NCBI GenBank assembly: GCA_046563655.1
Contig: CM102284.1
Location: 868,001 to 932,000, forward strand
Direction of reading: 5' to 3'
Length of the DNA stretch: 64,000 bases
Source of the DNA: Yuukianura sp. NJ FZ-2021
Taxonomy: Eukaryota
Shown here: positions 1 to 64,000 of the stretch, piece by piece
How positions within the stretch are numbered: the first letter of the stretch is position 1
Layout of the letters: the number at the start of each line of letters is the position of its first letter
The notes under the pieces: generated by a model
The model's database searches: none
Seen by the model: the letters and a program-made list of their open reading frames with translations, nothing else
Told to the model about the DNA's origin: nothing
Position numbers and translations under genes: made by a program

Positions 1-242
1 TGTAATGCAGTAAAGGCAGAGTCAATTTGGGTCTCATTTTGTGGTAACACGATAAGCTGAATCGGTTGATTTGAAAAGTATTTCAGTTCAAAACTTGTTT
101 TCGCATGTGCAACGACAAATACATGGCAGTAGTCGTATCCAAGATCTTCAAATTTAGTTGCCTGATCGAAATTGGTGGAAATTGTGGAAATAATATTTGC
201 AAAATTTATGAACAGTTTGAAATGGTGGTATACTGACTTCAT
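1..242 (-). CDS. 5' part of a gene running off the window edge; possibly a divergent ionotropic-receptor-like protein
   Basis: ATG at 242 (minus), open for 80 codons to the edge: MKSVYHHFKLFINFANIISTISTNFDQATKFEDLGYDYCHVFVV...; the N-terminus with CHVF resembles the CDVNF start of the IR-like ORF at 22680. Family call is weak. Confidence 0.4.
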   Translation of the reverse strand, partial: MKSVYHHFKLFINFANIISTISTNFDQATKFEDLGYDYCHVFVVAHAKTSFELKYFSNQPIQLIVLPQNETQIDSAFTAL

Positions 243-997
243 TTTTTATAAATAATTCGCACTACACTTTTGCTCCACACCGAAAACCTAAATATATATT
301 TGTGGCGCCATAAAATTTCTGACCTTGTTTAGAATTTTGCATTTGAATTCCTCTTTTTATGAAACTGTTTTGCTCATGGGGGTTGTTTATTTTGAACTTT
401 GAGTTTCACAGAAATGCGCTTTTCAACTTTTTTGTAAATATTTTATTAGCCAATTGGTACCAAATGATAGGTTGTCTTCCATGAAGATGAAATCGTAAGT
501 ATCGCATTTGTAGCATATCTGCATATCTAATGTTTGACGCAAATGCAAGGCAGCAAGAATATTCAGTGTGTCTAATCTGTTTGTGTAGTGGAGACGTAAT
601 ATTTAGCATGAACGGAGTATAATTTGTTGTTTTCCGCTTCGAACTACTTTAATATAAGTAGTAATTCCTTTTTCCGTGCGTGTCAAATTTTAGTGAAAAA
701 CAAAATTTAAACTGCTTGCACTTAATTGCCTCCAACGTCCAAAATCCGTTTTTAGCCACAGTATTTTGTTCAAGTTGTTTTATTTTCATTAAAACATATA
801 ACAAGTAAGTTACTTTTAAAAATGTATTTGATAAATCGAAGTTGTAAGGAAAATAGGAGCCGATTTTTGTAGAAGAATTAAAATATTATTTTGATTTGTC
901 AGAAGAAATTATGGATCTCACAATTTAAATAGAAGCTCATGCCAGACGTGATACAAAACAATGATTATTAGATACTATGATACGATATGATTAGATA

Positions 998-2408
998 CTA
1001 ATTATTCAATAGAACCATAAGTTGCATAGTGTAGTCAACAATGTTTTGGTTCACAGTGACGGCCATTCCTTTATCGATATAATTCAGTGTCCCACATTTC
1101 AAAAAACATGGGCGTAGAGCTCTCATCTTCATACGTCCAAGTTTGCCCAGCTCTGCTTCTGCCCTTCGCTGAAGTAATGTTATGCAATTGAGGGATAAAG
1201 TGTGGGTCATAGCTGCCGTTCCCAAAAATACGTTCATAGTGACCAATGCAACTATCGCAAGAGAAACAAAGAGGAAGCTGCTCATGAGGTTGTCAGCTTT
1301 CAATCCAGCAGCAAATGCAACAGCACAATATCCAATTACCAGCACAACTAACACGGCCGATTGCACAAGAAAAAAGTCTGAGACCATTGACGTAAAGATT
1401 GCAATAGCATTGTAGCGACTCAATTCCTTATCCAAACTGAGTTTCTGTCTTCTTGCTTCGAGTTGCGCAGGAGAAAACCAGAAATTTACGATGTCTTTGT
1501 AACTTAGGGCAAATATTGCATACGGGATGAATTTGTATCCAAAAAGACACGCGCAGTATGCACGAATTGCTATTACAGTTAGAGTAATAAATGAAGTCAG
1601 AATGTAGCATATTGGGCTACACGAGGCTAAGAACATGGTTTCTGCCAATCTTTGAACCAGATAATGGAATGTGCAAAATGCTGGCAGCGAATTCCCGATG
1701 GTTAGGAATGTGGCTAGTATGGGCATTACCATTTGGAGCGATTTCATTAACCAAAACTGTTTGTAGGCTTCTGGCTTGCAGTATAAAGTGTTTTCTATCA
1801 ACAAAAAAACACAAATTTTGAACACAGTTTTAGTATGTATTTACTATTAAGTATATTACCTATGCTTACATATTATGTATATTAAGATATACTTAGCCTA
1901 TATACTATATACTTTATTAGTTAGCACGCTATATTTGTATATTCCTATAAACTATATACTATACCTCTATACTATATTAGTATACAGTATATAGCTACTA
2001 TATACCTTAGTAAGCATATGGTCAGGTATTATGTACATGTTATTTACCACTTTTCGGAGATTGGAGCAGCATGAATACGTTGACAGTTTGTTGGCATAGT
2101 TTCTGATACCAGATGATGCTCATATCTGTGATTATATTCTCCACAAAAAGCGCGACAGTAACAGCACATTGGAATGTGACTATTGGCCTGAGGCCTTCCA
2201 AGTGATTGGCAATGCCGAAGAAACCAAATACTACGACTGTAAACACCTCCAACAACAAATTGCAAACCGATCTTAAACGGTGTTTCCTTGACCTATCCAC
2301 AACAAAGACCTTCAATTCTTTGCTCCAGACGAGTGGTGATTGGTAAGTTTTATAAGTTTTTTGCAGCGAGCGTAACAATAACTGCAGTGGTGGACTGGGG
2401 TGTTCCAT
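998..2408 (-). CDS. Divergent 7-TM chemoreceptor (gustatory-receptor-like), 2 exons, ~385 aa
   Basis: Exons 2408-2048 and 1794-998 join in frame via a GT-AG intron; multiple hydrophobic helices; C-terminus LRPCFLKCGTLNYIDKGMAVTVNQNIVDYTMQLMVL fits the GR-superfamily TM7 pattern. Confidence 0.7.
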
Positions 2409-3234
2409 TTTTAGCAGAGATGCTGAAAATATAGACTCAACTCCAAGCTCTTCCAGAGTTACTAAAAATTTACTTTTCCTGGGACCTCAACCTTCTGGAA
2501 GTTTTAAAAGTTAAAAAGAAACATTATGCAGAAAGTTGTGTTTATATATTTGTTTAAGTTGCATATTGACAAAGTTATACTCTAGAAACCATCAAACGTC
2601 GAGGTTAAGGTCATCTTGAACGCCGTATGTCGTGTATACTAATAAAACTCAAGTTTGTTTCTGTGAAATACCACTTTAGCAGTTCAATTTCAAAATTGAT
2701 TTCTAAACGGAACTGTGATGTGATGTCAGTCTTCTGTCAACCGCGTGGCACAATACACGTAAAAAATTATTTACAGTCCAATTCGCTTGAAATTTTTACC
2801 ACTTATGGTAATTGAAAGGTCATTTTTCTAAGTGTGGTTTGTGCAAAACTAACTTGGAAATGTCACCAAATTGACCTTATGCGAGTGATATATGATTAGG
2901 GGTGTAGTCCTTCACAAAATTTCTACGAGTCCGATTTCGTATTTTGACTGGTTTTTTTGAAATCCGGATTTCAAGAACCCGAATCCATCAAAAATCAACA
3001 AAATCTGAATTTGCACCTATGATGATTGGCCTTTTGTGCATTTCAATTTTGGAGTACTACATGAAATAGAAAGAGTCCAGGGTCCGTTGACTAAAGTTAT
3101 TTCAAATGTTATGATAAGACAGTGATTATCAATTACGATACCTGTGAAGGTAAAAACCACCGAATTTTTTGAAATCAATTCCAACAACCTCCGATTTTAA
3201 AAATTTGAAACTTGCAAAATTTGCTTTAACCAAA

Positions 3235-6200
3235 ATGCAGGCACAAGAGTGTTTCCATTTGGTTCTTCTGCTTGGCGTTTTCGGTTGCATTGCGCATGCG
3301 AGTCCTGCGCATCCCTTGACACGTCAAGGGTTCCACGACATTGTGCAGCGACATGCACCAAAGGCAGACCAGCCTGGGATGCTTCAAAACGAAGACGCTT
3401 TTCTTACAGTCGTAAGTTGACTTTGAAAAATCCAACTTTTTTGAAAGTTTGGAAGTTCAAAATTTGAAATTTGGAAATTTTGAACCTTCCAAGTGTTGAT
3501 ATGAGTCGAATGTTTCCGAACTAGCCCGAGATTATTCGGAAGTACGGTTACCCTGCAGAGGAGCATGAAGTCATAACTGAAGACGGTTATATCTTGACGG
3601 TACACCGAATTCCGCACGGAATCGCCGAAGGTTCGGGACCAGCTCCGAACAAACCCGTCGTTTGGCTACAACACGGTCTCCTAGGCGACAGTTCCAACTG
3701 GATTATGAACACCGAAGAAAAAGCCCTTGGTAAAAACAACTTTTTTTTTTTCAAAAATTTCGATTTCAAAAATTTTGAACATTGCTATAGCCTACACTCT
3801 TGTCAATTTGGGCTACGACGTTTGGATGGGAAATGCTCGCGGAAACACTTACTCCAGAAGACACGTCTCGTTTGACCCCGATGCGCCGAAAACAGAGTTT
3901 TGGAAATGGAGGTAATTTGATAAAATTTCAATCTAAACATTTTTTAAAAAAAAAATTAATTTTTTGAATTTTTTTTTTTTTCGAAATTTCAGTTGGCATG
4001 AAATGGGCATATACGACGTTCCTGCCGTCCTCAACCACATTTTGACCACAACAGGACAACCGGATCTGTACTACGTCGGACACTCCATGGGCACAACCAT
4101 GTTTTGGGTAAGTCCGTAATTTATTATCTAATCAATTGCTAATCTTATCAATTGCTAATTGCCAATTTGCACGCGAATTGCTGTCAATAACACCTCAATT
4201 AACTGCGCCTAAGGTTCCAGGTCATTAGCGCGAAAACAATAGGCGCGAATTCACTAGGCGCGAATGCATTAAGCGCGAATACAATAAGCGCGAATGCAAA
4301 TAAGCGCGAAGGTAATTAAGCGCGAATGTAAATAAGGGCGAATGCAATTGGCGCGCCCCTACATTAGCGCGAAGGAAAATAAGCGCGAATTTCTAATAAA
4401 CAAAACCAGAAATTTAAATACGTTAGTCTGTCATTTTTAACAACGGACTAGATGCTTGGAAACCTAAACAAACCTAACCTAAGCGTCATAAAACTATAGT
4501 TGTATTGTTTATTGTAACCTAACCTATGATAATTAAGTAAAACAAAACCAAAAAATATATTTAAAAAAAGAGCAAACCTACCAACCCTATTCTAACTTTA
4601 AACTTTCGCAAACACAAGCAATTTGAAACCCAAATTAAAAAACCCAACTTCAGTTTCCATTTTAAATACGAATTCGCGCTTATTTACCTTCGCGCTAATG
4701 TAGTGGCGCGCCAATTGCATTCGCGCATAATTACATTCGCGCTTAATTACCTTCGCGCTTATTTGCATTCGCGCTTATTGTTTACGCGCTTAATGCATTC
4801 GCGCTTAGTGAATTCGCGCCTATTGTTTTCGCGCTAATGACCTGCTACGGCGCCTAACATAACTTATGGTGATGTTTGACCTTTGACCCTTAGGTGGCAA
4901 TGTCCATGAACCCTGCTCTTAATGACAAGATCCGCCTCATGTCAGCTCTTGCTCCCGTCGCATATTTTGACTACGCTAAAACACCACTCATGGTCATCGC
5001 TCCACTTTTCCATGCACTATGGGTAAAATTATAAAATATAAACATGATTTTATATATATTTTAATTAGATTATACAAAGCAAGGTTCCTATAGTAACCAA
5101 AATACGTTTTCAACAACATGTTAGGCAATAAGTCCCGCTTTCGAAAAAACTCTCCCCAACCTTTTATTCGTAAACAAGAAAACAGTCTTTTCTTTAACAG
5201 GCTAGGCAATGAGTTGCTTTTCTATTTTTCCCCCCAAAATTCCAAGAATGAAAAGAAAGCCTGACTGTCGTTTCCATGCCAATTTTTGGAAACAGAATTT
5301 TTTTTATTCATTTTTAACGTTGAATTTGGTGCAAACTTTTACATTTTCGCACAAACAGGGCGATAAACAACTTTGGGGGAAACAGATGAAAAAAAAAGTA
5401 TGGGGAGCGATTTTTTGAAAGTGGGACTTATTGCCTAACCTGTTAAATCTATTTTGTTGCTATAGAAACCTTGCTCAAAATGAACCAAAAGAATCAAGGT
5501 AAATAGAATACTTATAGGTACGGTTCCTAAAAATTGTTTTTTCAAAACCGAGTTGCTATGGGATTTTTTTCACTCCGAGTTCACTCATTTACAGTGTTGT
5601 TCAAAATTTTCATCATTTTAGTCTCAATACTTTCGCCGCAAACTTAAAAATAGCTTGAAAACTCGGATGAACCTGTATTTTCACTCGGAGTGACGTCACT
5701 GTGAGTGAAATTGTAAACAAATAAAGAATCGGTTTTGGTCGCTAAGGCATTTTTGCCGCCCCCTGCAAAAGAATTCGGTTTCCAAAAATTACCAAGGAGA
5801 CGGGAGTCGCCGTGATCTCTTTTCATTTTTGCAATTTCCAACTGCAAAAAATAAAAACCGTCTTGTTGTCTAACCTGTTGTAGAAAAACAATTTTCTTGT
5901 TTACGAACCTTGTATACAAACTTTGTTTTTTCATAGGGGATGAGGGAGTTGGTGAGTGTGGGTGAATTTCTGCCGAACAGTGCATTTATGAAACTGATTG
6001 GACAGACAGTGTGTCAAGAGGAGAGTCCCATTCAAGAACTTTGTTCAAACGTTTTGTTCCTTATGGCTGGATACAACACAGATCAACTCAACACCACTGC
6101 ACTACCAATCATATTCGGTAAGTGGGAAATTCAAAATTGAAATTTTCAAAAAAATCAAAAAGTACATTTTGCCAATTTGGAAACCTTTGAATTTTAGGAC

Positions 6201-6630
6201 ACACTCCGTCTGGATCGTCCACGCAAGTTCTTGTCCATTACGCCCAAATCTACAGCAGTGGAATTTTTAGACAAATTGACTACGGTAAAGAAGAAAATTT
6301 AGAAAAATATGGAACGGAGATCCCGCCATCTTATGACTTCAACAACGTCAAATGCCCTGTGGGCTTGTACTGGGGAGCCAATGACTGGCTAGCTTCGTAA
6401 GACCACAAATTTCAAAATTTTGACTTTTTTTAAAATTTTGAAATTTGACTTTGTGTAGGGAGCGTGATGCTTACCATATTGCCGAAGAATTGCCGCAATT
6501 GGTCCGAAAGTACCGCGTGCGACATGACAAGTACAATCACTTGGATTTCCTTTGGGCATTGGACAACCAACTTCTGCTCAACAACGCCATTGTTCAGTAC
6601 ATTCAAAAATACGAAGCCGCCAAACCTTAA
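3235..6630 (+). CDS. Secreted acid lipase (lipase 3/gastric-lipase family), copy 1, 8 exons, ~432 aa
   Basis: Exons 3235-3411, 3525-3729, 3791-3911, 3993-4107, 4894-5022, 5937-6117, 6198-6396, 6459-6630; signal peptide; [31 protein letters not shown] nucleophile, NDWLA Asp, YNHLDF His. Confidence 0.95.
4213..4849. mobile_element. Foldback-type MITE with ~180-bp inverted arms made of GCGCGAA subrepeats, 8-bp TSD
   Basis: 4219-4391 is the near reverse complement of ~4671-4844; GCGCCTAA is duplicated at 4205-4212 and 4850-4857; the paralogous introns (~18051, ~20989) carry the single empty site. Confidence 0.9.
5080..5473. mobile_element. CAAGG...CCTTG MITE (P-element-like family)
   Basis: Termini CAAGGTTCCTATAG / CTATAGAAACCTTG; subterminal inverted GTTAGGCAATAAGTCCC / GGGACTTATTGCCTAAC; a related end lies at ~5870-5912. 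No clean TSD at this copy. Confidence 0.7.
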
Positions 6631-7173
6631 AATTCTGTTTAAAAAATTTCAAATACAGTGTCACGTTAATGATAATGTTAATGTTAATAATAAGTCCTAA
6701 CGCAACGGAACGGACTCAAAGTGTGTTTCAAAAAATACGAAAGAAAAAAAAATGAAGCTATGGCATAACCTGTTAAAAAAAACAAAATTTCGATTTGAAC
6801 AACCTTGGTTCGGAGGCATGGCACGGCACAATGTTACATAGGTGGGTTCACTTGTGAATAAACTGAAGATTAAAAAGTTCAAACATTTCTCCGCTTGGAA
6901 ATGCCTCATATTTTAGGAGAAATGTGAATTAAAAAGTTTAAAAATCGCTCTAAAGTTCAAGCTCTAATGTTCTAAAGTTGAAAATGGGGCATATTTTAGG
7001 AGAAATGTGACAGACAAGACAAAAGTACAAATTCTAATACTGACAGCTTCGAGTTTAAATTATTCCGGGTGGCAGGTATAAGTATAGCGTCTGAAAAATG
7101 AAAAGAATTGTTCCAATATTTGAGTAGTAAAAGTATTCTAACAATTAAAGACTAAGTAACGAAAGATTTAAAA

Positions 7174-8757
7174 ATGAACTTATCCCCTGCCATTCCCACT
7201 GCTTTAATTTTTTGGGCAGTTGTTACTGTCCAAGAACCATGCAAGCCAGGAATCACAAGAACGGTCACCTGTCACCATACTAAGTCAGATCCAGAAGGAA
7301 GTGGCCTCTCACCAGTGGCGTGTGCTTGCCACGAGTGTGACGACACACCTTTCTACGCCTGCGCAAACGCAGCAACCAAAGGGGTCGTTGCTGAAGGAAA
7401 ACGTAAATACTCACAAATATTTAATATAATGATATAATTTGATTTAATATAAGTTTGTGCAATATAATATACGAATGAAATATTATTTAAATTAAATTAC
7501 ACCTAAGTTCCAAAATAAGAAACAAAGTTCCACTTGAAGGGGCGGAGTAATCTTGTTCCTTATCGAACGCAAGGTGTAAAAGGTATAATTTTCAGATGAC
7601 GGATGTAGCGTGGGTACTTGTTCTCAGTGCAAACCTGCAGGGACCAGTTGCAGAAAAGGTGACCTCTGTTGTGATTCTTACATCTTCAATTTCAGGCCGT
7701 ACTTTGAAACATACGATGTAGTTTATGGTTACTGCTCTGCTCAGGGGAAGTGCGCCCTCTGTGCAGCCGATAATCACCTCTGTCGCCATGACACACGTAA
7801 AAAAATTAAATGCTGCTCATCACTCACGAATCACAGCTTACCATCATTACCATGCCGTTTGTCAGACGACAAACGATTCTCCTTCTGCGTAGCTGACGCC
7901 TGCGCACGCGGTCCCAACGGCCGAACCCTGTATGGTGACAATTGTCCTCAGATTTCAAAGAACTACTTCTTTTGCGCATGCGGAGAAGTCAATAAGAAGG
8001 GAAAAGTCGTCAAGGATTTCAAGCAGTGCAAGGGCAGCAGTTGCGAAAAGTGTATTCCACCAGGTACTTCCAAATATACAGCACATCCTCTCATTGCACA
8101 ACGTGTAGCTCCGCCTCTCTCGGAGGTTGCCAAGGTTTCCATAGCAACAAAATAGCATCAAGAGGTTAGGCAATAAGTCCCGCTTTCAGAAAATCTTTCC
8201 CCAAACTTATTTTTTCACCCAAGTTTCACCCAGACTTGTTTTGTGCAAGAATGTAAAGGTTTGCACCAAACTTAACGTTCAAAATGAATGAAAAAAATTC
8301 GATTTCCAAAAATCGCCCAAGAAACTAGACTTGCCGTGATTGTCTTTTCATTTTTGAAATTTTGGGGAGGAAAATGGAAAAAGTGACTTATTGCCTAACC
8401 TGTTAAAGAAAAAACTATTTTCTTGTTTACGAACCTTGTTGGGTTGGCGTATTAAAGAATCAAAATAAATTTGAGTTGTGATTCCTCCATCTAGGTTACG
8501 CATGTACTCCTGGCAACACTGAAAGAGAATGTTGCGACAGAGACGCAGAAGAGACTACACACGTGACGACGGAATGCCGAAATGGGAAATGCCAGGAATG
8601 TTTTAAGCCGTATCAGCCGCTAGGTGCCTTTCACAAGAACCTCGATTGCAACCATACCAAAATTCCGTGTTGCCTGGACGACGAAGACCCTGAGGAATAC
8701 AAATACAAGTGTGCAGAAGATCCTGAAAACAAACTATTCAGATGTGAATACGAATGA
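7174..8757 (+). CDS. Secreted cysteine-rich protein with four C-C-CC-C-C (knottin-like) modules, 3 exons, ~319 aa
   Basis: Exons 7174-7402, 7596-8063, 8495-8757 splice in frame (phase 1, 1); signal-like MNLSPAIPTALIFWAVVTVQ; TATA-like GGTATAAGTA at ~7075; AATAAA at ~8827. Confidence 0.8.
8131..8438. mobile_element. CAAGG...CCTTG MITE in intron 2 of the Cys-rich gene
   Basis: Same termini and subterminal GGTTAGGCAATAAGTC / GACTTATTGCCTAACC as 5080-5473. Confidence 0.75.
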
Positions 8758-9534
8758 TTCGGACCAATTTGTCGAAATTATTGGTTAAATTGGTTAAACC
8801 TTAACGAAAAACGCCATTTTAGTTTGAATAAATAAGCAAAATTTGTTTGCCAAACCATGCATGCAAACCGCTGTCAAGAAAATTTTACCATTTCTGTCAA
8901 TGAATGTATTCCTTAAAGGATTATTGTTATTGTATAAGTATCCAATCTAAAATGGAACTTATAAGAGATGAAAAATTGTCAAGAAAAGTTAACGTTGGTC
9001 AAACTTATAAAATTCATCATTTTTAAATTTGATTGACATGATGACATTAGAAAGAACAAAGCTTATGCTAAGTAGGTTCACGGGTGAAGAAACTGGTGAT
9101 GAAAAAGTTAAAAGTTCTAACCTAAATTTTCAAAATTTATTTCTACATCGAACTCTGATGTCAATTTTCTCTAAACGAGCGTGACATAAAACCATGCAAA
9201 AATTTTGCGGTTCGATCCGGAATCTTTAGCACGCTTTGAGTGGTTGGCTCCTCTAAAACTTTGGACTAACGATGATGAGGTCAATGGTGTCAATGTCAAA
9301 TATGTTTTTTTTTAAATTGAACTTTGGCACATGTTTTGACATTTTGGGCTTAAAAATGAAGTGAAAAGTGTCCAAGGTCCGTTATTAACCAAAACTATTT
9401 TGAATGTTTTGATTAGACACACTGATTATCATTGCGATACGCGTGAAGGTAAATAGCGCCAAATTTTTCGAAATCAACATCAAACAACCTTCGGTTTCAA
9501 AAATTTTAAACTTTCAAAATTTACTTTGACCAAA

Positions 9535-11700
9535 ATGCAGGCACAACAGTGTTTCCATTTGGTTCTTCTGCTTGGCGTTTTCGGCTGCATTGCGCATGCG
9601 AGTCCTGCGCATCCCTTGACACGTCAAGGGTTCCACGATATTGTGCAACGACATGGACCAATGGCAGAGCGACCTGGAATGCTTCAAGACGGTGACGAAA
9701 AACTTAATGTCGTAAGTTAATTTGAAAAATTCAAGTTTTTTTGAAAGTTTGGAATTCAAAATTTGAAAATGTGAAATTTTGAAAATTCTGAGTTATAATA
9801 TAAGCCGAATGTTTCCGAATTAGCCCGAGCTGGTTCGGAAGTATGGTTACCCGCTAGAGGAGCATGAAGTAATTACTGAAGACGGTTATATTTTGACGGT
9901 ACACCGAATTCCGTACGGAATCGCCGAAGGTGCTGGACCAGCTCCGAACAAACCCGCAGTTTGGCTACAACACGGTATGTTGTGTGACAGTTCCAACTGG
10001 ATTATGAACAACGAAAACAAGGCTCTTGGTAAACATGCACATAACATACAAGAAAATTTCAAAAAAAAAACATTTTTCAAAATTTTGACTTTGTTTTCTA
10101 AAAATTTGAAACTCTCGTATAGCCTACGTTCTTGCCAATTTGGGCTATGATGTTTGGATGGGAAATGCCCGTGGAAACACTTACTCCAGACGCCATGTCT
10201 CACTCAACCCAGATAAATTTTCTGACAGGGAAGAATTTTGGAAATTCACGTAATTTATCAAAATTCCAGTTGACAAAGTGCGTTTTGAAAATAATGAAAT
10301 TTTCATAATTTCTTTTTTGAAAATTGCAGTTGGCATGAGATGGGCTTGTACGACGTTCCTGCAGTTCTCAACCACATTTTGACCACAACAGGACAAGATG
10401 ACATTTACTACGTAGGACACTCCATGGGCACAACCATGTTTTTCGTAAGTCCACCATTTGTAATACTAATGCGAAGATGTAAGTGCGAGTCTCCATTGTT
10501 TGATTTGAAAATTCGGAGAAAAATTAAAAATTCTAATTGCCAATTCGTATGTGAACTGCTGTCAACCTATTTTTTAACATGACTTTTAGGTGGCCATGTC
10601 CTTGAACCCTGCTCTCAATGACAAAATTCACCTAATGTCAGCCTTAGCTCCTGTAGCCTATTTTGACTATGCTGAGTCACCGTTAATGGTAATCGCCCCG
10701 CTTGTCGACCAAATAGAGGTAAACACCGAAAATATGGAAATATTTTATATATATTTACATATATATATTTTAATTAAATTATATATTTTTAATAGTGGCT
10801 GATGGAGTTAATGGGAATGCATGAATTTATGCCAAACACTGCTTTTATGCAACTGATTGGACAGACGGTGTGTAACGAGCAGAGTCCTATTAAAGCACTT
10901 TGTTCAAACGTGTTGTTCTTAATTGCTGGATACAACGCAGATCAACTCAACCAAACCGCTTTACCCATCATTCTCGGTAAGTGCAAAGAGTGGAAAACTT
11001 AAAAAAAAATCAAAATTTTTCAAAAAAAAAAATTAAATTACTAGTTCATCCACAAAACTTCGTCCGTTCAAAACTAGCTGAAATTAGCCAGTTTTATTAA
11101 GAAATTAAAATGCGTATTTGAATTTTACATTAATAATCAAGAATCGATAAGAAAAACCGGCTTTTGAAGCAGAGTGGAGAAAAATTGCATACGCGTTTTG
11201 AAAAGTTCATTTTGCCCACTGTGTTGACTTTTTTTTTCAAATTTTTGACAATTTTTTAATTTTAGGACACACACCTTCCGGAACTTCGACGAAAGTGATG
11301 ATCCATTACGCGCAACTCCGAAATTCTGGAGTTTTTCAACAATTTGACTTCGGTAAAAAGGAGAATCTAGAAAAATACGGATCAGAGATCCCGCCAGCCT
11401 ATGACTTCAACAACGTCAAATGCCCTGTGGCTATGTACTTTGGAGCCAATGATTGGCTAGCTTCGTAAGTCCAAAAATTTGAAAATGTTGACTTTTTTTG
11501 AAAATTTTGAAAATTTAACTATGTGTAGGGAGCGTGATGCTCTTCATATTGCCGAGCAATTGCCGCAATTGGTCCGAAACGAAGGAGTGCCACATGACCG
11601 GTACAACCATTTGGACTTTCTTTGGGCAATAGACAACCATGTTCTGCTCAACGACGACGTTGTTGAGTACATTCAAAAATACGAAGCAGAAAAACCTTAA
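9535..11700 (+). CDS. Secreted acid lipase, copy 2, 8 exons
   Basis: Exons 9535-9711, 9824-10028, 10123-10249, 10330-10444, 10590-10718, 10796-10976, 11266-11464, 11529-11700; GHSMG, NDWLA and YNHLDF intact. Confidence 0.95.
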
Positions 11701-11973
11701 AATTCTGTTAAAAAAAATTTTACAGTGTCACATTAACAATATTAACGCACAACCGATATCATTTTTTTGTGGGTTTGAACAATTTGATAATTTTTTCGAT
11801 AAATTTAATACTTTTAATAAATTTAAATTTCCAATTGAAAAGTGACACGAGCATTACAATACTAATAAAATTTCAAAGATAATCAATAAAAAACATTGTA
11901 TCAACAAGAGTACGTATACTTTCGATTTCGAAGGAGTTCAGCTAATTGATCGGTAGAACCATATGTTCCATTG

Positions 11974-12040
11974 TGTAGCCAATTGGCAGGGAGCACCTTC
12001 CCGAAGAAAAGAGGCGTGGGTTCAAGTCCTACTCAGTTCT
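11974..12040 (+). repeat. tRNA-derived repeat (SINE-head-like), degenerate
   Basis: A-box-like GTAGCCAATTGG and B-box GGGTTCAAGTCC followed by a T-rich tail; similar to copies at 19516, 21535 and 55826. Confidence 0.55.
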
Positions 12041-12050
12041 TTACTTTTTT

Positions 12051-12275
12051 CCACGAAATCGGCGACAAAGATGGCGACTTTACCCGCACATTGGAACGCG
12101 ACGATTGGCATGAGGCCTTCCAAGTGATTAGCAATGCCCAGCAAACCAAGCTTTTTGCAACGAGCGTAACAATAACTTGAGTGTTGGACTGTACTGCTCC
12201 ATTCTTACTCACAACGAGAGTTGGGGAGATACCGAAATTATTTGGAATCAACACCAAGGCTTTCATCAGAGTACT
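12051..12275 (-). pseudogene. Internally deleted paralogous fragment of exon 1 of the GR-like gene at 998-2408
   Basis: GCACATTGGAA..ATTGGC.TGAGGCCTTCCAAGTGATT.GCAATGCC matches 2164-2217, and TTTTTGCA.CGAGCGTAACAATAACT matches 2358-2383; ~130 bp between them is missing. Confidence 0.75.
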
Positions 12276-12346
12276 AAACATAAAAGCGTTGAAGCACTCC
12301 TCTTATTAACACAATAGTGGAAGGCAAAAATGATCAAATACTATTA

Positions 12347-13337
12347 CCGCTTTGCGTCAGAACTCTACTCCAAAACTTTCGCGCCTTTCTTTCAAAAAAT
12401 TTTTCTGCGCCAAGAAAATCAAAAAGCAAACAACGGTTGAATTGAATAAAAAAGTTATCCCTTGCCCGTCACTTCTTTTCCTTCCACTCTACAATTTAAC
12501 AAATCAGATGGTTTAGATTAAGTAAATTCTACCATCACTAAACATTGACAATGGTCATTGATGATTATTCAGTGACCGAAATGCTTTCAGTGTTCATTGA
12601 CTATTTCTAAGTGACGGAAGAAACTTTTCAGCGTTCACTGCTGATTCTTCAGTGGCGATCCAAAACTTCTCAGTGATCACTGCTGATTCCTCAGTGGCGA
12701 TCCAAAACTTCTCAGTGATCACTGCTGATTTTTCAGTGGCGATACAAAACTTCTCAGTGATCACTGCTGATTCCTCAGTGGCGATCAAAACTTCTCAGTG
12801 ATCACTGCTGATTCTTCAGTGGCGATCCAAAACTTCTCAGTGATCACTGCTGATTCCTCAGTGGCGATCCAAAACTTCTCAGTGATCACTGCTGATTCTT
12901 GAGTGGCGATCCAAAACTTCTTAGTGATCACTGCTGATTCTTCAGTGGCGATCCAAAACTTTTCAGCGTTCACTGCTGATTCTTGAGTGGCGATCCAAAA
13001 CTTCTTAGTGATCACTGCTGATTTTTCAGTGACCATCAAAACTTTTCAGCGTTCACTGCTGATTTTTCAGCATTCAGCGAGAAATTTTAATTAACCACCC
13101 ATGATCCTTCAGTGACCCTGACCACTAAAAACTTTTCAGTGACCATCAAAAGTGTTTAGTGGTCACAAATGATTCTTCAGTAATCACTGGAAGATCACCC
13201 CTGTGTAACAAAGCAGAGCTGTGAACGGGAACATTTTGGAAACTTTGCCTTACTTCAACTTTTTCTCACGTGACACTTTTTTTCTTTCTCTAAAAACAAA
13301 TTCAAAAGTTTTGGAGTAGAGTTCTGACGCAAAGCGG
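12347..13337. mobile_element. TA-flanked non-autonomous TIR element (Tc1/mariner-like) carrying a minisatellite
   Basis: Perfect 33-bp TIR CCGCTTTGCGTCAGAACTCTACTCCAAAACTTT at 12347 and its reverse complement ending at 13337; TA at 12345-12346 and 13338-13339. Confidence 0.85.
12620..13072. repeat. 42-bp minisatellite, about 10-11 copies
   Basis: Unit AAAACTTCTCAGTGATCACTGCTGATTCCTCAGTGGCGATCC repeated head-to-tail; contains the palindrome CAGTGATCACTG. Confidence 0.95.
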
Positions 13338-13509
13338 TACAATTAAGTTCATATGGCGCTTAAATAGTTTGAAAAATGTTTTTAGATGCTCATAGAAAAG
13401 TTGCGAAATGTGAAAAGCGGACATTCCACAACAAAATAAGAATTGAAAATAATCAATTCTTTTTTCATTAAATTATGATATTTGAGATTTATGGTCCAGT
13501 GGAATGGTC

Positions 13510-15488
13510 CTACATGATCAGACATGTGACAAGTTTCTCAACACAAAATTGCCACACGACCAGACTCGTTGTTTTGTCAAAGAATCTACCGTCAGCCATG
13601 TTGAGCTGATACGGTGCGCACGACTTCATGTACATTCTGAGCCACCGTGATCCACCCCTGGGCATGTATTTCAGTTGTCCAAAAAGTTCTTCTGATCTGA
13701 TACGTGGCTCGGAGAGGAGCTTAAAGTGAACTTGAATTAAAATAGACGAGTCAATGAATAACAGGGCAAAGAACGTGTAGAGTTCCCACGGGAGTGTATT
13801 GAACATGCGAATGACAGCGAACATAGCTACGATGTTTGCCACCAACCACATCCCCAACACGATCTGCATGAATGGAAACTTCCAGTAGGCGTTGTTCTCA
13901 TTGTTAAGGATTTGAATACTCCGAAATTGTGTAATCGCATCTTCATTCCCTTGTCTCAACTCCCTAAAACACACGAACAACGTCTCATACGTCAAATAAT
14001 ACAGTGAGTGCCACGAAAACCTGCACACCAGAAATCTGTTTCCCTGGCAACAACTAAAATTATGGAGGCGGAAACGTAACTTTTGCGCTGAAAACCTTGA
14101 ATCTGTTGCAAAATTATCATTTCGGCTGTTTTCATGAAACCATTTTCCCCCCACAATTTAGCAAAATAAACAAAAAGCTGCTTTTGAGGTGTGCAGGTTT
14201 TCGTGGCACTCACTGTATATTATAATGTACGAGGTGTGCCAGCAGAAAGTAAACGCTCAAAAACAATCTGTGTGTTTATATGAGTAAATGTGAGGGGGAA
14301 ACCGTAAACCAGCAACAAATTCTATGCGTATACTTTTTGGTGGCACACCCTGTACAATGTCATACTTTTTTAACTCGAAACTATGCTTTGTTTTTCTTAA
14401 CGCATTAGTGCATTTGAACAAATGCAATATAGGCGCTATAGCAACCTTGGTATAATGTAAGACAGTAATGGGCACGAAGTGGAACCTACCAAGTTGAAAC
14501 AATGCTATGCCAAAAGTATGCGTCTGGGTGGGAATCGAACCCACGCCTATCTCCATTACGAGGAGCGTGTTCTGTACACTGAGCATCCAAGACCCCTTTG
14601 GCATATTTTACTGTCTTTCCCTGTACTGCAGGCTCTCTGTCCCGTCACAAATGGATCCTAATTAATAAATAAAAGAAAATAATAATTTAAAAAGAAGTCT
14701 CACCGATTAATCACTTCTATTTTCCTCGAAGCTACAAGACCCGGATAAACCAGCACCATCCAACCAACGCCAATGTACAATGAAATATTTCCCCACCAGT
14801 AGTACGCTTCAATTAGCATTCCCAGTATTTGGAAATATACGTTGGGCCCAGTTCCATTCCAGTCAGGGCACTCATCTGTGGTTGCAACGTATGATGTTAA
14901 CAGGAATGTCATGCAAGGTTTCCAGAGCTCAATATATCCGTGGGAACTTGGCATGAACCAAAGACTAGTCCAGGCCACTATGACGATTGCCAAGAAATAT
15001 TTTCTCACATATCCCGTTTCCTTGAAACTTTGCTCCATTTGGAATGGCCAAAGAATCAGCTGTTTCATGCTATTCATTCTTGTAAAGTAAAAGCAGGAGA
15101 GCGGAACAGAACATATTGCAAGAGCAGAATAGTAGAACATGACCAATTTCTTGCCTGTTAGTTCTGCTACGGTTTCAGTTGTTTCATGATTACGAACCGC
15201 CCAGAACCAGTAGCATCGGAAGCTGCTATGAATGAGCGATATAGTCAAGAACGCAATGAAATGCATCTTGGATACAACCTTGCTGTACGGCAGTAACCGT
15301 AAGGTTACGGTATCCAGGCGAAATGGGAACATTTGCAACTTAAGGTCCATTTTCAACAGACCTGCGCAGATGCCCAAATACTTGGAATTTTGGCGTCGTT
15401 CTGTATTAAAAAACAGAATAATAGTGGTATAATAAGAAATCCAGTCCAGGATGTGCCGTTTCAAATATTTGGCGCCTTTAGAATACAT
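13510..15488 (-). CDS. Divergent 7-TM chemoreceptor (GR-like), 2 exons, ~412 aa
   Basis: Exons 15488-14704 and 13963-13510 (phase 2); C-terminus SCAPYQLNMADGRFFDKTTSLVVWQFCVEKLVTCLIM. Confidence 0.7.
14002..14215. mobile_element. TA-flanked MITE (Tc1/mariner-like) in the GR intron
   Basis: 28-bp TIR CAGTGAGTGCCACGAAAACCTGCACACC / GGTGTGCAGGTTTTCGTGGCACTCACTG with TA on both sides. Confidence 0.9.
14230..14352. mobile_element. Small degenerate TA-flanked MITE
   Basis: TA-CGAGGTGTGCCA...TGGCACACCCTG-TA imperfect TIRs, with inner AAAGTAAACGC / GCGTATACTTT. Confidence 0.6.
14522..14593 (-). pseudogene. tRNA-like sequence (pseudo-tRNA or SINE head, possibly Thr-CGT-derived)
   Basis: Minus strand GTCTTGG...GCTCAGTG...CTCGTAA...GTGGGTTCGATTCCCAC-CCAGAC; good T-arm and a 6/7 acceptor stem, but irregular D and anticodon arms. 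Confidence 0.55.
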
Positions 15489-16353
15489 TGTTGCTATACA
15501 ACCTTCAGTTAAAAACTCCGTTTCACAGTGCTAAGTCACACAGTTTTGTTTAAGCTGCTTCTAAATTTTAAACAATGTTGATTTCATTTGGTGTTTAATT
15601 GGCAGTTTAGGTTTAGTTTTAAGTTTGGAAATCAATACCGTCGTAGTGTGTGCTCTCGGTATAGGTTACTCAAATTGGCAATTACCCTAACATTAGCATT
15701 AAACAGTAAACCAAAAGTATGGTTTGAATTTGGATTTTGATTAGTAATTCAGTCCGGAACGGTTAAGAGTACTGAAATTTTAAATTTCCCGGGACCTCCA
15801 GCTCCTGAGCCTATCAAAAGTACAAGGAAACATAATGGAGGGAGTTTAAATATTCCTTACTGACGCGAATAAGCCTAACTAATATGTGCTAATATGTGCT
15901 AATAAGTGCTTATGGAAATTCAAGTTCGTTTTTATCAAATTTCACTTTAGCACTCAATTTTTAAAATTTATGGCCAAATGTAACTATGTGATGCCAGTTT
16001 TCTATGAAGCATAAACCATGCAAGAAATTTATGGCGGTTCGATCCGGAATTTTTAGCACGCTTCGAGTGATTGGCTCGAGTGAAACTTTGAGCTAACGAT
16101 GATGAGGTCAACAGGGTCAATGTCAAATTTGTTTTTTTAGAATGAACTTTGGCACAAGTTTTGACATTTTGGACTAAAAATGAAGTCAAAAGTGTCCAAG
16201 GTTCGTTATCAACCAAAACTATTTCGAATGTTTTGATTAGACACACTGATTATCATTAAGATACCAGCGAAGGTAAAAACAACGAAATTTTTTGAAATCA
16301 ATTCAATCGACCTTCAATTTAAAAAATTTGAACCTTGAAAAATTCTAACCAAA

Positions 16354-19301
16354 ATGCAGGCACAACAGTGTTTCCATTTGGTTCTCCTGCTTGGCGTTTT
16401 CGGCTGCATTGCGCATGCGAGTCCTGCACATCGCTTGACACGTCAAGGGTTCCACGACATTGTGCAAAGACATGCACCAATGGCAGAACGACCTGGAATG
16501 CTCCAAAACTCAGACGCTAATCTTACAGTCGTAAGTTGATACTGGCTATTAAAAACTCCAAGATTTTGCTATTTTCATTTTGGAAGTTCAAAATTTGATA
16601 ATTTGAAATTTTGAACCTCATCCTGAGTTTTGATATGAGTCGAATGTTTCGGAATTAGCCCGAGATGGTTCGGAAGTATGGTTACCCGTTAGAGGAGCAT
16701 GAAGTGATTACTGAAGACGGTTATATTTTGACGGTACACCGAATTCCGTACGGAATCGCCGAAGGTGCAGGACCAGCTCCGAACAAACCCGCAGTTTGGC
16801 TACAACACGGTATCTTGTGCGACAGTTCCAACTGGATTATGAACAACGAAAACAAGGCTCTTGGTAAACATGAGCATAACATGCAAGAAAATTTAGGGAA
16901 AATTTTTTTCAAAATGGGTTGGTGTTTTCTAAAATTTGAAACTGTCGTGTAGCCTACATTCTTGCCAATTTGGGTTACGATGTTTGGTTGGGAAACGCCC
17001 GTGGAAACACGTACTCCAAACGCCATGTCTCACTCAACCCAGAAGAAAATTCTGACAAAGCAGAATATTGGAAATTCACGTACTTTGTCAAAATTCAAAT
17101 TAACAGTGTTTTGAAAAAAAAATATAATTTTTCCATAATTTTTTTTTTGAAATTGTAGTTGGCATGAGATGGGCAAGTATGACGTTCCAGCTGTACTCAA
17201 CCACATTTTGACCACAACAGGACAAGATGACATTTACTACGTCGGACACTCCATGGGCACAACCATGTTTTTCGTAAGTCCACCATTTTTTATCTTTTCA
17301 ATTGTCATTTCCAATTGCTGTCAATTGCTAATCTTATCTATTGCAATACTAATGCGGAGATGTAAGTCCGCGTCGGCATTGTTACCCATCGTTTATTCTC
17401 TAAATGTCAACTTCAAATGCTTGTTTTTTGAAATTTCACATGAAAGCCCGAACTAAACCCACAAAAACGTGATACCCTTTGTGGTAACATTATCGTGAAA
17501 CTTCTGAGGCTCCCGGAGCGCCAAGTGTCCAAGATAGGATTCCAATTTTTGAAAAATAGAATTAATTAAATTTTTCAAAAATTTGGAATTTTTGTTTTTT
17601 TAATTAAAAACCGAAGCCTGGGAAATTTCAAAACCTCTACTTCTGAGGAATTCTGGAAACAATGGCTATTTTGACACTATGTGTAATGGGAATTTTCGAT
17701 TTGTAAATTATAGTTTCTCTATTTTTAAAAGGCACTTTTTGTTTTCCTTGTATTTTCGACGCTTATGGAAAAACTCAGTTTTTGCAAAACACTTTCTCCA
17801 TTGTATACAAATTTACAAAAAATTCATCATGTCTATATTGACTGGAATTGTTTTAAAATTTGAAAAGTTCCTTCTAAAAATAGACAAACTATAGAAAAGG
17901 ACCCTTTAAAAGAAAATACGCTTATTAGTTAGAGAAAGTATGATGATTGCGCGTGGCTGTGGCGAGCCCCAGCAGGCATGCTTAGCAATCTAGTCTATTA
18001 CTAATTACCACTTCGCACGCGAATTGTTGAAAATAACACTTCAACTAAATGCGCCTAACCTAACATTTGATAATTTTGCCTTTTAGGTGGCCATGTCCTT
18101 GAACCCTGCTCTCAATGACAAAATTCGGCTGATGTCAGCTCTAGCTCCTGTCGCTTACTTTGACTACGCAGAGTCACCATTTATGATAATTGCTCCACTT
18201 GTCGACCAGATAGAAGTAAATATCCAAAATATGAAAATATACTATTATTAATATATTAATTAACTAATATAAATGTATTTTTACTAGTGGCTTTTGACGA
18301 TTATGGGGGTGTATGAATTTATGCCAAACAGTGCTTTTATGCAACTGATTGGACAGACGGTGTGTCTGGAGGAGAGTCCAATTAACGACCTTTGCTCAAA
18401 CGTCCTGTTCTTGATTGGTGGATTCAACGCAGATCAACTCAATGAAACCGCCGTACCCATCATTCTCGGTAAGTTACAAAAACTTTTTTTTTGTCCAAGG
18501 CTGCAATAGCAACAAAATAAGTCTCTTTTAACAGGTTTGGCAATAAGTCCTATTTTCCAAAAATCTCGCCCCAAACAATTTTTCCCGCCAATTTTCCGCC
18601 AACCCCATTTGATTACATATAAATCAGTTTTACTACTTTTTTAAGAAAATTTAAAAAGTTCGAGCTATTGCCTAACCTGTTGAAGAACAAACTATTTTCT
18701 TGTTTACGTACTTTGGTTTTGCCAACCATAAAACTTTGGAGCCGAAGTTATACTTTTGGGCGGTCAAAACTGATTGAAACTAGCCAATTCTGTGCAACTA
18801 AAATTCGTTTTTGAATTTTACATTTATCATCATTAGTTTAAAAAAACGAGTAAAGTCAAGAAAATTTTTTGCATTTTAGGACACACTCCTTCTGGAACTT
18901 CTACGAAAGCCATGATTCATTACGCTCAACTTCGAAATTCCGGAGTTTTTGAACAATTTGACTTCGGTACAAAGCAGAATTTAGAAAGATACGGAACGGA
19001 GAGACCGCCAGCCTATGACTTCAACAACGTCAAATGCCCTGTGGCCATGTACTGGGGAGCCAATGACTGGCTGGCTGAGTAAGGCCGCAAATTTCAAAAA
19101 TTTGTTCGTTTTTTCAAAAATTTTGAAAATTTAACTTTGTATAGCGAGCGCGATGCTTACCACATTGCCGAACAATTGCCGCAATTGGTCCGAAAACACC
19201 GAGTGCGACATGACATGTACAACCACTTGGACTTCCTTTGGGCAATTGACAACCACCTTCTCCTTAACAACGAAATTGTTAAGTACATTCAAAAATACTA
19301 A
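16354..19301 (+). CDS. Secreted acid lipase, copy 3, 8 exons, 5 residues shorter at the C-terminus
   Basis: Exons 16354-16530, 16659-16863, 16953-17079, 17159-17273, 18087-18215, 18288-18468, 18880-19078, 19145-19301; catalytic motifs intact; TAA at 19299 where paralogs have GAA. Confidence 0.93.
17337..17993 (+). mobile_element. Non-autonomous Helitron in intron 4 of lipase copy 3
   Basis: Starts A|TC, ends CTAG|T, with a GC hairpin (GCTGTGGCGAGCCCCAGC) ~20 bp from the 3' end and no TSD; removing it restores the copy-1/copy-4 intron sequence. Confidence 0.8.
18496..18715. mobile_element. CAAGG-family MITE, degenerate
   Basis: CAAGGCTGCAATAGCAAC...AACAGGTTTGGCAATAAG / TATTGCCTAACCTGTT...GTACTTTG; flanks TTTTTGTC / GTTTTGCC resemble a decayed 8-bp TSD. 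Confidence 0.65.
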
Positions 19302-19515
19302 GCCGCCAAACCTTAAAATTTTGTTCAACAAATTTCAAACACGGTTCTGTCCGGGTTTGATGATTTTTTCAATAATTTAATATATTTAATAAATAATAAA
19401 TTTACATTTGAAAAATAAAACGAACATTACACCGTTAATAAAAATTAAACTTTTTGGGATATAGCCGCCTTTTGTATTGCTTTATCTTCCGAGAGTTTGT
19501 AGGCTTGGGATAGAG

Positions 19516-19590
19516 ATAGCTCAAGGGTTAGAGTGCTTCCCGGATATAAGAGATGATGGTTCGAATCCCACTCGGTTCATTAGTTTTTTT
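19516..19590 (+). repeat. tRNA-derived repeat
   Basis: TAGCTCAAGGGTTAGAG (A box) ... GGTTCGAATCCC (B box), then a T-run. Confidence 0.65.
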
Positions 19591-19974
19591 GCACTCTCGT
19601 TTGTTATCTCGCAAGTCATGTGGCCCATGAACGTCACATAACGGGAGAAGTTCTAATGTACAAGGATTTATCTGTTCTAATCTCGCAGTAGCTGAACTAC
19701 AAATTTTATCATACACAACTTATTCTAAATTGGATCGATTGGATTAAGTTTAACTAAACATAACTAACCTTGATTAACCTTAGCTCAGGAAAACCGATTA
19801 TCAGAACACAGGCAATGATGATAAGTATATTTTTTAGATTGAAATTTTGCATATGTTATGATTAGCCATTGATTATCATTGTGATACGTCTCAAGGTAAA
19901 AACCACCAAATTTTTCGAAATCAAATCCAACTCCAATTTCAGAAATTTAAAACAAAAAATTTACTTTAACCAAA

Positions 19975-22078
19975 ATGCAGGCACAACAGTGTTTCCATTT
20001 GGTTCTTCTGCTTGGCGTTTTCGGCTGCATTGCGCATGCGAGTCCTGCGCATCCCTTGACACGTCAAGGGTTCCACGACATTGTGCAGCGACATGCACCA
20101 AAGGCAGACCAGCCTGGAATGCTCCAAAAGTCAGACGCTAATCTTACAGTCGTAAGTGGACTTTGAAATCTCCAACTTTTTTGAAATTTTGGGACTTCAA
20201 AATTTGAAAAAGTGAAATTTTGAACCTTCTGAGTATTTATCTGAGTCGAATGTTTCTGAATTAGCCCGAGATGGTTCGGAAGTATGGTTACCCGTTAGAG
20301 GAGCATGAAGTGATTACTGAAGACGGTTATATTTTGACGGTACACCGAATTCCGTACGGAATCGCCGAAGGTGCAGGACCAGCTCCGAACAAACCCGCTA
20401 TTTGGCTACAACACGGTTTATTGTGCGACAGTTCCAACTGGATTATGAACAACGAAAACAAGGCTCTTGGTAAATCCGAATATAAACCACTCCAAAATTT
20501 CAACAAAATCAAAATTTCGGTTTAGTGTTTTCTAAAATTTGAAACACTCGTATAGCCTATCAGCTTGCCAATTTGGGCTATGATGTTTGGATGGGAAACG
20601 CCCGTGGAAACACCTACTCCAGACGCCACGTCTCACTCAACCCTGACAAGGATTCAGAATTTTGGTATTTCAGGTAATAAAGTGTCAAAATTGATGTTAT
20701 AACCTATCCTTTTCAAAAAAAAATTTCATAATTTTTTTTTTTCGAAATTTCAGTTGGCACGAGATGGGCAAGTATGACGTCCCTGCTGTTCTCAATCACA
20801 TTTTGACGACAACAGGACAAGATGACATTTACTACGCAGGACACTCCATGGGAACAACCATGTTTTTCGTAAGTCTACCATTTTTTATCTTTTCAATTGT
20901 CATTTCCAATTGCTGTCAATTGCTAATCTTATCAATTGCCAATTGTCAATTCTTACCAAAATAGCTGTCAATAACATGTTAGCAAACTGCGCCTAACCTA
21001 ACTTATGATGACCTTGACCTTTGACCTTTAGGTGGCCATGTCGTTGAACCCTGCTCTCAATGACAAAATCCGCCTAATGTCAGCTCTGTCTCCCGTCGCT
21101 TACTTTGACTACGCCGAGACACCACTCATGCTCATCGCTCCATTTGTCAACCAAATATGGGTAAAGATAGAAAATATTAAAATAAATTATTATAAATACA
21201 TTAATTAAATGATATAAATATATTTTAATAGTGGATTATGGAGTTTATGGGGATCGATGAATTTATGCCGACGTCTGCTCTTATGGAACTGCTTGGACAG
21301 ACGTTGTGTAATGTGGAGAGTCCAATTAAGGAACTTTGTGCCAACGTTTTATTCCTGATTGCTGGATACAATGCAGACCAACTCAACCAAACCGCATTAC
21401 CAATCATTCTCGGTAAAGACAAAAATTTTCATTTTTTTTTTTTTTTGAAAACTGAAAATTTCAAAAAAAAATTGATTCAGAGTTGTAGCTTTGCCGGAGT
21501 ATGGCGTTTGGTAACTGTATAGATCAGATTGTGATAGGTCAGGGGTTAGAGCTCTTCCTGGATGGAAAAGAGATGTGTGTTAGTGAGTTCGAATCCCACT
21601 CGGTGCTTTATTTTTTACACACATTTTTGATACATTTTTAGGACATACTCCTTCTGGAGCTTCCACGACATCCCTCGTCCATTACGCTCAAATCCGAAAT
21701 TCCGGAGTTTTTGAACAACTTGACTACGGTAAAAAAGAAAATCTAGAAAGATACGGAACAGAGAGACCGCCATCCTATGACTTCAACAACGTCAAATGCC
21801 CTGTGGCTGCCTACTGGGGAGCCAATGACTGGCTGGCTGAGTAAGGTCACAAATTTCAAAAATTCATTCATTTTTACAAAAATTTTGAAAATTTGACTTT
21901 GTGTAGCGAGCGTGATGTTTACCACATTGTGGAACAATTGCCCAACTTGGTCAAAAAGTACCGAATTCCACATGACTTGTACAACCACTTGGACTTCTTG
22001 TGGGCAATGGACAACCACCTTCTGCTCAACGACGAAGTTGTTAAGTACATTCAAAAATACGAAGCCGAAAAACTTTAA
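19975..22078 (+). CDS. Secreted acid lipase, copy 4, 8 exons
   Basis: Exons 19975-20151, 20265-20469, 20556-20673, 20754-20868, 21032-21160, 21232-21412, 21642-21840, 21907-22078; GHSMG, NDWLA and YNHLDF intact. Confidence 0.95.
21535..21617 (+). repeat. tRNA-derived repeat in lipase copy 4 intron 6
   Basis: TAGGTCAGGGGTTAGAGC...GAGTTCGAATCCCACTCGG plus T-run; same family as 19516. Confidence 0.6.
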
Positions 22079-22679
22079 AATTCTGGTAAAAAAATTTGAA
22101 ACACAAAGCGTTATGCCTAAAATCGACATCAATTTTTTCTGGTTTTGAAGAATTTGCTGATTTTTCGATAAGGTTAAAACTTTTATTGATAATATTAAAA
22201 AGTTTGAAAAATGACATGAACATTAATGAAATTTCAAAGTTAATTTAATACAAAATTGTCACGAAATGAACATCATAAAATTTTCAAGAGAGGAAAAAAA
22301 ATTCTAAATGCTTAGCACAAAAGGTCAAAGGTCAACTGCAAGGTCAATGTGAAAGTGAACATGCTTATGCTAATAGTGGTCAAAATTTACCAACCGTGTT
22401 AAATTTTTTTCCAGAATTTGCTTCCAACTATTTTAAACTCATTAATTAATATACATAATTTAAAAACTTTGACCTAAGAAAAGCTAGGATTAGACAATAA
22501 ATTCTCACGTGATAAAAATGCAACACGAAAGAACAAAAACTTGTGAAGGTCAAAATTTAGTTTTCACTTTACTGTGCTACATTGAAAACAGTATGCAGAT
22601 AGACATCTACCCACCCTACTCTATGTAGAAAGTTTCGAAATTTTGAAAAGTTCAAAAAAAATTCACTTCATAGAAAAAG

Positions 22680-25073
22680 ATGTTCAAGTGCTACGCTGTT
22701 GCCGCTTTGTATAGCCAATTCCTCATACTTTCAACCCTCCAACTACAATTTCCCACCGACTTTCACCCCAATTGTGACGTAAATTTTCTAGATATCAACA
22801 TGGGTGACCGTCCAGTTGACCTTTCGAGGTCAATCGCAAGGTCAATGACCTTCTACCAACCAACTACGGTATATAAGTCATGGACACACAATGATTCTGA
22901 AACGAAGAAGTCAGCTGACAAGGGTGGTCGGTCCGGTAAACTCTACAACACGACTGGCATGACCATGGGCCCAGGTCTGCTCAACCGCACAAAATGTTCC
23001 TGGAACATTGTCTTTTCTTCAGAGTGCTTCAACCGAGCAATTCCGTCCATCATGTACCCACAACTCGACCGTACTTCAACCATCCTCATCCTTGCCATAC
23101 AGTTACCCCAGAACGATCAATCAGCCTGCTTTGTACCGCGGTACTTTCATATCTCTGGACTCGGTCACGCGCAGGCTCAAATTTACGTTTTTCTGCTTAA
23201 ACCGGACGGTTCAAAAATCGAATCTCGCTATGCCTTGAGTTATTTTTACAGCAAACCTTATAAACCGGGACAAATTGCCGAAATACCGCTCATGACGAAA
23301 CTTGAAACCGGAACGGAATTTGCCGATCTACGGTCCATTTGGTACCAGATCAATTCAAACTACCACGAAATCAGACTGTCCATTATTGAAGCTCCAAATG
23401 ACGCTGTCAGAGATCGGCACTTCAAAACACACGACAAGGGCGGAAGATTGATTAACTCTGCACCGTATGTCCAAGCATGGGAGGTTCATGCGGAGTTTGC
23501 TAATTTGGATTTTTCTTACCCCGAGTCAACTGATCCGCAATACAAAAGCCGACTTTTGACGGCTGAAAAACGTCTCGTTTTGGAATTAAAAAAGGACTTA
23601 AATTTCACATTATTGAGAGGGGAGGTGTCAAAAATCAATGAATTTCAAGATTCCCGCACTGCATCTCTTTACTATATAAGGCACTACAGTGGAAAGGCGG
23701 CACTTGGTGCCATTTTTTTAAATTTCAGACATATGAGCACAGACCAAGACATAATTTCTTCACGTGACTACGGAGTGGCTGAACACGTCGGAGCAAGTCT
23801 CAAACCAGGACTTATTTACTGCCGACATGCGAAAGAGGATGGAGATCCGATCGATTTTTTGTTTTGGTTCAACTATATCCAACCGAAAGCTTTAATCTGC
23901 ACTTTAGTCGCAGCTTTTGCAATAAGTATCACAAAAAGACTCAAAATTCTAGCAGCAATGAATTTATCAAGCGTCGTAAAATCAAAGTCGCAACACGCAG
24001 AAGTAACAAACTCACAGACGCGAAAATTAAAATATTCAAAATCAACTGAATCGCTAAACGCAGAAACACCAAAGTTGCAAAACTCAGAATCAACAAAATT
24101 GCAAAAGTCAGAATTAACAAAACTGCAAAACTCAGATTCAACAAAATTGCAAAATTCGGAAACGCCAAAATTGCAAAACACAGAATCACCAATATTGCAA
24201 AACTCAGAATCGGAAAAATCGCGAAAATTGACGTCGCGGAAGTCGAACAACTCAGCGCCGCAACGCAATAGAAAAGAACCAAAAGTCGGCATTTTTCTTA
24301 CTCTACTCTCCCTGATTATTTGCACCTCGTACGAAACTTATTTATCCAGTGAAGTTACGGTACCGCCACCACCATCAGAAATCGGAACCCTTCAACAGCT
24401 GATATCTCGCTACAAAATTATCATAAGAAAACAAGGCGGTAACATTTTCTCCTACAACGATGATGAACACTTCATTAAATCTAACTTTATCTACTGGTAC
24501 CTCTGGCACCTGTTCAATGTCACTGGAATTGTGGACTCTTTCGACAATTCTATCATCATGGTTAAGCGACACGTCAAAAATAGTGTTTCAATTGAGACCC
24601 TAGATGGCGCTGAACTGTTTACGGAGGCCTTCAATTTCAAGTCTCAGTTTTACCTCCAACATTTTGGACCGAAACCGGACAAACGCTGCAACTTGTTTCA
24701 CAAAAAGTTTGATCGAATTGAAACTAAAGTTTTGTTTTCCAAGTCCCCGAGCCCTTTAGCGTATCAGACGTCGGTTCGATTCCTAGAAGGAGGATTTCTG
24801 GACTTCTGGAGGGGACTTAAGGTCTACGTGGAGTCCTACTTGGACAAAGTGCTAACGGAACGGATGGAAGCAGAGAGACACCAACCCAAACCGTTTGTGC
24901 TCACCAACTGGCGAATTCTGCCGACGTTTGTAATTTTGGGCATTTTACTTGCGTTTTGCCTCCTGGAGTTCCTCTTTGAGCTCGAATTTTTTGCTTACAG
25001 AATTTTGCTGTCTACTTTTTCATTTGGCAAAATGAAAAAGTCGGCACGAAATTTTGAAATTTGCAAAATTTAG
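22680..25073 (+). CDS. Divergent ionotropic-receptor (iGluR-like) protein, single exon, 797 aa
   Basis: Long ORF with a signal-like N-terminus, an M1-like segment (FLFWFNYIQPKALICTLVAAFAI), M3-like LIICTSYETYLSSEVTVPP (cf. SYTANLAAFL), RFLEGGFLDFW in S2, and a final TM (ILPTFVILGILLAFCLLEFLFE). Confidence 0.7.
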   Translation: MFKCYAVAALYSQFLILSTLQLQFPTDFHPNCDVNFLDINMGDRPVDLSRSIARSMTFYQPTTVYKSWTHNDSETKKSADKGGRSGKLYNTTGMTMGPGLLNRTKCSWNIVFSSECFNRAIPSIMYPQLDRTSTILILAIQLPQNDQSACFVPRYFHISGLGHAQAQIYVFLLKPDGSKIESRYALSYFYSKPYKPGQIAEIPLMTKLETGTEFADLRSIWYQINSNYHEIRLSIIEAPNDAVRDRHFKTHDKGGRLINSAPYVQAWEVHAEFANLDFSYPESTDPQYKSRLLTAEKRLVLELKKDLNFTLLRGEVSKINEFQDSRTASLYYIRHYSGKAALGAIFLNFRHMSTDQDIISSRDYGVAEHVGASLKPGLIYCRHAKEDGDPIDFLFWFNYIQPKALICTLVAAFAISITKRLKILAAMNLSSVVKSKSQHAEVTNSQTRKLKYSKSTESLNAETPKLQNSESTKLQKSELTKLQNSDSTKLQNSETPKLQNTESPILQNSESEKSRKLTSRKSNNSAPQRNRKEPKVGIFLTLLSLIICTSYETYLSSEVTVPPPPSEIGTLQQLISRYKIIIRKQGGNIFSYNDDEHFIKSNFIYWYLWHLFNVTGIVDSFDNSIIMVKRHVKNSVSIETLDGAELFTEAFNFKSQFYLQHFGPKPDKRCNLFHKKFDRIETKVLFSKSPSPLAYQTSVRFLEGGFLDFWRGLKVYVESYLDKVLTERMEAERHQPKPFVLTNWRILPTFVILGILLAFCLLEFLFELEFFAYRILLSTFSFGKMKKSARNFEICKI
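24061..24228 (+). repeat. In-frame 24-bp coding repeat (KLQNSE[S/T]x), about 6 copies
   Basis: GCAAAA recurs at 24077, 24101, 24125, 24149, 24173 and 24197. Confidence 0.9.
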
Positions 25074-25741
25074 ACAAAGAGTACATAAATGCATATGACA
25101 TTGGTAGTAGAAATTAAATTTATGTTCAAGCAAATGTGGTAAATTTACGCATGTATTTATACAAAATCTGTAATCTGTACAAAAAAGTGTCCAAGTAATG
25201 AAATGTGCAAAATACAAAATAAATGGCAATTGCAAAAACAGGAGATAGAAAATTTCCTTACTTCAATGTTTTATTGTCATTGCAAAATCTGCAAATTAAC
25301 AAAATTTGGTCTAGCAGCAAAAAAATCGGAAAAGCTCTTTTTCGAATTTTATAAAGTCATTTTCAGATTTTTTGAAAAATTTGACTTGATCTGGTGAGAG
25401 AGTCGGCAATAGTATTTTTGATTCGAAACTGATCCAACTTTGTAATAAATAAATAAAGTAATCATACTTTAAGTACAATTGCATATATTTTTTTATAATC
25501 ACGTGCTATGGAATGAGTTTTACCTAATGGATGAACAAGGTTGCCCAAAACATCAAACTTTTTAAAGCTTAGCAACGACTTTTTTTAACACATCAATCCG
25601 TCATTTCATTAGTCAAATTAGTTCGGTATGGAGAAATTCTAATTTTTTAAAAATATTCGCGTATTTCCTGCGGATGCAATTTGAGGATGAAATAATAAAA
25701 ATTTAATGCAAAATGAGACGTTTTATTTGATTACTCTAAAC

Positions 25742-25966
25742 CAAGATTGGTACCTGCAGATTGTTTTTTGTACAACAGGTTATTCAATAACTTAGAGCTT
25801 TTAATTTAAATAATTTGCAAAACTTGCTTCGCCATGCCTGTAATGTAATGTAATAGGAATTGGTGCAAAACTTGGCACTAAAGTTTTTGTCATTCAAAAT
25901 TTCTAAAACTTGGAGTTGTTGAGCAACCTGTTGTAGAAAACACAATTTGGTTGTCAAGGAACCTTG
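25742..25966. mobile_element. CAAG...CCTTG MITE with 8-bp TSD (P-like)
   Basis: Flanks CTCTAAAC (25734-25741) / CTCAAAAC (25967-25974); inner inverted ACAACAGGTT / AACCTGTTGT. Confidence 0.7.
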
Positions 25967-26205
25967 CTCAAAACCTAACACTTTTATAAATTGCAAATCT
26001 ATTTTTCCTTCTAGTACTCAACGGAAATTGGACATTGTTCGCTCTGTAGTTGTGCTGAATTTTATTTTTTCGGAAAACTTCCACATAATTACGCTGTGAG
26101 CACTTTGCTTTATGTTACTAGCTTCGTCGGGTTTTAGTTTTTGGGAACACTTCACGAAAATACGCTGTTACAGCTACAATAAAATTCAAAAGAAGAAGTA
26201 CAACA

Positions 26206-27855
26206 ATGCTGTCCAAAGCAACGTGGAATTATGTTTTGAAAACAATCGATGCTGGATTCAAGTGGAAAGTTTATTCCTTCAGAATAGTTAGGACAACCCG
26301 TGGATATAGCGTCATCACTTCTCAAAACGTTATTGTTAACAAGGTGTTAATGGCGGCAACTTTGAGTGTCAACATACTGCTAGCTGCTTTGTCGACCTAT
26401 GCAGCATCATTGTTTCCACACATTCCTCAAATTTCTGCCAGTTGGGGTGCATTAGCTGTTGCCGCCGCATTTGTGTGTGGCTTTCAACTGTGGTACTGCG
26501 TCTACATGAAACAAATGTGTTCAGCAATTTCGTCCATGCTCAAGTTTTATGCTCAACTCCGTAAGTACAATATTTTAACTATAGAATTACGTCAAAAGTT
26601 AAGCTTGTCTAGGCTTTTTATAACGCTCCTGGCCATTTTTGTTCATTTACAGACAAACGACATGGCGTGCCACAACATGCTCCACAAGGAGATGAATTTG
26701 ATGTGACGTTCAAATTTATGTATTTGGCATACATGTATATGCAAATGTTTGGTACGGCTACAGCGGTAGGGTTCTTCTTGTTCACTGACAACCTCCTTAC
26801 GAATTCCGGCTACTTTTTCGTCGCTCATATGCTAAAGTCATTTACTGGAGCTGAAAGTATTAGCACTTATGTCGTGACATCAACGAGTGTTTTGTTGATA
26901 CTTGTTACGTGCTTAAGCATAGTCCATGCTGGATCCATACTCTACCTTTATGCCAACCTGCTACTCATATATGCTAATACATGTCGCCATTGGATGAAAC
27001 ACTTGAGGTATGAAGTATGCATATTTTGCAATACAATGATACGCTTTCAGTTCTATATAATAGAGCTGCCAAAATATGTGCTTAAAACCAGTGAAATATT
27101 TAGTTAATATTTACTACCAAAACCCGAATATATTTATCTAAGTATTTACTATAAACTCTTCAGTATTTATAGAACAAAGTGTCATGTAAAAGCCTTGATA
27201 TTTCAAAAATCGTGAAGAAATGGCGCCAAATGTTTATGATTCTCATAAATATTTGGTATTCTTTTTCTTCTCCAAATTCTTTTTTAAATCTTGAAATATT
27301 TTCTATTTAAATATATACGTTTGGCAGCTCTGACATGACAAAATGATTTAGGAAGTGGAATATTTTGTTTATAGGAAATGCATTTGCAACGCAAACACAA
27401 ACACAACCATGCGAAATACGCATGAAACGGAATTCACAGGGCATCAAGTCCTCAATGCATTCATGAACGATATTTTCGCCAATGTTACTGCTTTTGGGAT
27501 TTATTTCTCAGAAGTCCTTTTAATCCTCGGAACCTACAAATGCATAAGACTTGGCGAAAAAGACTTCATTGTGTTCGTACAATTGGTCGCCACTGCCGCC
27601 GGAACTATATTTGTCGGACTCAAAACTATAGTAAATCTGGGAGTACTCTGTTACACCAATTCTGCTGAATGTTGCAGAGCTGGCCAATTTCAAATTCATG
27701 AAGGGATGGGCTGCAGCCGCAGATTTTGGAAGTCAAAGAAGCAACTTGTCATGCGAGTAGGACAGCAATTTGTGATGGACTCGAACGAATTTCTTCTTAC
27801 GTTGTTTGGAGTAATTCTCACTGACAATGTTACTACTCTCCTTCTTACGTTTTGA
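26206..27855 (+). CDS. Divergent 7-TM chemoreceptor (GR-like), 3 exons, ~396 aa
   Basis: Exons 26206-26560, 26653-27007, 27375-27855 in frame; C-terminus RFWKSKKQLVMRVGQQFVMDSNEFLLTLFGVILTDNVTTLLLTF. Confidence 0.7.
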
Positions 27856-28382
27856 TCAAACCCACTCCCGCACTCTCCATTTTTAGCACATTTGCCTTAT
27901 TTTGCCAATTTTTACATACTTACCTTTTGTGTAATCTAAATAATTTATTATTGGCACTTTTCTCATGTATTGTTCGATATTTTACAATCAAAATATTGTG
28001 TTAAATCCGAAATCCGTTTTTCTGGGATCACACCCCATCCGTGGTAAGTTTGACTAATTATGGTTCTTAGTTAACTCGGATTCAGAATCTATACCAAAGA
28101 CTGATATAAAGCAGTTTTTTAATACTAAAAAATCTCTGACATTTTTTCTAGCAACGCCGATCGGAAGTTTTTAATGAAGAAAATTAGTAATTTACAATTT
28201 ATTGATGTTTGTTATGCAACATTATAAACTTAATGTAAGTTTCATCATATGCTAATTATATTTTGAAATAGTATGCATTATTTGTCAATGTATGTTATAC
28301 AAAAGCTTAGTATATATTTATACTATATAATTATGAATATATAGTATAAATATACATTTAAACTATTATATTATACTATAAA

Positions 28383-30127
28383 TTAGTCATCTTTTGATTT
28401 GAGAGTTTCTCTGGACATAGATGTCGCTTTGCAGCGCTGTAGTTTTGATTTGACCAAAATTTCCAATAATTCTTCGCGCTTTTTGTGCGAAAGTGCTTTA
28501 GGTGCAAGGTTGGTCGTTGGAGCAAATGGCTTGTTCAGATCTGAATACATCCAATCTTCAGCCGAAAGCATGCGACTCCCGGTGATCATGTCCATCTCAG
28601 CATGGATCACACGACAAAAGTCATCCAGAGGCTACCGGAAGTCAAAATTTCAAAATTCATAATTCAGAAAAGTCAAAATTTTCCCAAAGTGTTTTTTACC
28701 AAGTCATTTTCGTCATATCCAAATGGGTTTTCAATTTCGTAGGCTACAGAGAGTATGCCGAGGAGGCAAAACGAGCCGAGTCCCACAACTATCAGCGCCA
28801 TCCAGCCCATCGTGCCAATAATTTGAAACGGAAGGCTCAAAATGTAGAGCCAAACGGTGACGTGGAGGTGGATCGAGTAGGCCATTGGAATTGGCGTTTT
28901 CAAAATACGTTCAAAGTTTGAAAAAGTGTCAACCAAACTCGTAAGTGCTGCAGAGAACAAATGGGAAAAAGATTAGCGCAAGTTACATTTTTTTGTAGTG
29001 GAAAATGTGGAAGCAACTAAATTAGGTACACGTAATATACGAAGTAACTATAGTTTTGTGTAAAATTCGGAGGGAGTAACCATATACTTTGTTTCGTAAA
29101 TATGGAGGGAGTAACTATCTTGTAAAATGTGGAGGTAGTGTGTTTTATAAAATAGGGAGGAATTAACTATCTGTGTGTAAAATATGGAGTAAATGTATGG
29201 AGTAAATATGTGTTTTGTGAAATATGGAAGGAGTAAGTTCAATTTTTTCTTATGAAGTTTGGAGGGAGTAACTAAATATTTTTTTAAATCTTACAGTTTT
29301 GCATAGTGGTAATGGCCCATCCTGGTGCTAGGTTGTTTGCATTAACGTATTTGATGTACGACAGAATGTAGTAAGAGATTTCAATCGGTATGTTCGTGAG
29401 TGTCGCAGTGTCGTATGCCATTAGCTGCGTTCCATGCGCTCCTCTTTTAACACCAACGGCCCTTGAAGCTGCATCTAGCTGCTCCCTTGTACTAAATCTT
29501 GGTAAATGCTCAATGAGACTGCGCAGATCATCGTACTGATCAGAATATTCTGCACGCAGGTAATGTTTTGTAGCTACTGCAAAAGCCAACAGCAAATTTA
29601 GCGCCGATTTCTTCTCAATTAGCGACTTCGGTTCAGGTTCCTCTACTACCGCCCAAATGCATCGTGTTAACTTTCTCACATCTTGGATTATCTGTGTCCA
29701 TAGTTTTCTTCCTTCCCAGTATCTGTGAACAAGGCAAAAAATTTAAACGCGGGAGTTCCAAAATTCAAAATTTTAAAAATTTGAATTACCCGGCACTTAT
29801 TTGTTTCATAATTTACCTGTCATAGGCACTGTTTGTTCTGAAACCCAAGAGAAGTCCGACGACCACGCCCAGAATTGGAATCAAAGTTTGCGGGAAATCT
29901 AGTCGAATTACGGACGTGTGAACCACCAAAATACAAAACGTATAAATCAAAATCAACACAACTTTCCACCAAACTGTAACAAAAACTGTGCCGCGCAGAC
30001 GCATCCACCACAGCAAGTCGTCTCGACTTGCCCCACTTATGTCCTCCATCCCTCTAACTACTGCTTGCACTTCCTTGGATTCTACCAAACATTTGATCTT
30101 TTCTTCAAGAAACTTGATCTTTTCCAT
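28383..30127 (-). CDS. YneE/UPF0187-type (microbial/plant VCCN-type) bestrophin-like anion channel, 4 exons, ~411 aa
   Basis: Exons 30127-29817, 29722-29295, 28947-28700, 28631-28383 in frame; signatures LLLGFRTNSAYDRYWEGRKLW, FAVATKHYLR, ERILKTPIPMAYSIHL, EIENPFGYDENDLPLDDFC. Confidence 0.9.
29040..29275. repeat. Degenerate ~30-35-bp tandem repeat in bestrophin intron 2
   Basis: Recurring (T)GGAGGGAGTAAC(TA) / GTAAAATATGGA; an inverted single copy occurs at ~56795. Confidence 0.6.
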
Positions 30128-31849
30128 TTCAATCTCCAAACTTTTTTTACAAAGTTCAAAATTGATGCTAAATTTTTCTTGAGTTGGAGCCAAAAGTTAA
30201 ATTTAGAGCTATGGAGCAGCACGTACACAGATTTCCGTGAAAAAAAAAGTTCAGCAAAGTCAGTCACATGTTGAAGTTTTGAAAACTTATGAAGAAACTG
30301 TAAGTTTAAATGGAGACACAAAGTTATCTAAACTATGATTAATTAACCATAAAGTCACAATTAACTAAAGTATTAAAGTTGTAGATTGACTATTTGGGTT
30401 AAGCTTATCTTGGCGGCTGCGCTTACACTTTCAACTTTTCTGTCGAGAATACACAAAAATTGTTAATCTTAAACTTGGATTTTAATCAGCAAACCAGAAA
30501 AGTTTGGTTACTTTTTCTTGTTTTTCTTGTTGCATGACAACATTTGATACGCAAAGCACCAACAAACCATCTCCTTTGTACTTTTTTTTTTGAAGTTTCA
30601 AGGTCAAGGTCACCTAATGTTGTACTTTGGTTTATGTGCCTTATGTTGTGCCCATGGTTTGCTGTGCTACCATACCCATATATGATGTCACCTCTCGCCT
30701 AATATACAGTCTACATTAGCATTTACGGGGCATTGCTTTCACTCGTTTTCCACCAAAAACGGAACTTTTTCTTAACGCAGTGTGCAACTTTTTCAAAATT
30801 TTTCCACTTTTCACTTTATTTTTTGCTTATTTTTAAAGTTTTCAGAATAAGCAAGCCAATCAGTAATTATAAACAAACTTATCGGTTGATAATTGTTCGC
30901 GGAATTACCTGTGCTCCTTAGTATTATAATAAACTAATCTAAAAGTTTATGAAAACATGATTTCGCAAGCTTATCAGATCATAATTTCCGTCCACTTTTG
31001 TTGCTCATTCGTATGACTAATGAAAATAGACGCCACTCATTTGTCATAGAAACGAAGGCAAACAAAATGTGCAAAATAAACTACGCTCTTTGTATACTTT
31101 TTGCAAAGTTGCAAAAAATTGAATGTTGCAAAGATACAGAAAAATCCTCCTCTACCACATAGTGTTCCATACTCCAAAATCCAGCTTAGGAGGAAAGCAG
31201 ATTGTTCAATTGACAAAATTTTTATTTTTTTAGCACACAAGCATAAAGGCCATGCACAAATTTTTCCTTATTGTGCAAAGGACAACTGTTTGAGGTTATT
31301 TAAGTTCAGATTTAAAAAAATTAGGCCAGTCAGAATTAATTGACACTTCATCAGTTTTTGTGCTTCATTCATGTCAATCTCTTCCTCTTGTGGTTACGCA
31401 TTTGTGGTTGACTGTTCAATATTAAACTGACAGTTCCAACTTAAAAGTTTCAATTTTTTGGCAAGTGTTGGCTATCTTTTTCTTTATCTTTTGTGTTAGT
31501 GTTGCTACACTCTGCTAAACAGAGTAAGTTCAAGTTCCTATACTGGTAAGTCAGTGGGACACGAAGAATGTTTTTTGTATTGAGGTGCAGTAGGCTAAAA
31601 TTACACTTTGTGCTCCTTTAGTTTCTATTTTGAACTTTGTTTACAGGTTTCATTTTTGAAAAGGTCACTTTTTCACTGTTTGCATTGGAATTTCATGAAA
31701 ATGGAGTTGAGACACGTAGTGCTCAGAGTGGTAATAAACAAACCGGTGTTCGATTTTTTGTTGGGGTTTGAAACAAACCCAAGGAAAAATGTTGGTGTAA
31801 GTTGAACTTTTGAATTGAGGGGAATTTTTTTTTTTTGAATTTGTAGGAC

Positions 31850-33018
31850 ATGGGGATCCAAGGAATCCTGACGTATTTAATTTTTTCACACTTCAATCCA
31901 TTCATAACTTGCCAAAACCTTGGACCATCAACTAAGGTAAAAGTTAATACTAAAATATTAAACTTTACGTTAAGAATTTAACTAATCAGGTCAAAGGTCA
32001 GGTGAAACTTAACGTTAATGGAAAGATCAAGTTGAACTAAACAAATTTTGCTTAGGCCTAGTCACATCAGAGGTTTTATGACAAGTTTTCGCCGTTTTCC
32101 AAAGAAATTGAAAAACACAAGGATTTATTTGTTTTTAGTTTTTGTTTATTTTTTATTAAAAGTTTTATTTTGAAAAAAAAATCAATTATTTTACAAAAAA
32201 AAATTTCATTTGTCAAAAATTTGCAAAATTTTCAATTTTTTCTGATTCTGCAGGAACATGATACTCTGAGCGCCGGAGTTTCAAATCAGCCAATCATCGA
32301 CGAGACTTCAAAATTGACCGAAAAAAGTTCATATACTGCAACCTCCACTGTCGGATCGAGTGAAACTGCCCGGGAAATTTATCTCTTTTTTTCAAATGAC
32401 TTCGCCTTTGGTGCCATCATCGCCTCCATCATATTTCTCCATGCTTTCATCCTATTCGTCATGGGACAACCAATCATATCAAAGAGCGGGAAAATCAAAT
32501 TGTGGGAGGGAAATATCAACGGACCAGAAAATTCGCAACAAATTTCCGACTGGTACACTTTCAGCCATGTACTTCACGGAGCCATTTTCTATGGAGTGGC
32601 TGCAGGAATAGTTGCTCTCTTCCCATTGGCTGACGTTGGAGTCAAAGCGTTTTTCATTGGTGCGCTGCTTGTGGAAGGTTTATGGGAAGTGATTGAGAAC
32701 TCTCCTTGGGTGATTGAGCGTTACAGAGCAACTGCATTGGCCAATGGATATAACGGAGACAGTATTCTAAACAGCATCTGTGATACTGTTGCCATGTCAA
32801 TTGGCTTCTGGTTGGCCTATGTCCTCCCCCCGTGGCTCACCGTGACCTTGGCCATTGCTGAGGAACTGATTTTGGCATTCCTTATTCGTGACAACTTGAC
32901 TCTCAATGTGATTCAACTCATTCATCCATTTGAAGCAATTTCAAAATGGCAAACGGCGGGAAATTCAAACTCAAATTCAGCTGCTGAACAACAGAATCTT
33001 AATGAAGCAAAAGAATAA
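31850..33018 (+). CDS. DUF2585/UPF0314 family membrane protein (bacterial-type), 2 coding exons, ~283 aa
   Basis: Exons 31850-31936 and 32254-33018 (phase 0); motifs MGQPII..G.IKLW.G...ENSQQISDWYTFSHVLHG, WEVIENSPWVIERYR, GYNGDSILNS, IRDNLTLNVIQLIHP..AI..WQ. The first exon is less certain. Confidence 0.85.
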
Positions 33019-34130
33019 ACTACAGTCAAAACCGGAACTCAAAAAACTTTTTACATTTTGATAGTTTAATTTAAAAAGAACTTTTGTTTTTCTCAACTTT
33101 TAATTAACATAATTAACGACAAAATATTTGTGTCGCCTCTGCTTTTTAATTTTCACTTCACTTCGTGTTCTTGCCTTTCAAATTCAGTCCTCGATTAACT
33201 ACCACTTTGAAAATAACCGCAAATGGGTTTTGCTTAAATCTGACGCAAATATTAATTGCTGGTGCTGCATCGTTAGTGTGAATTCTTACTAATTGTTCCA
33301 ATTAGCGGAAAATTAATATGTAACGTCAACATTTTTTGTTTTGTGGTAGGACTTACTCAAAAGTTTTTTACATTTTTTATTTAAATGTTCAGTTTTATGT
33401 TTTTCTAGCAACTGCTTATTGGGTCCAAGAAAAATAAATTCAATTTTTGATTAAGCTTCTATAACTTTGACTAACAATGCAATAAAATTCTGGAAATACA
33501 AAAATTAAGGTGAGTTTGTGTATACCTTTCACTTTAGGTTATATAGCTTACCCAGTAATTGTACAAGTAAAAAAAGTAATTCCAGTAGAATTTCAAAAGT
33601 AAAAACGAAATTATTAGTTTTTTTAATGTTTCTTTATGATTGTGAAATATACTCTGTAAGTTACGTCGAAACTTATTTTTAATTCCGTGCATTCGCAGAA
33701 TTTTGATTTTATCTTCAAACGAATCTTTTAAATTAGCCGAGTTTCGTTGAAATTTTCGGCCCTGTTTTCTGTCATCAATCATAAAAATTTTAGTAACAAA
33801 CCGCTTAAACAAAGGCGGTTCAATTTGAACTTTTTTTTTATATATTTGCTTGCATGGAATCGCCACCAAGCATTCTGAACCATAAGCTAAATATTTCATC
33901 TTTTAGCCTGTATTCCAAAACTAAAACTTTTCCAAAACTTTTAGCCCATGTTTTCTCAAGGCGACAGTATAATTGCGGAAGAGTAATACAGCCGTTGTTA
34001 CCCAATAGCCGTATAAACTTTAATCTAACGAAAACATTAGACTTTCTAGTTTTAGTAGGTCAACATACAAAAAATTCTTAGAATCTTAAAATTGCATTTC
34101 TGGTTATGAAATAAGGTCAGTAGGTTAACC

Positions 34131-35620
34131 ATGGAATTGTATTATCGAATTTTGGACTTTTCCTATCGAACATTCAATTCTTCACTCAAAGTATGCGCGA
34201 GCGGATTCAATCCTGGTTCACTTGACACTTCACAAAAGTACAGGAAAGTGTATCACCGGTGGATCCTATATGACGGTTTTATGTTACTACAAGTCATCAT
34301 CACTCACATTATATTAAAAACTTACACGTTTAGCCCATCTGCTGAAACATGCGTACATTTTCTTCTACCAGTTGCAATGTTAAATCCAGCACTTGATGTA
34401 ATTGGCAATACAAATCAAATCTACAGGCTCCAAACACTCAATTCTGTGCGCTACGCTATCGTATCAAATAGAGGTACAAATGCATTAATTTGTACTACAT
34501 TAAGTTACATTCTTACACTACAATTGCTTAAGCAATGCATTGTTGCATATAATACATAGGCATGAAAGTTACATATACTATGTAATATATGTAATTATTA
34601 TTGCATAATGCAAAACAAATGCATTAATATACAGTGGTGGCACCAAAACCTGCACACCCGAAATTTGTACCCCAACTAAAAGTGTGGAGGTTTCCGTGCT
34701 CCTCACTGTATATTCTGTATTATTATCAAACTGTACATATTATCAAAATTATATATGTGTACTACATACACAATACTAAAAAAATTGATAATATTTAATT
34801 ACCTTACCTTATCTACACATTTAAAAAAATTTCAGCAACAAGACGTTTGTGGAAAACCCTCCTCAGATCGAACTTAGCAGAGACAATGTGGATTCATGGA
34901 GCTTGGACGACATCTTTGATTATTTTTGTTGCGGGGTTTTACATCATGTACCAAGAAGATGCGATCTTGTATGTGCAAATTTTGAACAAAATCCTGTTTC
35001 CGTTCAAGGTACTTCCGCCAGGAGTTGTAACTATCATTGCAACTTTTGGTCGAATTACAACTGTAGGTGGTATTGCAATTTCATGGATCAAGGTTTACAC
35101 CGCAATTGCTCAAATTTCAATTTTTGTTACGGGATACACGGCTCTCTCAGATCACATTTTGGAGCAACCTGGCTTCAACCCACTGGGTTTTTATCGTCTC
35201 CGCCTTCTCATTGGTCTGTTTAACGAGGCCCATCGCAACCTCATTGCAATTCTGACACTGAATTTAGTCGTAAATGTTACAATGGCATATGGATTCGGCA
35301 TCTTGGAGGAATCGGCGGTGCTTGCTGGGAGTTTGACGCTCTTTGCAACTTTTGTGTTGCTGGGGCTGCTCAACTTTTATTGCAAGGCGGCTGCCATGCG
35401 GGCCAATTCACAAAAGTGGATTTACAAATGGCGCCAAACTTTTGCATGGAGCCTGGAACGGAACAGGGAAAAAAGATTCTACGTACGGAAGACGATAAAC
35501 TCAATTCGTGAATGTAGAGTAGAAGTGTGTGAAATGTATACGATTACGTACTCGCATATTTTCGTTATAATCAATACAATTGTGAACAATGCTATTACAT
35601 TTATTGCTTACTGTAAGTAA
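34131..35620 (+). CDS. Divergent 7-TM chemoreceptor (GR-like), 2 exons, ~375 aa
   Basis: Exons 34131-34473 and 34836-35620 (phase 1); C-terminus KTINSIRECRVEVCEMYTITYSHIFVIINTIVNNAITFIAY. Confidence 0.65.
34632..34708. mobile_element. 77-bp deletion derivative of the 14002-14215 MITE
   Basis: TA-CAGTGGTGGCACCAAAACCTGCACAC...GTGTGGAGGTTTCCGTGCTCCTCACTG-TA. Confidence 0.7.
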
Positions 35621-35836
35621 GTTGTATAATAAAGTTGGTAACACCGTACATAATAATATATACTAATATATATCATATATAATAATATATAGTGATATAT
35701 CAAATATAATTATGAAATTTCGCCTATTTTATTTATTATTTAGGAATGACGTGAGTTTATTATTATTATTTAATATATTAATATTTTATTTAAGTGTATT
35801 CTTAGAGTAATGTTTCTGAGTGCAGTTGATCCGATT

Positions 35837-36340
35837 TTATCCGGTTTTGTTAAAGATGCTTGCCAGAATGGTAATGAGGGGAACCAGCGTAACTGCTGCT
35901 GTATCATTAGGAGCATTGGCAATAATGGACGAAAAGTTGAACAAGTTTCCAAAAGCTGTAAAATATAATAATTATAATATTAAATAACTATATTATTATA
36001 TAAGTAAGTATAAATTTATCAAAATTTTAAATTTCATACTTCTTGCTTCCGGTGTAATGAGGCCGTCCTGACTGAGGTCATGTTGCGTTAGGCTCTCAGC
36101 TCCATTCAAAATACTTTCCCACACGTCTGCGCCAATGCCCTCTCCAAGCAGGATTTCGGCCACTTCTGGCGGCAGTTTATTCATCATGTCATTCTTTCAG
36201 AAAATAAAATTCCAAAATCTTCAAAAAGAGTTGTTCAAAAATGAAAACATAATACTTTGACTTACTGTCGGGAGTGATAGGATTAGCGAGGCTAAGGACG
36301 TGATTCCAGTCACGAATAAAAACGTTCCAGACAGCTTCAT
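35837..36340 (-). CDS. Small secreted prepropeptide, 3 coding exons, 115 aa
   Basis: Exons 36340-36266, 36193-36040, 35955-35837, all GT-AG and in frame: signal MKLSGTFLFVTGITSLASLILSLP, acidic pro-region ending PEAR, then TFGNLFNFSSIIANAPNDTAAVTLVPLITILASIFNKTG*; AATAAA downstream (~35790). Confidence 0.75.
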
Positions 36341-37428
36341 TTTGGAAATTAACAAAATCAAGCACGTTTTCGAAAGATTGAAAATTCCAAACGCAGTTTT
36401 TCCTGAAAAAAAGAACCTAACTGGATATCACTCGAGTGAAAATTGAAATTGAAAATATGAAACCTATTTTTTTTCAAATTGTCGCTTTTTAAGCAGGTTC
36501 TCTGGCGTCCTATTGTATGTTGTGGTTGTGTTTGTTCAGTTGAGGTTGAATGTTCCAGAAATAGAGTCGATGGAATTCAAACTTGCCGCAAAATTTGAAA
36601 ATCTGGAAATCGCTGAATGTGGGTTCAAAGTGACACACTTACGGGTCATTTCAGTATTTACATTCCTAACCAATTCCAAATTAGAAAATTAGTTTACGTT
36701 TAAATTTGAATTGACAGAAAACGACATAGTATTTCTGTACTGGATTTTCTAATGCTTAGGGTTACATGGAATTGGACGTAGCAGGTGAAACTTGGTCAAA
36801 ACAATTTGATCAAAAGTGAATAGGTTAAGTATTGAAAATCAATTATTCTGTTAAATTATTTAATTCCACTTTGAATTATGACGCCGCATAAGCTGTAGAA
36901 AATTAGTAAGGAGCCAAACATTGCTAGCGTTTTAACAGCGTAGGAGTCTTTATTGTGTTAGATTAAACGGAGATGCAAAAACTGAAGCATTACGAAAAAT
37001 TTAATGCTAATATTTATTTAAGGACGTGAAATTGACTTATCTTAAGCGTAGGGTCACGGAGAGATCATCCAAAATAACAACTTCCAAGAACTGGATTTTT
37101 AAATTTCACATAAATTTCCTACATTTTATCAAAAACATAAAGTTAAACTGGAACCAGATTTTTTTTAATTTTAGTTAATTCTCAAACTGTTATCAAAATG
37201 TAAACTACAGCTAAATTGCCGAATCGCATTTTTAATGGACCAAAATTCTTAAGAACTTTTGCGCAATGAAAATTTTCAGCTTAATATATAAAATCAAACC
37301 CAGTTTAATATCTGAACCGCAGTTGATACAAATAACTTACTAAGTTAACAATTGAATTTCTTTTCATAACTTCATATTTTCGACTTTCATAATTTCATTA
37401 CCAAAGTTTTTGGATTTATGTCTCCACT

Positions 37429-39371
37429 ATGAAATCTAAGCAAATTATTTTTTCCATTTGTATTTCCTTCCTGCTGGTCAGCGCCGTTGCAATGGTAAAT
37501 TGAAGTTTTGAAGATCTGTTTTTTTTTCTTTTTTTACGAATCATTATATGAATCATTATTATTACGAATCATAAGTCTAAAAAAAAGTTTTTTTAACAGC
37601 CAGATTCTGGACGACGTGACAAACGGAACTTGGACGTCAGAGAATACTTGGACGAAGTTGTGACAGGCGTAAAATTTTTCAGTTTTTGAATAAAAATTCT
37701 TGCACTTTCTCGGAGGAAACATATATTTTGACTCACGTTGCACATATTTTTAGATGAATGAGTTTGAGCAGCAACTGCTCAAACAACAGAAAGCCCTGCA
37801 ACTGCTTGCTGAACGCTACGCTGAACTTGTACTGAAAGATCAAGAGCTGCTCGAACAAAACGGAAAACTAGCAAAACAAGACGCAGACCTTGCTATTCGA
37901 ACAGCCAATCAGAACGCAGCTCTTCAACGGCGCGACGCAGAACACTCAAACCAAATTGCAGAACTTACCAATCAAACTCAAGAACTTTTTAGGCTAAACT
38001 CTCAACTTGTTGAAAAAGTTGCAAACGTCGAGAAACTGGGTGAAGTTGTTGCTAAGCGGGAAGAAGCCCTTGTTAAACAAAATGCAGAACTTACTCAACA
38101 ATTAGCACACGTCGGAGTAGCTTTGAATCAGAGCAAAGAACTGAAAAATACAATTTCAAGTACAATTGTTTTACAACAAGCACAAATGCACAACTTTTCT
38201 CTCCAAAACGACCAGTTTCGGAACACTTTGAGAGGAAATGTTGCACAAATGCAACAAAGTGCCAAAACTCAATCAGCTGTACTTGACAGCAAAATTGCTC
38301 AAATTTCTGCAGACTCTCAGCAAAAGTTGTCACGCACAGAAGAACGAATTAATCAATTAACGAATCGAATTTCACGTGCAGCTGATGTTGCAAAATTGGA
38401 ACTGACAGCACAAATGAACGATATCAACGCAAGGTTGAACAATTCAGTTGGTTTTCTACAGGCACAGGTAAGCTTTCGGAAAATAATGTGAAAAAAATAT
38501 GAATAATACAAAGTTAATTCATAGTAAATTGATTGATTAATTGGTTGAAGTTAAGCAATTTGATGTTTCGTCGTATTTTTAGGCTTCCAGTGCAACTACC
38601 GTGCAGACTGCAGCTCTTAAAAATTTTCAAGACGGTATTGCGCAGAGAGTGGAACAATTGGAGAGAAAACATGCAAATGAAACGCAAGTTTTAGCGGATA
38701 GGTTAGACAGCGGGCTGGATGTCATTCAGACCAAATTAATGCTAATAGCCACTCTATTGTCACTGCAACGCAGTTCTAACGAGGAATCGGTAAGTCAATC
38801 ATGGTATCATTTTTTTGAGGTTATGACTATGAGTTTTTCGTTCTGTTTTGTGAAAACTTGAAATGGTTGAGTTGGGTCTCTAACTTATAAATTTAATGTA
38901 AATTTTATATTTTTGTGACACTTTCGTGCTTCCAGGGTAAGCACTCATGACAAAAATGTTAAAATGTCAAAAATAAAAAAATGTTGTTGTTTTGGAATAC
39001 AGAGCGACAGTGGACCTACCGTAACGTTTTATCGTAACAAGCAATACAACGCTGGTTCAAGTAAATTAACAAATTAATTAATTAAACTAACTTCTTGATT
39101 CGTGAGTTAGTCAATTTTAAAACTAACAAAATATTTCGTAGAACAACCCGAGGAATTCCAGTTCAGCAGTTTATCTTGTTCCGGATCCGAATGCTGTCGC
39201 AATTTGGATCACTTGAATGATGATTCACAGTCTCTGCGAACGCGTAACGTCTGTGTCAAAGCTTACCTTGACAAAAACTGCTCCGGCCAATCACGAACTT
39301 TTGGAAAACATTCATCAATTTCAGATCTAGGCGACTTCAACGACAAAATCAGTTCAGTCAAGCCTTGCTAG
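37429..39371 (+). CDS. Secreted coiled-coil protein with C-terminal beta/gamma-crystallin-like domain, 6 exons, ~447 aa
   Basis: Exons 37429-37494, 37600-37668, 37754-38467, 38583-38789, 39003-39060, 39142-39371; signal peptide, RRDKR furin-type site, Q/E/L-rich heptads, then VTFYRNKQY...CCRNLDHLNDDSQS...CVKAYLDKNCSG...DLGDFNDKISSVKPC. Confidence 0.8.
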
Positions 39372-40033
39372 GGAAAGTACATCAACATGTAAATCTTTGA
39401 ACTTTAAAACAGAGACATCACAAATTGTAGTTTAAAAAAGTGTAAAAGAGTTTTTAGCATATAAAAAATGCTTAACAATTTTTTGGAAATTTGAATAAAA
39501 TTGTAGGTGTTTAGGTTACAAAGGGGTGTTTATTCGACTTACTTAGTTTCTTGTATTCAACGGTACAGGGAACGGTATTGGAGTCTTATTTTGTTAGGTT
39601 AAACGGGTATGCGGAAAAACTAAAGTGTTATTGCGAAAAATCTTATGCGAATATTTATTTAAACACTTGAAATCAACTTACCTGTAACGTAAGGTCACGG
39701 ACGGGATCCTAACCAACAAATTCCAAGAACTGCAAAAGTAAATATTTGCAAGCTCTTATCAAACACATAAAGTCAGACTGGAGCCTGAATTTTTTTTTAA
39801 AATTTAAGTGAATTTCCACACTTTTATCAAAATAAACTAAAGTAGTCTATTCACATTTTTAATTGATTAAAATTCTTCAGAAATTTTGCTCTGCTGACCA
39901 TATAGCAAACTGAAGCAAAAATTTACACCCCAGATGACTAATTTCCTACTCACTGAACAACTGGATTTTGTTTCATAATTTCGTATTTTCAAATTTCATA
40001 ATTTCTTTACAAAACTGAATTTGTGCTTCAATT

Positions 40034-41107
40034 ATGGATTCTACGCAAATCATTTTTTGCCTTTGCATTCTCTTACTCCGTAGTGCTGTTGGAAAGGTAA
40101 AATTGAATTTCTTGAAAACCTCAACAATAAAATTGTTTTCACCAAAAGAATTTTTGCTTCTTTTTTAATGTTTTTTTTTAAATTTGCCTCCTACCAGCCA
40201 GACTTTGGGCGACGTGACAAACGGAACTTGAACATCCGACAATACTTGGAGCAAGTTGTGACAGGAGTAGGAATTTCCAATATTTACCTCAAAATGTTTC
40301 TTCAAAATAATGTTTTTAGAGCAAACTGCCAGTGAGTTTGAGTCACTTTGTACATTTCCAGATGAACCGCTTTGAGCAGCAACTGGTCGATCAACAGAAT
40401 GCCATGCAATTGCTTGCTGAACGCCACAGACAAGACGCAGAGTTATTAGCTGTCCTAATTGCCAGGCAGAACGCAGTTTTTCAACACCGCAATGCAGAAC
40501 TCACCCAACAAATTGAGCAACTTAGTAATCAAACCCAACAACTTTTTAGAATAAATGCTCAACATGTTCCAGAAATTGCAGAGCTCAGCCAACATGGTGA
40601 AGTTGTTGCTGAGCGGGAAGAAGTCCTTGTTACACAAAATACAGAACAGAACTCAGAACTTAATTTCATATGGATTCATTAAAATATTGTTTAAGGAATT
40701 TTGTTTTATTTTTGTTGTACGACAAACTTTTCCTAGCAAACGTTGCCTAGGAAAGCCGAGTATGAATTAAGCTTTGAATTAAGGTTACTTTTCCAAATTG
40801 GTTTTGTGTGGATCAATTTGAAAACTAAAAAAGTAATGTTTTGTAGAAAAACCTGAGGAGTTCAATTTTAGGACTTGCCCTTTGGAACGGAGCGGAATGT
40901 TGTCGAAATTTGGATCACTTGAATAACAACTCGAACTCTATGCGCACGGATAATGTCTGTGTCTATGTGTACCGGAAGAAAAACTGCTCTGGTGACAGCT
41001 TCTTTATTCGAAAGTATTCATCAATTTCAGAATTAGAAAGAGCCCTCCCTATACGGCAAAATCAGTTCAGTCCAGTCCAGCCCTGCCAAGGTGTGGCAAC
41101 TAATTAA
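40034..41107 (+). pseudogene. Truncated, frameshifted tandem duplicate of the 37429-39371 gene
   Basis: Exons 1-2 and the start of exon 3 are retained; homology stops at ~40650 (rest of exon 3 and exons 4-5 absent); the last exon from 40847 is out of frame before the CCRNLDH codons. Upstream 39570-40030 mirrors 36940-37425. Confidence 0.75.
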
Positions 41108-41332
41108 CATCACAACGCGAATAAGCCTTTAAAATACCTTTCAACCTAAATGTCACATAAATTGCACTTAAATTTTGTTTTGAGAAATCTGTGTAAAACT
41201 TTTAAGTGGTTAGGTTATACAAGGAGGTTTTAAATTTTAAATTTAGTTTCATCATATTCAACTTTTTCTTTTCCAATGAATTTTTTTCATGACAATCATA
41301 AGTAGTAGTAGTAGTAGCGGGTATAATATTTA

Positions 41333-41515
41333 CTTACTAAATAGCGAAAGCTAATTCATGGTTTGACGTTGTCTGTCGGTCTGTCCGCCTTTCGGCGGCG
41401 ATAATCTCACAAACGGCTCAACATTTCCGGGACCTGTGTACTCTGTAACACCTTGTATTTGTGCTCATGATGTCGCTTGCAATTTCATCAATCGTAGTTC
41501 CTTCCCTACTACTTT
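41333..41515 (+). mobile_element. Helentron/DINE-like non-autonomous repeat (related copies ~43734-43870 and ~51665-51830)
   Basis: Shared TAGC.AAAG.TA, GTCTGTC microsatellite and GCGAT.ATCTC..AAACGGCT block in three places. Family assignment is by resemblance. Confidence 0.55.
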
Positions 41516-41652
41516 TTTTATTAAAAATGTAATAGTGTCTGCTTAAAATTTTTTCAACAAAACCATTTCCGAAATAATTCCAACAGTTTTGTTGGCAGAT
41601 AATTTTCAGTAGTAGAATTTATGTCCATTACCCAAAACATTTAGTTCCAAAC

Positions 41653-43387
41653 TTAAACAGTTAAGACTTTCCCAACACAGTTGTTAAGATTAATTAGAAC
41701 ATGCGTTTGAATTCGGAGTTTCTCCGGACCTTCACCCTTGACATCCGCCATGTACTCGTAATTAGTAAAATCATACTCCATTGTAAATCCAAGTATCATC
41801 GGTTCCCTTTCCTCCGTCTTCACCACTCGTTCAATTTCCAGTATAACGTTAGCCTTATTCGTGTTCCTCCAGCAAACAAAGTTGGGATCATCATTGAAAT
41901 CTGGCACTGCCGTGTCCAGTTCTGAGCCTTCTGTTTTTGGCGGCAAAATCAAAAGTTCATCTGGTGGTTGGAGATGACAGTTGAAAGTGAACGATGAGTT
42001 GAATACGGGAAGGACTGTGACTTCCCGGAAGAGGCGAGTAGCTGGTGCCATGGAGAAGGGCGTAAGCGATGAGTTGCCATCAGATGACTCTGTTCCAAGC
42101 GACTCCAGCTCTTCTGCCTTCAAATGTCCTTTGCGCAGAGGCACAAATGCAAATGGGAGGAATTTGATTGTTGTGGGGAAAGCCATGGGATTGGAAATCC
42201 TGATGATGATGTGTGTCCGTTGCCCGGGGAGAAGTTCTGCAGCGGAGGGAGCCAAAAGACGAATTTGAGGGACAAGGTAGTAGGCGTTGGACTGGATCTT
42301 GAATTTGATAGATACTGGAGAATATTCTGGTTTCATGATAGTTCGGTCACAGACACGACAGTGCAGGGATCGCTTGATGAGTAGCTGCTTCTTCAGTGGC
42401 AGGAGTCCAGAGACGTTTCGAGGCTGGTGCTCCACTTGTACCAACCGTTGTGACAGTGTTGTAACTTAATTGAGTAAAGAAAGACAAAATTGAAATGAAA
42501 GGAGATACACAAAACATAATCTTGAAACATACTTTTCGGAATCACATGCTCCTCATCATAAAATTTTTCAGAAACTTCTGGAAGGTCGTCCTCTCCCAGA
42601 GCTGGAGCTAAATATGTCGGCTGCGGAACTCCCTTAGCTTTTTCTTCTGGTGCAGTCGATGGAAATCTACTGGGAAGCAAATGAGCCAAGCCGTGTCGTC
42701 CCTACCAACAAAAAGTCACATTAAATTTTAAACTTGCAACCTTAACTTATCGTTCGTGTTAGGTCAGTTACCGCTGCTAAAAACTTGGCCTTTGGAACAT
42801 GTTTATGCTCCTTTGTTGCCTTTTCGTAGACACCCAACTGACGAAAGTAATCAGCAATGGAATCTAATGGATTCCCTTCAAACTGCTCCGGTTCTAACCA
42901 TGGTCCATTGGCATAAGGCTTGTCTGGTATTCCTGCGTCACGTGACGACCAACGACAGAATCCACAAAGCAAGTAGTGCAGCTTAGTTGTGATCAATTTC
43001 GTTGAATCTTCGTCCGACGGTGTTTGAATTGTTGTTGCTCGTATCGAAAGTGTCTGCTTACAGCTTGGACAGTCGTAGCATGAATTGCATCTGAAAAGAC
43101 GAAACAGATGACAAACAGCTGATGAATCAACGATATTTTTGGATAAGAATCAACGCAATTTTAATACAAATAGACTAGAAAGTGTCAGTACTTGTTCTTC
43201 TTAAGTTTTGCTTCAGCTGCAGGCATGTTTTCAGAACAATTTCCACAAAAATGAGAGTCGACCTCTGGGTAAATGCAGTAGCGACATCGTAACCGGAGAC
43301 AGTGTTTGCAAAAGTACACGAAGCAAATCGGGTTCAAACTTCCGCAGCAACGTACTGGACATACTCCAAGTCAAATAACGTTGACAT
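41653..43387 (-). CDS. DCTN4: Dynactin subunit 4 (p62), 4 exons; apparent frameshift at ~43350
   Basis: Exons 43387-43192, 43090-42772, 42701-42533, 42464-41653; YFCKHC..LRC..C...EVDSHFC..C.ENMP..EAKLKKN, CGFCRWSSRDAG, LLIKRSLHCRVCDRTIMKPEYSPVSIKFKIQ. Confidence 0.92.
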
Positions 43388-44056
43388 TTCGACTTTCAGA
43401 TTGTTTAATTAAACGTTGATCAATTAAACATAAACAATTAACGAAACCTTTCGCTAAAACAAAACAACTGACTCAATGACTCTTATACATCTGTCAATTA
43501 CAGGTGGGTGACTAATCCCCGGATCACCCGAATCCTCCGAATCGCAGCTCTGCTTAAACTACTAAAATCGTGTAAAACTTATTAAATTAGAATTAAAAAG
43601 CGTTAATTAATCTTTCATTTACGAAATTCTCTCAAGTCAATAACTCATTGTGAAATTTTGCACTTTTAGTCACATTCACATTCCACAATGATAAGGTTAA
43701 AGAAAAATCGCAATTAAAGGTTTAGATGAGCTTATCAAGTAGCAAAAGCTACTTTATTCATCGACCTTGTCTGTCTGTTCGTCAGACCGTCAGCGGCAAT
43801 TATCTTGTAAGCCGCTAAAGATTTCCGAAATCTCTTTGCATTCATAAACACCTTAGGTCCCCGTGATGCTAACTAATCAGTATGATTCCAGTGAGCCAAC
43901 TCTCTCCTGGTCAAAGGTCAAGATCAACAGGTTTTATCCCAGGTAACATTTGTCTAGAAATTATTTTTAGAAAACTGTTAAAACACAGTTGAGCTAATAG
44001 TTTACTGAAATCTTTGATTTGAAATACAGTTGCTCAACGTTAACGTAATATTGATA

Positions 44057-44587
44057 TTAGTAGAAGAAATTAATTGACTGTGTAAACAATGCGACTGCGA
44101 CCAGTAGAGTAGTCATACTGCCACTGCAATTGTGTTTCATCGTTGCAGCGTCTTTCGCGGATCCTGAATTTCCTGTTGCAACTTTAGCATCGTCCTTTGC
44201 AGATCCTGAATTTCCTGTTGCAACTTTAGCATCGTCCTTCGCGGATCCTGAATTTCCTGCATCGTTCACAATTTTCTGGATTTCAGCATCCGTACACTTG
44301 ATTAGCATCGGATTTCTGCCATTGCCCACAGTCGTCAGGTCACAGCATTTGTCCTTAACCTTCTTCGCAAGGTCAAGGTAATGGAGGGATTCCTTCTTTC
44401 GCTTGTCACTCTCAAACACTCTCCTCAACTTATCCATGTATTCTGACTCGCTGTAATGCCTTTCGCAAGCGTCTTCCGCAAATACTTTAGCCGTCTTCCA
44501 TTTATTCGTTTGATCCACGGCTTTGGCTTGCCCAGTGCAAAAACTGACGACTGCGAAGAAAACAGCGGCACTCAAAATCCAGCTCAT
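44057..44587 (-). CDS. Secreted, probably GPI-anchored small protein (C..CC..C), paralog A, with 14-aa repeats
   Basis: Signal MSWILSAAVFFAVVSFCTG; KKVKDKCCD...CTDAEIQKI; GNSGSAKDDAKVAT x~2.6 (42-bp repeat); hydrophobic C-terminal tail TTLLVAVALF. Confidence 0.7.
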   Translation of the reverse strand: MSWILSAAVFFAVVSFCTGQAKAVDQTNKWKTAKVFAEDACERHYSESEYMDKLRRVFESDKRKKESLHYLDLAKKVKDKCCDLTTVGNGRNPMLIKCTDAEIQKIVNDAGNSGSAKDDAKVATGNSGSAKDDAKVATGNSGSAKDAATMKHNCSGSMTTLLVAVALFTQSINFFY

Positions 44588-44975
44588 TTTTAGGATTGAA
44601 CAACGTGCGAATTCGTTGGAGAAGGGCATGACCCTCAGTTTTAATTCTTCCGATCAGCAAAATCGCGACCTTTTGAATGCTTGAACATGAAAAAGTTAAG
44701 TTTTGAATGCAAAGCATTTGTTATGTGTCAAACCAAATAAATTAACAAATCATTGTCATGGAAACCTGATCGGTAGTTCAAAAATATCGTTTCCACCAAA
44801 AATATCTGCAAAAATTAAATCTTAAAGCCAAGGGCATATATTGAGGGCTAAACTTAAAAAAACGAAACCCAAAGTTTCAATAATCAACAATATTCAGGAA
44901 ATTGTATGTAAGCAGTTTACTGAAATCATTGATTTGAAATGCCAATAAGCAACTTTACAGTAAAATTGAGAATAG

Positions 44976-45449
44976 TTAGTAGGAATCAGTTGACTGTGCA
45001 AACAATCCGACTGCGACCAGTAGAATAGTGATAATAATGCTGCTGAAATTGTGTTTCGTAGTCGCAGCGTCTTTCATTGATCCTGACTTTTTTATTTCAA
45101 CTTCAGCCTCCTTCGCAATTTTCTGGATTTGAGCATCCATGCAGTTGGTTAGCGTGGATACTCTGCCATCAGTCTTCACGTCACAGCATTTGTCTTTAAT
45201 CTTCTTCGCAATAGCAAGGTAACTGAGGCCTTCTTCCTTTGAAATTTCGATTTTGTTGCCTTTCTCATCCACACCATCTTCAAACATTTTCTTCAGGTTA
45301 GCAGTGTAGTTTGGAACGTAATTTTGGCAATCGGTGTTGGCAATTCGGCGAGTCAACTTCAGTTTAGCCGATTCGTCCAGCGGTTTGGTTTGTACGTTGC
45401 AAAAACTGACGACAATGGAAAAAACAGCGGCGTGCAAAATCCAGCTCAT
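44976..45449 (-). CDS. Secreted, probably GPI-anchored small protein, paralog B
   Basis: MSWILHAAVFSIVVSFC; KKIKDKCCD...CMDAQIQKI; tail IIITILLVAVGLF; clearly homologous to 44057-44587. Confidence 0.7.
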   Translation of the reverse strand: MSWILHAAVFSIVVSFCNVQTKPLDESAKLKLTRRIANTDCQNYVPNYTANLKKMFEDGVDEKGNKIEISKEEGLSYLAIAKKIKDKCCDVKTDGRVSTLTNCMDAQIQKIAKEAEVEIKKSGSMKDAATTKHNFSSIIITILLVAVGLFAQSTDSY

Positions 45450-45506
45450 TTTACGTTCGAATTCTCCGGAGCAGAGCTTGACCCTAACGCCTGCTACGGA
45501 CTTATA

Positions 45507-46170
45507 GTTCAATTTTTAATGTTTGACCCTTTGTTGATTTTCTTTTTCCATTCAAAATTCAGTTACAGGGGAAATGAAACGGAATTTTTGTTGCCGTAAT
45601 TATATTTAATTATAAAATAATATCTCCAGCAATCCAGGATAGAATTATTTGCGCTAAAAATATCTCCACATACATTATATCTGGATTAAAAAAATCTGGA
45701 TTAAAAGGTGGCAAAATTTTAAGGACCCATTCAATTAATTTAAAGTCTGGAAATATTCATTCGTGGAGATAAAATTTTTTTTTTATAGAAATTAGTTTTT
45801 GTGGCGGTGGCAAACTGCAAGGAGACCGAATGTACGTTCTAAATGTCGCCGAGAGTGATCCGGAATGTAAAAAGAAAAGCAGGAAATACGCGGAGTTTAA
45901 CTGACAGCAAAGTGCTTTGAGTTCGAAGTTCGAACTTGTTGAAAAGTGTCCGAACTTGGATGCCCTAAAAGTAAATAGTGGTAAGAATTAGGAAGCACAT
46001 TATCATTGAAATTGGAAGGGATTCACCATTAGACTCAACTTCAGATGAGGAATAGAAACAGCTTTTATGCTGTTCGATTGGTTCCGTACATTTGTGTTCA
46101 GTTATCGAAATTGCTATTAGCAACACAATTTGTTCACAGTAAACAAAGGGTCAAACATTAAAAATAAAAC
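45507..46170. mobile_element. TIR element flanked by TATA/TA, inserted upstream of paralog B
   Basis: GTTCAATTTTTAATGTTTGACCCTTTGTT at 45507 versus AACAAAGGGTCAAACATTAAAAATAAAAC ending at 46170; TATA on both sides; homology to paralog A upstream (AATTCTTCCGATCAGCAAA) resumes right after. Confidence 0.7.
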
Positions 46171-47027
46171 TATAGTTTCAATTCTTCCGATCAGCAAAGT
46201 GTGCTTTTGATTGCTTGCACATAAAAAAGTTAAAGATTTTTTTTTGAATTATAACGGCCAAAAAAGTTGAATTTGAAAAGTTAAAGTTTTACCGCAAAGC
46301 GTTTGTCTGGTGTCAAACAAAACAAAGTAAAACGTCATTGTCAAACCAGATCGGTAGTTCAAAAATTTCTTGCCGCCAAAAATTTCGGTTAATGTTTCAC
46401 ACTTCTGGGAAGTTTAAAATTTGAAATTTTTGCGACATCCTTTGAAGAAGGAACATTGCATGGATTTAGAAATAGTTCTAAATAGTTAAATTAAACATAA
46501 ATATTCTTTAATGTCAAGATTAATTAACAATCCTCGTAATGACGCGTTTTTATTTAAATACTAAGTGTTAAGAATTTTGATAACTGCCTAGGAGAAACGA
46601 TGTCAGATACAAAATTGAAGTAAGGACAGAACTGTGCATTCTACGGTAAAACACTCATTTCATAATACGAAAATTCCAAACATGATTTGATTCAAATTAT
46701 AACTTTATAACGAAACATTCAGTCCTCAGCTTCAAAATTGAACAAATAAAAACATAGATTACTTTTTTATAGAAATTTTTGGCAGAAACGCTTTTCTTTT
46801 AACTTATGCGCTACTTCAGTCAGATATTTCACATCGTTTTGTTTGCTATCAATCAATTCCCCAGATAAAGCCACAAAAATATTTTCAAATACAACCTTCA
46901 CATGTCGCTTCAAATCTCGCCACTTTTGTGTGGATCGAAACACAATAGAAATTCAAAGTTTCCTACAACATATATTGATTTTAATTAAGTTAAAATAATA
47001 AAACATTAATTTCTAATTGCTAGCTAA

Positions 47028-48324
47028 ATGGCCAGGGTTCGGTGGGTTGTAGTCTGTGTTGGACTTCAAGGGGTAAGATCAAATAACACTTAAAATTTAG
47101 TAAATTAGTAACAACTCTTTTAAATGAACATAACCTATGGCAATAATAACCTTAATAAACTAATAATAAATTAATTAGGTATTAAATAATAATAATAACT
47201 ATTAAATTAACTATTAAAATTAACTATTAAAATAACTATTAAATTAAATTAAAATTAACTATTAACTATTAAAATAACTATTAAATTATTAAATATTAAT
47301 AACAATTAAATATTAATTATTAAATAATAACCTTAAATGCCTCCAGCTTTCCTCTATTGCTGCTTTAGTCTTGGCCATACTAGGTTTCCCTACCAACAAC
47401 CCTTCTCAACCAATTGATGCACCGAGTACATTATCATTTCAATTGCTAATCGGCGCTTCATCTTTGACAATCATTGCTTTTGTGGCCGGCGTCCTGTTGG
47501 TCCTCAACTGGAACTCAGCTTCTACCAAAATCAAATTAGCGGTAAAGAAACAGGAAAAAGCAAGGTTCCTTGACCACGAAAAGTTAATTTTCGTTAACAG
47601 GCTGAGTACTACCTCACTTGTTTACAAAAAAAAAAAAACAAAATACAAAAAAAATAGTTACCACCGTAAAACCCATAGCTGTATTGTCACCCTGAAATGA
47701 AACGATTATTTTTTTTCAAAAATCAAAAAAACTGAGGTATTACACAACCTGCTAAAGAAAATCAAAGTCAACAAACCTTGGGGAAAAGTAATTTGTTAGT
47801 GTGTTAGTAATTTGTATAGTAAAGCAGGTGTAGTTTGTTTGAATTTTTGTTGGTTGCAGGTCATGTGGGTGAACATTTTCGTGGGAAACTTATTTTTCGC
47901 CAGTTCAATATACGTCGGTTGGGAAATGTGGAGTTGGAATAGACTTAGCTACGAATATTGCAAATCTAAATATCGCAGTTTCTCGGAACGAGAAGCATGT
48001 GAACACGATCTACAGTCAAAGGCGTTTTCGAACTTTCAGAGTGCAGTAAATTCAGCGTGGGTAAACAGAACGTAGCAAACTTTTTTTTTAATTTGATTTA
48101 ATTTTTAATTTTGAAAACGCAGGAAATCGTAACTCAAATATTGATATTCATGAAAAACTTATCCTTACTTTTTGTTTAAACCCGTTGTAGTATTCTTATT
48201 GTGACAATTATATTATATCTTATTTCAGGCAGGCTTCCTTTCTGGTATTACTGTCGATATAATATTACTTGGGGAATTGATAACCTGGTATTGTGCGAAA
48301 AGAGGTATCTACTTTAAAGAGTAA
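47028..48324 (+). CDS. Small 4-TM membrane protein (MARVEL-like), paralog A, 4 exons, ~178 aa
   Basis: Exons 47028-47072, 47347-47541, 47860-48060, 48229-48324, all phase 0; four hydrophobic segments; paralog at 52600. Confidence 0.65.
47561..47780. mobile_element. CAAGG...CCTTG MITE with 8-bp TSD (P-like)
   Basis: Flanks GGAAAAAG (47553-47560) / GGGAAAAG (47781-47788); absent from the short equivalent intron of paralog B (52920-52983). Confidence 0.8.
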
Positions 48325-48365
48325 CCATTCTTGAATTTGGAAATTATCAATTTGGAATAAAAACA

Positions 48366-49287
48366 ATGGTGTTTTTAAAAAATCAATACTTTGGAATTTT
48401 TTAAATTTCCATAAAAAAGGAAAATGCACTGTAGTGAATTTGTTAGCCTCATCCTGACTTTTTCCAAAAATCCTTCTGTAGAAAGTTAGAAGGTGTGATG
48501 GTGTTTTTAAAAATCAATACTTTGGAATTTTTTAAATTTCCATAAAAAAGGAAAATGCACTTTAGTGAATTTGTTATCCTAATCCTGACTTTTTCCAAAA
48601 ATCCTTCTGTAGAAAGTTAGAAGGTGTAATGATGTTTTTAAAAATCAATAGTTTGGAATTTTTTAAATTTCCATAAAAAAGGAAAATGCACTGTAGTGAA
48701 TTTGTTATCCTAATCCTGACTTTTTCCAAAAGTCCTTGTGTAGAAAGATAGAAGGTGTAATGGTGTTTTTAAAAATCAATACTTTGGAATTTTTTAAATT
48801 TCCATAAAAAAGGAAAATGCACTGTAGTGAATTTGTTATCCTCATCCTGACTTTTTCCAAAAATCCTTCTGTAGAAAGTTAGAAGGTGTGATGGTGTTTT
48901 TAAAAATCAATACTTTGGAATTTTTTAAATTTCCATAAAAAAGGAAAATGCACTGTAGTGAATTTGTTAGCCTCATCCTGACTTTTTCCAAAAATCCTTC
49001 TGTAGAAAGTTAGAAGGTGTGATGGTGTTTTTAAAAATCAATACTTTGGAATTTTTTAAATTTCCATAAAAAAGGAAAATGCACTGTAGTGAATTTGTTA
49101 GCCTCATCCTGACTTTTTCCAAAAATCCTTCTGTAGAAAGTTAGAAGGTGTGATGGTGTTTTTAAAAATCAATACTTTGGAATTTTTTAAATTTCCATAA
49201 AAAAGGAGAATGCACTGTAGTGAATTTGTTAGCCTAATCCTGACTTTTTCCAAAAATCCTTCTGTAGAAAGTTAGAAGGTGTGATGG
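48366..49287. repeat. 131-bp tandem array, 7 near-identical copies
   Basis: Unit starts at 48366, 48498, 48629, 48760, 48891, 49022 and 49153. Confidence 0.97.
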
Positions 49288-49849
49288 CCAAATAAGTATC
49301 TATCGCCGCTCACATAATCATCTGATCTTCTTTTATTAGTTCCAACTTCACCATTAAATCCCCAATACCAAGGTTCGTAAACAAACAAAAAGTTTTTTCT
49401 ACACCAGGTTGTCCAATAACTCAATGTTTTGAAAATTATGAAAAAGTTGGCAAAAATGTTTTCTACCTTTATTTCCTAGACTTCAATTTCAGTTTGAGTC
49501 AAAGTTTTTAATCAATATATGCATTACAATGTGATTGACGTTCAGTGATAACGATAAGCGGTGTAGTTTTTACTTCGGTTGAAAATTCGAACTGTTGTAT
49601 GAATCACTACTACATGTGACCTGTCTTTGCAACATACTCTAGTACGGATAAATTATAAAGTTTTGATCTAACTACTAGATATAACAAATTTGTAAGTAAG
49701 TGAATATGGGTCATAACGAATCATAACGAAGTGGTCGTGAGTGTTCAAATGTTAAAATGGAAATGTTATTTCTGATATAGATGAAAGGCAGACAGACAAG
49801 ATCGATACATAAAGTAGCTTTCGCCACTTAATTAAAAAATCTACTCTTC

Positions 49850-51315
49850 TTATTCCAAAAAACGGAAAAAGATTGTCCAGAAGAAGCGGAGCACAACGTT
49901 CCAAAACAATCGACTTCCAATACAGTAGATGAAAAAGTTGAATGCTGGCGGAACCAGCCGAACAATGGCAGCAGTGACGACAACATCTTTTGGAACGCAG
50001 ACACCAAGAAATTTTAAAATTCCCACCAAAATTGTTTCAATGTTGCACAGCATGAAGAGTACGGCCACACACACAAGCGTTCGAGTCAAAGGAATTTCAT
50101 GACGTTGCTCACTCGACATCCGTCTTCTGGTAGTCCAAGAAATCTAGAACAAGAAATTCAAGTTCCAAATACAAATTTTAATTTTTTTTTTGAAACGGTT
50201 TTTTTTAAACTCACTTTAGCGTAGATGACTGAATTGAAAAAGAGTATCAGAATGAAGGGCACTAGGCGTGTGACGACTGAGCCCAATTGAACATAGTAGA
50301 GGACATAGGTCGGGTTTTGAAGCAGTTTTGATTCCTTAGTACCCAAAAACCGATTTCCGGAAAATTCTGCTTTTGCGTCAAATTCAAACATTCTTGGAAA
50401 ATTGTACAAAAGTGAAAAGGCAACAACTCCAAAGGCGTAGCCGACTGTTTTTCGCATGGAAAAGTACTTGTACGCTCGCGGTTTACATACAGCCACATAC
50501 CGTTCTACGCTCATCAACAGTGTCAAGTACGTCGAAGCAATTTTAGCTACAACAAATTTTAAGAAAAATGAAAACTGACAGTAATGCAGTTTTGTTAAAA
50601 CAAGGTTTGTTAAACCTTATTTGCTAAAGCCTTACATGTGTGTAACACAGGAACAATGTACGAGTACAGCAACTGTTCAATGACGCTTATGTACGAAGCC
50701 CACGCGCATTCTGCTACAAGAATCTCCCGAATTCCGTGGATTAGAAGAGTGGCAACACTTCTTATGCAGTCGGAGCAGCTGAGGATGAGGAGAATAGCAT
50801 TGGTTGAAGTGCGCATGTGTCGCCGAGTGAATACAAGGATACAAATAGTGTTGCAGACAAGAGCTATGAAACACAATACTGTCGTGGTAATACCGCCAAC
50901 GTAGCTCACGTACTTCGGAGGTAGAAGGAAGTCGTCTGATTCGTTTATTGCTAAAATTTAAAAAAAATCACTTTAGACATTGACATTAACTCTTCGTGTT
51001 TACTATACACTATTACATTAAGTCTGTCTGCATGTCTGTCTGTCAGTCTGTCTGTCTGTCTGCATGTCTGTCTGTCTGTCTGTCTGTCAGTCTGTCTGTC
51101 TGTCTGCATCCCTATCAGTCCGTCAGCCTGTCTGTCTGCCTGTCTGATGCTAACGAATTAACACTGGAATTACAAAACTTCTTACGCGGGCAACGAACGT
51201 GAGTCCAATTTAAAGCGGTGAAATTGTAACCCTCCTTATACGAAACATTGCAAGAGGGCGGCGGTGGCACCGTTGAAATTGGGGTACTTGTATTTTCAGA
51301 TATAGAAAAATTCAT
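49850..51315 (-). CDS. Rhodopsin-class GPCR, FMRFamide/sex-peptide-receptor-like, 4 exons
   Basis: Exons 51315-51186, 50950-50636, 50546-50215, 50143-49850; NTICILVF, MRTSTNAILLILSCSD, MSVERYVAVCKP, YNFPRMFE, FNFFIY. Confidence 0.85.
51022..51146. repeat. (TGTC)n microsatellite in GPCR intron 1
   Basis: Imperfect GTCT/TGTC tetramer run. Confidence 0.9.
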
Positions 51316-52599
51316 TTTTATTGTAGTTTAACGCACGATAAGCCTAACCTAACTTATTGACTTACAGATAATCTTGAAGTTTCCCGCTCAAAGGGAGTTT
51401 ACTAATTGATTAAATTTACGTAACGGGATAAGAAATTTTGAGTTCGTTTTACCTTTTGGTTTGATTGCGGCTTTTGATTGTGCATTTTTTAAAATTAATT
51501 AATTAAATTATTTTTGTGTAATTAAATAATTAAGGTAATTACAGTAACATTTTAATTGTGCATTAAAACTGAAGTTAACGAAAAAAAACTTCGTGGTGAA
51601 TTGATGCAAGTCGAAAACTTTCCTGCTAACTTAAGTCTATTTTTCTCATTTTGCCAAATAAATTGTTATAAAGTAGCAAAAGGTACTTTATGCCTTGACC
51701 TTGTCTGTCTGCCTGTCTCGTCGTCCGTCTGACCGTCAACAGCGATTATCTCAGAAACGGCTACCCAATTCTGGCATCTGTCGTCACCAATCAATATTTG
51801 CACTACGCTGCTGAATTTAGCAACACGGATTCTCTGATTGATTGTTTTTTAGCTTTTAAGTTTTTCACTTCTAACTCTACTTTAATTTAAGCTAGTGTGG
51901 AATATATTAACTGTAATCATTTTGGGAGACGTACTTTACCTACTCTGCACACGGTGGTGTGAGAAAACATGTAAAGCTGACAACAATGTTTAAGAAATAT
52001 TAATTGAGACTAGTAACTAATTACTAATGTAATTACGCATTACTGCCTTAATTAAATTTAAGATCTTAAAACTCAAAATATCAAATTTCTTACAATAATG
52101 GTGTAACTATAACTAAATATAAAACCAAAATTTTAATATAAACCTGAAATTCAGAAACAGTAAAGTGTTAGTTAATACGAAAATTCCAAATTTTGATTTT
52201 TTTTTAACTTTTTCGTTAACTTTTTAACTTTGGTATTTATTTGATATGATTGGATTCAAATTGTATTACGCCAATCACTTGACAAGTTTAATGCTAACAT
52301 TAAGTCCTCAACTTCACAATTCAACAAACAAAAATGTAGACAACTTTTATATAGAAATTTTGGGCAAAACGCTTATCTTTTAACTTACGGACTACTTAGT
52401 GAGATTTCTCTTTGTTTTGTTTGTTCGCTATCAATCCATTCTATAGATAAAACGACAATATGACCAAATACAACCTTCACTCGTCACTTTAACTTTTCTG
52501 TAAATTGAAACACAATAGAATATACGTTTTCCACAGTATATATTAATTTTAAGTAAGTTGTAAAATATTAATTTCTAATCGTTAACAAATCTAGAATTA

Positions 52600-53412
52600 A
52601 TGGACGCATTGGTCAGTTGGGTTAAAAAATGTGTTGGAATGCAAGGGGTAAGATCACGTACTTATATTCTCGAAACGCTTTTCAAATCGAGCTGACTTAT
52701 GACCATAAGCTTTGATGCTCCGAGGTACTCGCTACTGTTGCCTTAGTCTTGGGCATACTCGGTTTCCCTACCAACAACCCGTCCCTACCATTTGATGCAC
52801 CCAGTGCATTATCATTTCAATTGGTAATTGGCACTTCATCTTTGGCAATCATTGCCTTCATAGCCGGCGTTGTGCTGATGTTCAACTGGCATTCAGTTTC
52901 TGGCAACGCAAAACTGGCGGTAAAAAAGAAAAAGCAAAAAATATGTAAAAAAAAAAAATTGTTGGAATTTTTGTTTTTTGCAGGTCATGTGGGTGAACAT
53001 TTTTATGGGAAACTTATTTTTTGCCAGTTCAACGTATTTGGCTTGGGAAATGTGGAGTTGGTATGAACTCACGTTTGATTATTGCATATCCCAAGATTTA
53101 TCCGAACTTGAAGCTTGTGAAGACGATCTACAGTCAAAGGCGTTCTTGAACTTTCAGTGTGCAGTATGTTCTGCGGTAAGTTTTCTACTTTTCTTAAATG
53201 TTTATTTTGAAAACGTACGAATTGCAACTGAAATATTATTTTCGCAGTCAAACTTAGTTTTACCTTTTGTTTAAATCCGTCCTCATATTATTGGTGATTT
53301 AACGTTTCAGACAGCAGGCTTTCTTTCCGGTGTTGTTGTTGACATAATATTACTTTCGTTGCTTATAAGATGGTGTTTCGCGAAAAGAGGTATCTACTTT
53401 GAAGACTACTAA
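52600..53412 (+). CDS. Small 4-TM membrane protein (MARVEL-like), paralog B, 4 exons
   Basis: Exons 52600-52647, 52725-52919, 52984-53175, 53311-53412; shares ILGFPTNNPS, VMWVNIF.GNLFFASS, DLQSKAF and AKRGIYF with paralog A. Confidence 0.65.
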
Positions 53413-53954
53413 CCTTTTATTACAATTGTTTTTCAAATCTAAAATTACCAATTTGAAATAAAAAAAAAAGAGTCAAATTATCTAACGCCGGCAATCGAAT
53501 TATTCGCTCCGCTCCCGTCTTACTATTTGTAAAGGCTTTTCAAAATGTTGCACCATTAAACGCGTTACTTCAATTTCAGTTTGAATTTTTTCACTTCGTA
53601 GTCCTCGTAACGTACTTTAGTACTGTGGTTAAATTATAGAACGTTTAGTTTGATATAAAACAAGTTTGTAGGTTTTGGCATAAATGGTTTTTATGTTTGC
53701 GAAGTATAAGTGAAGTCATAATTGTCAAAACGTCAGCTGAAAAGAAATAAATAAAAGTATACAAATAGTCTTACGGTGTACATCGCAGCGGTTGTGCTAT
53801 GCAATTGGGAAAAATCGATTTAAGTCAATAGTTTCCATATTTTCCAAAGCCACAATGAAATACTGACACAAACACTATTTTCTGTTTCTTCATAAAGTTT
53901 TAATTCATTCAAAATATTTTTTGTTTAAATTTGGGCTAATGAAATCTTAACAAA

Positions 53955-54713
53955 ATGGAGGAAGACGAAAATCAGGATGGAGGTACTCTCGGCATGTTTC
54001 CTGATCCAGGATACTTTCGAACTGTACACGGAATCTCAAAAATTTTGCAAGTCGTAAGAAATTCAAAATCTTTTTGTGCAAAACCATATTTTTTCTCACT
54101 TTCCAATATCAAATTAGTTAATTACTTTAGATAGTCGGCGTAAAGTGTATCCTGGGTGCAACAATTTGGCAGCACAATTGCAGTACAACTTTCTTAGTGA
54201 TTTGTTGCATTGCACTTGCAACTTCTTGCTTATGGATTTTCATTCATGGTTGCCGAGTATACAACGTACGTAGTGTTGAAAAAGTACCGTGGATCACTGT
54301 GGTAAGTATTATGTCAAATAATGTATAAATTTATATGAATATGTTTTCATTCATATTTATAAAAAATATTTCTGTATAGGAGCTGGCTACATTCGTCATT
54401 GTGCTGTTCCTGTATCTCGTTGCCGTTACGATCCGGGCGATACACGTTTTGACCATGGATAGAACCGGATTCGCCTCAGTCTTGATCTTGGTAATTAAAT
54501 TTTGTGTTTTAAGTTGTAAAATTCAAAAGTCAGGGGATTTTGCTCAAATTTCACATGCCTCATTGTACTTTACACTGTTAAAAATTTCCCGTCTTTTTTT
54601 AGATACTCGCCATTGCTAACACTCTGCTCTACGGTCTGGGAGCATTCTTATCCCTCCAGCAATTTCGTTATCTACGCTCAACCAACAACACAAACGAATA
54701 TTTCGAAGACTAA
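53955..54713 (+). CDS. MARVEL-domain (CMTM/plasmolipin-like) protein, 4 exons
   Basis: Exons 53955-54053, 54131-54301, 54380-54490, 54603-54713; DPGYFRTVHGISKILQV, VPWITVE and NTLLYG match MARVEL patterns. Confidence 0.7.
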
Positions 54714-55250
54714 ACTAAAAAAAACGAAAATCAAAATTGAAAAATCCAACAAACCACACAAAGCATACGGCGGTGCCTGTACTTCCCTAAATATGAGCCT
54801 CAAATGCTTAGAATCTCAAACTACACAAATTACATTCGTCAGTGTCTTCAAAAACATCGCTTCATCCGTCCTTTTTAAAACATTTTTTAAGTCGCAAAAG
54901 ATTCACAGATTGCATAACTTTGCAAATATTCAAATCATAAAAATATAACATTTACAACGCATAACTAAAATTTATGCATTGCAAATAAAATTATGTGTGA
55001 AGTATTTTCAACTTTAAGCAAAAGGGAAGCTGTTCTGGAATTGAAACAGGAAGAATATGTGCTACCACATCCGAGCAGGAAGTTTCAGAAAAGAATCAAA
55101 ATTTTTGAAAAATTTAGTCCACAGGAAGAAACGAACAACGCAGCGTGTTTACGCTGCCTGCCAACAACTTTTGACAGAAAAAAGTTGAGTAACATTTGAA
55201 AAACCAAAAATTTGGAAAATATTTTGAAAAATTTGGAAATTTTGAAAAGT

Positions 55251-57024
55251 ATGCCGCTGAGTCATTTCATTGCTGCTTCTGCAACGACGTCTTTAGCATG
55301 TTCAGCATCCCCTCCACCATCAAGCCAATCGTCCATCGTCACTTGTCACAGTGACCTGGACTGGGAGACGCTCGTAATAAATTAATTTAATATATTATAT
55401 TATTTACTTTATAAATTTTAATAAGTTATTTAATTCCTTTTACCTTGACTTTAGGAAGATGAGTTGAAGCATGAGGTGGAAGAAGTGAGATTTCCAGTGC
55501 TGATTGACACCGACGGAGGAGCAGAAGATGCTTGGGCACTGCTCATGTGCTTGAGAGCTCACAAGGACGCCAGAGTGCCATTCGATGTGGTGGGAATCAC
55601 GTGTGTCCATGGAGCCACCACGGTGGACAACGCCACCAAAAATGTCAGACGGATCCTGCGCGTGGCTGGAGTCGAAAACGTAAAATAGTCGTAAAATAGC
55701 ATGCGCAGAATGTTCGAAGTCTAATAGTGTGTAATTTGCATAAGAATTGCATGGAGGAAATGACCTGTAGTAGTCGCTCTTCTAATTGCTCCATCCTTTT
55801 AGCAAAGATATGTAGGGTGAGCCTGACAGCCCAAGGGTTAGAACTCTTCCAGGACTGAAGAGATGTGGGTTCGAATCTTGCTCGGTTCTTTATTTTTTTT
55901 CGACACACTCTCTTTTTATCTCTTTGCAGATTCCGATTTACAGAGGATGCGACACTGCGATGGTCAAAGGATTTGACAATCATGAAGGTCCATGTCACGG
56001 TCACACTGGATTTGACGATTCAAATTTCCCGGACATCGATCCATGTGTTGAAGATACTGACGGAGTCAATGCCATAGTTGACATGATTTTAAAACATAAG
56101 GGTAATACATAAAGAAAAGTTCAAAATTTCAAAAATTTTGACTTTCTTTTTTTAACAAAAACGTTTCACTTGTTTGAAATTCTCGGGGCCAGGAAAACTT
56201 CGAATTTTGGCTCTCGGACCGTTAACGAACTTGGCTCTGGCGGTGCGGATCAACAGTGGAGTCAAAGACGCCATTCGATCACTCTTCGTCCTTGGCGGGA
56301 ACATGGAAGGTTTTCAAAATTTAAAAATGTAAAAATCCAAAATTTCGAAAACTTTTCAAGATTTTGAATTTTGTTGACGAAAGGTGTTGGAAATGCAACT
56401 CCAGCGGCCGAATTCAACTTCGCTTCTGATCCAGAAGCAGCCCATGTCGTTCTAACGACGATTTCCTGCCCGATTTTCGTCCTACCATGGGAAACGTCTC
56501 TCAAATTCGGAAGTTCTACTCATGTAATTAATTATTGATTCTAATTACACTAATTACATAAGTAATTAAGTAATTACTTAAAGTTAAACCTGTACTTAAC
56601 TACTTTCATCTTCGTTCAAGTCTTGGCGGGTAGAGACACTCGGACGACTGGGAACGAAAGAAGTGTCGCTCATGAACACCGTGGAAGCAAAGAATTTAAA
56701 AAATGTCGCCGATCACTGGATTGCAACGGAGGCACTTTGTGGGGCCATTTTCATCGAACCAAGGGTAAAAATTTTTAAATTTCTAAAACTAAGTAGTTAC
56801 TCCCTCCATGTATCGAAATTTTGAAATTTTAGGTTGTTGTGAAAAGACGGAAGTTCTACTGTAGTGTGGAGCTACAGGGAAGTGAAACTCGCGGGATGCT
56901 GGTGGTGGACCACAGTTTCCGGAAACAGAAACCACCGAATGTCATTCTCATCACGGAGGTCAAACTTCCTCTGTACGAAAAAATACTTCTGTGGGCTGCG
57001 GGCGGGAAGTTCTACAAAGACTAA
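55251..57024 (+). CDS. Inosine-uridine-preferring nucleoside hydrolase family protein, ~7 exons
   Basis: VLIDTDGGAEDAWAL, IPIYRG, LGPLTNLAL, LGGNMEG.GNATPAAEFNFASDPEAAHVV, VELQGSETRGMLVVD; exons approximately 55251-55373, 55455-55679, 55930-56101, 56193-56309, 56384-56523, 56621-56764, 56833-57024. Confidence 0.88.
55826..55900 (+). repeat. tRNA-derived repeat in nucleoside hydrolase intron 2
   Basis: CAGCCCAAGGGTTAGAAC...GGGTTCGAATCTTGCTCGG plus T-run. Confidence 0.6.
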
Positions 57025-57299
57025 ACATTCAAATGCTACTTCAATTAACTTTCTTGATTACTAATTGACAAAATCTAACGCTTAATCATCATCATCCAGA
57101 GCATAAGTTGAGATGACTAAAGATTTACTTGCTAATCATTTTAACGTCTTGGAGTAATGGAGTAAACTGTAAGCTTATCGGTGGTCGTCCAGTGTTTCTA
57201 GTAACATCCAGATCCAGAATGTTTGGTAACCGGAACGTTACGCTAACGATTGACTAATAAGCATGGAATGAATGAAGTACTGCCAGTATCCGTGGGGAG

Positions 57300-57855
57300 T
57301 CATGGTGGCACGTCTTCTGACTTGTATTTATCGTCCAGTTCTAGATCTGCTAGTGCTGCTTCATTAAAAATATGACAAGAACTCTGACTCTTTCCGCTTC
57401 CTGATGCTGCCGCTTCAGTATTGTTGGCAGTATAACCATCAAGATTCGTTTCGGAAGAGTTGCCAGTATCCTGCTGCTGGTCAGCACCAACTGCCTGGAC
57501 TTCGGTTTCTTGAGCTTCTTGGTTGAACGACATCCGTATTTCTCTATTAGACTGCAGTAGTTCTAACAGTTCTTCATGGATTCCAGCATTTCTAGACTCT
57601 ATCCGATCAAGAGCCAGTTGAAGTTGATCCATAGCTGCATTAATTGACCTAAATTCTAAACAAAGTACAAACAACTTTAATCCAATCCGAATGCTCAAAA
57701 CATATTAATCTATTAATTATAAATACAACAATTAATGATAAAAGTTGCATTACATGTGTCATACCTGAACCTGCAATGTCAAATTCATCCAATTCATCCA
57801 AGTCCTCCTCAACCGGAAATCCATCCTCGCTGGACCCTGGTTCCGGGGTCATCAT
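57300..57855 (-). CDS. BBLN: Bublin / UPF0184 (C9orf16) coiled-coil protein, 2 exons
   Basis: Exons 57855-57765 and 57655-57300; EFRSINAAMDQLQLALDRIESRNAGIHEELLELLQSNREIR matches the UPF0184 signature. Confidence 0.8.
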
Positions 57856-58494
57856 AATCTCCTCGGGTCAATCTAAAGGTCACAGAATTACGTTCACCCC
57901 TACGCAGTAACCTTGCTACAGATGACAGATTCAGAATTTGCAATTAAAATTTTAGAAATCAGCAGAAATTAGAAACGTGTTGAAAAATTTGCTTTTGAGC
58001 TTTAAACAATTTGCGAATCCTACCAAACTATGAAGTATGTTTCCACCACCAGCACGTGGAACCAAAGCGAACAAGATTTTAAAAACCGGAATCAATTAAC
58101 TAAACAAGTTAATTAACAAATCCTGTTTGGTGCAAAAAAACATCTGTTTATCAGTATATCAGCTGGCCAACTCCCACGTCCCACAAGGGTCTGTCTAATC
58201 CTTTGTATCCTCAATTCATGATTTACCCCATGGTACATCAAATTTTTACTGGATAATTTTAACCATTCAACATCGAAAACATATCATAGTATAAGATTCT
58301 AGAACAAAAACAGTTATTTTTAAAGTCAGTTACTAATTCATTAAATATGGAACATCCCGATCTTCAAATCGCAGGATCCGAATACCGGGATGTCATCTTC
58401 GTCCTGTCTAAATACTTTCTCAAAATACTCAAAAATTGTATGTACAATTAATATAACTAATAGTCATGAAAATCTGGAAATAAAGTGGAAAACC

Positions 58495-61400
58495 TTAAGC
58501 AGGAGTTTGAGTCGGCGGAGGAGGAAGTTGTGGTTGCGGGGGTTGGGCTGACGCTGCTGCTGCCATGGCTGCTTGGACAACTGGCGCAGTGTTGCTGAAG
58601 GTTCCTTCACTTCCAGCCTGTTGTGGGTTCTGTTGTTGCTGCTGCTCGGCAAGCAGTCGCTGCTGAGCGTTGTATCGAGCCCGGATCTCCGCTGCTCTCA
58701 GCTGTTCCAAATGAAACTGCTGGCGCTCAGCTATGAGTTGCTGACGCTGATACTCCAGTGCTTCCCGTTCTCTGTCCATAATCGTCTCCAGTTCCTCGAA
58801 ATGTCTCAGCTTAATTTCCAGTTTCTAGATTAACGTATAACCAATTAGTTACTTCCTTAAACCTGAGAGTATCCAATTACTAATTCAAAGTTCCTTACCT
58901 TCATCTGCGTCTCAACAAGAAGGGCTACGAGACTCTTGATTTTGCGCTCTTCAACAGCAGCAAGATGCTTGGCTTTCACTGCTGCTGAAGACAGACAAGT
59001 CGCTGCAGCCGCTTGCAAAGTCGAATCCAGTGCCAATCGCTCCTCCTCCGTCAACGGTTTTCCATCTTCATCAAGTTCCATCTTCATCCTGACGTCCACT
59101 GCACTATTTTCTCCGTCCACCTCCATTTTCTCTGAACTTTGATCATCTCTTCTCTGTTCTCCGTTTGTCCCCTCCTTCTTCTCTTCCTTCGTCTTCTCCC
59201 CATCTTCACTTCTTTTCTCCTCTTTTTCATTGGTTGTTCCAGCGATTCCCGACGCTGCCAATCCAAACGCTGGATCTCTCTTGCCCGTCTCCAGTGCATT
59301 TTGCTTCACTCCCTTCAAATGAGAATCCAGAAGTGAAGTTGGAACTTGATCCTTGATCTTGCCAAATTCTTCCATAGCGGCTTTTGCCGCCACTGATGCA
59401 ATTCGTGGATCCACAACCGACGACAGAAACGCAACAGTCGACATGATCGGATTTCCCGACTTTGAGAATGGAATCGGCTGAAAAGCTAAGGGTCCCAGAG
59501 CTCCACCGCCTATAAATCGGTAAATCGAAATAAAAATCGAATTGATTAATTACTCAATTACTGAGTCAATTACCGGAAGAGCTGTCATCCAAGTATGGAT
59601 CTTCTATTGGAAGACGAAGGAAGTGGAGGATACACTCTTCTTGTGTTCTTGACCCTACATGCTCACACACTTTGTTCCAGTCATCCTTGTACATTTCAAG
59701 GGCTTCCAGAAGGAGCAAAGTCTCCTCGTCTGTCCACTCGCGTATCTGGGCTCCCAAGTTTTTGTTCTTCATCACTCCACTTCTCTTGCCGTATCTAAAA
59801 AAGTAAATCATAACTGAGTTCAATTCAATTAATTAGATTAACAATTAGTTTAGTTTACATGTCGAGTTTCAGCCCCATGCTGGCTGGTGCTTCAGATTTA
59901 TCCTCCTCTTTGGAATCCAGATCCAGAACGGCCTTGGCTGCTGACGGCTGAGATACTTTCGGAGGATTTATTCCTTGCAGTCCAGAAGGTGTGTCAGCCA
60001 GAACATGAAAATGGGATGTCGGCGGTGGACCCATTGCCGTCGGGCGACTGTCACCATCAACCTAATTAGTTAATCACAATTAACATAATTAATTAACTAA
60101 AACAACAATTAATTTAAGTAACACAACTACCTGGTAGTTGACAAGACCCCACTGTTCCAGAAAAGCATGGACTCTCATAATTGCACAAACATCTCCCGCC
60201 AAATTCCTCCGACAAGCAGTACTCGTCAAGTATTCGTTCGGATTGAGTCGGTAAGTATCCAGCATGAAGTTGCGATAAGCCAAGTATATCTCCGGAGTCT
60301 TCGAGCGATTTCGTCCATTGAAGAATTCCGGTAGTGCTCTCTTCTCTACCGTATGAATCGCGTTGTAATCAAACCAAGATGAATACGAAGGAACCACAAT
60401 ATGATGAGTCTGTTCTGTCACATTGTCTTCATTTGGATCAGCTGATGGAGCTGCTTGTTCCGGGACTTCCGATTTACCCGTTTTAGTAATATCGGGCATC
60501 CTTACTTCCTCTGCTTTTTCACCACCTTCGTCATCCAAGTCTCCCAAAACGGCTCCCTTTGTAGGCTGGAAATCCGGTTCCAGTTTTTTCTTATCCACAA
60601 CTTTCGGTATAGGGACTTCAGTCAAATTGGTTTCTGGCGGAGGATCGTCAAAATCACGAGAATAGTCTTCCGCTTCTTCAACAAAAGCTTTAGATTGTGG
60701 AGTTATTTTGCCTTTTGCAGGAGTTCCAGTAGTACTGCCGCCTTTCTTGGCTCTTTTGGATGGTTTGGGTGGTGGTGATGGTGAACGTTTCTTCTTCTCC
60801 CGCGTTCCTTTCTTGCCTTTTGAAGATCCAGCACGATCTCCGGGAGTTGACACGGGCGTTTCCAAGTTGGCAACGTCGTCAAGTTCTTCAGCAGAGATTC
60901 GAAGTGGGTGGGTTTTCTTTTTTCCGTGGTCATCAACTTCATAGTCCTCTTCGTTCATCCATTCGTTGTATTGATCAAGATCTGTCAACCAATTAGCAGT
61001 GACACGCCAGAGATGGTTGCTAGGAAAACTATGCATTTGTTCTGGCGGGTCTTTGTCGATTCTGCCAAGGTCCACTTGAATCCAACTGTCCCGATTGTCG
61101 GGCAAGTAATACCTATGAGTGAAAAAAAAAATCGTTTTTAAATCGAACATTTTTTGATAAAATGGAAAAATGGTGAAAACCAACCAGTGAAGCAAGACGT
61201 AAGGCTCTTTTTTGAAAATAGGTCGAGCCACTTCCTCATCTAATGGATCAGATGATGGGTAGACAATATGAGTGGCAGAAGCTTCGTCTTCAACAATGGT
61301 TGCTTTGTGCCGCTTCCCAATTTCTTTGTATTTTGTTATCGAACTTTTGTCTTTCTCTTGACACGAAGGAGTAAAGTAAATATGGGGAAGAATCCAGCAT

Positions 61401-62052
61401 TTGGAGCTACACAGAGCCGTCTCGATGTTCAAAAACATTTCAATGATCCGTTCCACCTTATTTGGTGCCTGGAGACGAACAATATGTCAACAATGTCGGC
61501 TTAAACTTCTTATAGTTAGACTAATTTGACTTACTTGTAGATCAAACCGCCTCCATCCCTGATCGCTCTTGAACTTGTAAACGGCCCCAAGAATTTGACA
61601 TAGACCGCCTCCAGGCTTGAAGTCGACAAAAAACTTTGTCTGACAGTAATGAACAAAGGTTTTAGTTAGCATTGGATCAATGTCTGGCCAATTACTGTAG
61701 TTTATGCCTTCATTTTACCGGTATCCGAGTGATAGCTCTTTTCGAGGCATCCACTTGCTCTCCAAAATGATCTTCTTGGAACTGCCACAACTGGACGACG
61801 AGCCCACTGAGGGTTTTGTTCGTTGGCTGGTCAGCTTGAACATACTGTCCAAAAGACACTCGTTAAACTAAATTCGTTCTGAATTAAACTGAAATATAAA
61901 CTAAAAAAATTTTTACGTCGTTTCATACCTACCTTTTTAAAGTTTTTGAGGAGCCAAGTTCGCACTTGATCAAATTGAGAGAATATTTCCGGTGCGTCGT
62001 AAAACTTTGGGTTGGGTCCACCGTTGTTTTTCATCCACTGCTCAAATGCCAT
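58495..62052 (-). CDS. SMARCC2: SWI/SNF subunit SMARCC1/2 (BAF155/170; moira), ~9 exons
   Basis: [29 protein letters not shown] ([17 protein letters not shown]...[15 protein letters not shown]), SANT ([20 protein letters not shown]), and [41 protein letters not shown]. Confidence 0.97.
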
Positions 62053-62127
62053 GTTTATATGGTAGATTTAGTCCAATTCCAATGAATGCTTAACTCTTAC
62101 TGAAATTCTTGAGAAAAAGGCGCGGCA

Positions 62128-62930
62128 ATGGGTGTCCCAGACGGAGTACAATGGACAGTAAGTTTCCAGTCCAGTTACACTGTCCAAATTAACAAAGTTG
62201 AACGTTAACGTTGATGATTAACGTACACTGCTGTCACGGTTTAATAAGTTGTTTTTATCTAAATAAAAACTTTGTTTTCGGTTTCATAAACCCGACCGGA
62301 TCGATTCGGCTCACAAAATCAGCATAAGTATAAAAAGAAATGGTTGAGGTAAGGTTTAACAAGCATAATAGTTACACATTGTAGACACTGTACATATTTC
62401 AAGTGGCTTCAATAGCCGGATACAGTTTAGTGGCAACAATTCTAGCCGTTTCAACGTAACCAAAGCTACTCTAAAGTGGCAACGTAAATAGTCGCATAAG
62501 ATAGCCACCAACTGCACTTGCAAAGTGGCTAAAGAGCGAGGTCCTAATAATTATCATTATTCCTTACTGCACCAAAACATTGGAAGCGTTGATTATTAAC
62601 AAAATTGGTTGAACGCGCAACCCCACATCCTATTGTAATCACGATGCAGAAAGCCAGTTTACTTTTAGCAGCATTATGTCGTCGCACGCTCAGCAGTATC
62701 ATTTAGTACGCAGAGCTGTATTATAAGCCAATTATAACATAAGATTACTACAACTGCAGTGGAGCGCCATAATAGTTGTGAATATTGACAGTAAAACATT
62801 GATAATGTATAATATATTTATAGATTTCATATTTTATTTTTATATTTATAGGTTTTTGAAGGGCCTAGCATTGGTGGGTACAGCGTTACTCTTCCTGACG
62901 TCAACCTACAAAATCGCTAGACGGCACTAA
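62128..62930 (+). CDS. Putative 44-aa single-TM microprotein, 3 exons
   Basis: Exons 62128-62157, 62323-62348, 62852-62930 with consensus donors (ACA|GTAAGT, GAG|GTAAGG) give MGVPDGVQWTHKYKKKWLRFLKGLALVGTALLFLTSTYKIARRH. Prediction only. Confidence 0.3.
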
Positions 62931-64000
62931 CTAATCCTCGGCAACGCAGATAATGCAGAAATTTTCAACCAAGGGTGGTGTTGAGCTACGGAAGTTCCAA
63001 ATGCAAAAGCAACGGCGACGGTTGAACCCTAACTATTTTTGCAATTTCACATGCTAAAAAAATATAATGTAATAATAATGTGTAATACAACTATCATAAA
63101 CATAAAAAATAAGATGGTACTTGACTTGACTTGTACAGACTTGGTTTAAATTTTATTCCAGGTCGACAGTTATTCCAAAAATTTTCAATTTGAAAAAATT
63201 CCAAAAGTACAACATTATAATTTAGTCTTTTGGGGTGATTCGGTATTCAAATTCAAATCAATCAATGAATTCAAAAGAACCAAATTCACAGAAAAAAAAC
63301 ATCGGCTTTTTTTTTAATTCATGGCGACAACAAAATTTTAATAATTCTATTGATTTTTCAAACAAAAATTTATGCCAATCGTATTTTAAAACTGGCACAT
63401 AGTCTGTTCACTCTTTGCATGCATCATGAAAGGCGGAGTTCAACGCTTGAAATTATTAATGCTTTTATTTGAGAGACAATAGGTATTTGAATATTGCCTG
63501 ATTATGACAATTTTTTTTAAATCGAAAATTGTATAACAAATATCACGAACATCTCTCAAATTTATCACCCGTGCTTCCTCAGAACCCAAAAAACTGTTAA
63601 ACTTTGTAGTCAAGTTGACTTATAAGTTACATAAAAGCATTAAACAGAAATTTAGGAATATTTTACACCATGGATTTCAAAATTTCGTGCATTTTAGTTT
63701 ATATGACATTAGGTTGCTTAGCAACCGAGTCTCCGGTGGTTCAAAATTTATCTTTCTACATAAGTGCTTACAGGGACTGCAAAGTTATTTTATGGCTTCA
63801 CCCAATCAACAACTTGGACACAAGCATTCAACCAATCAGCGATCCCGTTTACATCAACATAGGAAGCTATAGACATCCAGTGCCAAACTGGCGGGATTTT
63901 TCAAAAATGAAACTTCCATTTTGCACCGTGTTTTTCTTTTTACTTGAATACATCAGTTTTCAAAATTTTGAAAATTCTGTACAATTGTTGGAGCACGCAA

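What the first reader, a model, noticed from the sequence alone, without database searches (positions are those of the whole stretch)
28383..30127. Non-animal-type (YneE/UPF0187) bestrophin with a fungal-looking C-terminus and three introns
Seen: FRTNSAYDRYWEGRKLW and ERILKTPIPMAYSIHL...EIENPFGYDENDLPLDDFC...DWMYSDLNKPF. Known: animal bestrophins use RFP-type motifs, whereas these signatures belong to the bacterial/fungal/plant (VCCN) branch. Inference: the PLD.FC..I..E.D.I...DW...N.P tail resembles fungal members, suggesting transfer of an anion channel from a fungus, plausible for a fungivorous soil arthropod.
Basis: partly seen in the sequence, partly recalled or inferred. Interest (0 to 1): 0.72.

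Follow-up and report, generated by a model that had tools for sequence, protein, structure and literature searches.

The report
Fungal-type bestrophin channel gene in a springtail
A springtail genome carries an intact, intron-bearing ion-channel gene of the bacterial/fungal bestrophin type whose closest named relatives are in other springtails and in Mortierella-like soil fungi, so it is best read as one copy of an old fungus-to-springtail gene transfer.

Summary
On the minus strand, 28383-30127 encodes a 411-aa protein in four exons with three GT-AG introns of 94, 347 and 68 nt. Exons 1-3 each pass the Pfam cut-off for PF25539 Bestrophin_2. The animal family PF01062 stays below its cut-off.

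The host is a springtail. Its SMARCC gene, in the same window, groups with Allacma and Orchesella.

Among animals I found homologues only in springtails: 12 named proteins from four species. With Mortierellomycota they form a clade (99/95) inside the fungal radiation. Holding all fungi together against springtails is rejected (AU p=0.0047). Holding springtails together is not rejected (p=0.24).

Base composition and codon use match the host. The three intron sites recur in springtail-like paralogues from metagenome contigs but not in Mortierella-like loci.

Best reading: an old fungus-to-springtail transfer that later duplicated. The product is probably a pentameric channel with a hydrophobic neck (V88/L92/F96). 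Ion selectivity and expression are not shown.

Fungal genes in springtails are a known phenomenon, and this family is not mentioned in the main texts I searched. Moderate interest.

The parts
29817..30127 (-). Exon 1 (311 nt; M1 to the first two bases of codon R104). It encodes the N-terminus, TM1 and TM2, including the FRTNSAYD motif.
   Evidence: PF25539 E=2.2e-10, 41 bits. Hydrophobic stretches at residues 44-78 and 76-100.
30047..30049 (-). Alternative start codon (M27).
   Evidence: Homologues begin 15-35 residues before the RLKGTV motif. Codons 2-16 overlap a 21-nt x2.1 tandem repeat at 30080-30124. No RNA data are available to decide.
29840..29866 (-). Codons V88 to F96: the predicted pore 'neck' V88/L92/F96 on TM2.
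   Evidence: The profile alignment to KpBest puts these residues at the I-x3-I-x3-F positions before the conserved R. Neck residues are taken from PMC8496536 passages.
29723..29816 (-). Intron 1 (94 nt, GT-AG, phase 2, inside codon R104 of AYD-R-YWEGR).
   Evidence: Same site and phase in metagenome loci L004 and L006. The Mortierella-like loci L008 and L011 have an intron 10 nt upstream instead.
29295..29722 (-). Exon 2 (428 nt): YWEGRKLW through TTMQN, the cytosolic helices.
   Evidence: PF25539 E=1e-13.
28948..29294 (-). Intron 2 (347 nt, GT-AG, phase 1, in codon S247). It contains 13-nt and 35-nt tandem repeats at 29180-29283.
   Evidence: Same site and phase in L005 copy 1 and in L014, L024 and L033.
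28700..28947 (-). Exon 3 (248 nt): the ERILKTPIPMAYSIHL motif, TM3/TM4 and EIENPFGYDENDL.
   Evidence: PF25539 E=7.7e-28, 98.3 bits. PF01062 scores only 17.6 bits against a cut-off of 24.2.
28632..28699 (-). Intron 3 (68 nt, GT-AG, phase 0, between L329 and P330).
   Evidence: Same site and phase in L013, L024 and L033 and in L006 and L014.
28383..28631 (-). Exon 4 (246 nt plus the stop codon): PLDDFC...DWMYSDLNKPF and a basic C-terminal tail.
   Evidence: No Pfam hit. It aligns to the tails of springtail and Mortierellomycota homologues.

Best explanation
This is a genuine host gene of a springtail. It encodes a Bestrophin_2 (UPF0187/YneE-type) membrane protein descended from a gene exchanged between a Mortierellomycota-related fungus and an early springtail. 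The most likely direction is fungus to animal, before the deep springtail lineages split. The gene then duplicated into several paralogues, acquired spliceosomal introns and took on host base composition. The window copy belongs to a paralogue group otherwise known only from unnamed environmental sequences. By homology the protein should assemble as a homopentamer with four TM helices per subunit. A central pore would be gated by a hydrophobic neck on TM2 (V88, L92, F96), and a cytosolic domain would be extended by a tail specific to this clade. Shown here: gene structure, family membership, host identity, clade membership, rejection of fungal monophyly, and intron sharing among springtail-like paralogues. 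Inferred: direction and timing of transfer, pentameric channel function, and anion preference (by analogy with VCCN1 and the fungal AnBEST1).
For: Family. PF25539 scores above its cut-off on 3 of 4 exons. A profile that includes the exons hits KpBest at 1e-39, bestrhodopsin 7pl9 at 2e-29 and VCCN1 7ek1 at 7e-23. A model of the nearest full-length homologue P0419 (54% identical) has pLDDT 72 and matches KpBest with target-normalised TM-score 0.72-0.76. The window protein keeps 84 of the 95 columns that are invariant in 11 homologues.

Host integration. The same 64-kb window holds SMARCC, dynactin p62, an acid lipase and a rhodopsin-type GPCR. SMARCC groups with Allacma and Orchesella at SH-aLRT 100.

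Host-like composition. CDS GC is 0.442 and GC3 is 0.466, inside the host ORF range of 0.31-0.49. The RSCU correlation with host ORFs is 0.54, against 0.48-0.64 for host genes compared with each other.

Independent data. A 1893-nt contig from a run of another study and another coded organism covers 28364-30227, introns included, with 72 differences and 26 gaps.

Distribution. Of the 120 hits listed out of 2670, 9 carry springtail names and none carries the name of another animal. Three more springtail proteins came from cluster look-ups.

Phylogeny. In the careful 53-row tree a clade of 29 rows has support 99/95. It holds the window protein, 10 named springtail rows, 9 unnamed rows, 8 Mortierellomycota rows and one long-branch Rhizophagus row. 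The 188-row FastTree recovers the clade with 36 rows and support 100, without the Rhizophagus row. Holding 28 fungal rows together against 11 springtail and 2 cyanobacterial rows costs 32.75 lnL, p-AU 0.0047. Springtail monophyly is not rejected (8.81 lnL, p 0.24).

Introns. All three window intron sites recur, with the same phase, in 2, 4 and 5 of 9 springtail-like metagenome loci. The Mortierella-like loci L008 and L009 are uninterrupted at sites 2 and 3, and L011 at least at site 2. L008 and L011 have a differently placed intron near site 1.
Against: No RNA run holds the stretch, so expression and splicing are not shown. In the best tree Mortierellomycota sit inside the springtail paralogues, as sister to the main springtail group (97/92), with the window group outside. 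The tree alone therefore does not give the direction of transfer or the number of transfers. Only 120 of the 2670 hits were listed with names, and the 150 representatives carry no names (30 look-up queries spent, one P0249 repeated, 29 distinct; about 21 of them among these 150). Other animals with more distant copies cannot be excluded. The springtail origin of the metagenome loci rests only on best matches and GC content. The structure model is of a 54%-identical proxy, because a spliced sequence could not be handed to the folding tool. KpBest, the closest solved structure, is a Na+ channel, so an anion preference is not secure. The AU groups were tested after trees had been seen.
Confidence: 0.72

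Rival explanations
1. The direction is reversed, or transfers were repeated. Either Mortierellomycota acquired the gene from a springtail, or springtails took genes more than once from the stem lineage of these fungi.
For: In the careful tree Mortierellomycota (100/100) are sister to the main springtail group (97/92). The window group (100/99) and the Folsomia_a group branch outside that pair. The 188-row FastTree has the same shape. Springtail paralogue branches are deeper than the Mortierellomycota crown.
Against: Springtail monophyly is not rejected (p 0.24). The family is widespread in fungi, with chytrid, Zoopagomycota, Glomeromycota and Umbelopsis names, but among animals was seen only in springtails. 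A springtail source would therefore itself need an earlier import. The W-x5-N-x-P tail is also present in Umbelopsis (2 of 2), which fits a Mucoromycota origin of the tail.
Confidence: 0.12
2. Vertical inheritance. The gene comes from the common ancestor of animals and fungi, was kept only in springtails and was lost in all other animals.
For: Rooted on cyanobacteria, the springtail plus Mortierellomycota clade is one of three branches of an unresolved basal split in the 53-row tree. Names were seen for only a small part of all hits.
Against: Fungal monophyly is rejected (p 0.0047). Identity to Mortierellomycota is 39-46%, the same as to springtail paralogues (38-51%). No other animal name occurs among the 120 best of 2670 hits. 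This scenario needs many independent losses.
Confidence: 0.04
3. Fungal contamination or a chimeric assembly: the gene belongs to a fungus in the sample and not to the animal.
For: Springtails eat fungi, and fungal DNA is common in whole-body libraries. The sequencing runs that hold the stretch look mixed, with many contigs at 80-95% identity.
Against: The gene lies in the middle of a 64-kb window with animal genes on both sides. Its GC and codon use match the host ORFs, whereas the Mortierella-like loci have GC 0.49-0.51. Its introns are at springtail-type sites and not at the Mortierella-type site. Identity to any fungal protein is at most 46%. Four named springtail assemblies annotate homologues.
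Confidence: 0.02
4. A decaying relic: an intact-looking but unexpressed or non-functional paralogue.
For: No RNA evidence is available. 11 of 95 family-invariant columns differ. The start codon region is a tandem repeat. The window protein has a fairly long terminal branch (0.96).
Against: The 411-codon frame is open across four exons with canonical splice sites. 84 of 95 invariant columns are kept, and most of the 11 changes are conservative, such as R>K, L>M, I>V and S>T. The neck and the EIENPF/PLDDFC motifs are intact.
Confidence: 0.05

Closest known systems
Springtail Bestrophin_2 paralogues (for example Folsomia candida 'UPF0187 protein alr2987' P0069; Allacma fusca P0364; Orchesella cincta Ocin01_08903 P0363)
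   Same: Same Pfam family, similar length (about 400-450 aa) and the same C-terminal tail. Identity to the window protein is 38-51%. They fall in the same clade.
   Different: None is an orthologue at high identity. The window copy sits in a separate paralogue group whose other members are unnamed environmental sequences (P0367 and P0419 at 54%, P0373 at 57%).
Mortierellomycota Bestrophin_2 proteins (for example Mortierella sp. GBAus27b P0003, Lobosporangium transversale P0012)
   Same: 39-46% identity over about 350-400 residues. They share the PLDDFC...W-x5-N-x-P tail (19 of 19 rows) and the clade (99/95).
   Different: Most have a longer insert between the cytosolic helices. The environmental loci that resemble them have GC near 0.50, an intron 10 nt upstream of the window's intron 1, and none at sites 2 and 3.
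KpBest, the Klebsiella pneumoniae bestrophin homologue (PDB 4WD7/4WD8)
   Same: Closest solved structure by sequence profile (1e-39) and by fold of the proxy model (target-normalised TM-score 0.72-0.76). It has a hydrophobic neck triad at the same positions. It is a pentamer with four TM helices per subunit (PMC8496536 passages).
   Different: KpBest has about 300 residues and no extended tail. Its neck is I/I/F and it conducts Na+. The window protein has V/L/F. Identity of the proxy model to KpBest is about 24%.
VCCN1 (plant thylakoid voltage-dependent Cl- channel, PDB 7EK1)
   Same: It is a Bestrophin_2-type eukaryotic member, hit at 7e-23. Its neck is P184/L188/F192, with Leu in the middle and Phe last as in the window protein (PMC9076864 passages).
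   Different: VCCN1 has a chloroplast targeting region and an N-terminal voltage-sensing extension. The Glu three residues after the neck Phe (E195) is Asn in the window protein, as read from the sequence.
Animal bestrophins BEST1-4 (Pfam PF01062)
   Same: A distantly related fold family. There is a weak match on exon 3 only (E 0.0022, 17.6 bits).
   Different: The match is below the Pfam cut-off of 24.2. The protein has no RFP tripeptide. The Ca2+-clasp was not examined.
AnBEST1 of Aspergillus nidulans
   Same: It is cited as a functional plasma-membrane anion channel of a filamentous fungus of the bestrophin type. I saw only the title, in a reference list.
   Different: Its sequence was not compared here. 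Dikarya rows fall outside the springtail/Mortierellomycota clade.

Membership tests
Pfam PF25539 Bestrophin_2 (bacterial/fungal bestrophin, UPF0187/YneE type) | Profile match above the curated cut-off | tested here: met
   Exons 1, 2 and 3 score 41, 51.9 and 98.3 bits against a cut-off of 27, covering profile positions 14-77, 79-147 and 192-273 of 288.
Pfam PF25539 Bestrophin_2 | Bestrophin fold (four TM helices plus a helical cytosolic domain) as in KpBest | tested here: inconclusive
   This was tested only on a proxy. The model of P0419 (54% identical) has pLDDT 72 and pTM 0.62 and matches 4wd7 at E 5.9e-10 with target-normalised TM-score 0.72-0.76. The window protein shows hydrophobic stretches at 44-78, 76-100 and 282-318. 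The spliced window protein itself could not be folded.
Pfam PF25539 Bestrophin_2 | Three hydrophobic neck residues spaced i, i+4, i+8 on TM2 | tested here: met
   V88, L92 and F96 align to the KpBest I-x3-I-x3-F positions. Neck definitions come from PMC8496536 and PMC9076864 passages.
Pfam PF25539 Bestrophin_2 | Homopentameric assembly and ion conduction | not testable with these tools
   Five copies exceed the size limit of the complex predictor.
Animal bestrophins BEST1-4 (PF01062) | Profile match above the cut-off; RFP motif | tested here: not met
   Best score is 17.6 bits against a cut-off of 24.2, on exon 3 only. No RFP tripeptide occurs in the 411-aa translation.
Horizontally acquired gene of springtails (fungal source) | Physical linkage to native animal genes | tested here: met
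   The same window holds SMARCC (SWIRM 9e-29), dynactin p62, an acid lipase and 7tm_1. SMARCC groups with springtails.
Horizontally acquired gene of springtails (fungal source) | The gene tree places the animal genes inside the donor group, against the species tree | tested here: met
   The clade with Mortierellomycota has support 99/95. Fungal monophyly is rejected, p-AU 0.0047.
Horizontally acquired gene of springtails (fungal source) | Absence from other animals | tested here: inconclusive
   No non-springtail animal name occurs among the 89 hits or the 120 listed of 2670. Most hits were never shown with names.
Horizontally acquired gene of springtails (fungal source) | Domestication: host-like composition and host-specific introns | tested here: met
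   GC3 and RSCU lie within the host range. The intron sites are shared with springtail-like loci and not with Mortierella-like loci.

The most novel reading that the evidence does not exclude
The springtail/Mortierellomycota bestrophin clade may record gene traffic in both directions between springtails and the fungi they graze. The Mortierellomycota copy would then derive from a springtail paralogue, which would be an animal-to-fungus transfer. In addition, the window may hold a small cluster of foreign-origin membrane-protein genes, because a bacterial-type DUF2585 gene lies 1.9 kb from the bestrophin gene.
Probability: 0.1. Interest if true: 0.75.

Novelty: new member of a known kind. Interest (0 to 1): 0.45.

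Why it matters
Springtail genomes are already reported to hold hundreds of foreign genes, about 30% of them fungal in Orchesella cincta. These are mostly enzymes of carbohydrate metabolism (PMC4987106 and PMC5490193, passages seen).

A pore-forming ion channel family is a different kind of acquisition. It was imported, kept across deep springtail lineages, multiplied to at least four copies per species and equipped with introns. A channel has to fit into membrane physiology rather than add a digestive activity.

The finding gives a concrete, testable case of channel-gene transfer into an animal. It also points to Mortierellomycota, common soil moulds, as the partner lineage.

Tried and rejected
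- **Own genome:** none is held for this window, so paralogue number in this genome is unknown. Only one copy lies in the window.
- **RNA evidence:** no RNA holder was listed for the stretch, so expression could not be examined.
- **Reads:** all runs were contigs. No piece bridges from the gene into a neighbouring gene, so they add nothing on linkage.
- **Earlier findings of this scan:** nothing by place, sequence or words.
- **Protein atlas with P0069:** returned only generic Bestrophin_2 clusters from Ascomycota, Basidiomycota and diatoms. No use for origin.
- **Metagenome scan with alignment A2:** It was repeated with full-length rows.
- **Shared intron 1 between Mortierella-like loci and the window:** tblastn breaks looked the same. 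Exact reading shows a 10-nt offset and a different phase, so the idea was dropped.
- **Rhizophagus cluster P0252/P0404:** it joined the clade in the 53-row tree on a branch of 3.31 but not in the 188-row tree. I treat it as long-branch noise.
- **Literature searches:** bestrophin + horizontal gene transfer + Collembola gave 0 papers. UPF0187 + springtail gave 0. UPF0187 + bestrophin + fungi gave 1 irrelevant paper.
- **Papers checked for 'bestrophin':** 0 occurrences in the main texts of the Folsomia, Orchesella and Holacanthella genome papers and of the metazoan HGT compendium. Their supplementary gene lists were closed and may well list these genes.
- **Homopentamer prediction:** not attempted, because it exceeds the size limit.
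- **First submission of this report:** returned for a missing confidence field and sent again.
Full report
**1. What is there**

Reading 27800-30800 and listing stop-to-stop frames shows four minus-strand coding blocks. Joined at canonical GT-AG sites, they give a 1236-nt CDS: 30127..29817, 29722..29295, 28947..28700 and 28631..28383. This encodes 411 aa. The introns are 94, 347 and 68 nt long, in phases 2, 1 and 0, with GC 0.28-0.31 against 0.44 for the CDS.

Homologues align across all three junctions without gaps, which supports the gene model independently.

The start is uncertain. M1 lies in a 21-nt x2.1 tandem repeat at 30080-30124, and homologues begin closer to M27.

**2. Family**

Exons 1-3 each match Pfam PF25539 Bestrophin_2, the 'Bacterial/Fungal Bestrophin protein', above its cut-off: 41, 51.9 and 98.3 bits against 27. 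The animal family PF01062 reaches only 17.6 bits against 24.2, and only on exon 3. Exon 4 has no Pfam match.

A profile that includes the exons finds these solved structures:
- the Klebsiella homologue KpBest (1e-39),
- a bestrhodopsin (7pl9, 2e-29),
- apple VCCN1 (7ek1, 7e-23).

This is P0419, 54% identical, folded with an 11-row alignment. The model has mean pLDDT 72 and pTM 0.62. Its best PDB matches are KpBest chains, at E 6e-10 and target-normalised TM-score 0.72-0.76.

The window protein keeps 84 of the 95 columns that are invariant among 11 homologues, and most of the 11 changes are conservative.

**3. Host**

The window also holds:
- a SMARCC gene with SWIRM and SWIRM-associated domains,
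- dynactin p62,
- an acid-lipase exon,
- a rhodopsin-type GPCR,
- a UPF0184 protein.

The 465-aa SMARCC frame is most similar to Allacma fusca (59%) and Orchesella dallaii (56%), against 40-51% for most full-length matches from insects, crustaceans, molluscs and vertebrates. In a 22-row tree it forms a clade with those two springtails at SH-aLRT 100. The three branches are about equally deep. The host is therefore a springtail, or something branching with springtails, and is not close to either named species.

**4. Relatives**

- Exon 2 searched against longer proteins gave 89 hits. Nearly all are Mortierellomycota, then Calcarisporiella, chytrids and two cyanobacterial rows. One hit carries an animal name, Folsomia candida.
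- A profile search of 1.84 billion representatives gave 10096 hits at E<=1e-3 and 1013 at E<=1e-30.
- A second word-based search used a profile of springtail-like rows. It listed 120 of 2670 hits. Nine carry springtail names, none carries another animal's name, and the rest carry early-diverging fungal names or no name.
- Cluster look-ups named three more springtail proteins.

In total there are 12 named springtail proteins: Folsomia candida 4, Orchesella cincta 4 (two with adjacent locus tags), Orchesella dallaii 3 and Allacma fusca 1. The window protein is 38-51% identical to them. It is 54-57% identical to the unnamed sequences P0367, P0419 and P0373, and 39-46% identical to Mortierellomycota.

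**5. Phylogeny**

- An overview FastTree of 126 rows and a careful IQ-TREE of 53 rows by 439 columns agree.
- One clade has support 99/95. It holds the window protein, all named springtail rows, nine unnamed rows, the eight sampled Mortierellomycota rows and one Rhizophagus row.
- The Rhizophagus row sits on a branch of 3.31. In a 188-row FastTree it falls elsewhere, while the clade (36 rows) keeps support 100.
- Inside the clade, Mortierellomycota are monophyletic (100/100) and sister to the main springtail group (97/92).
- The window protein forms a separate group with four unnamed rows (100/99).

I ran two AU tests.
- Holding 28 named fungal rows together against 11 springtail and 2 cyanobacterial rows, with 12 rows left free, costs 32.75 lnL. 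It is rejected at p 0.0047.
- Holding the 11 springtail rows together against 30 others costs 8.81 lnL and is not rejected, p 0.24.

Both tests were run after trees had been seen. So the springtail genes are specifically related to one fungal phylum. A single entry into springtails is compatible with the data, but the tree does not give the direction.

**6. Signs of long residence**

CDS GC (0.442) and GC3 (0.466) lie within the range of 13 other frames in the window (GC3 0.31-0.49). The RSCU correlation with host frames is 0.54, against 0.48-0.64 for host genes compared with the rest.

A scan of metagenome contigs returned 80 loci. Two sets matter here:
- Nine loci (L004, L005, L006, L013, L014, L022, L023, L024, L033) have GC 0.38-0.44. 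They match springtail or unnamed clade members best; L024, for example, is 72% identical to a Folsomia protein.
- Three loci (L008, L009, L011) have GC 0.49-0.51 and are 63-78% identical to Mortierellomycota proteins.

Exact junction reading gives the following.

| Window intron | Position and phase | Shared by | Clearly absent from |
|---|---|---|---|
| 1 | phase 2, in the Arg codon of AYD-R-YW | L004, L006 | L005, L014, L023, L024 |
| 2 | phase 1, codon after MQN | L005 copy 1, L014, L024, L033 | L004, L006, L013, L022 |
| 3 | phase 0, NDL\|PLDD | L006, L013, L014, L024, L033 | L004, L005, L022, L023 |

The Mortierella-like loci L008 and L011 have an intron in phase 1 in the Ala codon of T-A-Y-D. 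That is 10 nt upstream of window intron 1. L008 and L009 are uninterrupted across sites 2 and 3, and L011 at least across site 2.

The introns are therefore old within the springtail-type family, were lost differentially, and are not inherited from the sampled fungal relatives. The springtail origin of those nine loci is inferred and not shown.

**7. Independent occurrence**

A contig of 1893 nt from a run of a different study and a different coded organism covers 28364-30227, introns included, with 72 differences and 26 gaps. It does not reach the neighbouring genes.

**8. How it probably works**

Bestrophin-family channels are homopentamers. Each subunit has four TM helices, and a central pore is narrowed by a hydrophobic neck on TM2 and by a cytosolic aperture (passages of PMC8496536 and PMC9076864).

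The known neck residues are:

| Protein | Neck residues | Conducts |
|---|---|---|
| KpBest | I62/I66/F70 | Na+ |
| Animal BEST1 | I76/F80/F84 | Cl- |
| VCCN1 | P184/L188/F192 | Cl- |

Changing the middle residue of KpBest to Phe switches it towards Cl-.

In the profile alignment the window residues at these positions are V88, L92 and F96. The paper's KpBest numbering is 3 lower than the chain numbering. I matched the I-x3-I-x3-F pattern directly before the conserved Arg, and that matching is my inference.

The window neck is closest in pattern to VCCN1. A fungal member, AnBEST1, is cited as a plasma-membrane anion channel, but I saw only its title in a reference list.

I therefore expect a pentameric channel, more likely anion-conducting than cation-conducting. 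Selectivity, gating stimulus and membrane location are all unshown.

The C-terminal tail beyond PLDDFC is conserved in springtails. It is also present in Mortierellomycota (19 of 19 rows) and Umbelopsis (2 of 2). It is absent from cyanobacterial rows, which end soon after that motif. Part of the tail is helical in the proxy model, and the last 27 residues have low confidence. Its role is unknown.

**9. Prior knowledge**

Springtail genome papers report foreign genes on this scale (passages):
- Orchesella cincta: 253 foreign genes, 30.4% of them fungal.
- Folsomia candida: a set of foreign genes, among them 87 cases with Rhizophagus irregularis as the indicated source.
- Holacanthella duospinosa: 96 fungal candidates.

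None of these main texts, nor that of the 2026 metazoan HGT compendium, contains the word bestrophin. Three literature searches for the combination found nothing relevant.

The case is thus a further member of a known phenomenon, fungal genes in springtails. It is unusual in being an ion-channel family that expanded after transfer.

**10. Verdict**

Novelty: new member of a known kind. Interest: moderate, 0.45.

Noticed in passing
window 32062-33018 (+): A 318-codon open frame matches DUF2585 (PF10755, E 4e-62, residues 131-299), a family seen almost only in bacteria in the atlas clusters. It is 45-55% identical to proteins in 22 bacterial loci (Xanthobacteraceae, Saccharibacteria, Acidobacteriota, Rhizobium and others). 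It lies 1.9 kb from the bestrophin start and has host-like GC3 (0.473). There is no in-frame ATG before its first hydrophobic helix, so an upstream exon is likely. This is a second candidate foreign gene next door.
   Followed up: partly
window 32380-34000: In run X5 (another coded organism) one 2716-nt contig covers this stretch at depth 274.6, while neighbouring pieces have depth about 5. The contig's first 537 letters do not match the window upstream of 32380. The loose end reads like part of the 34799-35620 frame. This suggests a rearranged or multi-copy segment in the relative. Unexplained.
   Followed up: no
window 30080-30124 and 29180-29283: A 21-nt x2.1 tandem repeat overlaps codons 2-16 of the bestrophin frame. 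Tandem repeats of 13 nt and 35 nt fill part of intron 2.
   Followed up: partly
window 25784-26067: Summed contig depth in all four runs is 10-30 times that of the flanks (for example 10548 against about 300-400 in X2), with many loose ends at 25839-25967. This is probably a dispersed repeat.
   Followed up: no
window 22674-25073 (+): A 799-codon open frame has no Pfam match. It contains a run of near-repeats of the type (S/T)xKLQNSE in its middle and hydrophobic stretches at both ends.
   Followed up: no
window 44057-44653 (-) and 44976-45515 (-): Two neighbouring frames encode similar small proteins. Both have the start MSWIL..AAVF, a shared KKxKDKCCD motif and a hydrophobic end. Neither has a Pfam match. 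They look like a tandem pair of lineage-specific secreted or anchored proteins.
   Followed up: no
L005:31-883 and L005:1753-3183: One metagenome contig holds two tandem copies of a close relative of P0367/P0419 (about 70% identical). The first copy is cut by the contig end. Their intron sets differ in part from the window gene: introns near residues 160 and 217, none at site 3.
   Followed up: partly
L008:2628-2766 and about 2830-3000; L011:1531-1905: The Mortierella-like loci carry an intron in phase 1 in the Ala codon of FRTNT-A-YDRYW, only 10 nt from the springtail intron site. L008 has a further intron after residue 58. This is a near-coincidence of independent intron sites.
   Followed up: yes
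window 26122-27855 (+), 34110-35620 (+), 998-1840 (-), 13510-15530 (-): Several multi-pass hydrophobic frames flank the gene and have no Pfam match. They may be divergent chemoreceptor-like genes.
   Followed up: partly

Follow-up and report, generated by a model that had tools for sequence, protein, structure and literature searches.

The window (the whole 64-kb stretch of DNA that was analysed, which contains no N letters) carries a gene of the DUF2585/UPF0314 family on its forward strand, flanked on both sides by exons of animal genes encoding SWIRM/SMARCC, dynactin p62, a lipase and a rhodopsin-type GPCR. The best matches of the SMARCC protein, by identity over the full query, came from the springtails Allacma fusca (59%) and Orchesella dallaii (56%). 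The DUF2585 gene is physically linked to native animal genes in this one assembly. No second DUF2585 copy was found in the window by tblastn, and Rfam and tRNA scans of the same 64 kb returned no matches.

Gene model and base composition

ORF translation of the window gave a stop-to-stop frame at 32062..33018 (+) of 318 codons, and the features of the gene were listed in Table 1. The translation from 32254 comprises 254 aa and includes NSQQISDWYTFSHVLHG, WEVIENSPWVIERYR, GYNGDSILNS and IRDNLTLN. An earlier note on this DNA had described an intact ORF with the full motif set, preceded by a strong acceptor, an in-frame upstream exon and a Ser/Thr-rich N-terminal extension, and each of these elements was recovered at its position. 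The acceptor TTTTCTGATTCTGCAG has a pyrimidine content of 0.75 and is the top one among the 8 AG sites of the open frame. Candidate exon 1 (87 nt, in frame with exon 2) ranked first among 18 ATG-to-donor candidates, and its N-terminus is moderately hydrophobic and signal-peptide-like, with a maximum 12-residue hydropathy of 1.62. The optional exon further upstream ranked second of the 18 and, by eye, may be spliced in frame to a tttgtag acceptor ending at 31846. The spacer that opens exon 2 is disordered in the structural model (pLDDT <50 for residues 1-33). No in-frame ATG precedes the first transmembrane helix (TM1), and M70, at the end of TM1, is the sole in-frame Met of the open frame. What the analysis shows directly is the family of the gene, its host surroundings, its base composition, the clade structure and the conservation of residues; how the gene is spliced, where its protein goes, what it catalyses and whether it is expressed are inferred from sequence.

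Table 1. Features of the DUF2585 gene and their coordinates in the window
Feature	Position	Strand	Remarks
Optional further upstream coding exon	31695..31796	+	34 codons from ATG 31695, donor GGT/GTAAGT
Candidate exon 1	31850..31936	+	ATG plus 29 codons, donor AAG/GTAAAA
Predicted intron	31937..32253	+	317 nt, GT..AG, polypyrimidine acceptor TTTTCTGATTCTGCAG ending 32253
Exon 2	32254..33018	+	254 codons plus TAA stop; Ser/Thr-rich spacer, TM1, whole DUF2585 domain
Ser/Thr-rich spacer	32254..32373	+	residues 1-40 of exon 2, 15 S/T
First transmembrane helix (TM1)	32383..32463	+	residues about 44-70
Pfam DUF2585 (PF10755) match	32452..32958	+	residues 67-235
S-K-S at site of bacterial C-x-C	32479..32487	+	
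Predicted H2 catalytic His and Asp six upstream	32548..32577	+	D99-W-Y-T-F-S-H105-V-L-H108
Predicted H3 catalytic Glu and second Glu three downstream	32683..32700	+	W144-E145-V-I-E148-N149
Predicted H4 acidic/polar positions	32755..32784	+	G168-D169-S170..N173-S174..D177
AATAAA hexamer over stop codon	33014..33019	+	possible polyadenylation signal; weak in AT-rich DNA

The base composition of the gene is that of its surroundings. Exon 2 has a GC content of 0.441 and a GC3 of 0.437, within the GC3 range of 12 host ORFs (0.31-0.49), and the flanks are AT-rich; the median GC of 80 named bacterial DUF2585 loci is 0.634. The gene in the window is a real nuclear gene, its host being a hexapod and most likely a springtail, and not contamination, because its GC3 lies in the host range, no ATG precedes TM1, and a strong acceptor follows a low-GC intron. 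The GC content of the predicted GT..AG intron (0.243 against 0.441 in exon 2) is consistent with the proposal of the earlier note that an intron was gained after transfer.

Relatives, sequence features and phylogeny

Pfam PF10755 was matched over its full profile (1-164 of 164) at E 2.6e-62 and 209.9 bits (cut-off 25), which establishes the DUF2585 identity that had been read from motifs. NCBIfam NF002099 (PRK00944, the bacterial UPF0314 equivalog) was matched at 225.8 bits (E 3.6e-67, profile 16-194 of 195); since this score falls under the curated cut-off of 241 bits, the protein counts as a homolog below the equivalog threshold, diverged from its bacterial counterpart. The DUF2585 family is overwhelmingly bacterial: an Atlas search gave bacterial DUF2585 clusters for 29 of its 30 matches, and among the matches listed in the species-genome search a relative is encoded in 595 of 600 stretches.

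Bacterial members (e.g. from Mesorhizobium, Bradyrhizobium and Stella) have the same full-length domain and helix order and are 42-57% identical to the window protein, 57% being the maximum in the best 80 bacterial genomes. D99, H105, H108, E145, E148, D169 and D177 are all kept in the window protein. The window gene differs from them in its predicted intron, signal-peptide-like exon, Ser/Thr-rich spacer, S-K-S in place of C-x-C, and GC (0.44 against about 0.63), and the bacterial operon partners GNAT, GlcEF and HslVU, reported in PMC12419801, are absent beside it.

The top relatives by identity were P0002 (68%) and P0003 (61%). Named animal matches were confined to one springtail, Folsomia candida, and three sciarids, namely two Bradysia species and Pseudolycoriella hygida. 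The Folsomia protein (P0288, annotated as 'UPF0314 protein BBta_0150-like', 55% identity) is encoded on a 19.5-Mb contig, and the homologs of Bradysia coprophila (P0245, 'UPF0314 protein bll0647-like'), B. odoriphaga (P0244) and P. hygida (P0251, P0256) are encoded on 15-Mb and 193-Mb contigs. These arthropod homologs, all on large contigs of nuclear size, fall in the same eukaryote-like clade as the window protein and have no C-x-C pair (P0251 and P0256 by eye), but are only 43-55% identical to it. In P0288, P0244 and P0245, TM1 is preceded by a hydrophobic N-terminus and a spacer, as in the gene model of the window. Orthologs broadly present across Metazoa, which the earlier note had set against transfer, were not what we found; animal relatives are patchy, in a springtail and sciarids. 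No discussion of animal DUF2585 genes was found in the literature searched.

A total of 50 metagenome loci were considered, 44 of which have a GC of 0.52-0.68; P0002 is outside this set, and the only useful eukaryote-like ortholog in it is L001 (P0042). It lies on an ORF-poor contig of 6.1 kb, has no Met, and its ORF begins directly after an acceptor. Its protein is 48% identical to that of the window, with synonymous sites saturated; it no longer has the RDNLTLN and SKWQ motifs, and its branch in the tree is long (0.92). Another locus of the set, L019 (GC 0.37), retains C-x-C, has a short N-terminus and appears to be bacterial.

The C-x-C pair after TM1 separates most bacterial from eukaryote-like proteins. 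It is present in 69 of 80 named bacterial loci (absent in 2, unscored in 9) and absent from 37 of 37 scorable eukaryote-like sequences. Among 189 proteins it was present in 127, absent in 49 and unscored in 13, and the 49 without it comprise 37 eukaryote-like and 9 bacterial-like proteins together with 3 that were too short or mis-anchored. Stretches of at least 30 residues ahead of TM1 occur in 16 of 37 eukaryote-like sequences but in only 2 of 47 bacterial ones, and 10 of those 16 begin with Met and a strongly hydrophobic segment. The architecture of candidate exon 1 resembles the N-termini of Folsomia, Bradysia and others, with a lower N-terminal hydropathy than most full-length relatives (1.62 versus 2.2-3.3). 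Alignment of 16 eukaryote-like sequences gave 29 invariant columns, including the seven His, Glu and Asp positions named above, and no column that is invariant among 16, 22 or 85 aligned homologs is altered in the window protein.

In the ML tree a single branch (UFBoot 95 / SH-aLRT 93) splits 38 eukaryote-like from 51 bacterial rows, so that the phylogenetic check proposed earlier returned one eukaryote-like group apart from bacteria; 94% of 200 bootstrap trees require one change. The composition test was failed by one row only, the bacterial P0062, and by no eukaryote-like row, and P0060, a bacterial row with an AT bias, groups with the bacteria. The nearest neighbour of the eukaryote-like clade in the unrooted tree is a metagenomic bacterial group. 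The clade includes 'clade II', 10 rows with short bacterial-style N-termini whose eukaryotic label was inferred from composition. The step from bacteria to animals is probably old, since all eukaryote-like copies form a single group. Backbone support within the clade is weak (71-79), so any arthropod-to-arthropod step may have run in either direction, and this lineage may owe the gene to descent or to another arthropod.

Predicted fold and activity

The earlier note had called the family uncharacterised, which no longer holds entirely: PMC12419801 (2025) assigns it, as 'cpCone-DUF2585', to the Lipocone superfamily, in the cpCone clade with the phosphatidylserine synthases. The cpCone signature given there consists of an Asp six residues before a His and a Glu three residues after a Glu, and an H4 Asp is also named. 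The same paper predicts that DUF2585 proteins exchange or cleave lipid head groups, with the His, Glu and Asp as catalytic residues, and on that account the conserved residues that had been taken as a hint of metal binding are read here as predicted catalytic ones. Both halves of the signature are found in the window protein, D99 and H105 in DWYTFSH (invariant in 16, 22 and 85 sequences) and E145 and E148 in WEVIEN (also invariant). For the H4 Asp, both D169 and D177 are invariant, so there are two candidates for the catalytic one. An animal copy with every predicted catalytic residue suggests that some soil arthropods may synthesise or remodel a lipid that is neither made nor remodelled in other animals.

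The same source describes PTDSS1/2 as sharing with this family a circularly permuted cone fold and a His/Glu/Asp active site. The window protein carries both signatures but is much smaller (a core of about 190 residues versus the 335-residue chain 9b4f_A) and lies outside the PTDSS family. No sequence match to PTDSS1/2 was obtained, a Pfam scan (E up to 1) returned DUF2585 alone, and the PDB, searched by sequence profile (E up to 10), yielded nothing beyond a TetR-like chain (E 0.068). Fold searches were carried out with two models, of pLDDT 72.3 and 92.2. The latter, a 201-residue model with a pTM of 0.88, has hydrophobic helices at 63-83, 91-109, 132-151 and 154-172 (construct numbering). 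Foldseek returned nothing at E <= 0.001 with either model, and the best Z scores in VIA-wide were 6.5 (PsaL subunit) and 4.9 (ALMT1). Human PSS1 (9b4f_A) was at noise level both times (Z 4.8, rmsd 3.5, 87 aligned, rank 27; with the second model Z 4.2, rmsd 4.0, 84 aligned, rank 23), as was the WLS-WNT8A entry; sequential aligners perform poorly with permutations.

Origin of the gene

The central claim of the earlier note, a bacterial DUF2585 gene domesticated in an animal, is supported by the HMM match, the animal gene neighbours and the host-like composition, and further by a frame with no start codon ahead of TM1, the predicted low-GC GT..AG intron and the ML tree. Its proposal of horizontal acquisition holds as to bacterial origin, but not as an event private to this animal, with relatives in Folsomia candida and Sciaridae. 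A soil bacterium among the Alphaproteobacteria is a plausible donor. This is a real case of horizontal transfer into soil arthropods and is not unprecedented, the Folsomia and sciarid homologs being already publicly annotated. Because bacterial transfer into springtails is well documented, one more transferred springtail gene is unsurprising; PMC5490193 reports 809 foreign genes in F. candida.

The account that we favour, and consider probable when taken as a whole, combines alphaproteobacterial DUF2585/UPF0314 descent, an arthropod clade, a refitted host gene and a Lipocone enzyme. Long ago, a DUF2585/UPF0314 gene would have passed from Alphaproteobacteria to an arthropod, and the present lineage would probably have inherited it or received it from another arthropod. 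After the transfer the gene would have drifted to the host base composition and acquired one or more introns, a new 5' exon giving a start codon and a signal-peptide-like N-terminus, and the Ser/Thr-rich spacer, with loss of the bacterial C-x-C pair. The protein would be an integral membrane enzyme with five helices, belonging to the Lipocone superfamily (cpCone-DUF2585); its H105 (with D99), E145 (with E148) and D169/D177 would form a pocket at the membrane surface. Transesterification or cleavage at a lipid head-group phosphate, comparable to base exchange by PTDSS1/2, is the likeliest predicted activity, and a membrane of the secretory pathway is the predicted site of action.

Among other explanations, we consider it unlikely that springtails, sciarids and other groups took the gene independently from related unsampled bacteria, the clade then reflecting the donors or an AT-driven amino-acid bias. 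The very patchy distribution among named animals (one springtail, three sciarids), the FYMINK-rich composition of all eukaryote-like rows, the absence of C-x-C from nine bacterial-like sequences and two named bacterial loci, and the hundreds of independent transfers into springtails (the 809 genes of F. candida cited above) would all fit such repeated uptake. It is difficult to reconcile, however, with the one 95/93 branch that divides all 38 eukaryote-like rows from bacteria, with a composition test that no eukaryote-like row failed and an AT-biased bacterial row that stayed outside the clade, or with the low identity of bacterial matches, which reached 57% at most for the window protein (best 80 genomes) and 41-48% for a clade II query, matched in 5 of the 401 genomes sampled from the class.

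It is less probable still that the gene is decaying or has fallen silent, a relic that is unexpressed or non-functional. With 254 codons open in DNA of roughly 35-44% GC, every invariant column retained, clean splice signals and host-like codon composition, the window gene does not resemble a relic, despite a start codon that depends on a candidate exon, no RNA run among the sequencing runs listed for the stretch, and the motif losses and long branch of L001/P0042. Bacterial contamination or a chimeric assembly is very improbable. Five DNA runs from two studies each match only part of the stretch (shares 0.07-0.36), which could be taken in its favour, but a bacterial-style ORF including TM1 would have no start codon here, the GC of 0.44 is far from the bacterial median, the flanks and intron are AT-rich in a window without N letters, no bacterial identity exceeds 57% in the best 80 genomes, and similar genes lie on contigs of 15 to 193 Mb in other arthropods. 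An ancient, vertically inherited eukaryotic gene lost in most animals is barely credible: it would account for the single eukaryote-like group, but the family is broadly bacterial (in 595 of 600 stretches among the matches listed, and in 29 of 30 Atlas matches), and with only a springtail and sciarids as named eukaryotes, very many losses would be required.

Canonical terpene synthases of Sciaridae, Collembola and Acariformes, described in PMC11665903, show the same unusual pattern, with genes of microbial type in springtails and sciarid gnats and not in other insects, which the authors there read as transfer within arthropods. DUF2585 is a different protein family, with no named mite member so far, and a springtail plus sciarid clade that repeats the terpene synthase pattern supplies an independent family for the case of gene exchange among soil arthropods. 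Going beyond the favoured account, we tentatively raise the possibility, doubtful with all its steps included, that DUF2585 is a second marker, after these synthases, of a foreign-gene pool moving between soil microarthropods. One bacterial cpCone gene would have entered an early springtail-like lineage and been refitted for the secretory pathway, gaining a signal peptide together with a spacer open to glycosylation and losing the periplasmic C-x-C, a change that may have flipped the orientation of the enzyme in the membrane. A springtail-like donor would then have passed it to the ancestor of the sciarid fungus gnats, and perhaps to clade II hosts. If so, the recipient animals would own an enzyme acting on lipid head groups that is missing from other animals.

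The DUF2585 gene and its host surroundings

The earlier note proposed that a bacterial DUF2585 (UPF0314) gene had been domesticated in this animal genome, and the features that it listed were recovered. The 254 residues translated from 32254 carry the full motif set, and Pfam analysis matched them to PF10755 over the whole profile (1-164 of 164; E 2.6e-62, 209.9 bits); NF002099, the NCBIfam equivalog model, scored 225.8 bits, slightly below its 241-bit cut-off. The acceptor TTTTCTGATTCTGCAG, whose last nucleotide is 32253, and the in-frame upstream exon were confirmed, as was the Ser/Thr-rich N-terminal stretch (15 Ser/Thr among exon 2 residues 1-40, counted manually on the translation). One DUF2585 copy was found within the window, and an AATAAA hexamer overlaps its stop codon. 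The first in-frame ATG of the open frame, with none earlier, is M70, where the first membrane helix (TM1) ends; a bacterial-style gene therefore cannot be read from the window DNA and a spliced 5' exon is required. The proposed exon 1 ranked first among 18 upstream ATG-to-GT candidates, and of the 8 AG sites that the open frame contains, that at 32252-32253 has the most pyrimidine-rich tract. A second upstream exon may possibly belong to the gene, whose 5' end is hence a candidate only.

Window GC is 37%, with 0 N. Exon 2 (GC 0.441, GC3 0.437) lies within the range of 12 host ORFs (GC 0.37-0.47, GC3 0.31-0.49), and GC is 24.3% in the proposed intron and 30-34% in the flanks; the 80 named bacterial DUF2585 loci have a median of 0.634 (range 0.458-0.73). 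Judged from sequence, namely the host-like GC and GC3, the AT-rich intron and flanks, the lack of a start codon and the splice candidates, the gene is not contamination. Animal-family Pfam matches in split ORFs flank it on both sides. Ranked by identity across the whole query, the closest matches to the SMARCC exon come from two springtails, Allacma fusca (59%) and Orchesella dallaii (56%). A scallop match (45% identity) and a partial moth match covering 25% of the query score between these two, and insect matches come next, at about 50%. These matches make the host a hexapod, most likely a collembolan with neither springtail as a close relative.

Features of the window
Feature	Position	Strand	Observation
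Candidate further DUF2585 exon	31695-31796	+	In frame; GTAAGT donor; 50-nt intron to tttgtag acceptor at 31846
DUF2585 candidate exon 1	31850-31936	+	87 nt from ATG; ends in AAG before GTAAAA
DUF2585 proposed intron	31937-32253	+	
DUF2585 exon 2	32254-33018	+	TM1 and whole domain
Open frame, stop to stop	32062-33018	+	318 codons
Bestrophin gene	28383-30196	minus	Multi-exon; 'Bacterial/Fungal bestrophin' family; three exons match PF25539 at 14-78, 78-147 and 189-274 of 288
ORF beside bestrophin exons	28383-28631	minus	No Pfam match
Hydrophobic, multi-helix-looking ORF	998-1840	minus	No Pfam family at E <= 0.01
Hydrophobic, multi-helix-looking ORF	13510-15530	minus	No Pfam family at E <= 0.01 in 14700-15530
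Hydrophobic, multi-helix-looking ORF	26122-27855	+	No Pfam family at E <= 0.01 in 26122-26706
Hydrophobic, multi-helix-looking ORF	34110-35620	+	No Pfam family at E <= 0.01 in parts 34110-34559 and 34799-35620
799-codon open frame	22674-25073	+	Internal TKLQNSES-like repeat run; no Pfam family
Gln-rich coiled-coil ORF pair	37754-38491, 40320-40682	+	Visible similarity
Secreted-looking ORF pair	44057-44653, 44976-45515	minus	Visible similarity; start MSWIL..AAVF
Small membrane protein ORF pair	47317-47700, 52716-53066	+	Visible similarity; LGFPTNNPS
SMARCC	58857-61486	minus	SWIRM and SWIRM-associated domains; Pfam
Dynactin p62			Animal-family match
Acid-lipase N-terminal region			Animal-family match
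Rhodopsin-type GPCR			Animal-family match

Relatives and phylogeny

Searching 5.8 billion proteins yielded 4129 candidates, of which 2699 matched at E <= 0.001, with the relatives P0002, P0003 and P0004 in the lead (68%, 61% and 58% identity); the named matches in the best 120 were Alphaproteobacteria (Mesorhizobium, Hartmannibacter, Stella, Hyphomicrobiales; 50-57%). The species-genome scan yielded at least 595 relatives among the 600 matched stretches listed, the best 80 of which (42-57% identity) were mostly labelled Mesorhizobium, Bradyrhizobium or other Alphaproteobacteria, together with a few MAGs under other labels. With a clade II query, 5 of 401 genomes evenly sampled from the class holding Stella matched at E <= 0.001, so that DUF2585 is patchy in bacteria too, even in its home class.

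Animal members are already in public annotation. Sciarid proteins occur in the 90% cluster of P0012, one from Bradysia odoriphaga and another, 'UPF0314 protein bll0647-like', from Bradysia coprophila, where its contig is 15.2 Mb long. Profile A1, built from 16 eukaryote-like sequences (the class of the window, Folsomia and sciarid proteins), retrieved 'UPF0314 protein BBta_0150-like' of Folsomia candida (P0288; 270 aa, 55% identity, 19.5-Mb contig) and two Pseudolycoriella hygida proteins, both on a 193-Mb contig. The public model of one of the latter (P0251, 474 aa) combines C2H2 zinc fingers with a DUF2585 domain and looks like two adjacent genes fused by annotation, because its second half opens with its own hydrophobic segment. 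A eukaryote-like metagenome locus, L001 (GC 0.43, few long ORFs), encodes a relative that has no Met before TM1 and starts directly after an aaatttag acceptor. This relative, at 5014-5682 of L001, has lost the conserved C-terminal RDNLTLN and SKWQ motifs with no frameshift and has a long branch (0.92), so it may be either decaying or simply divergent.

Tree rows were hand-picked from the 189 retrieved proteins. Of the eukaryote-like sequences 38 were taken, leaving out one very short row and a few near-duplicates, and bacteria were represented by 51 rows. In the unrooted ML tree (LG+C20+F+G4 PMSF, 89 rows, 195 columns) a single branch splits the two sets (UFBoot 95, SH-aLRT 93), and one change was enough in 94% of 200 bootstrap trees. 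The sole row failing the composition test was bacterial (P0062), and the AT-biased bacterial row P0060 remains among bacteria. The window protein groups with P0002, P0242 and P0042 (99/91); all sciarid sequences fall within a 21-row clade (100/100), and clade II contains 10 rows (100/100). Folsomia, P0258 and P0004 branch nearby, with backbone support of just 71-79. The nearest bacterial group (P0005, P0006, P0008, P0011, P0015, P0039 and P0108) has uncultured alphaproteobacterial MAGs as its best named matches (61-69%).

Canonical terpene synthases occur in Sciaridae, Collembola and Acariformes, and the authors of that study argue for transfer within arthropods (PMC11665903). In F. candida, 809 foreign genes have been reported, 39.9% of them of bacterial origin and 330 common to Orchesella cincta (PMC5490193).

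Proposed changes after transfer and predicted function

Following transfer, the bacterial gene would have lost a C-x-C motif and acquired an N-terminal extension before TM1. The motif, which follows TM1, is present in 69 of 80 named bacterial loci (2 without, 9 unscored). Among the 189 proteins, 127 have it, 13 were unscored and 49 lack it (37 eukaryote-like, 9 bacterial-like and 3 not really scorable); the window protein has S-K-S at this site. At least 30 residues precede TM1 in 16 of 37 eukaryote-like sequences versus 2 of 47 bacterial sequences that could be scored. Ten of these 16 have an initial Met and a 12-mer that is strongly hydrophobic by our own threshold (2.0), Folsomia (1.84) and P0265 (1.88) being little below it and window exon 1 reaching 1.62. 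An internal MGQP is the start of many other eukaryote-like entries, as a prokaryotic gene caller would give for an intron-split gene. N-x-S/T sequons in the spacers of P0004, P0288, P0038 and P0253 suggest a lumenal or extracellular spacer. In that case TM1 would start in the lumen and end in the cytosol, placing the loops with the predicted catalytic residues on the cytosolic side, an orientation that would be in keeping with loss of the Cys pair.

The literature found on DUF2585 was the Lipocone work alone, with none on UPF0314/bll0647, supplementary tables apart. There the family is 'cpCone-DUF2585', described as bacterial and placed beside PTDSS1/2 in the Lipocone superfamily, whose ancestral site comprises His (H2), Glu (H3) and Asp (H4); the cpCone signature adds a polar residue at -6 relative to the His and, at +3 relative to the Glu, a second Glu (PMC12419801). 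Its main text names neither Collembola nor springtails, and the sole arthropod passage there concerns another family (PMC12419801). The window protein carries the signature (D99..H105, E145..E148, numbered along exon 2), and its D169 and D177 do not vary across alignments of 16, 22 and 85 sequences. The PTDSS link was not reproduced, a Pfam scan at E up to 1 returning DUF2585 alone, and the sole match in the PDB profile search was a TetR-like chain. Two structure models were obtained (pLDDT 72.3; pLDDT 92.2, pTM 0.88). Foldseek gave no match at E <= 0.001 with either; the best Z in VIA was 6.5 with the first model and 4.9 with the second, where human PSS1 scored 4.8 and 4.2, respectively. The chances are roughly even that the window protein is, as predicted, an enzyme of a secretory-pathway membrane that acts on lipid head groups as a transesterase or phosphoesterase. 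The metal binding hinted at previously draws its sole support from the calcium needed by PTDSS enzymes.

Neighbouring loci

The bestrophin gene lies head-to-head with the DUF2585 gene at about 1.6 kb, and the ORF beside its matched exons is probably a fourth exon. Its nearest Atlas cluster is 63% eukaryotic, most commonly Ascomycota, and it may be a second foreign (fungal?) gene adjoining DUF2585. The hydrophobic ORFs may encode lineage-specific membrane receptors, and the three pairs of like neighbouring ORFs suggest local tandem duplications.
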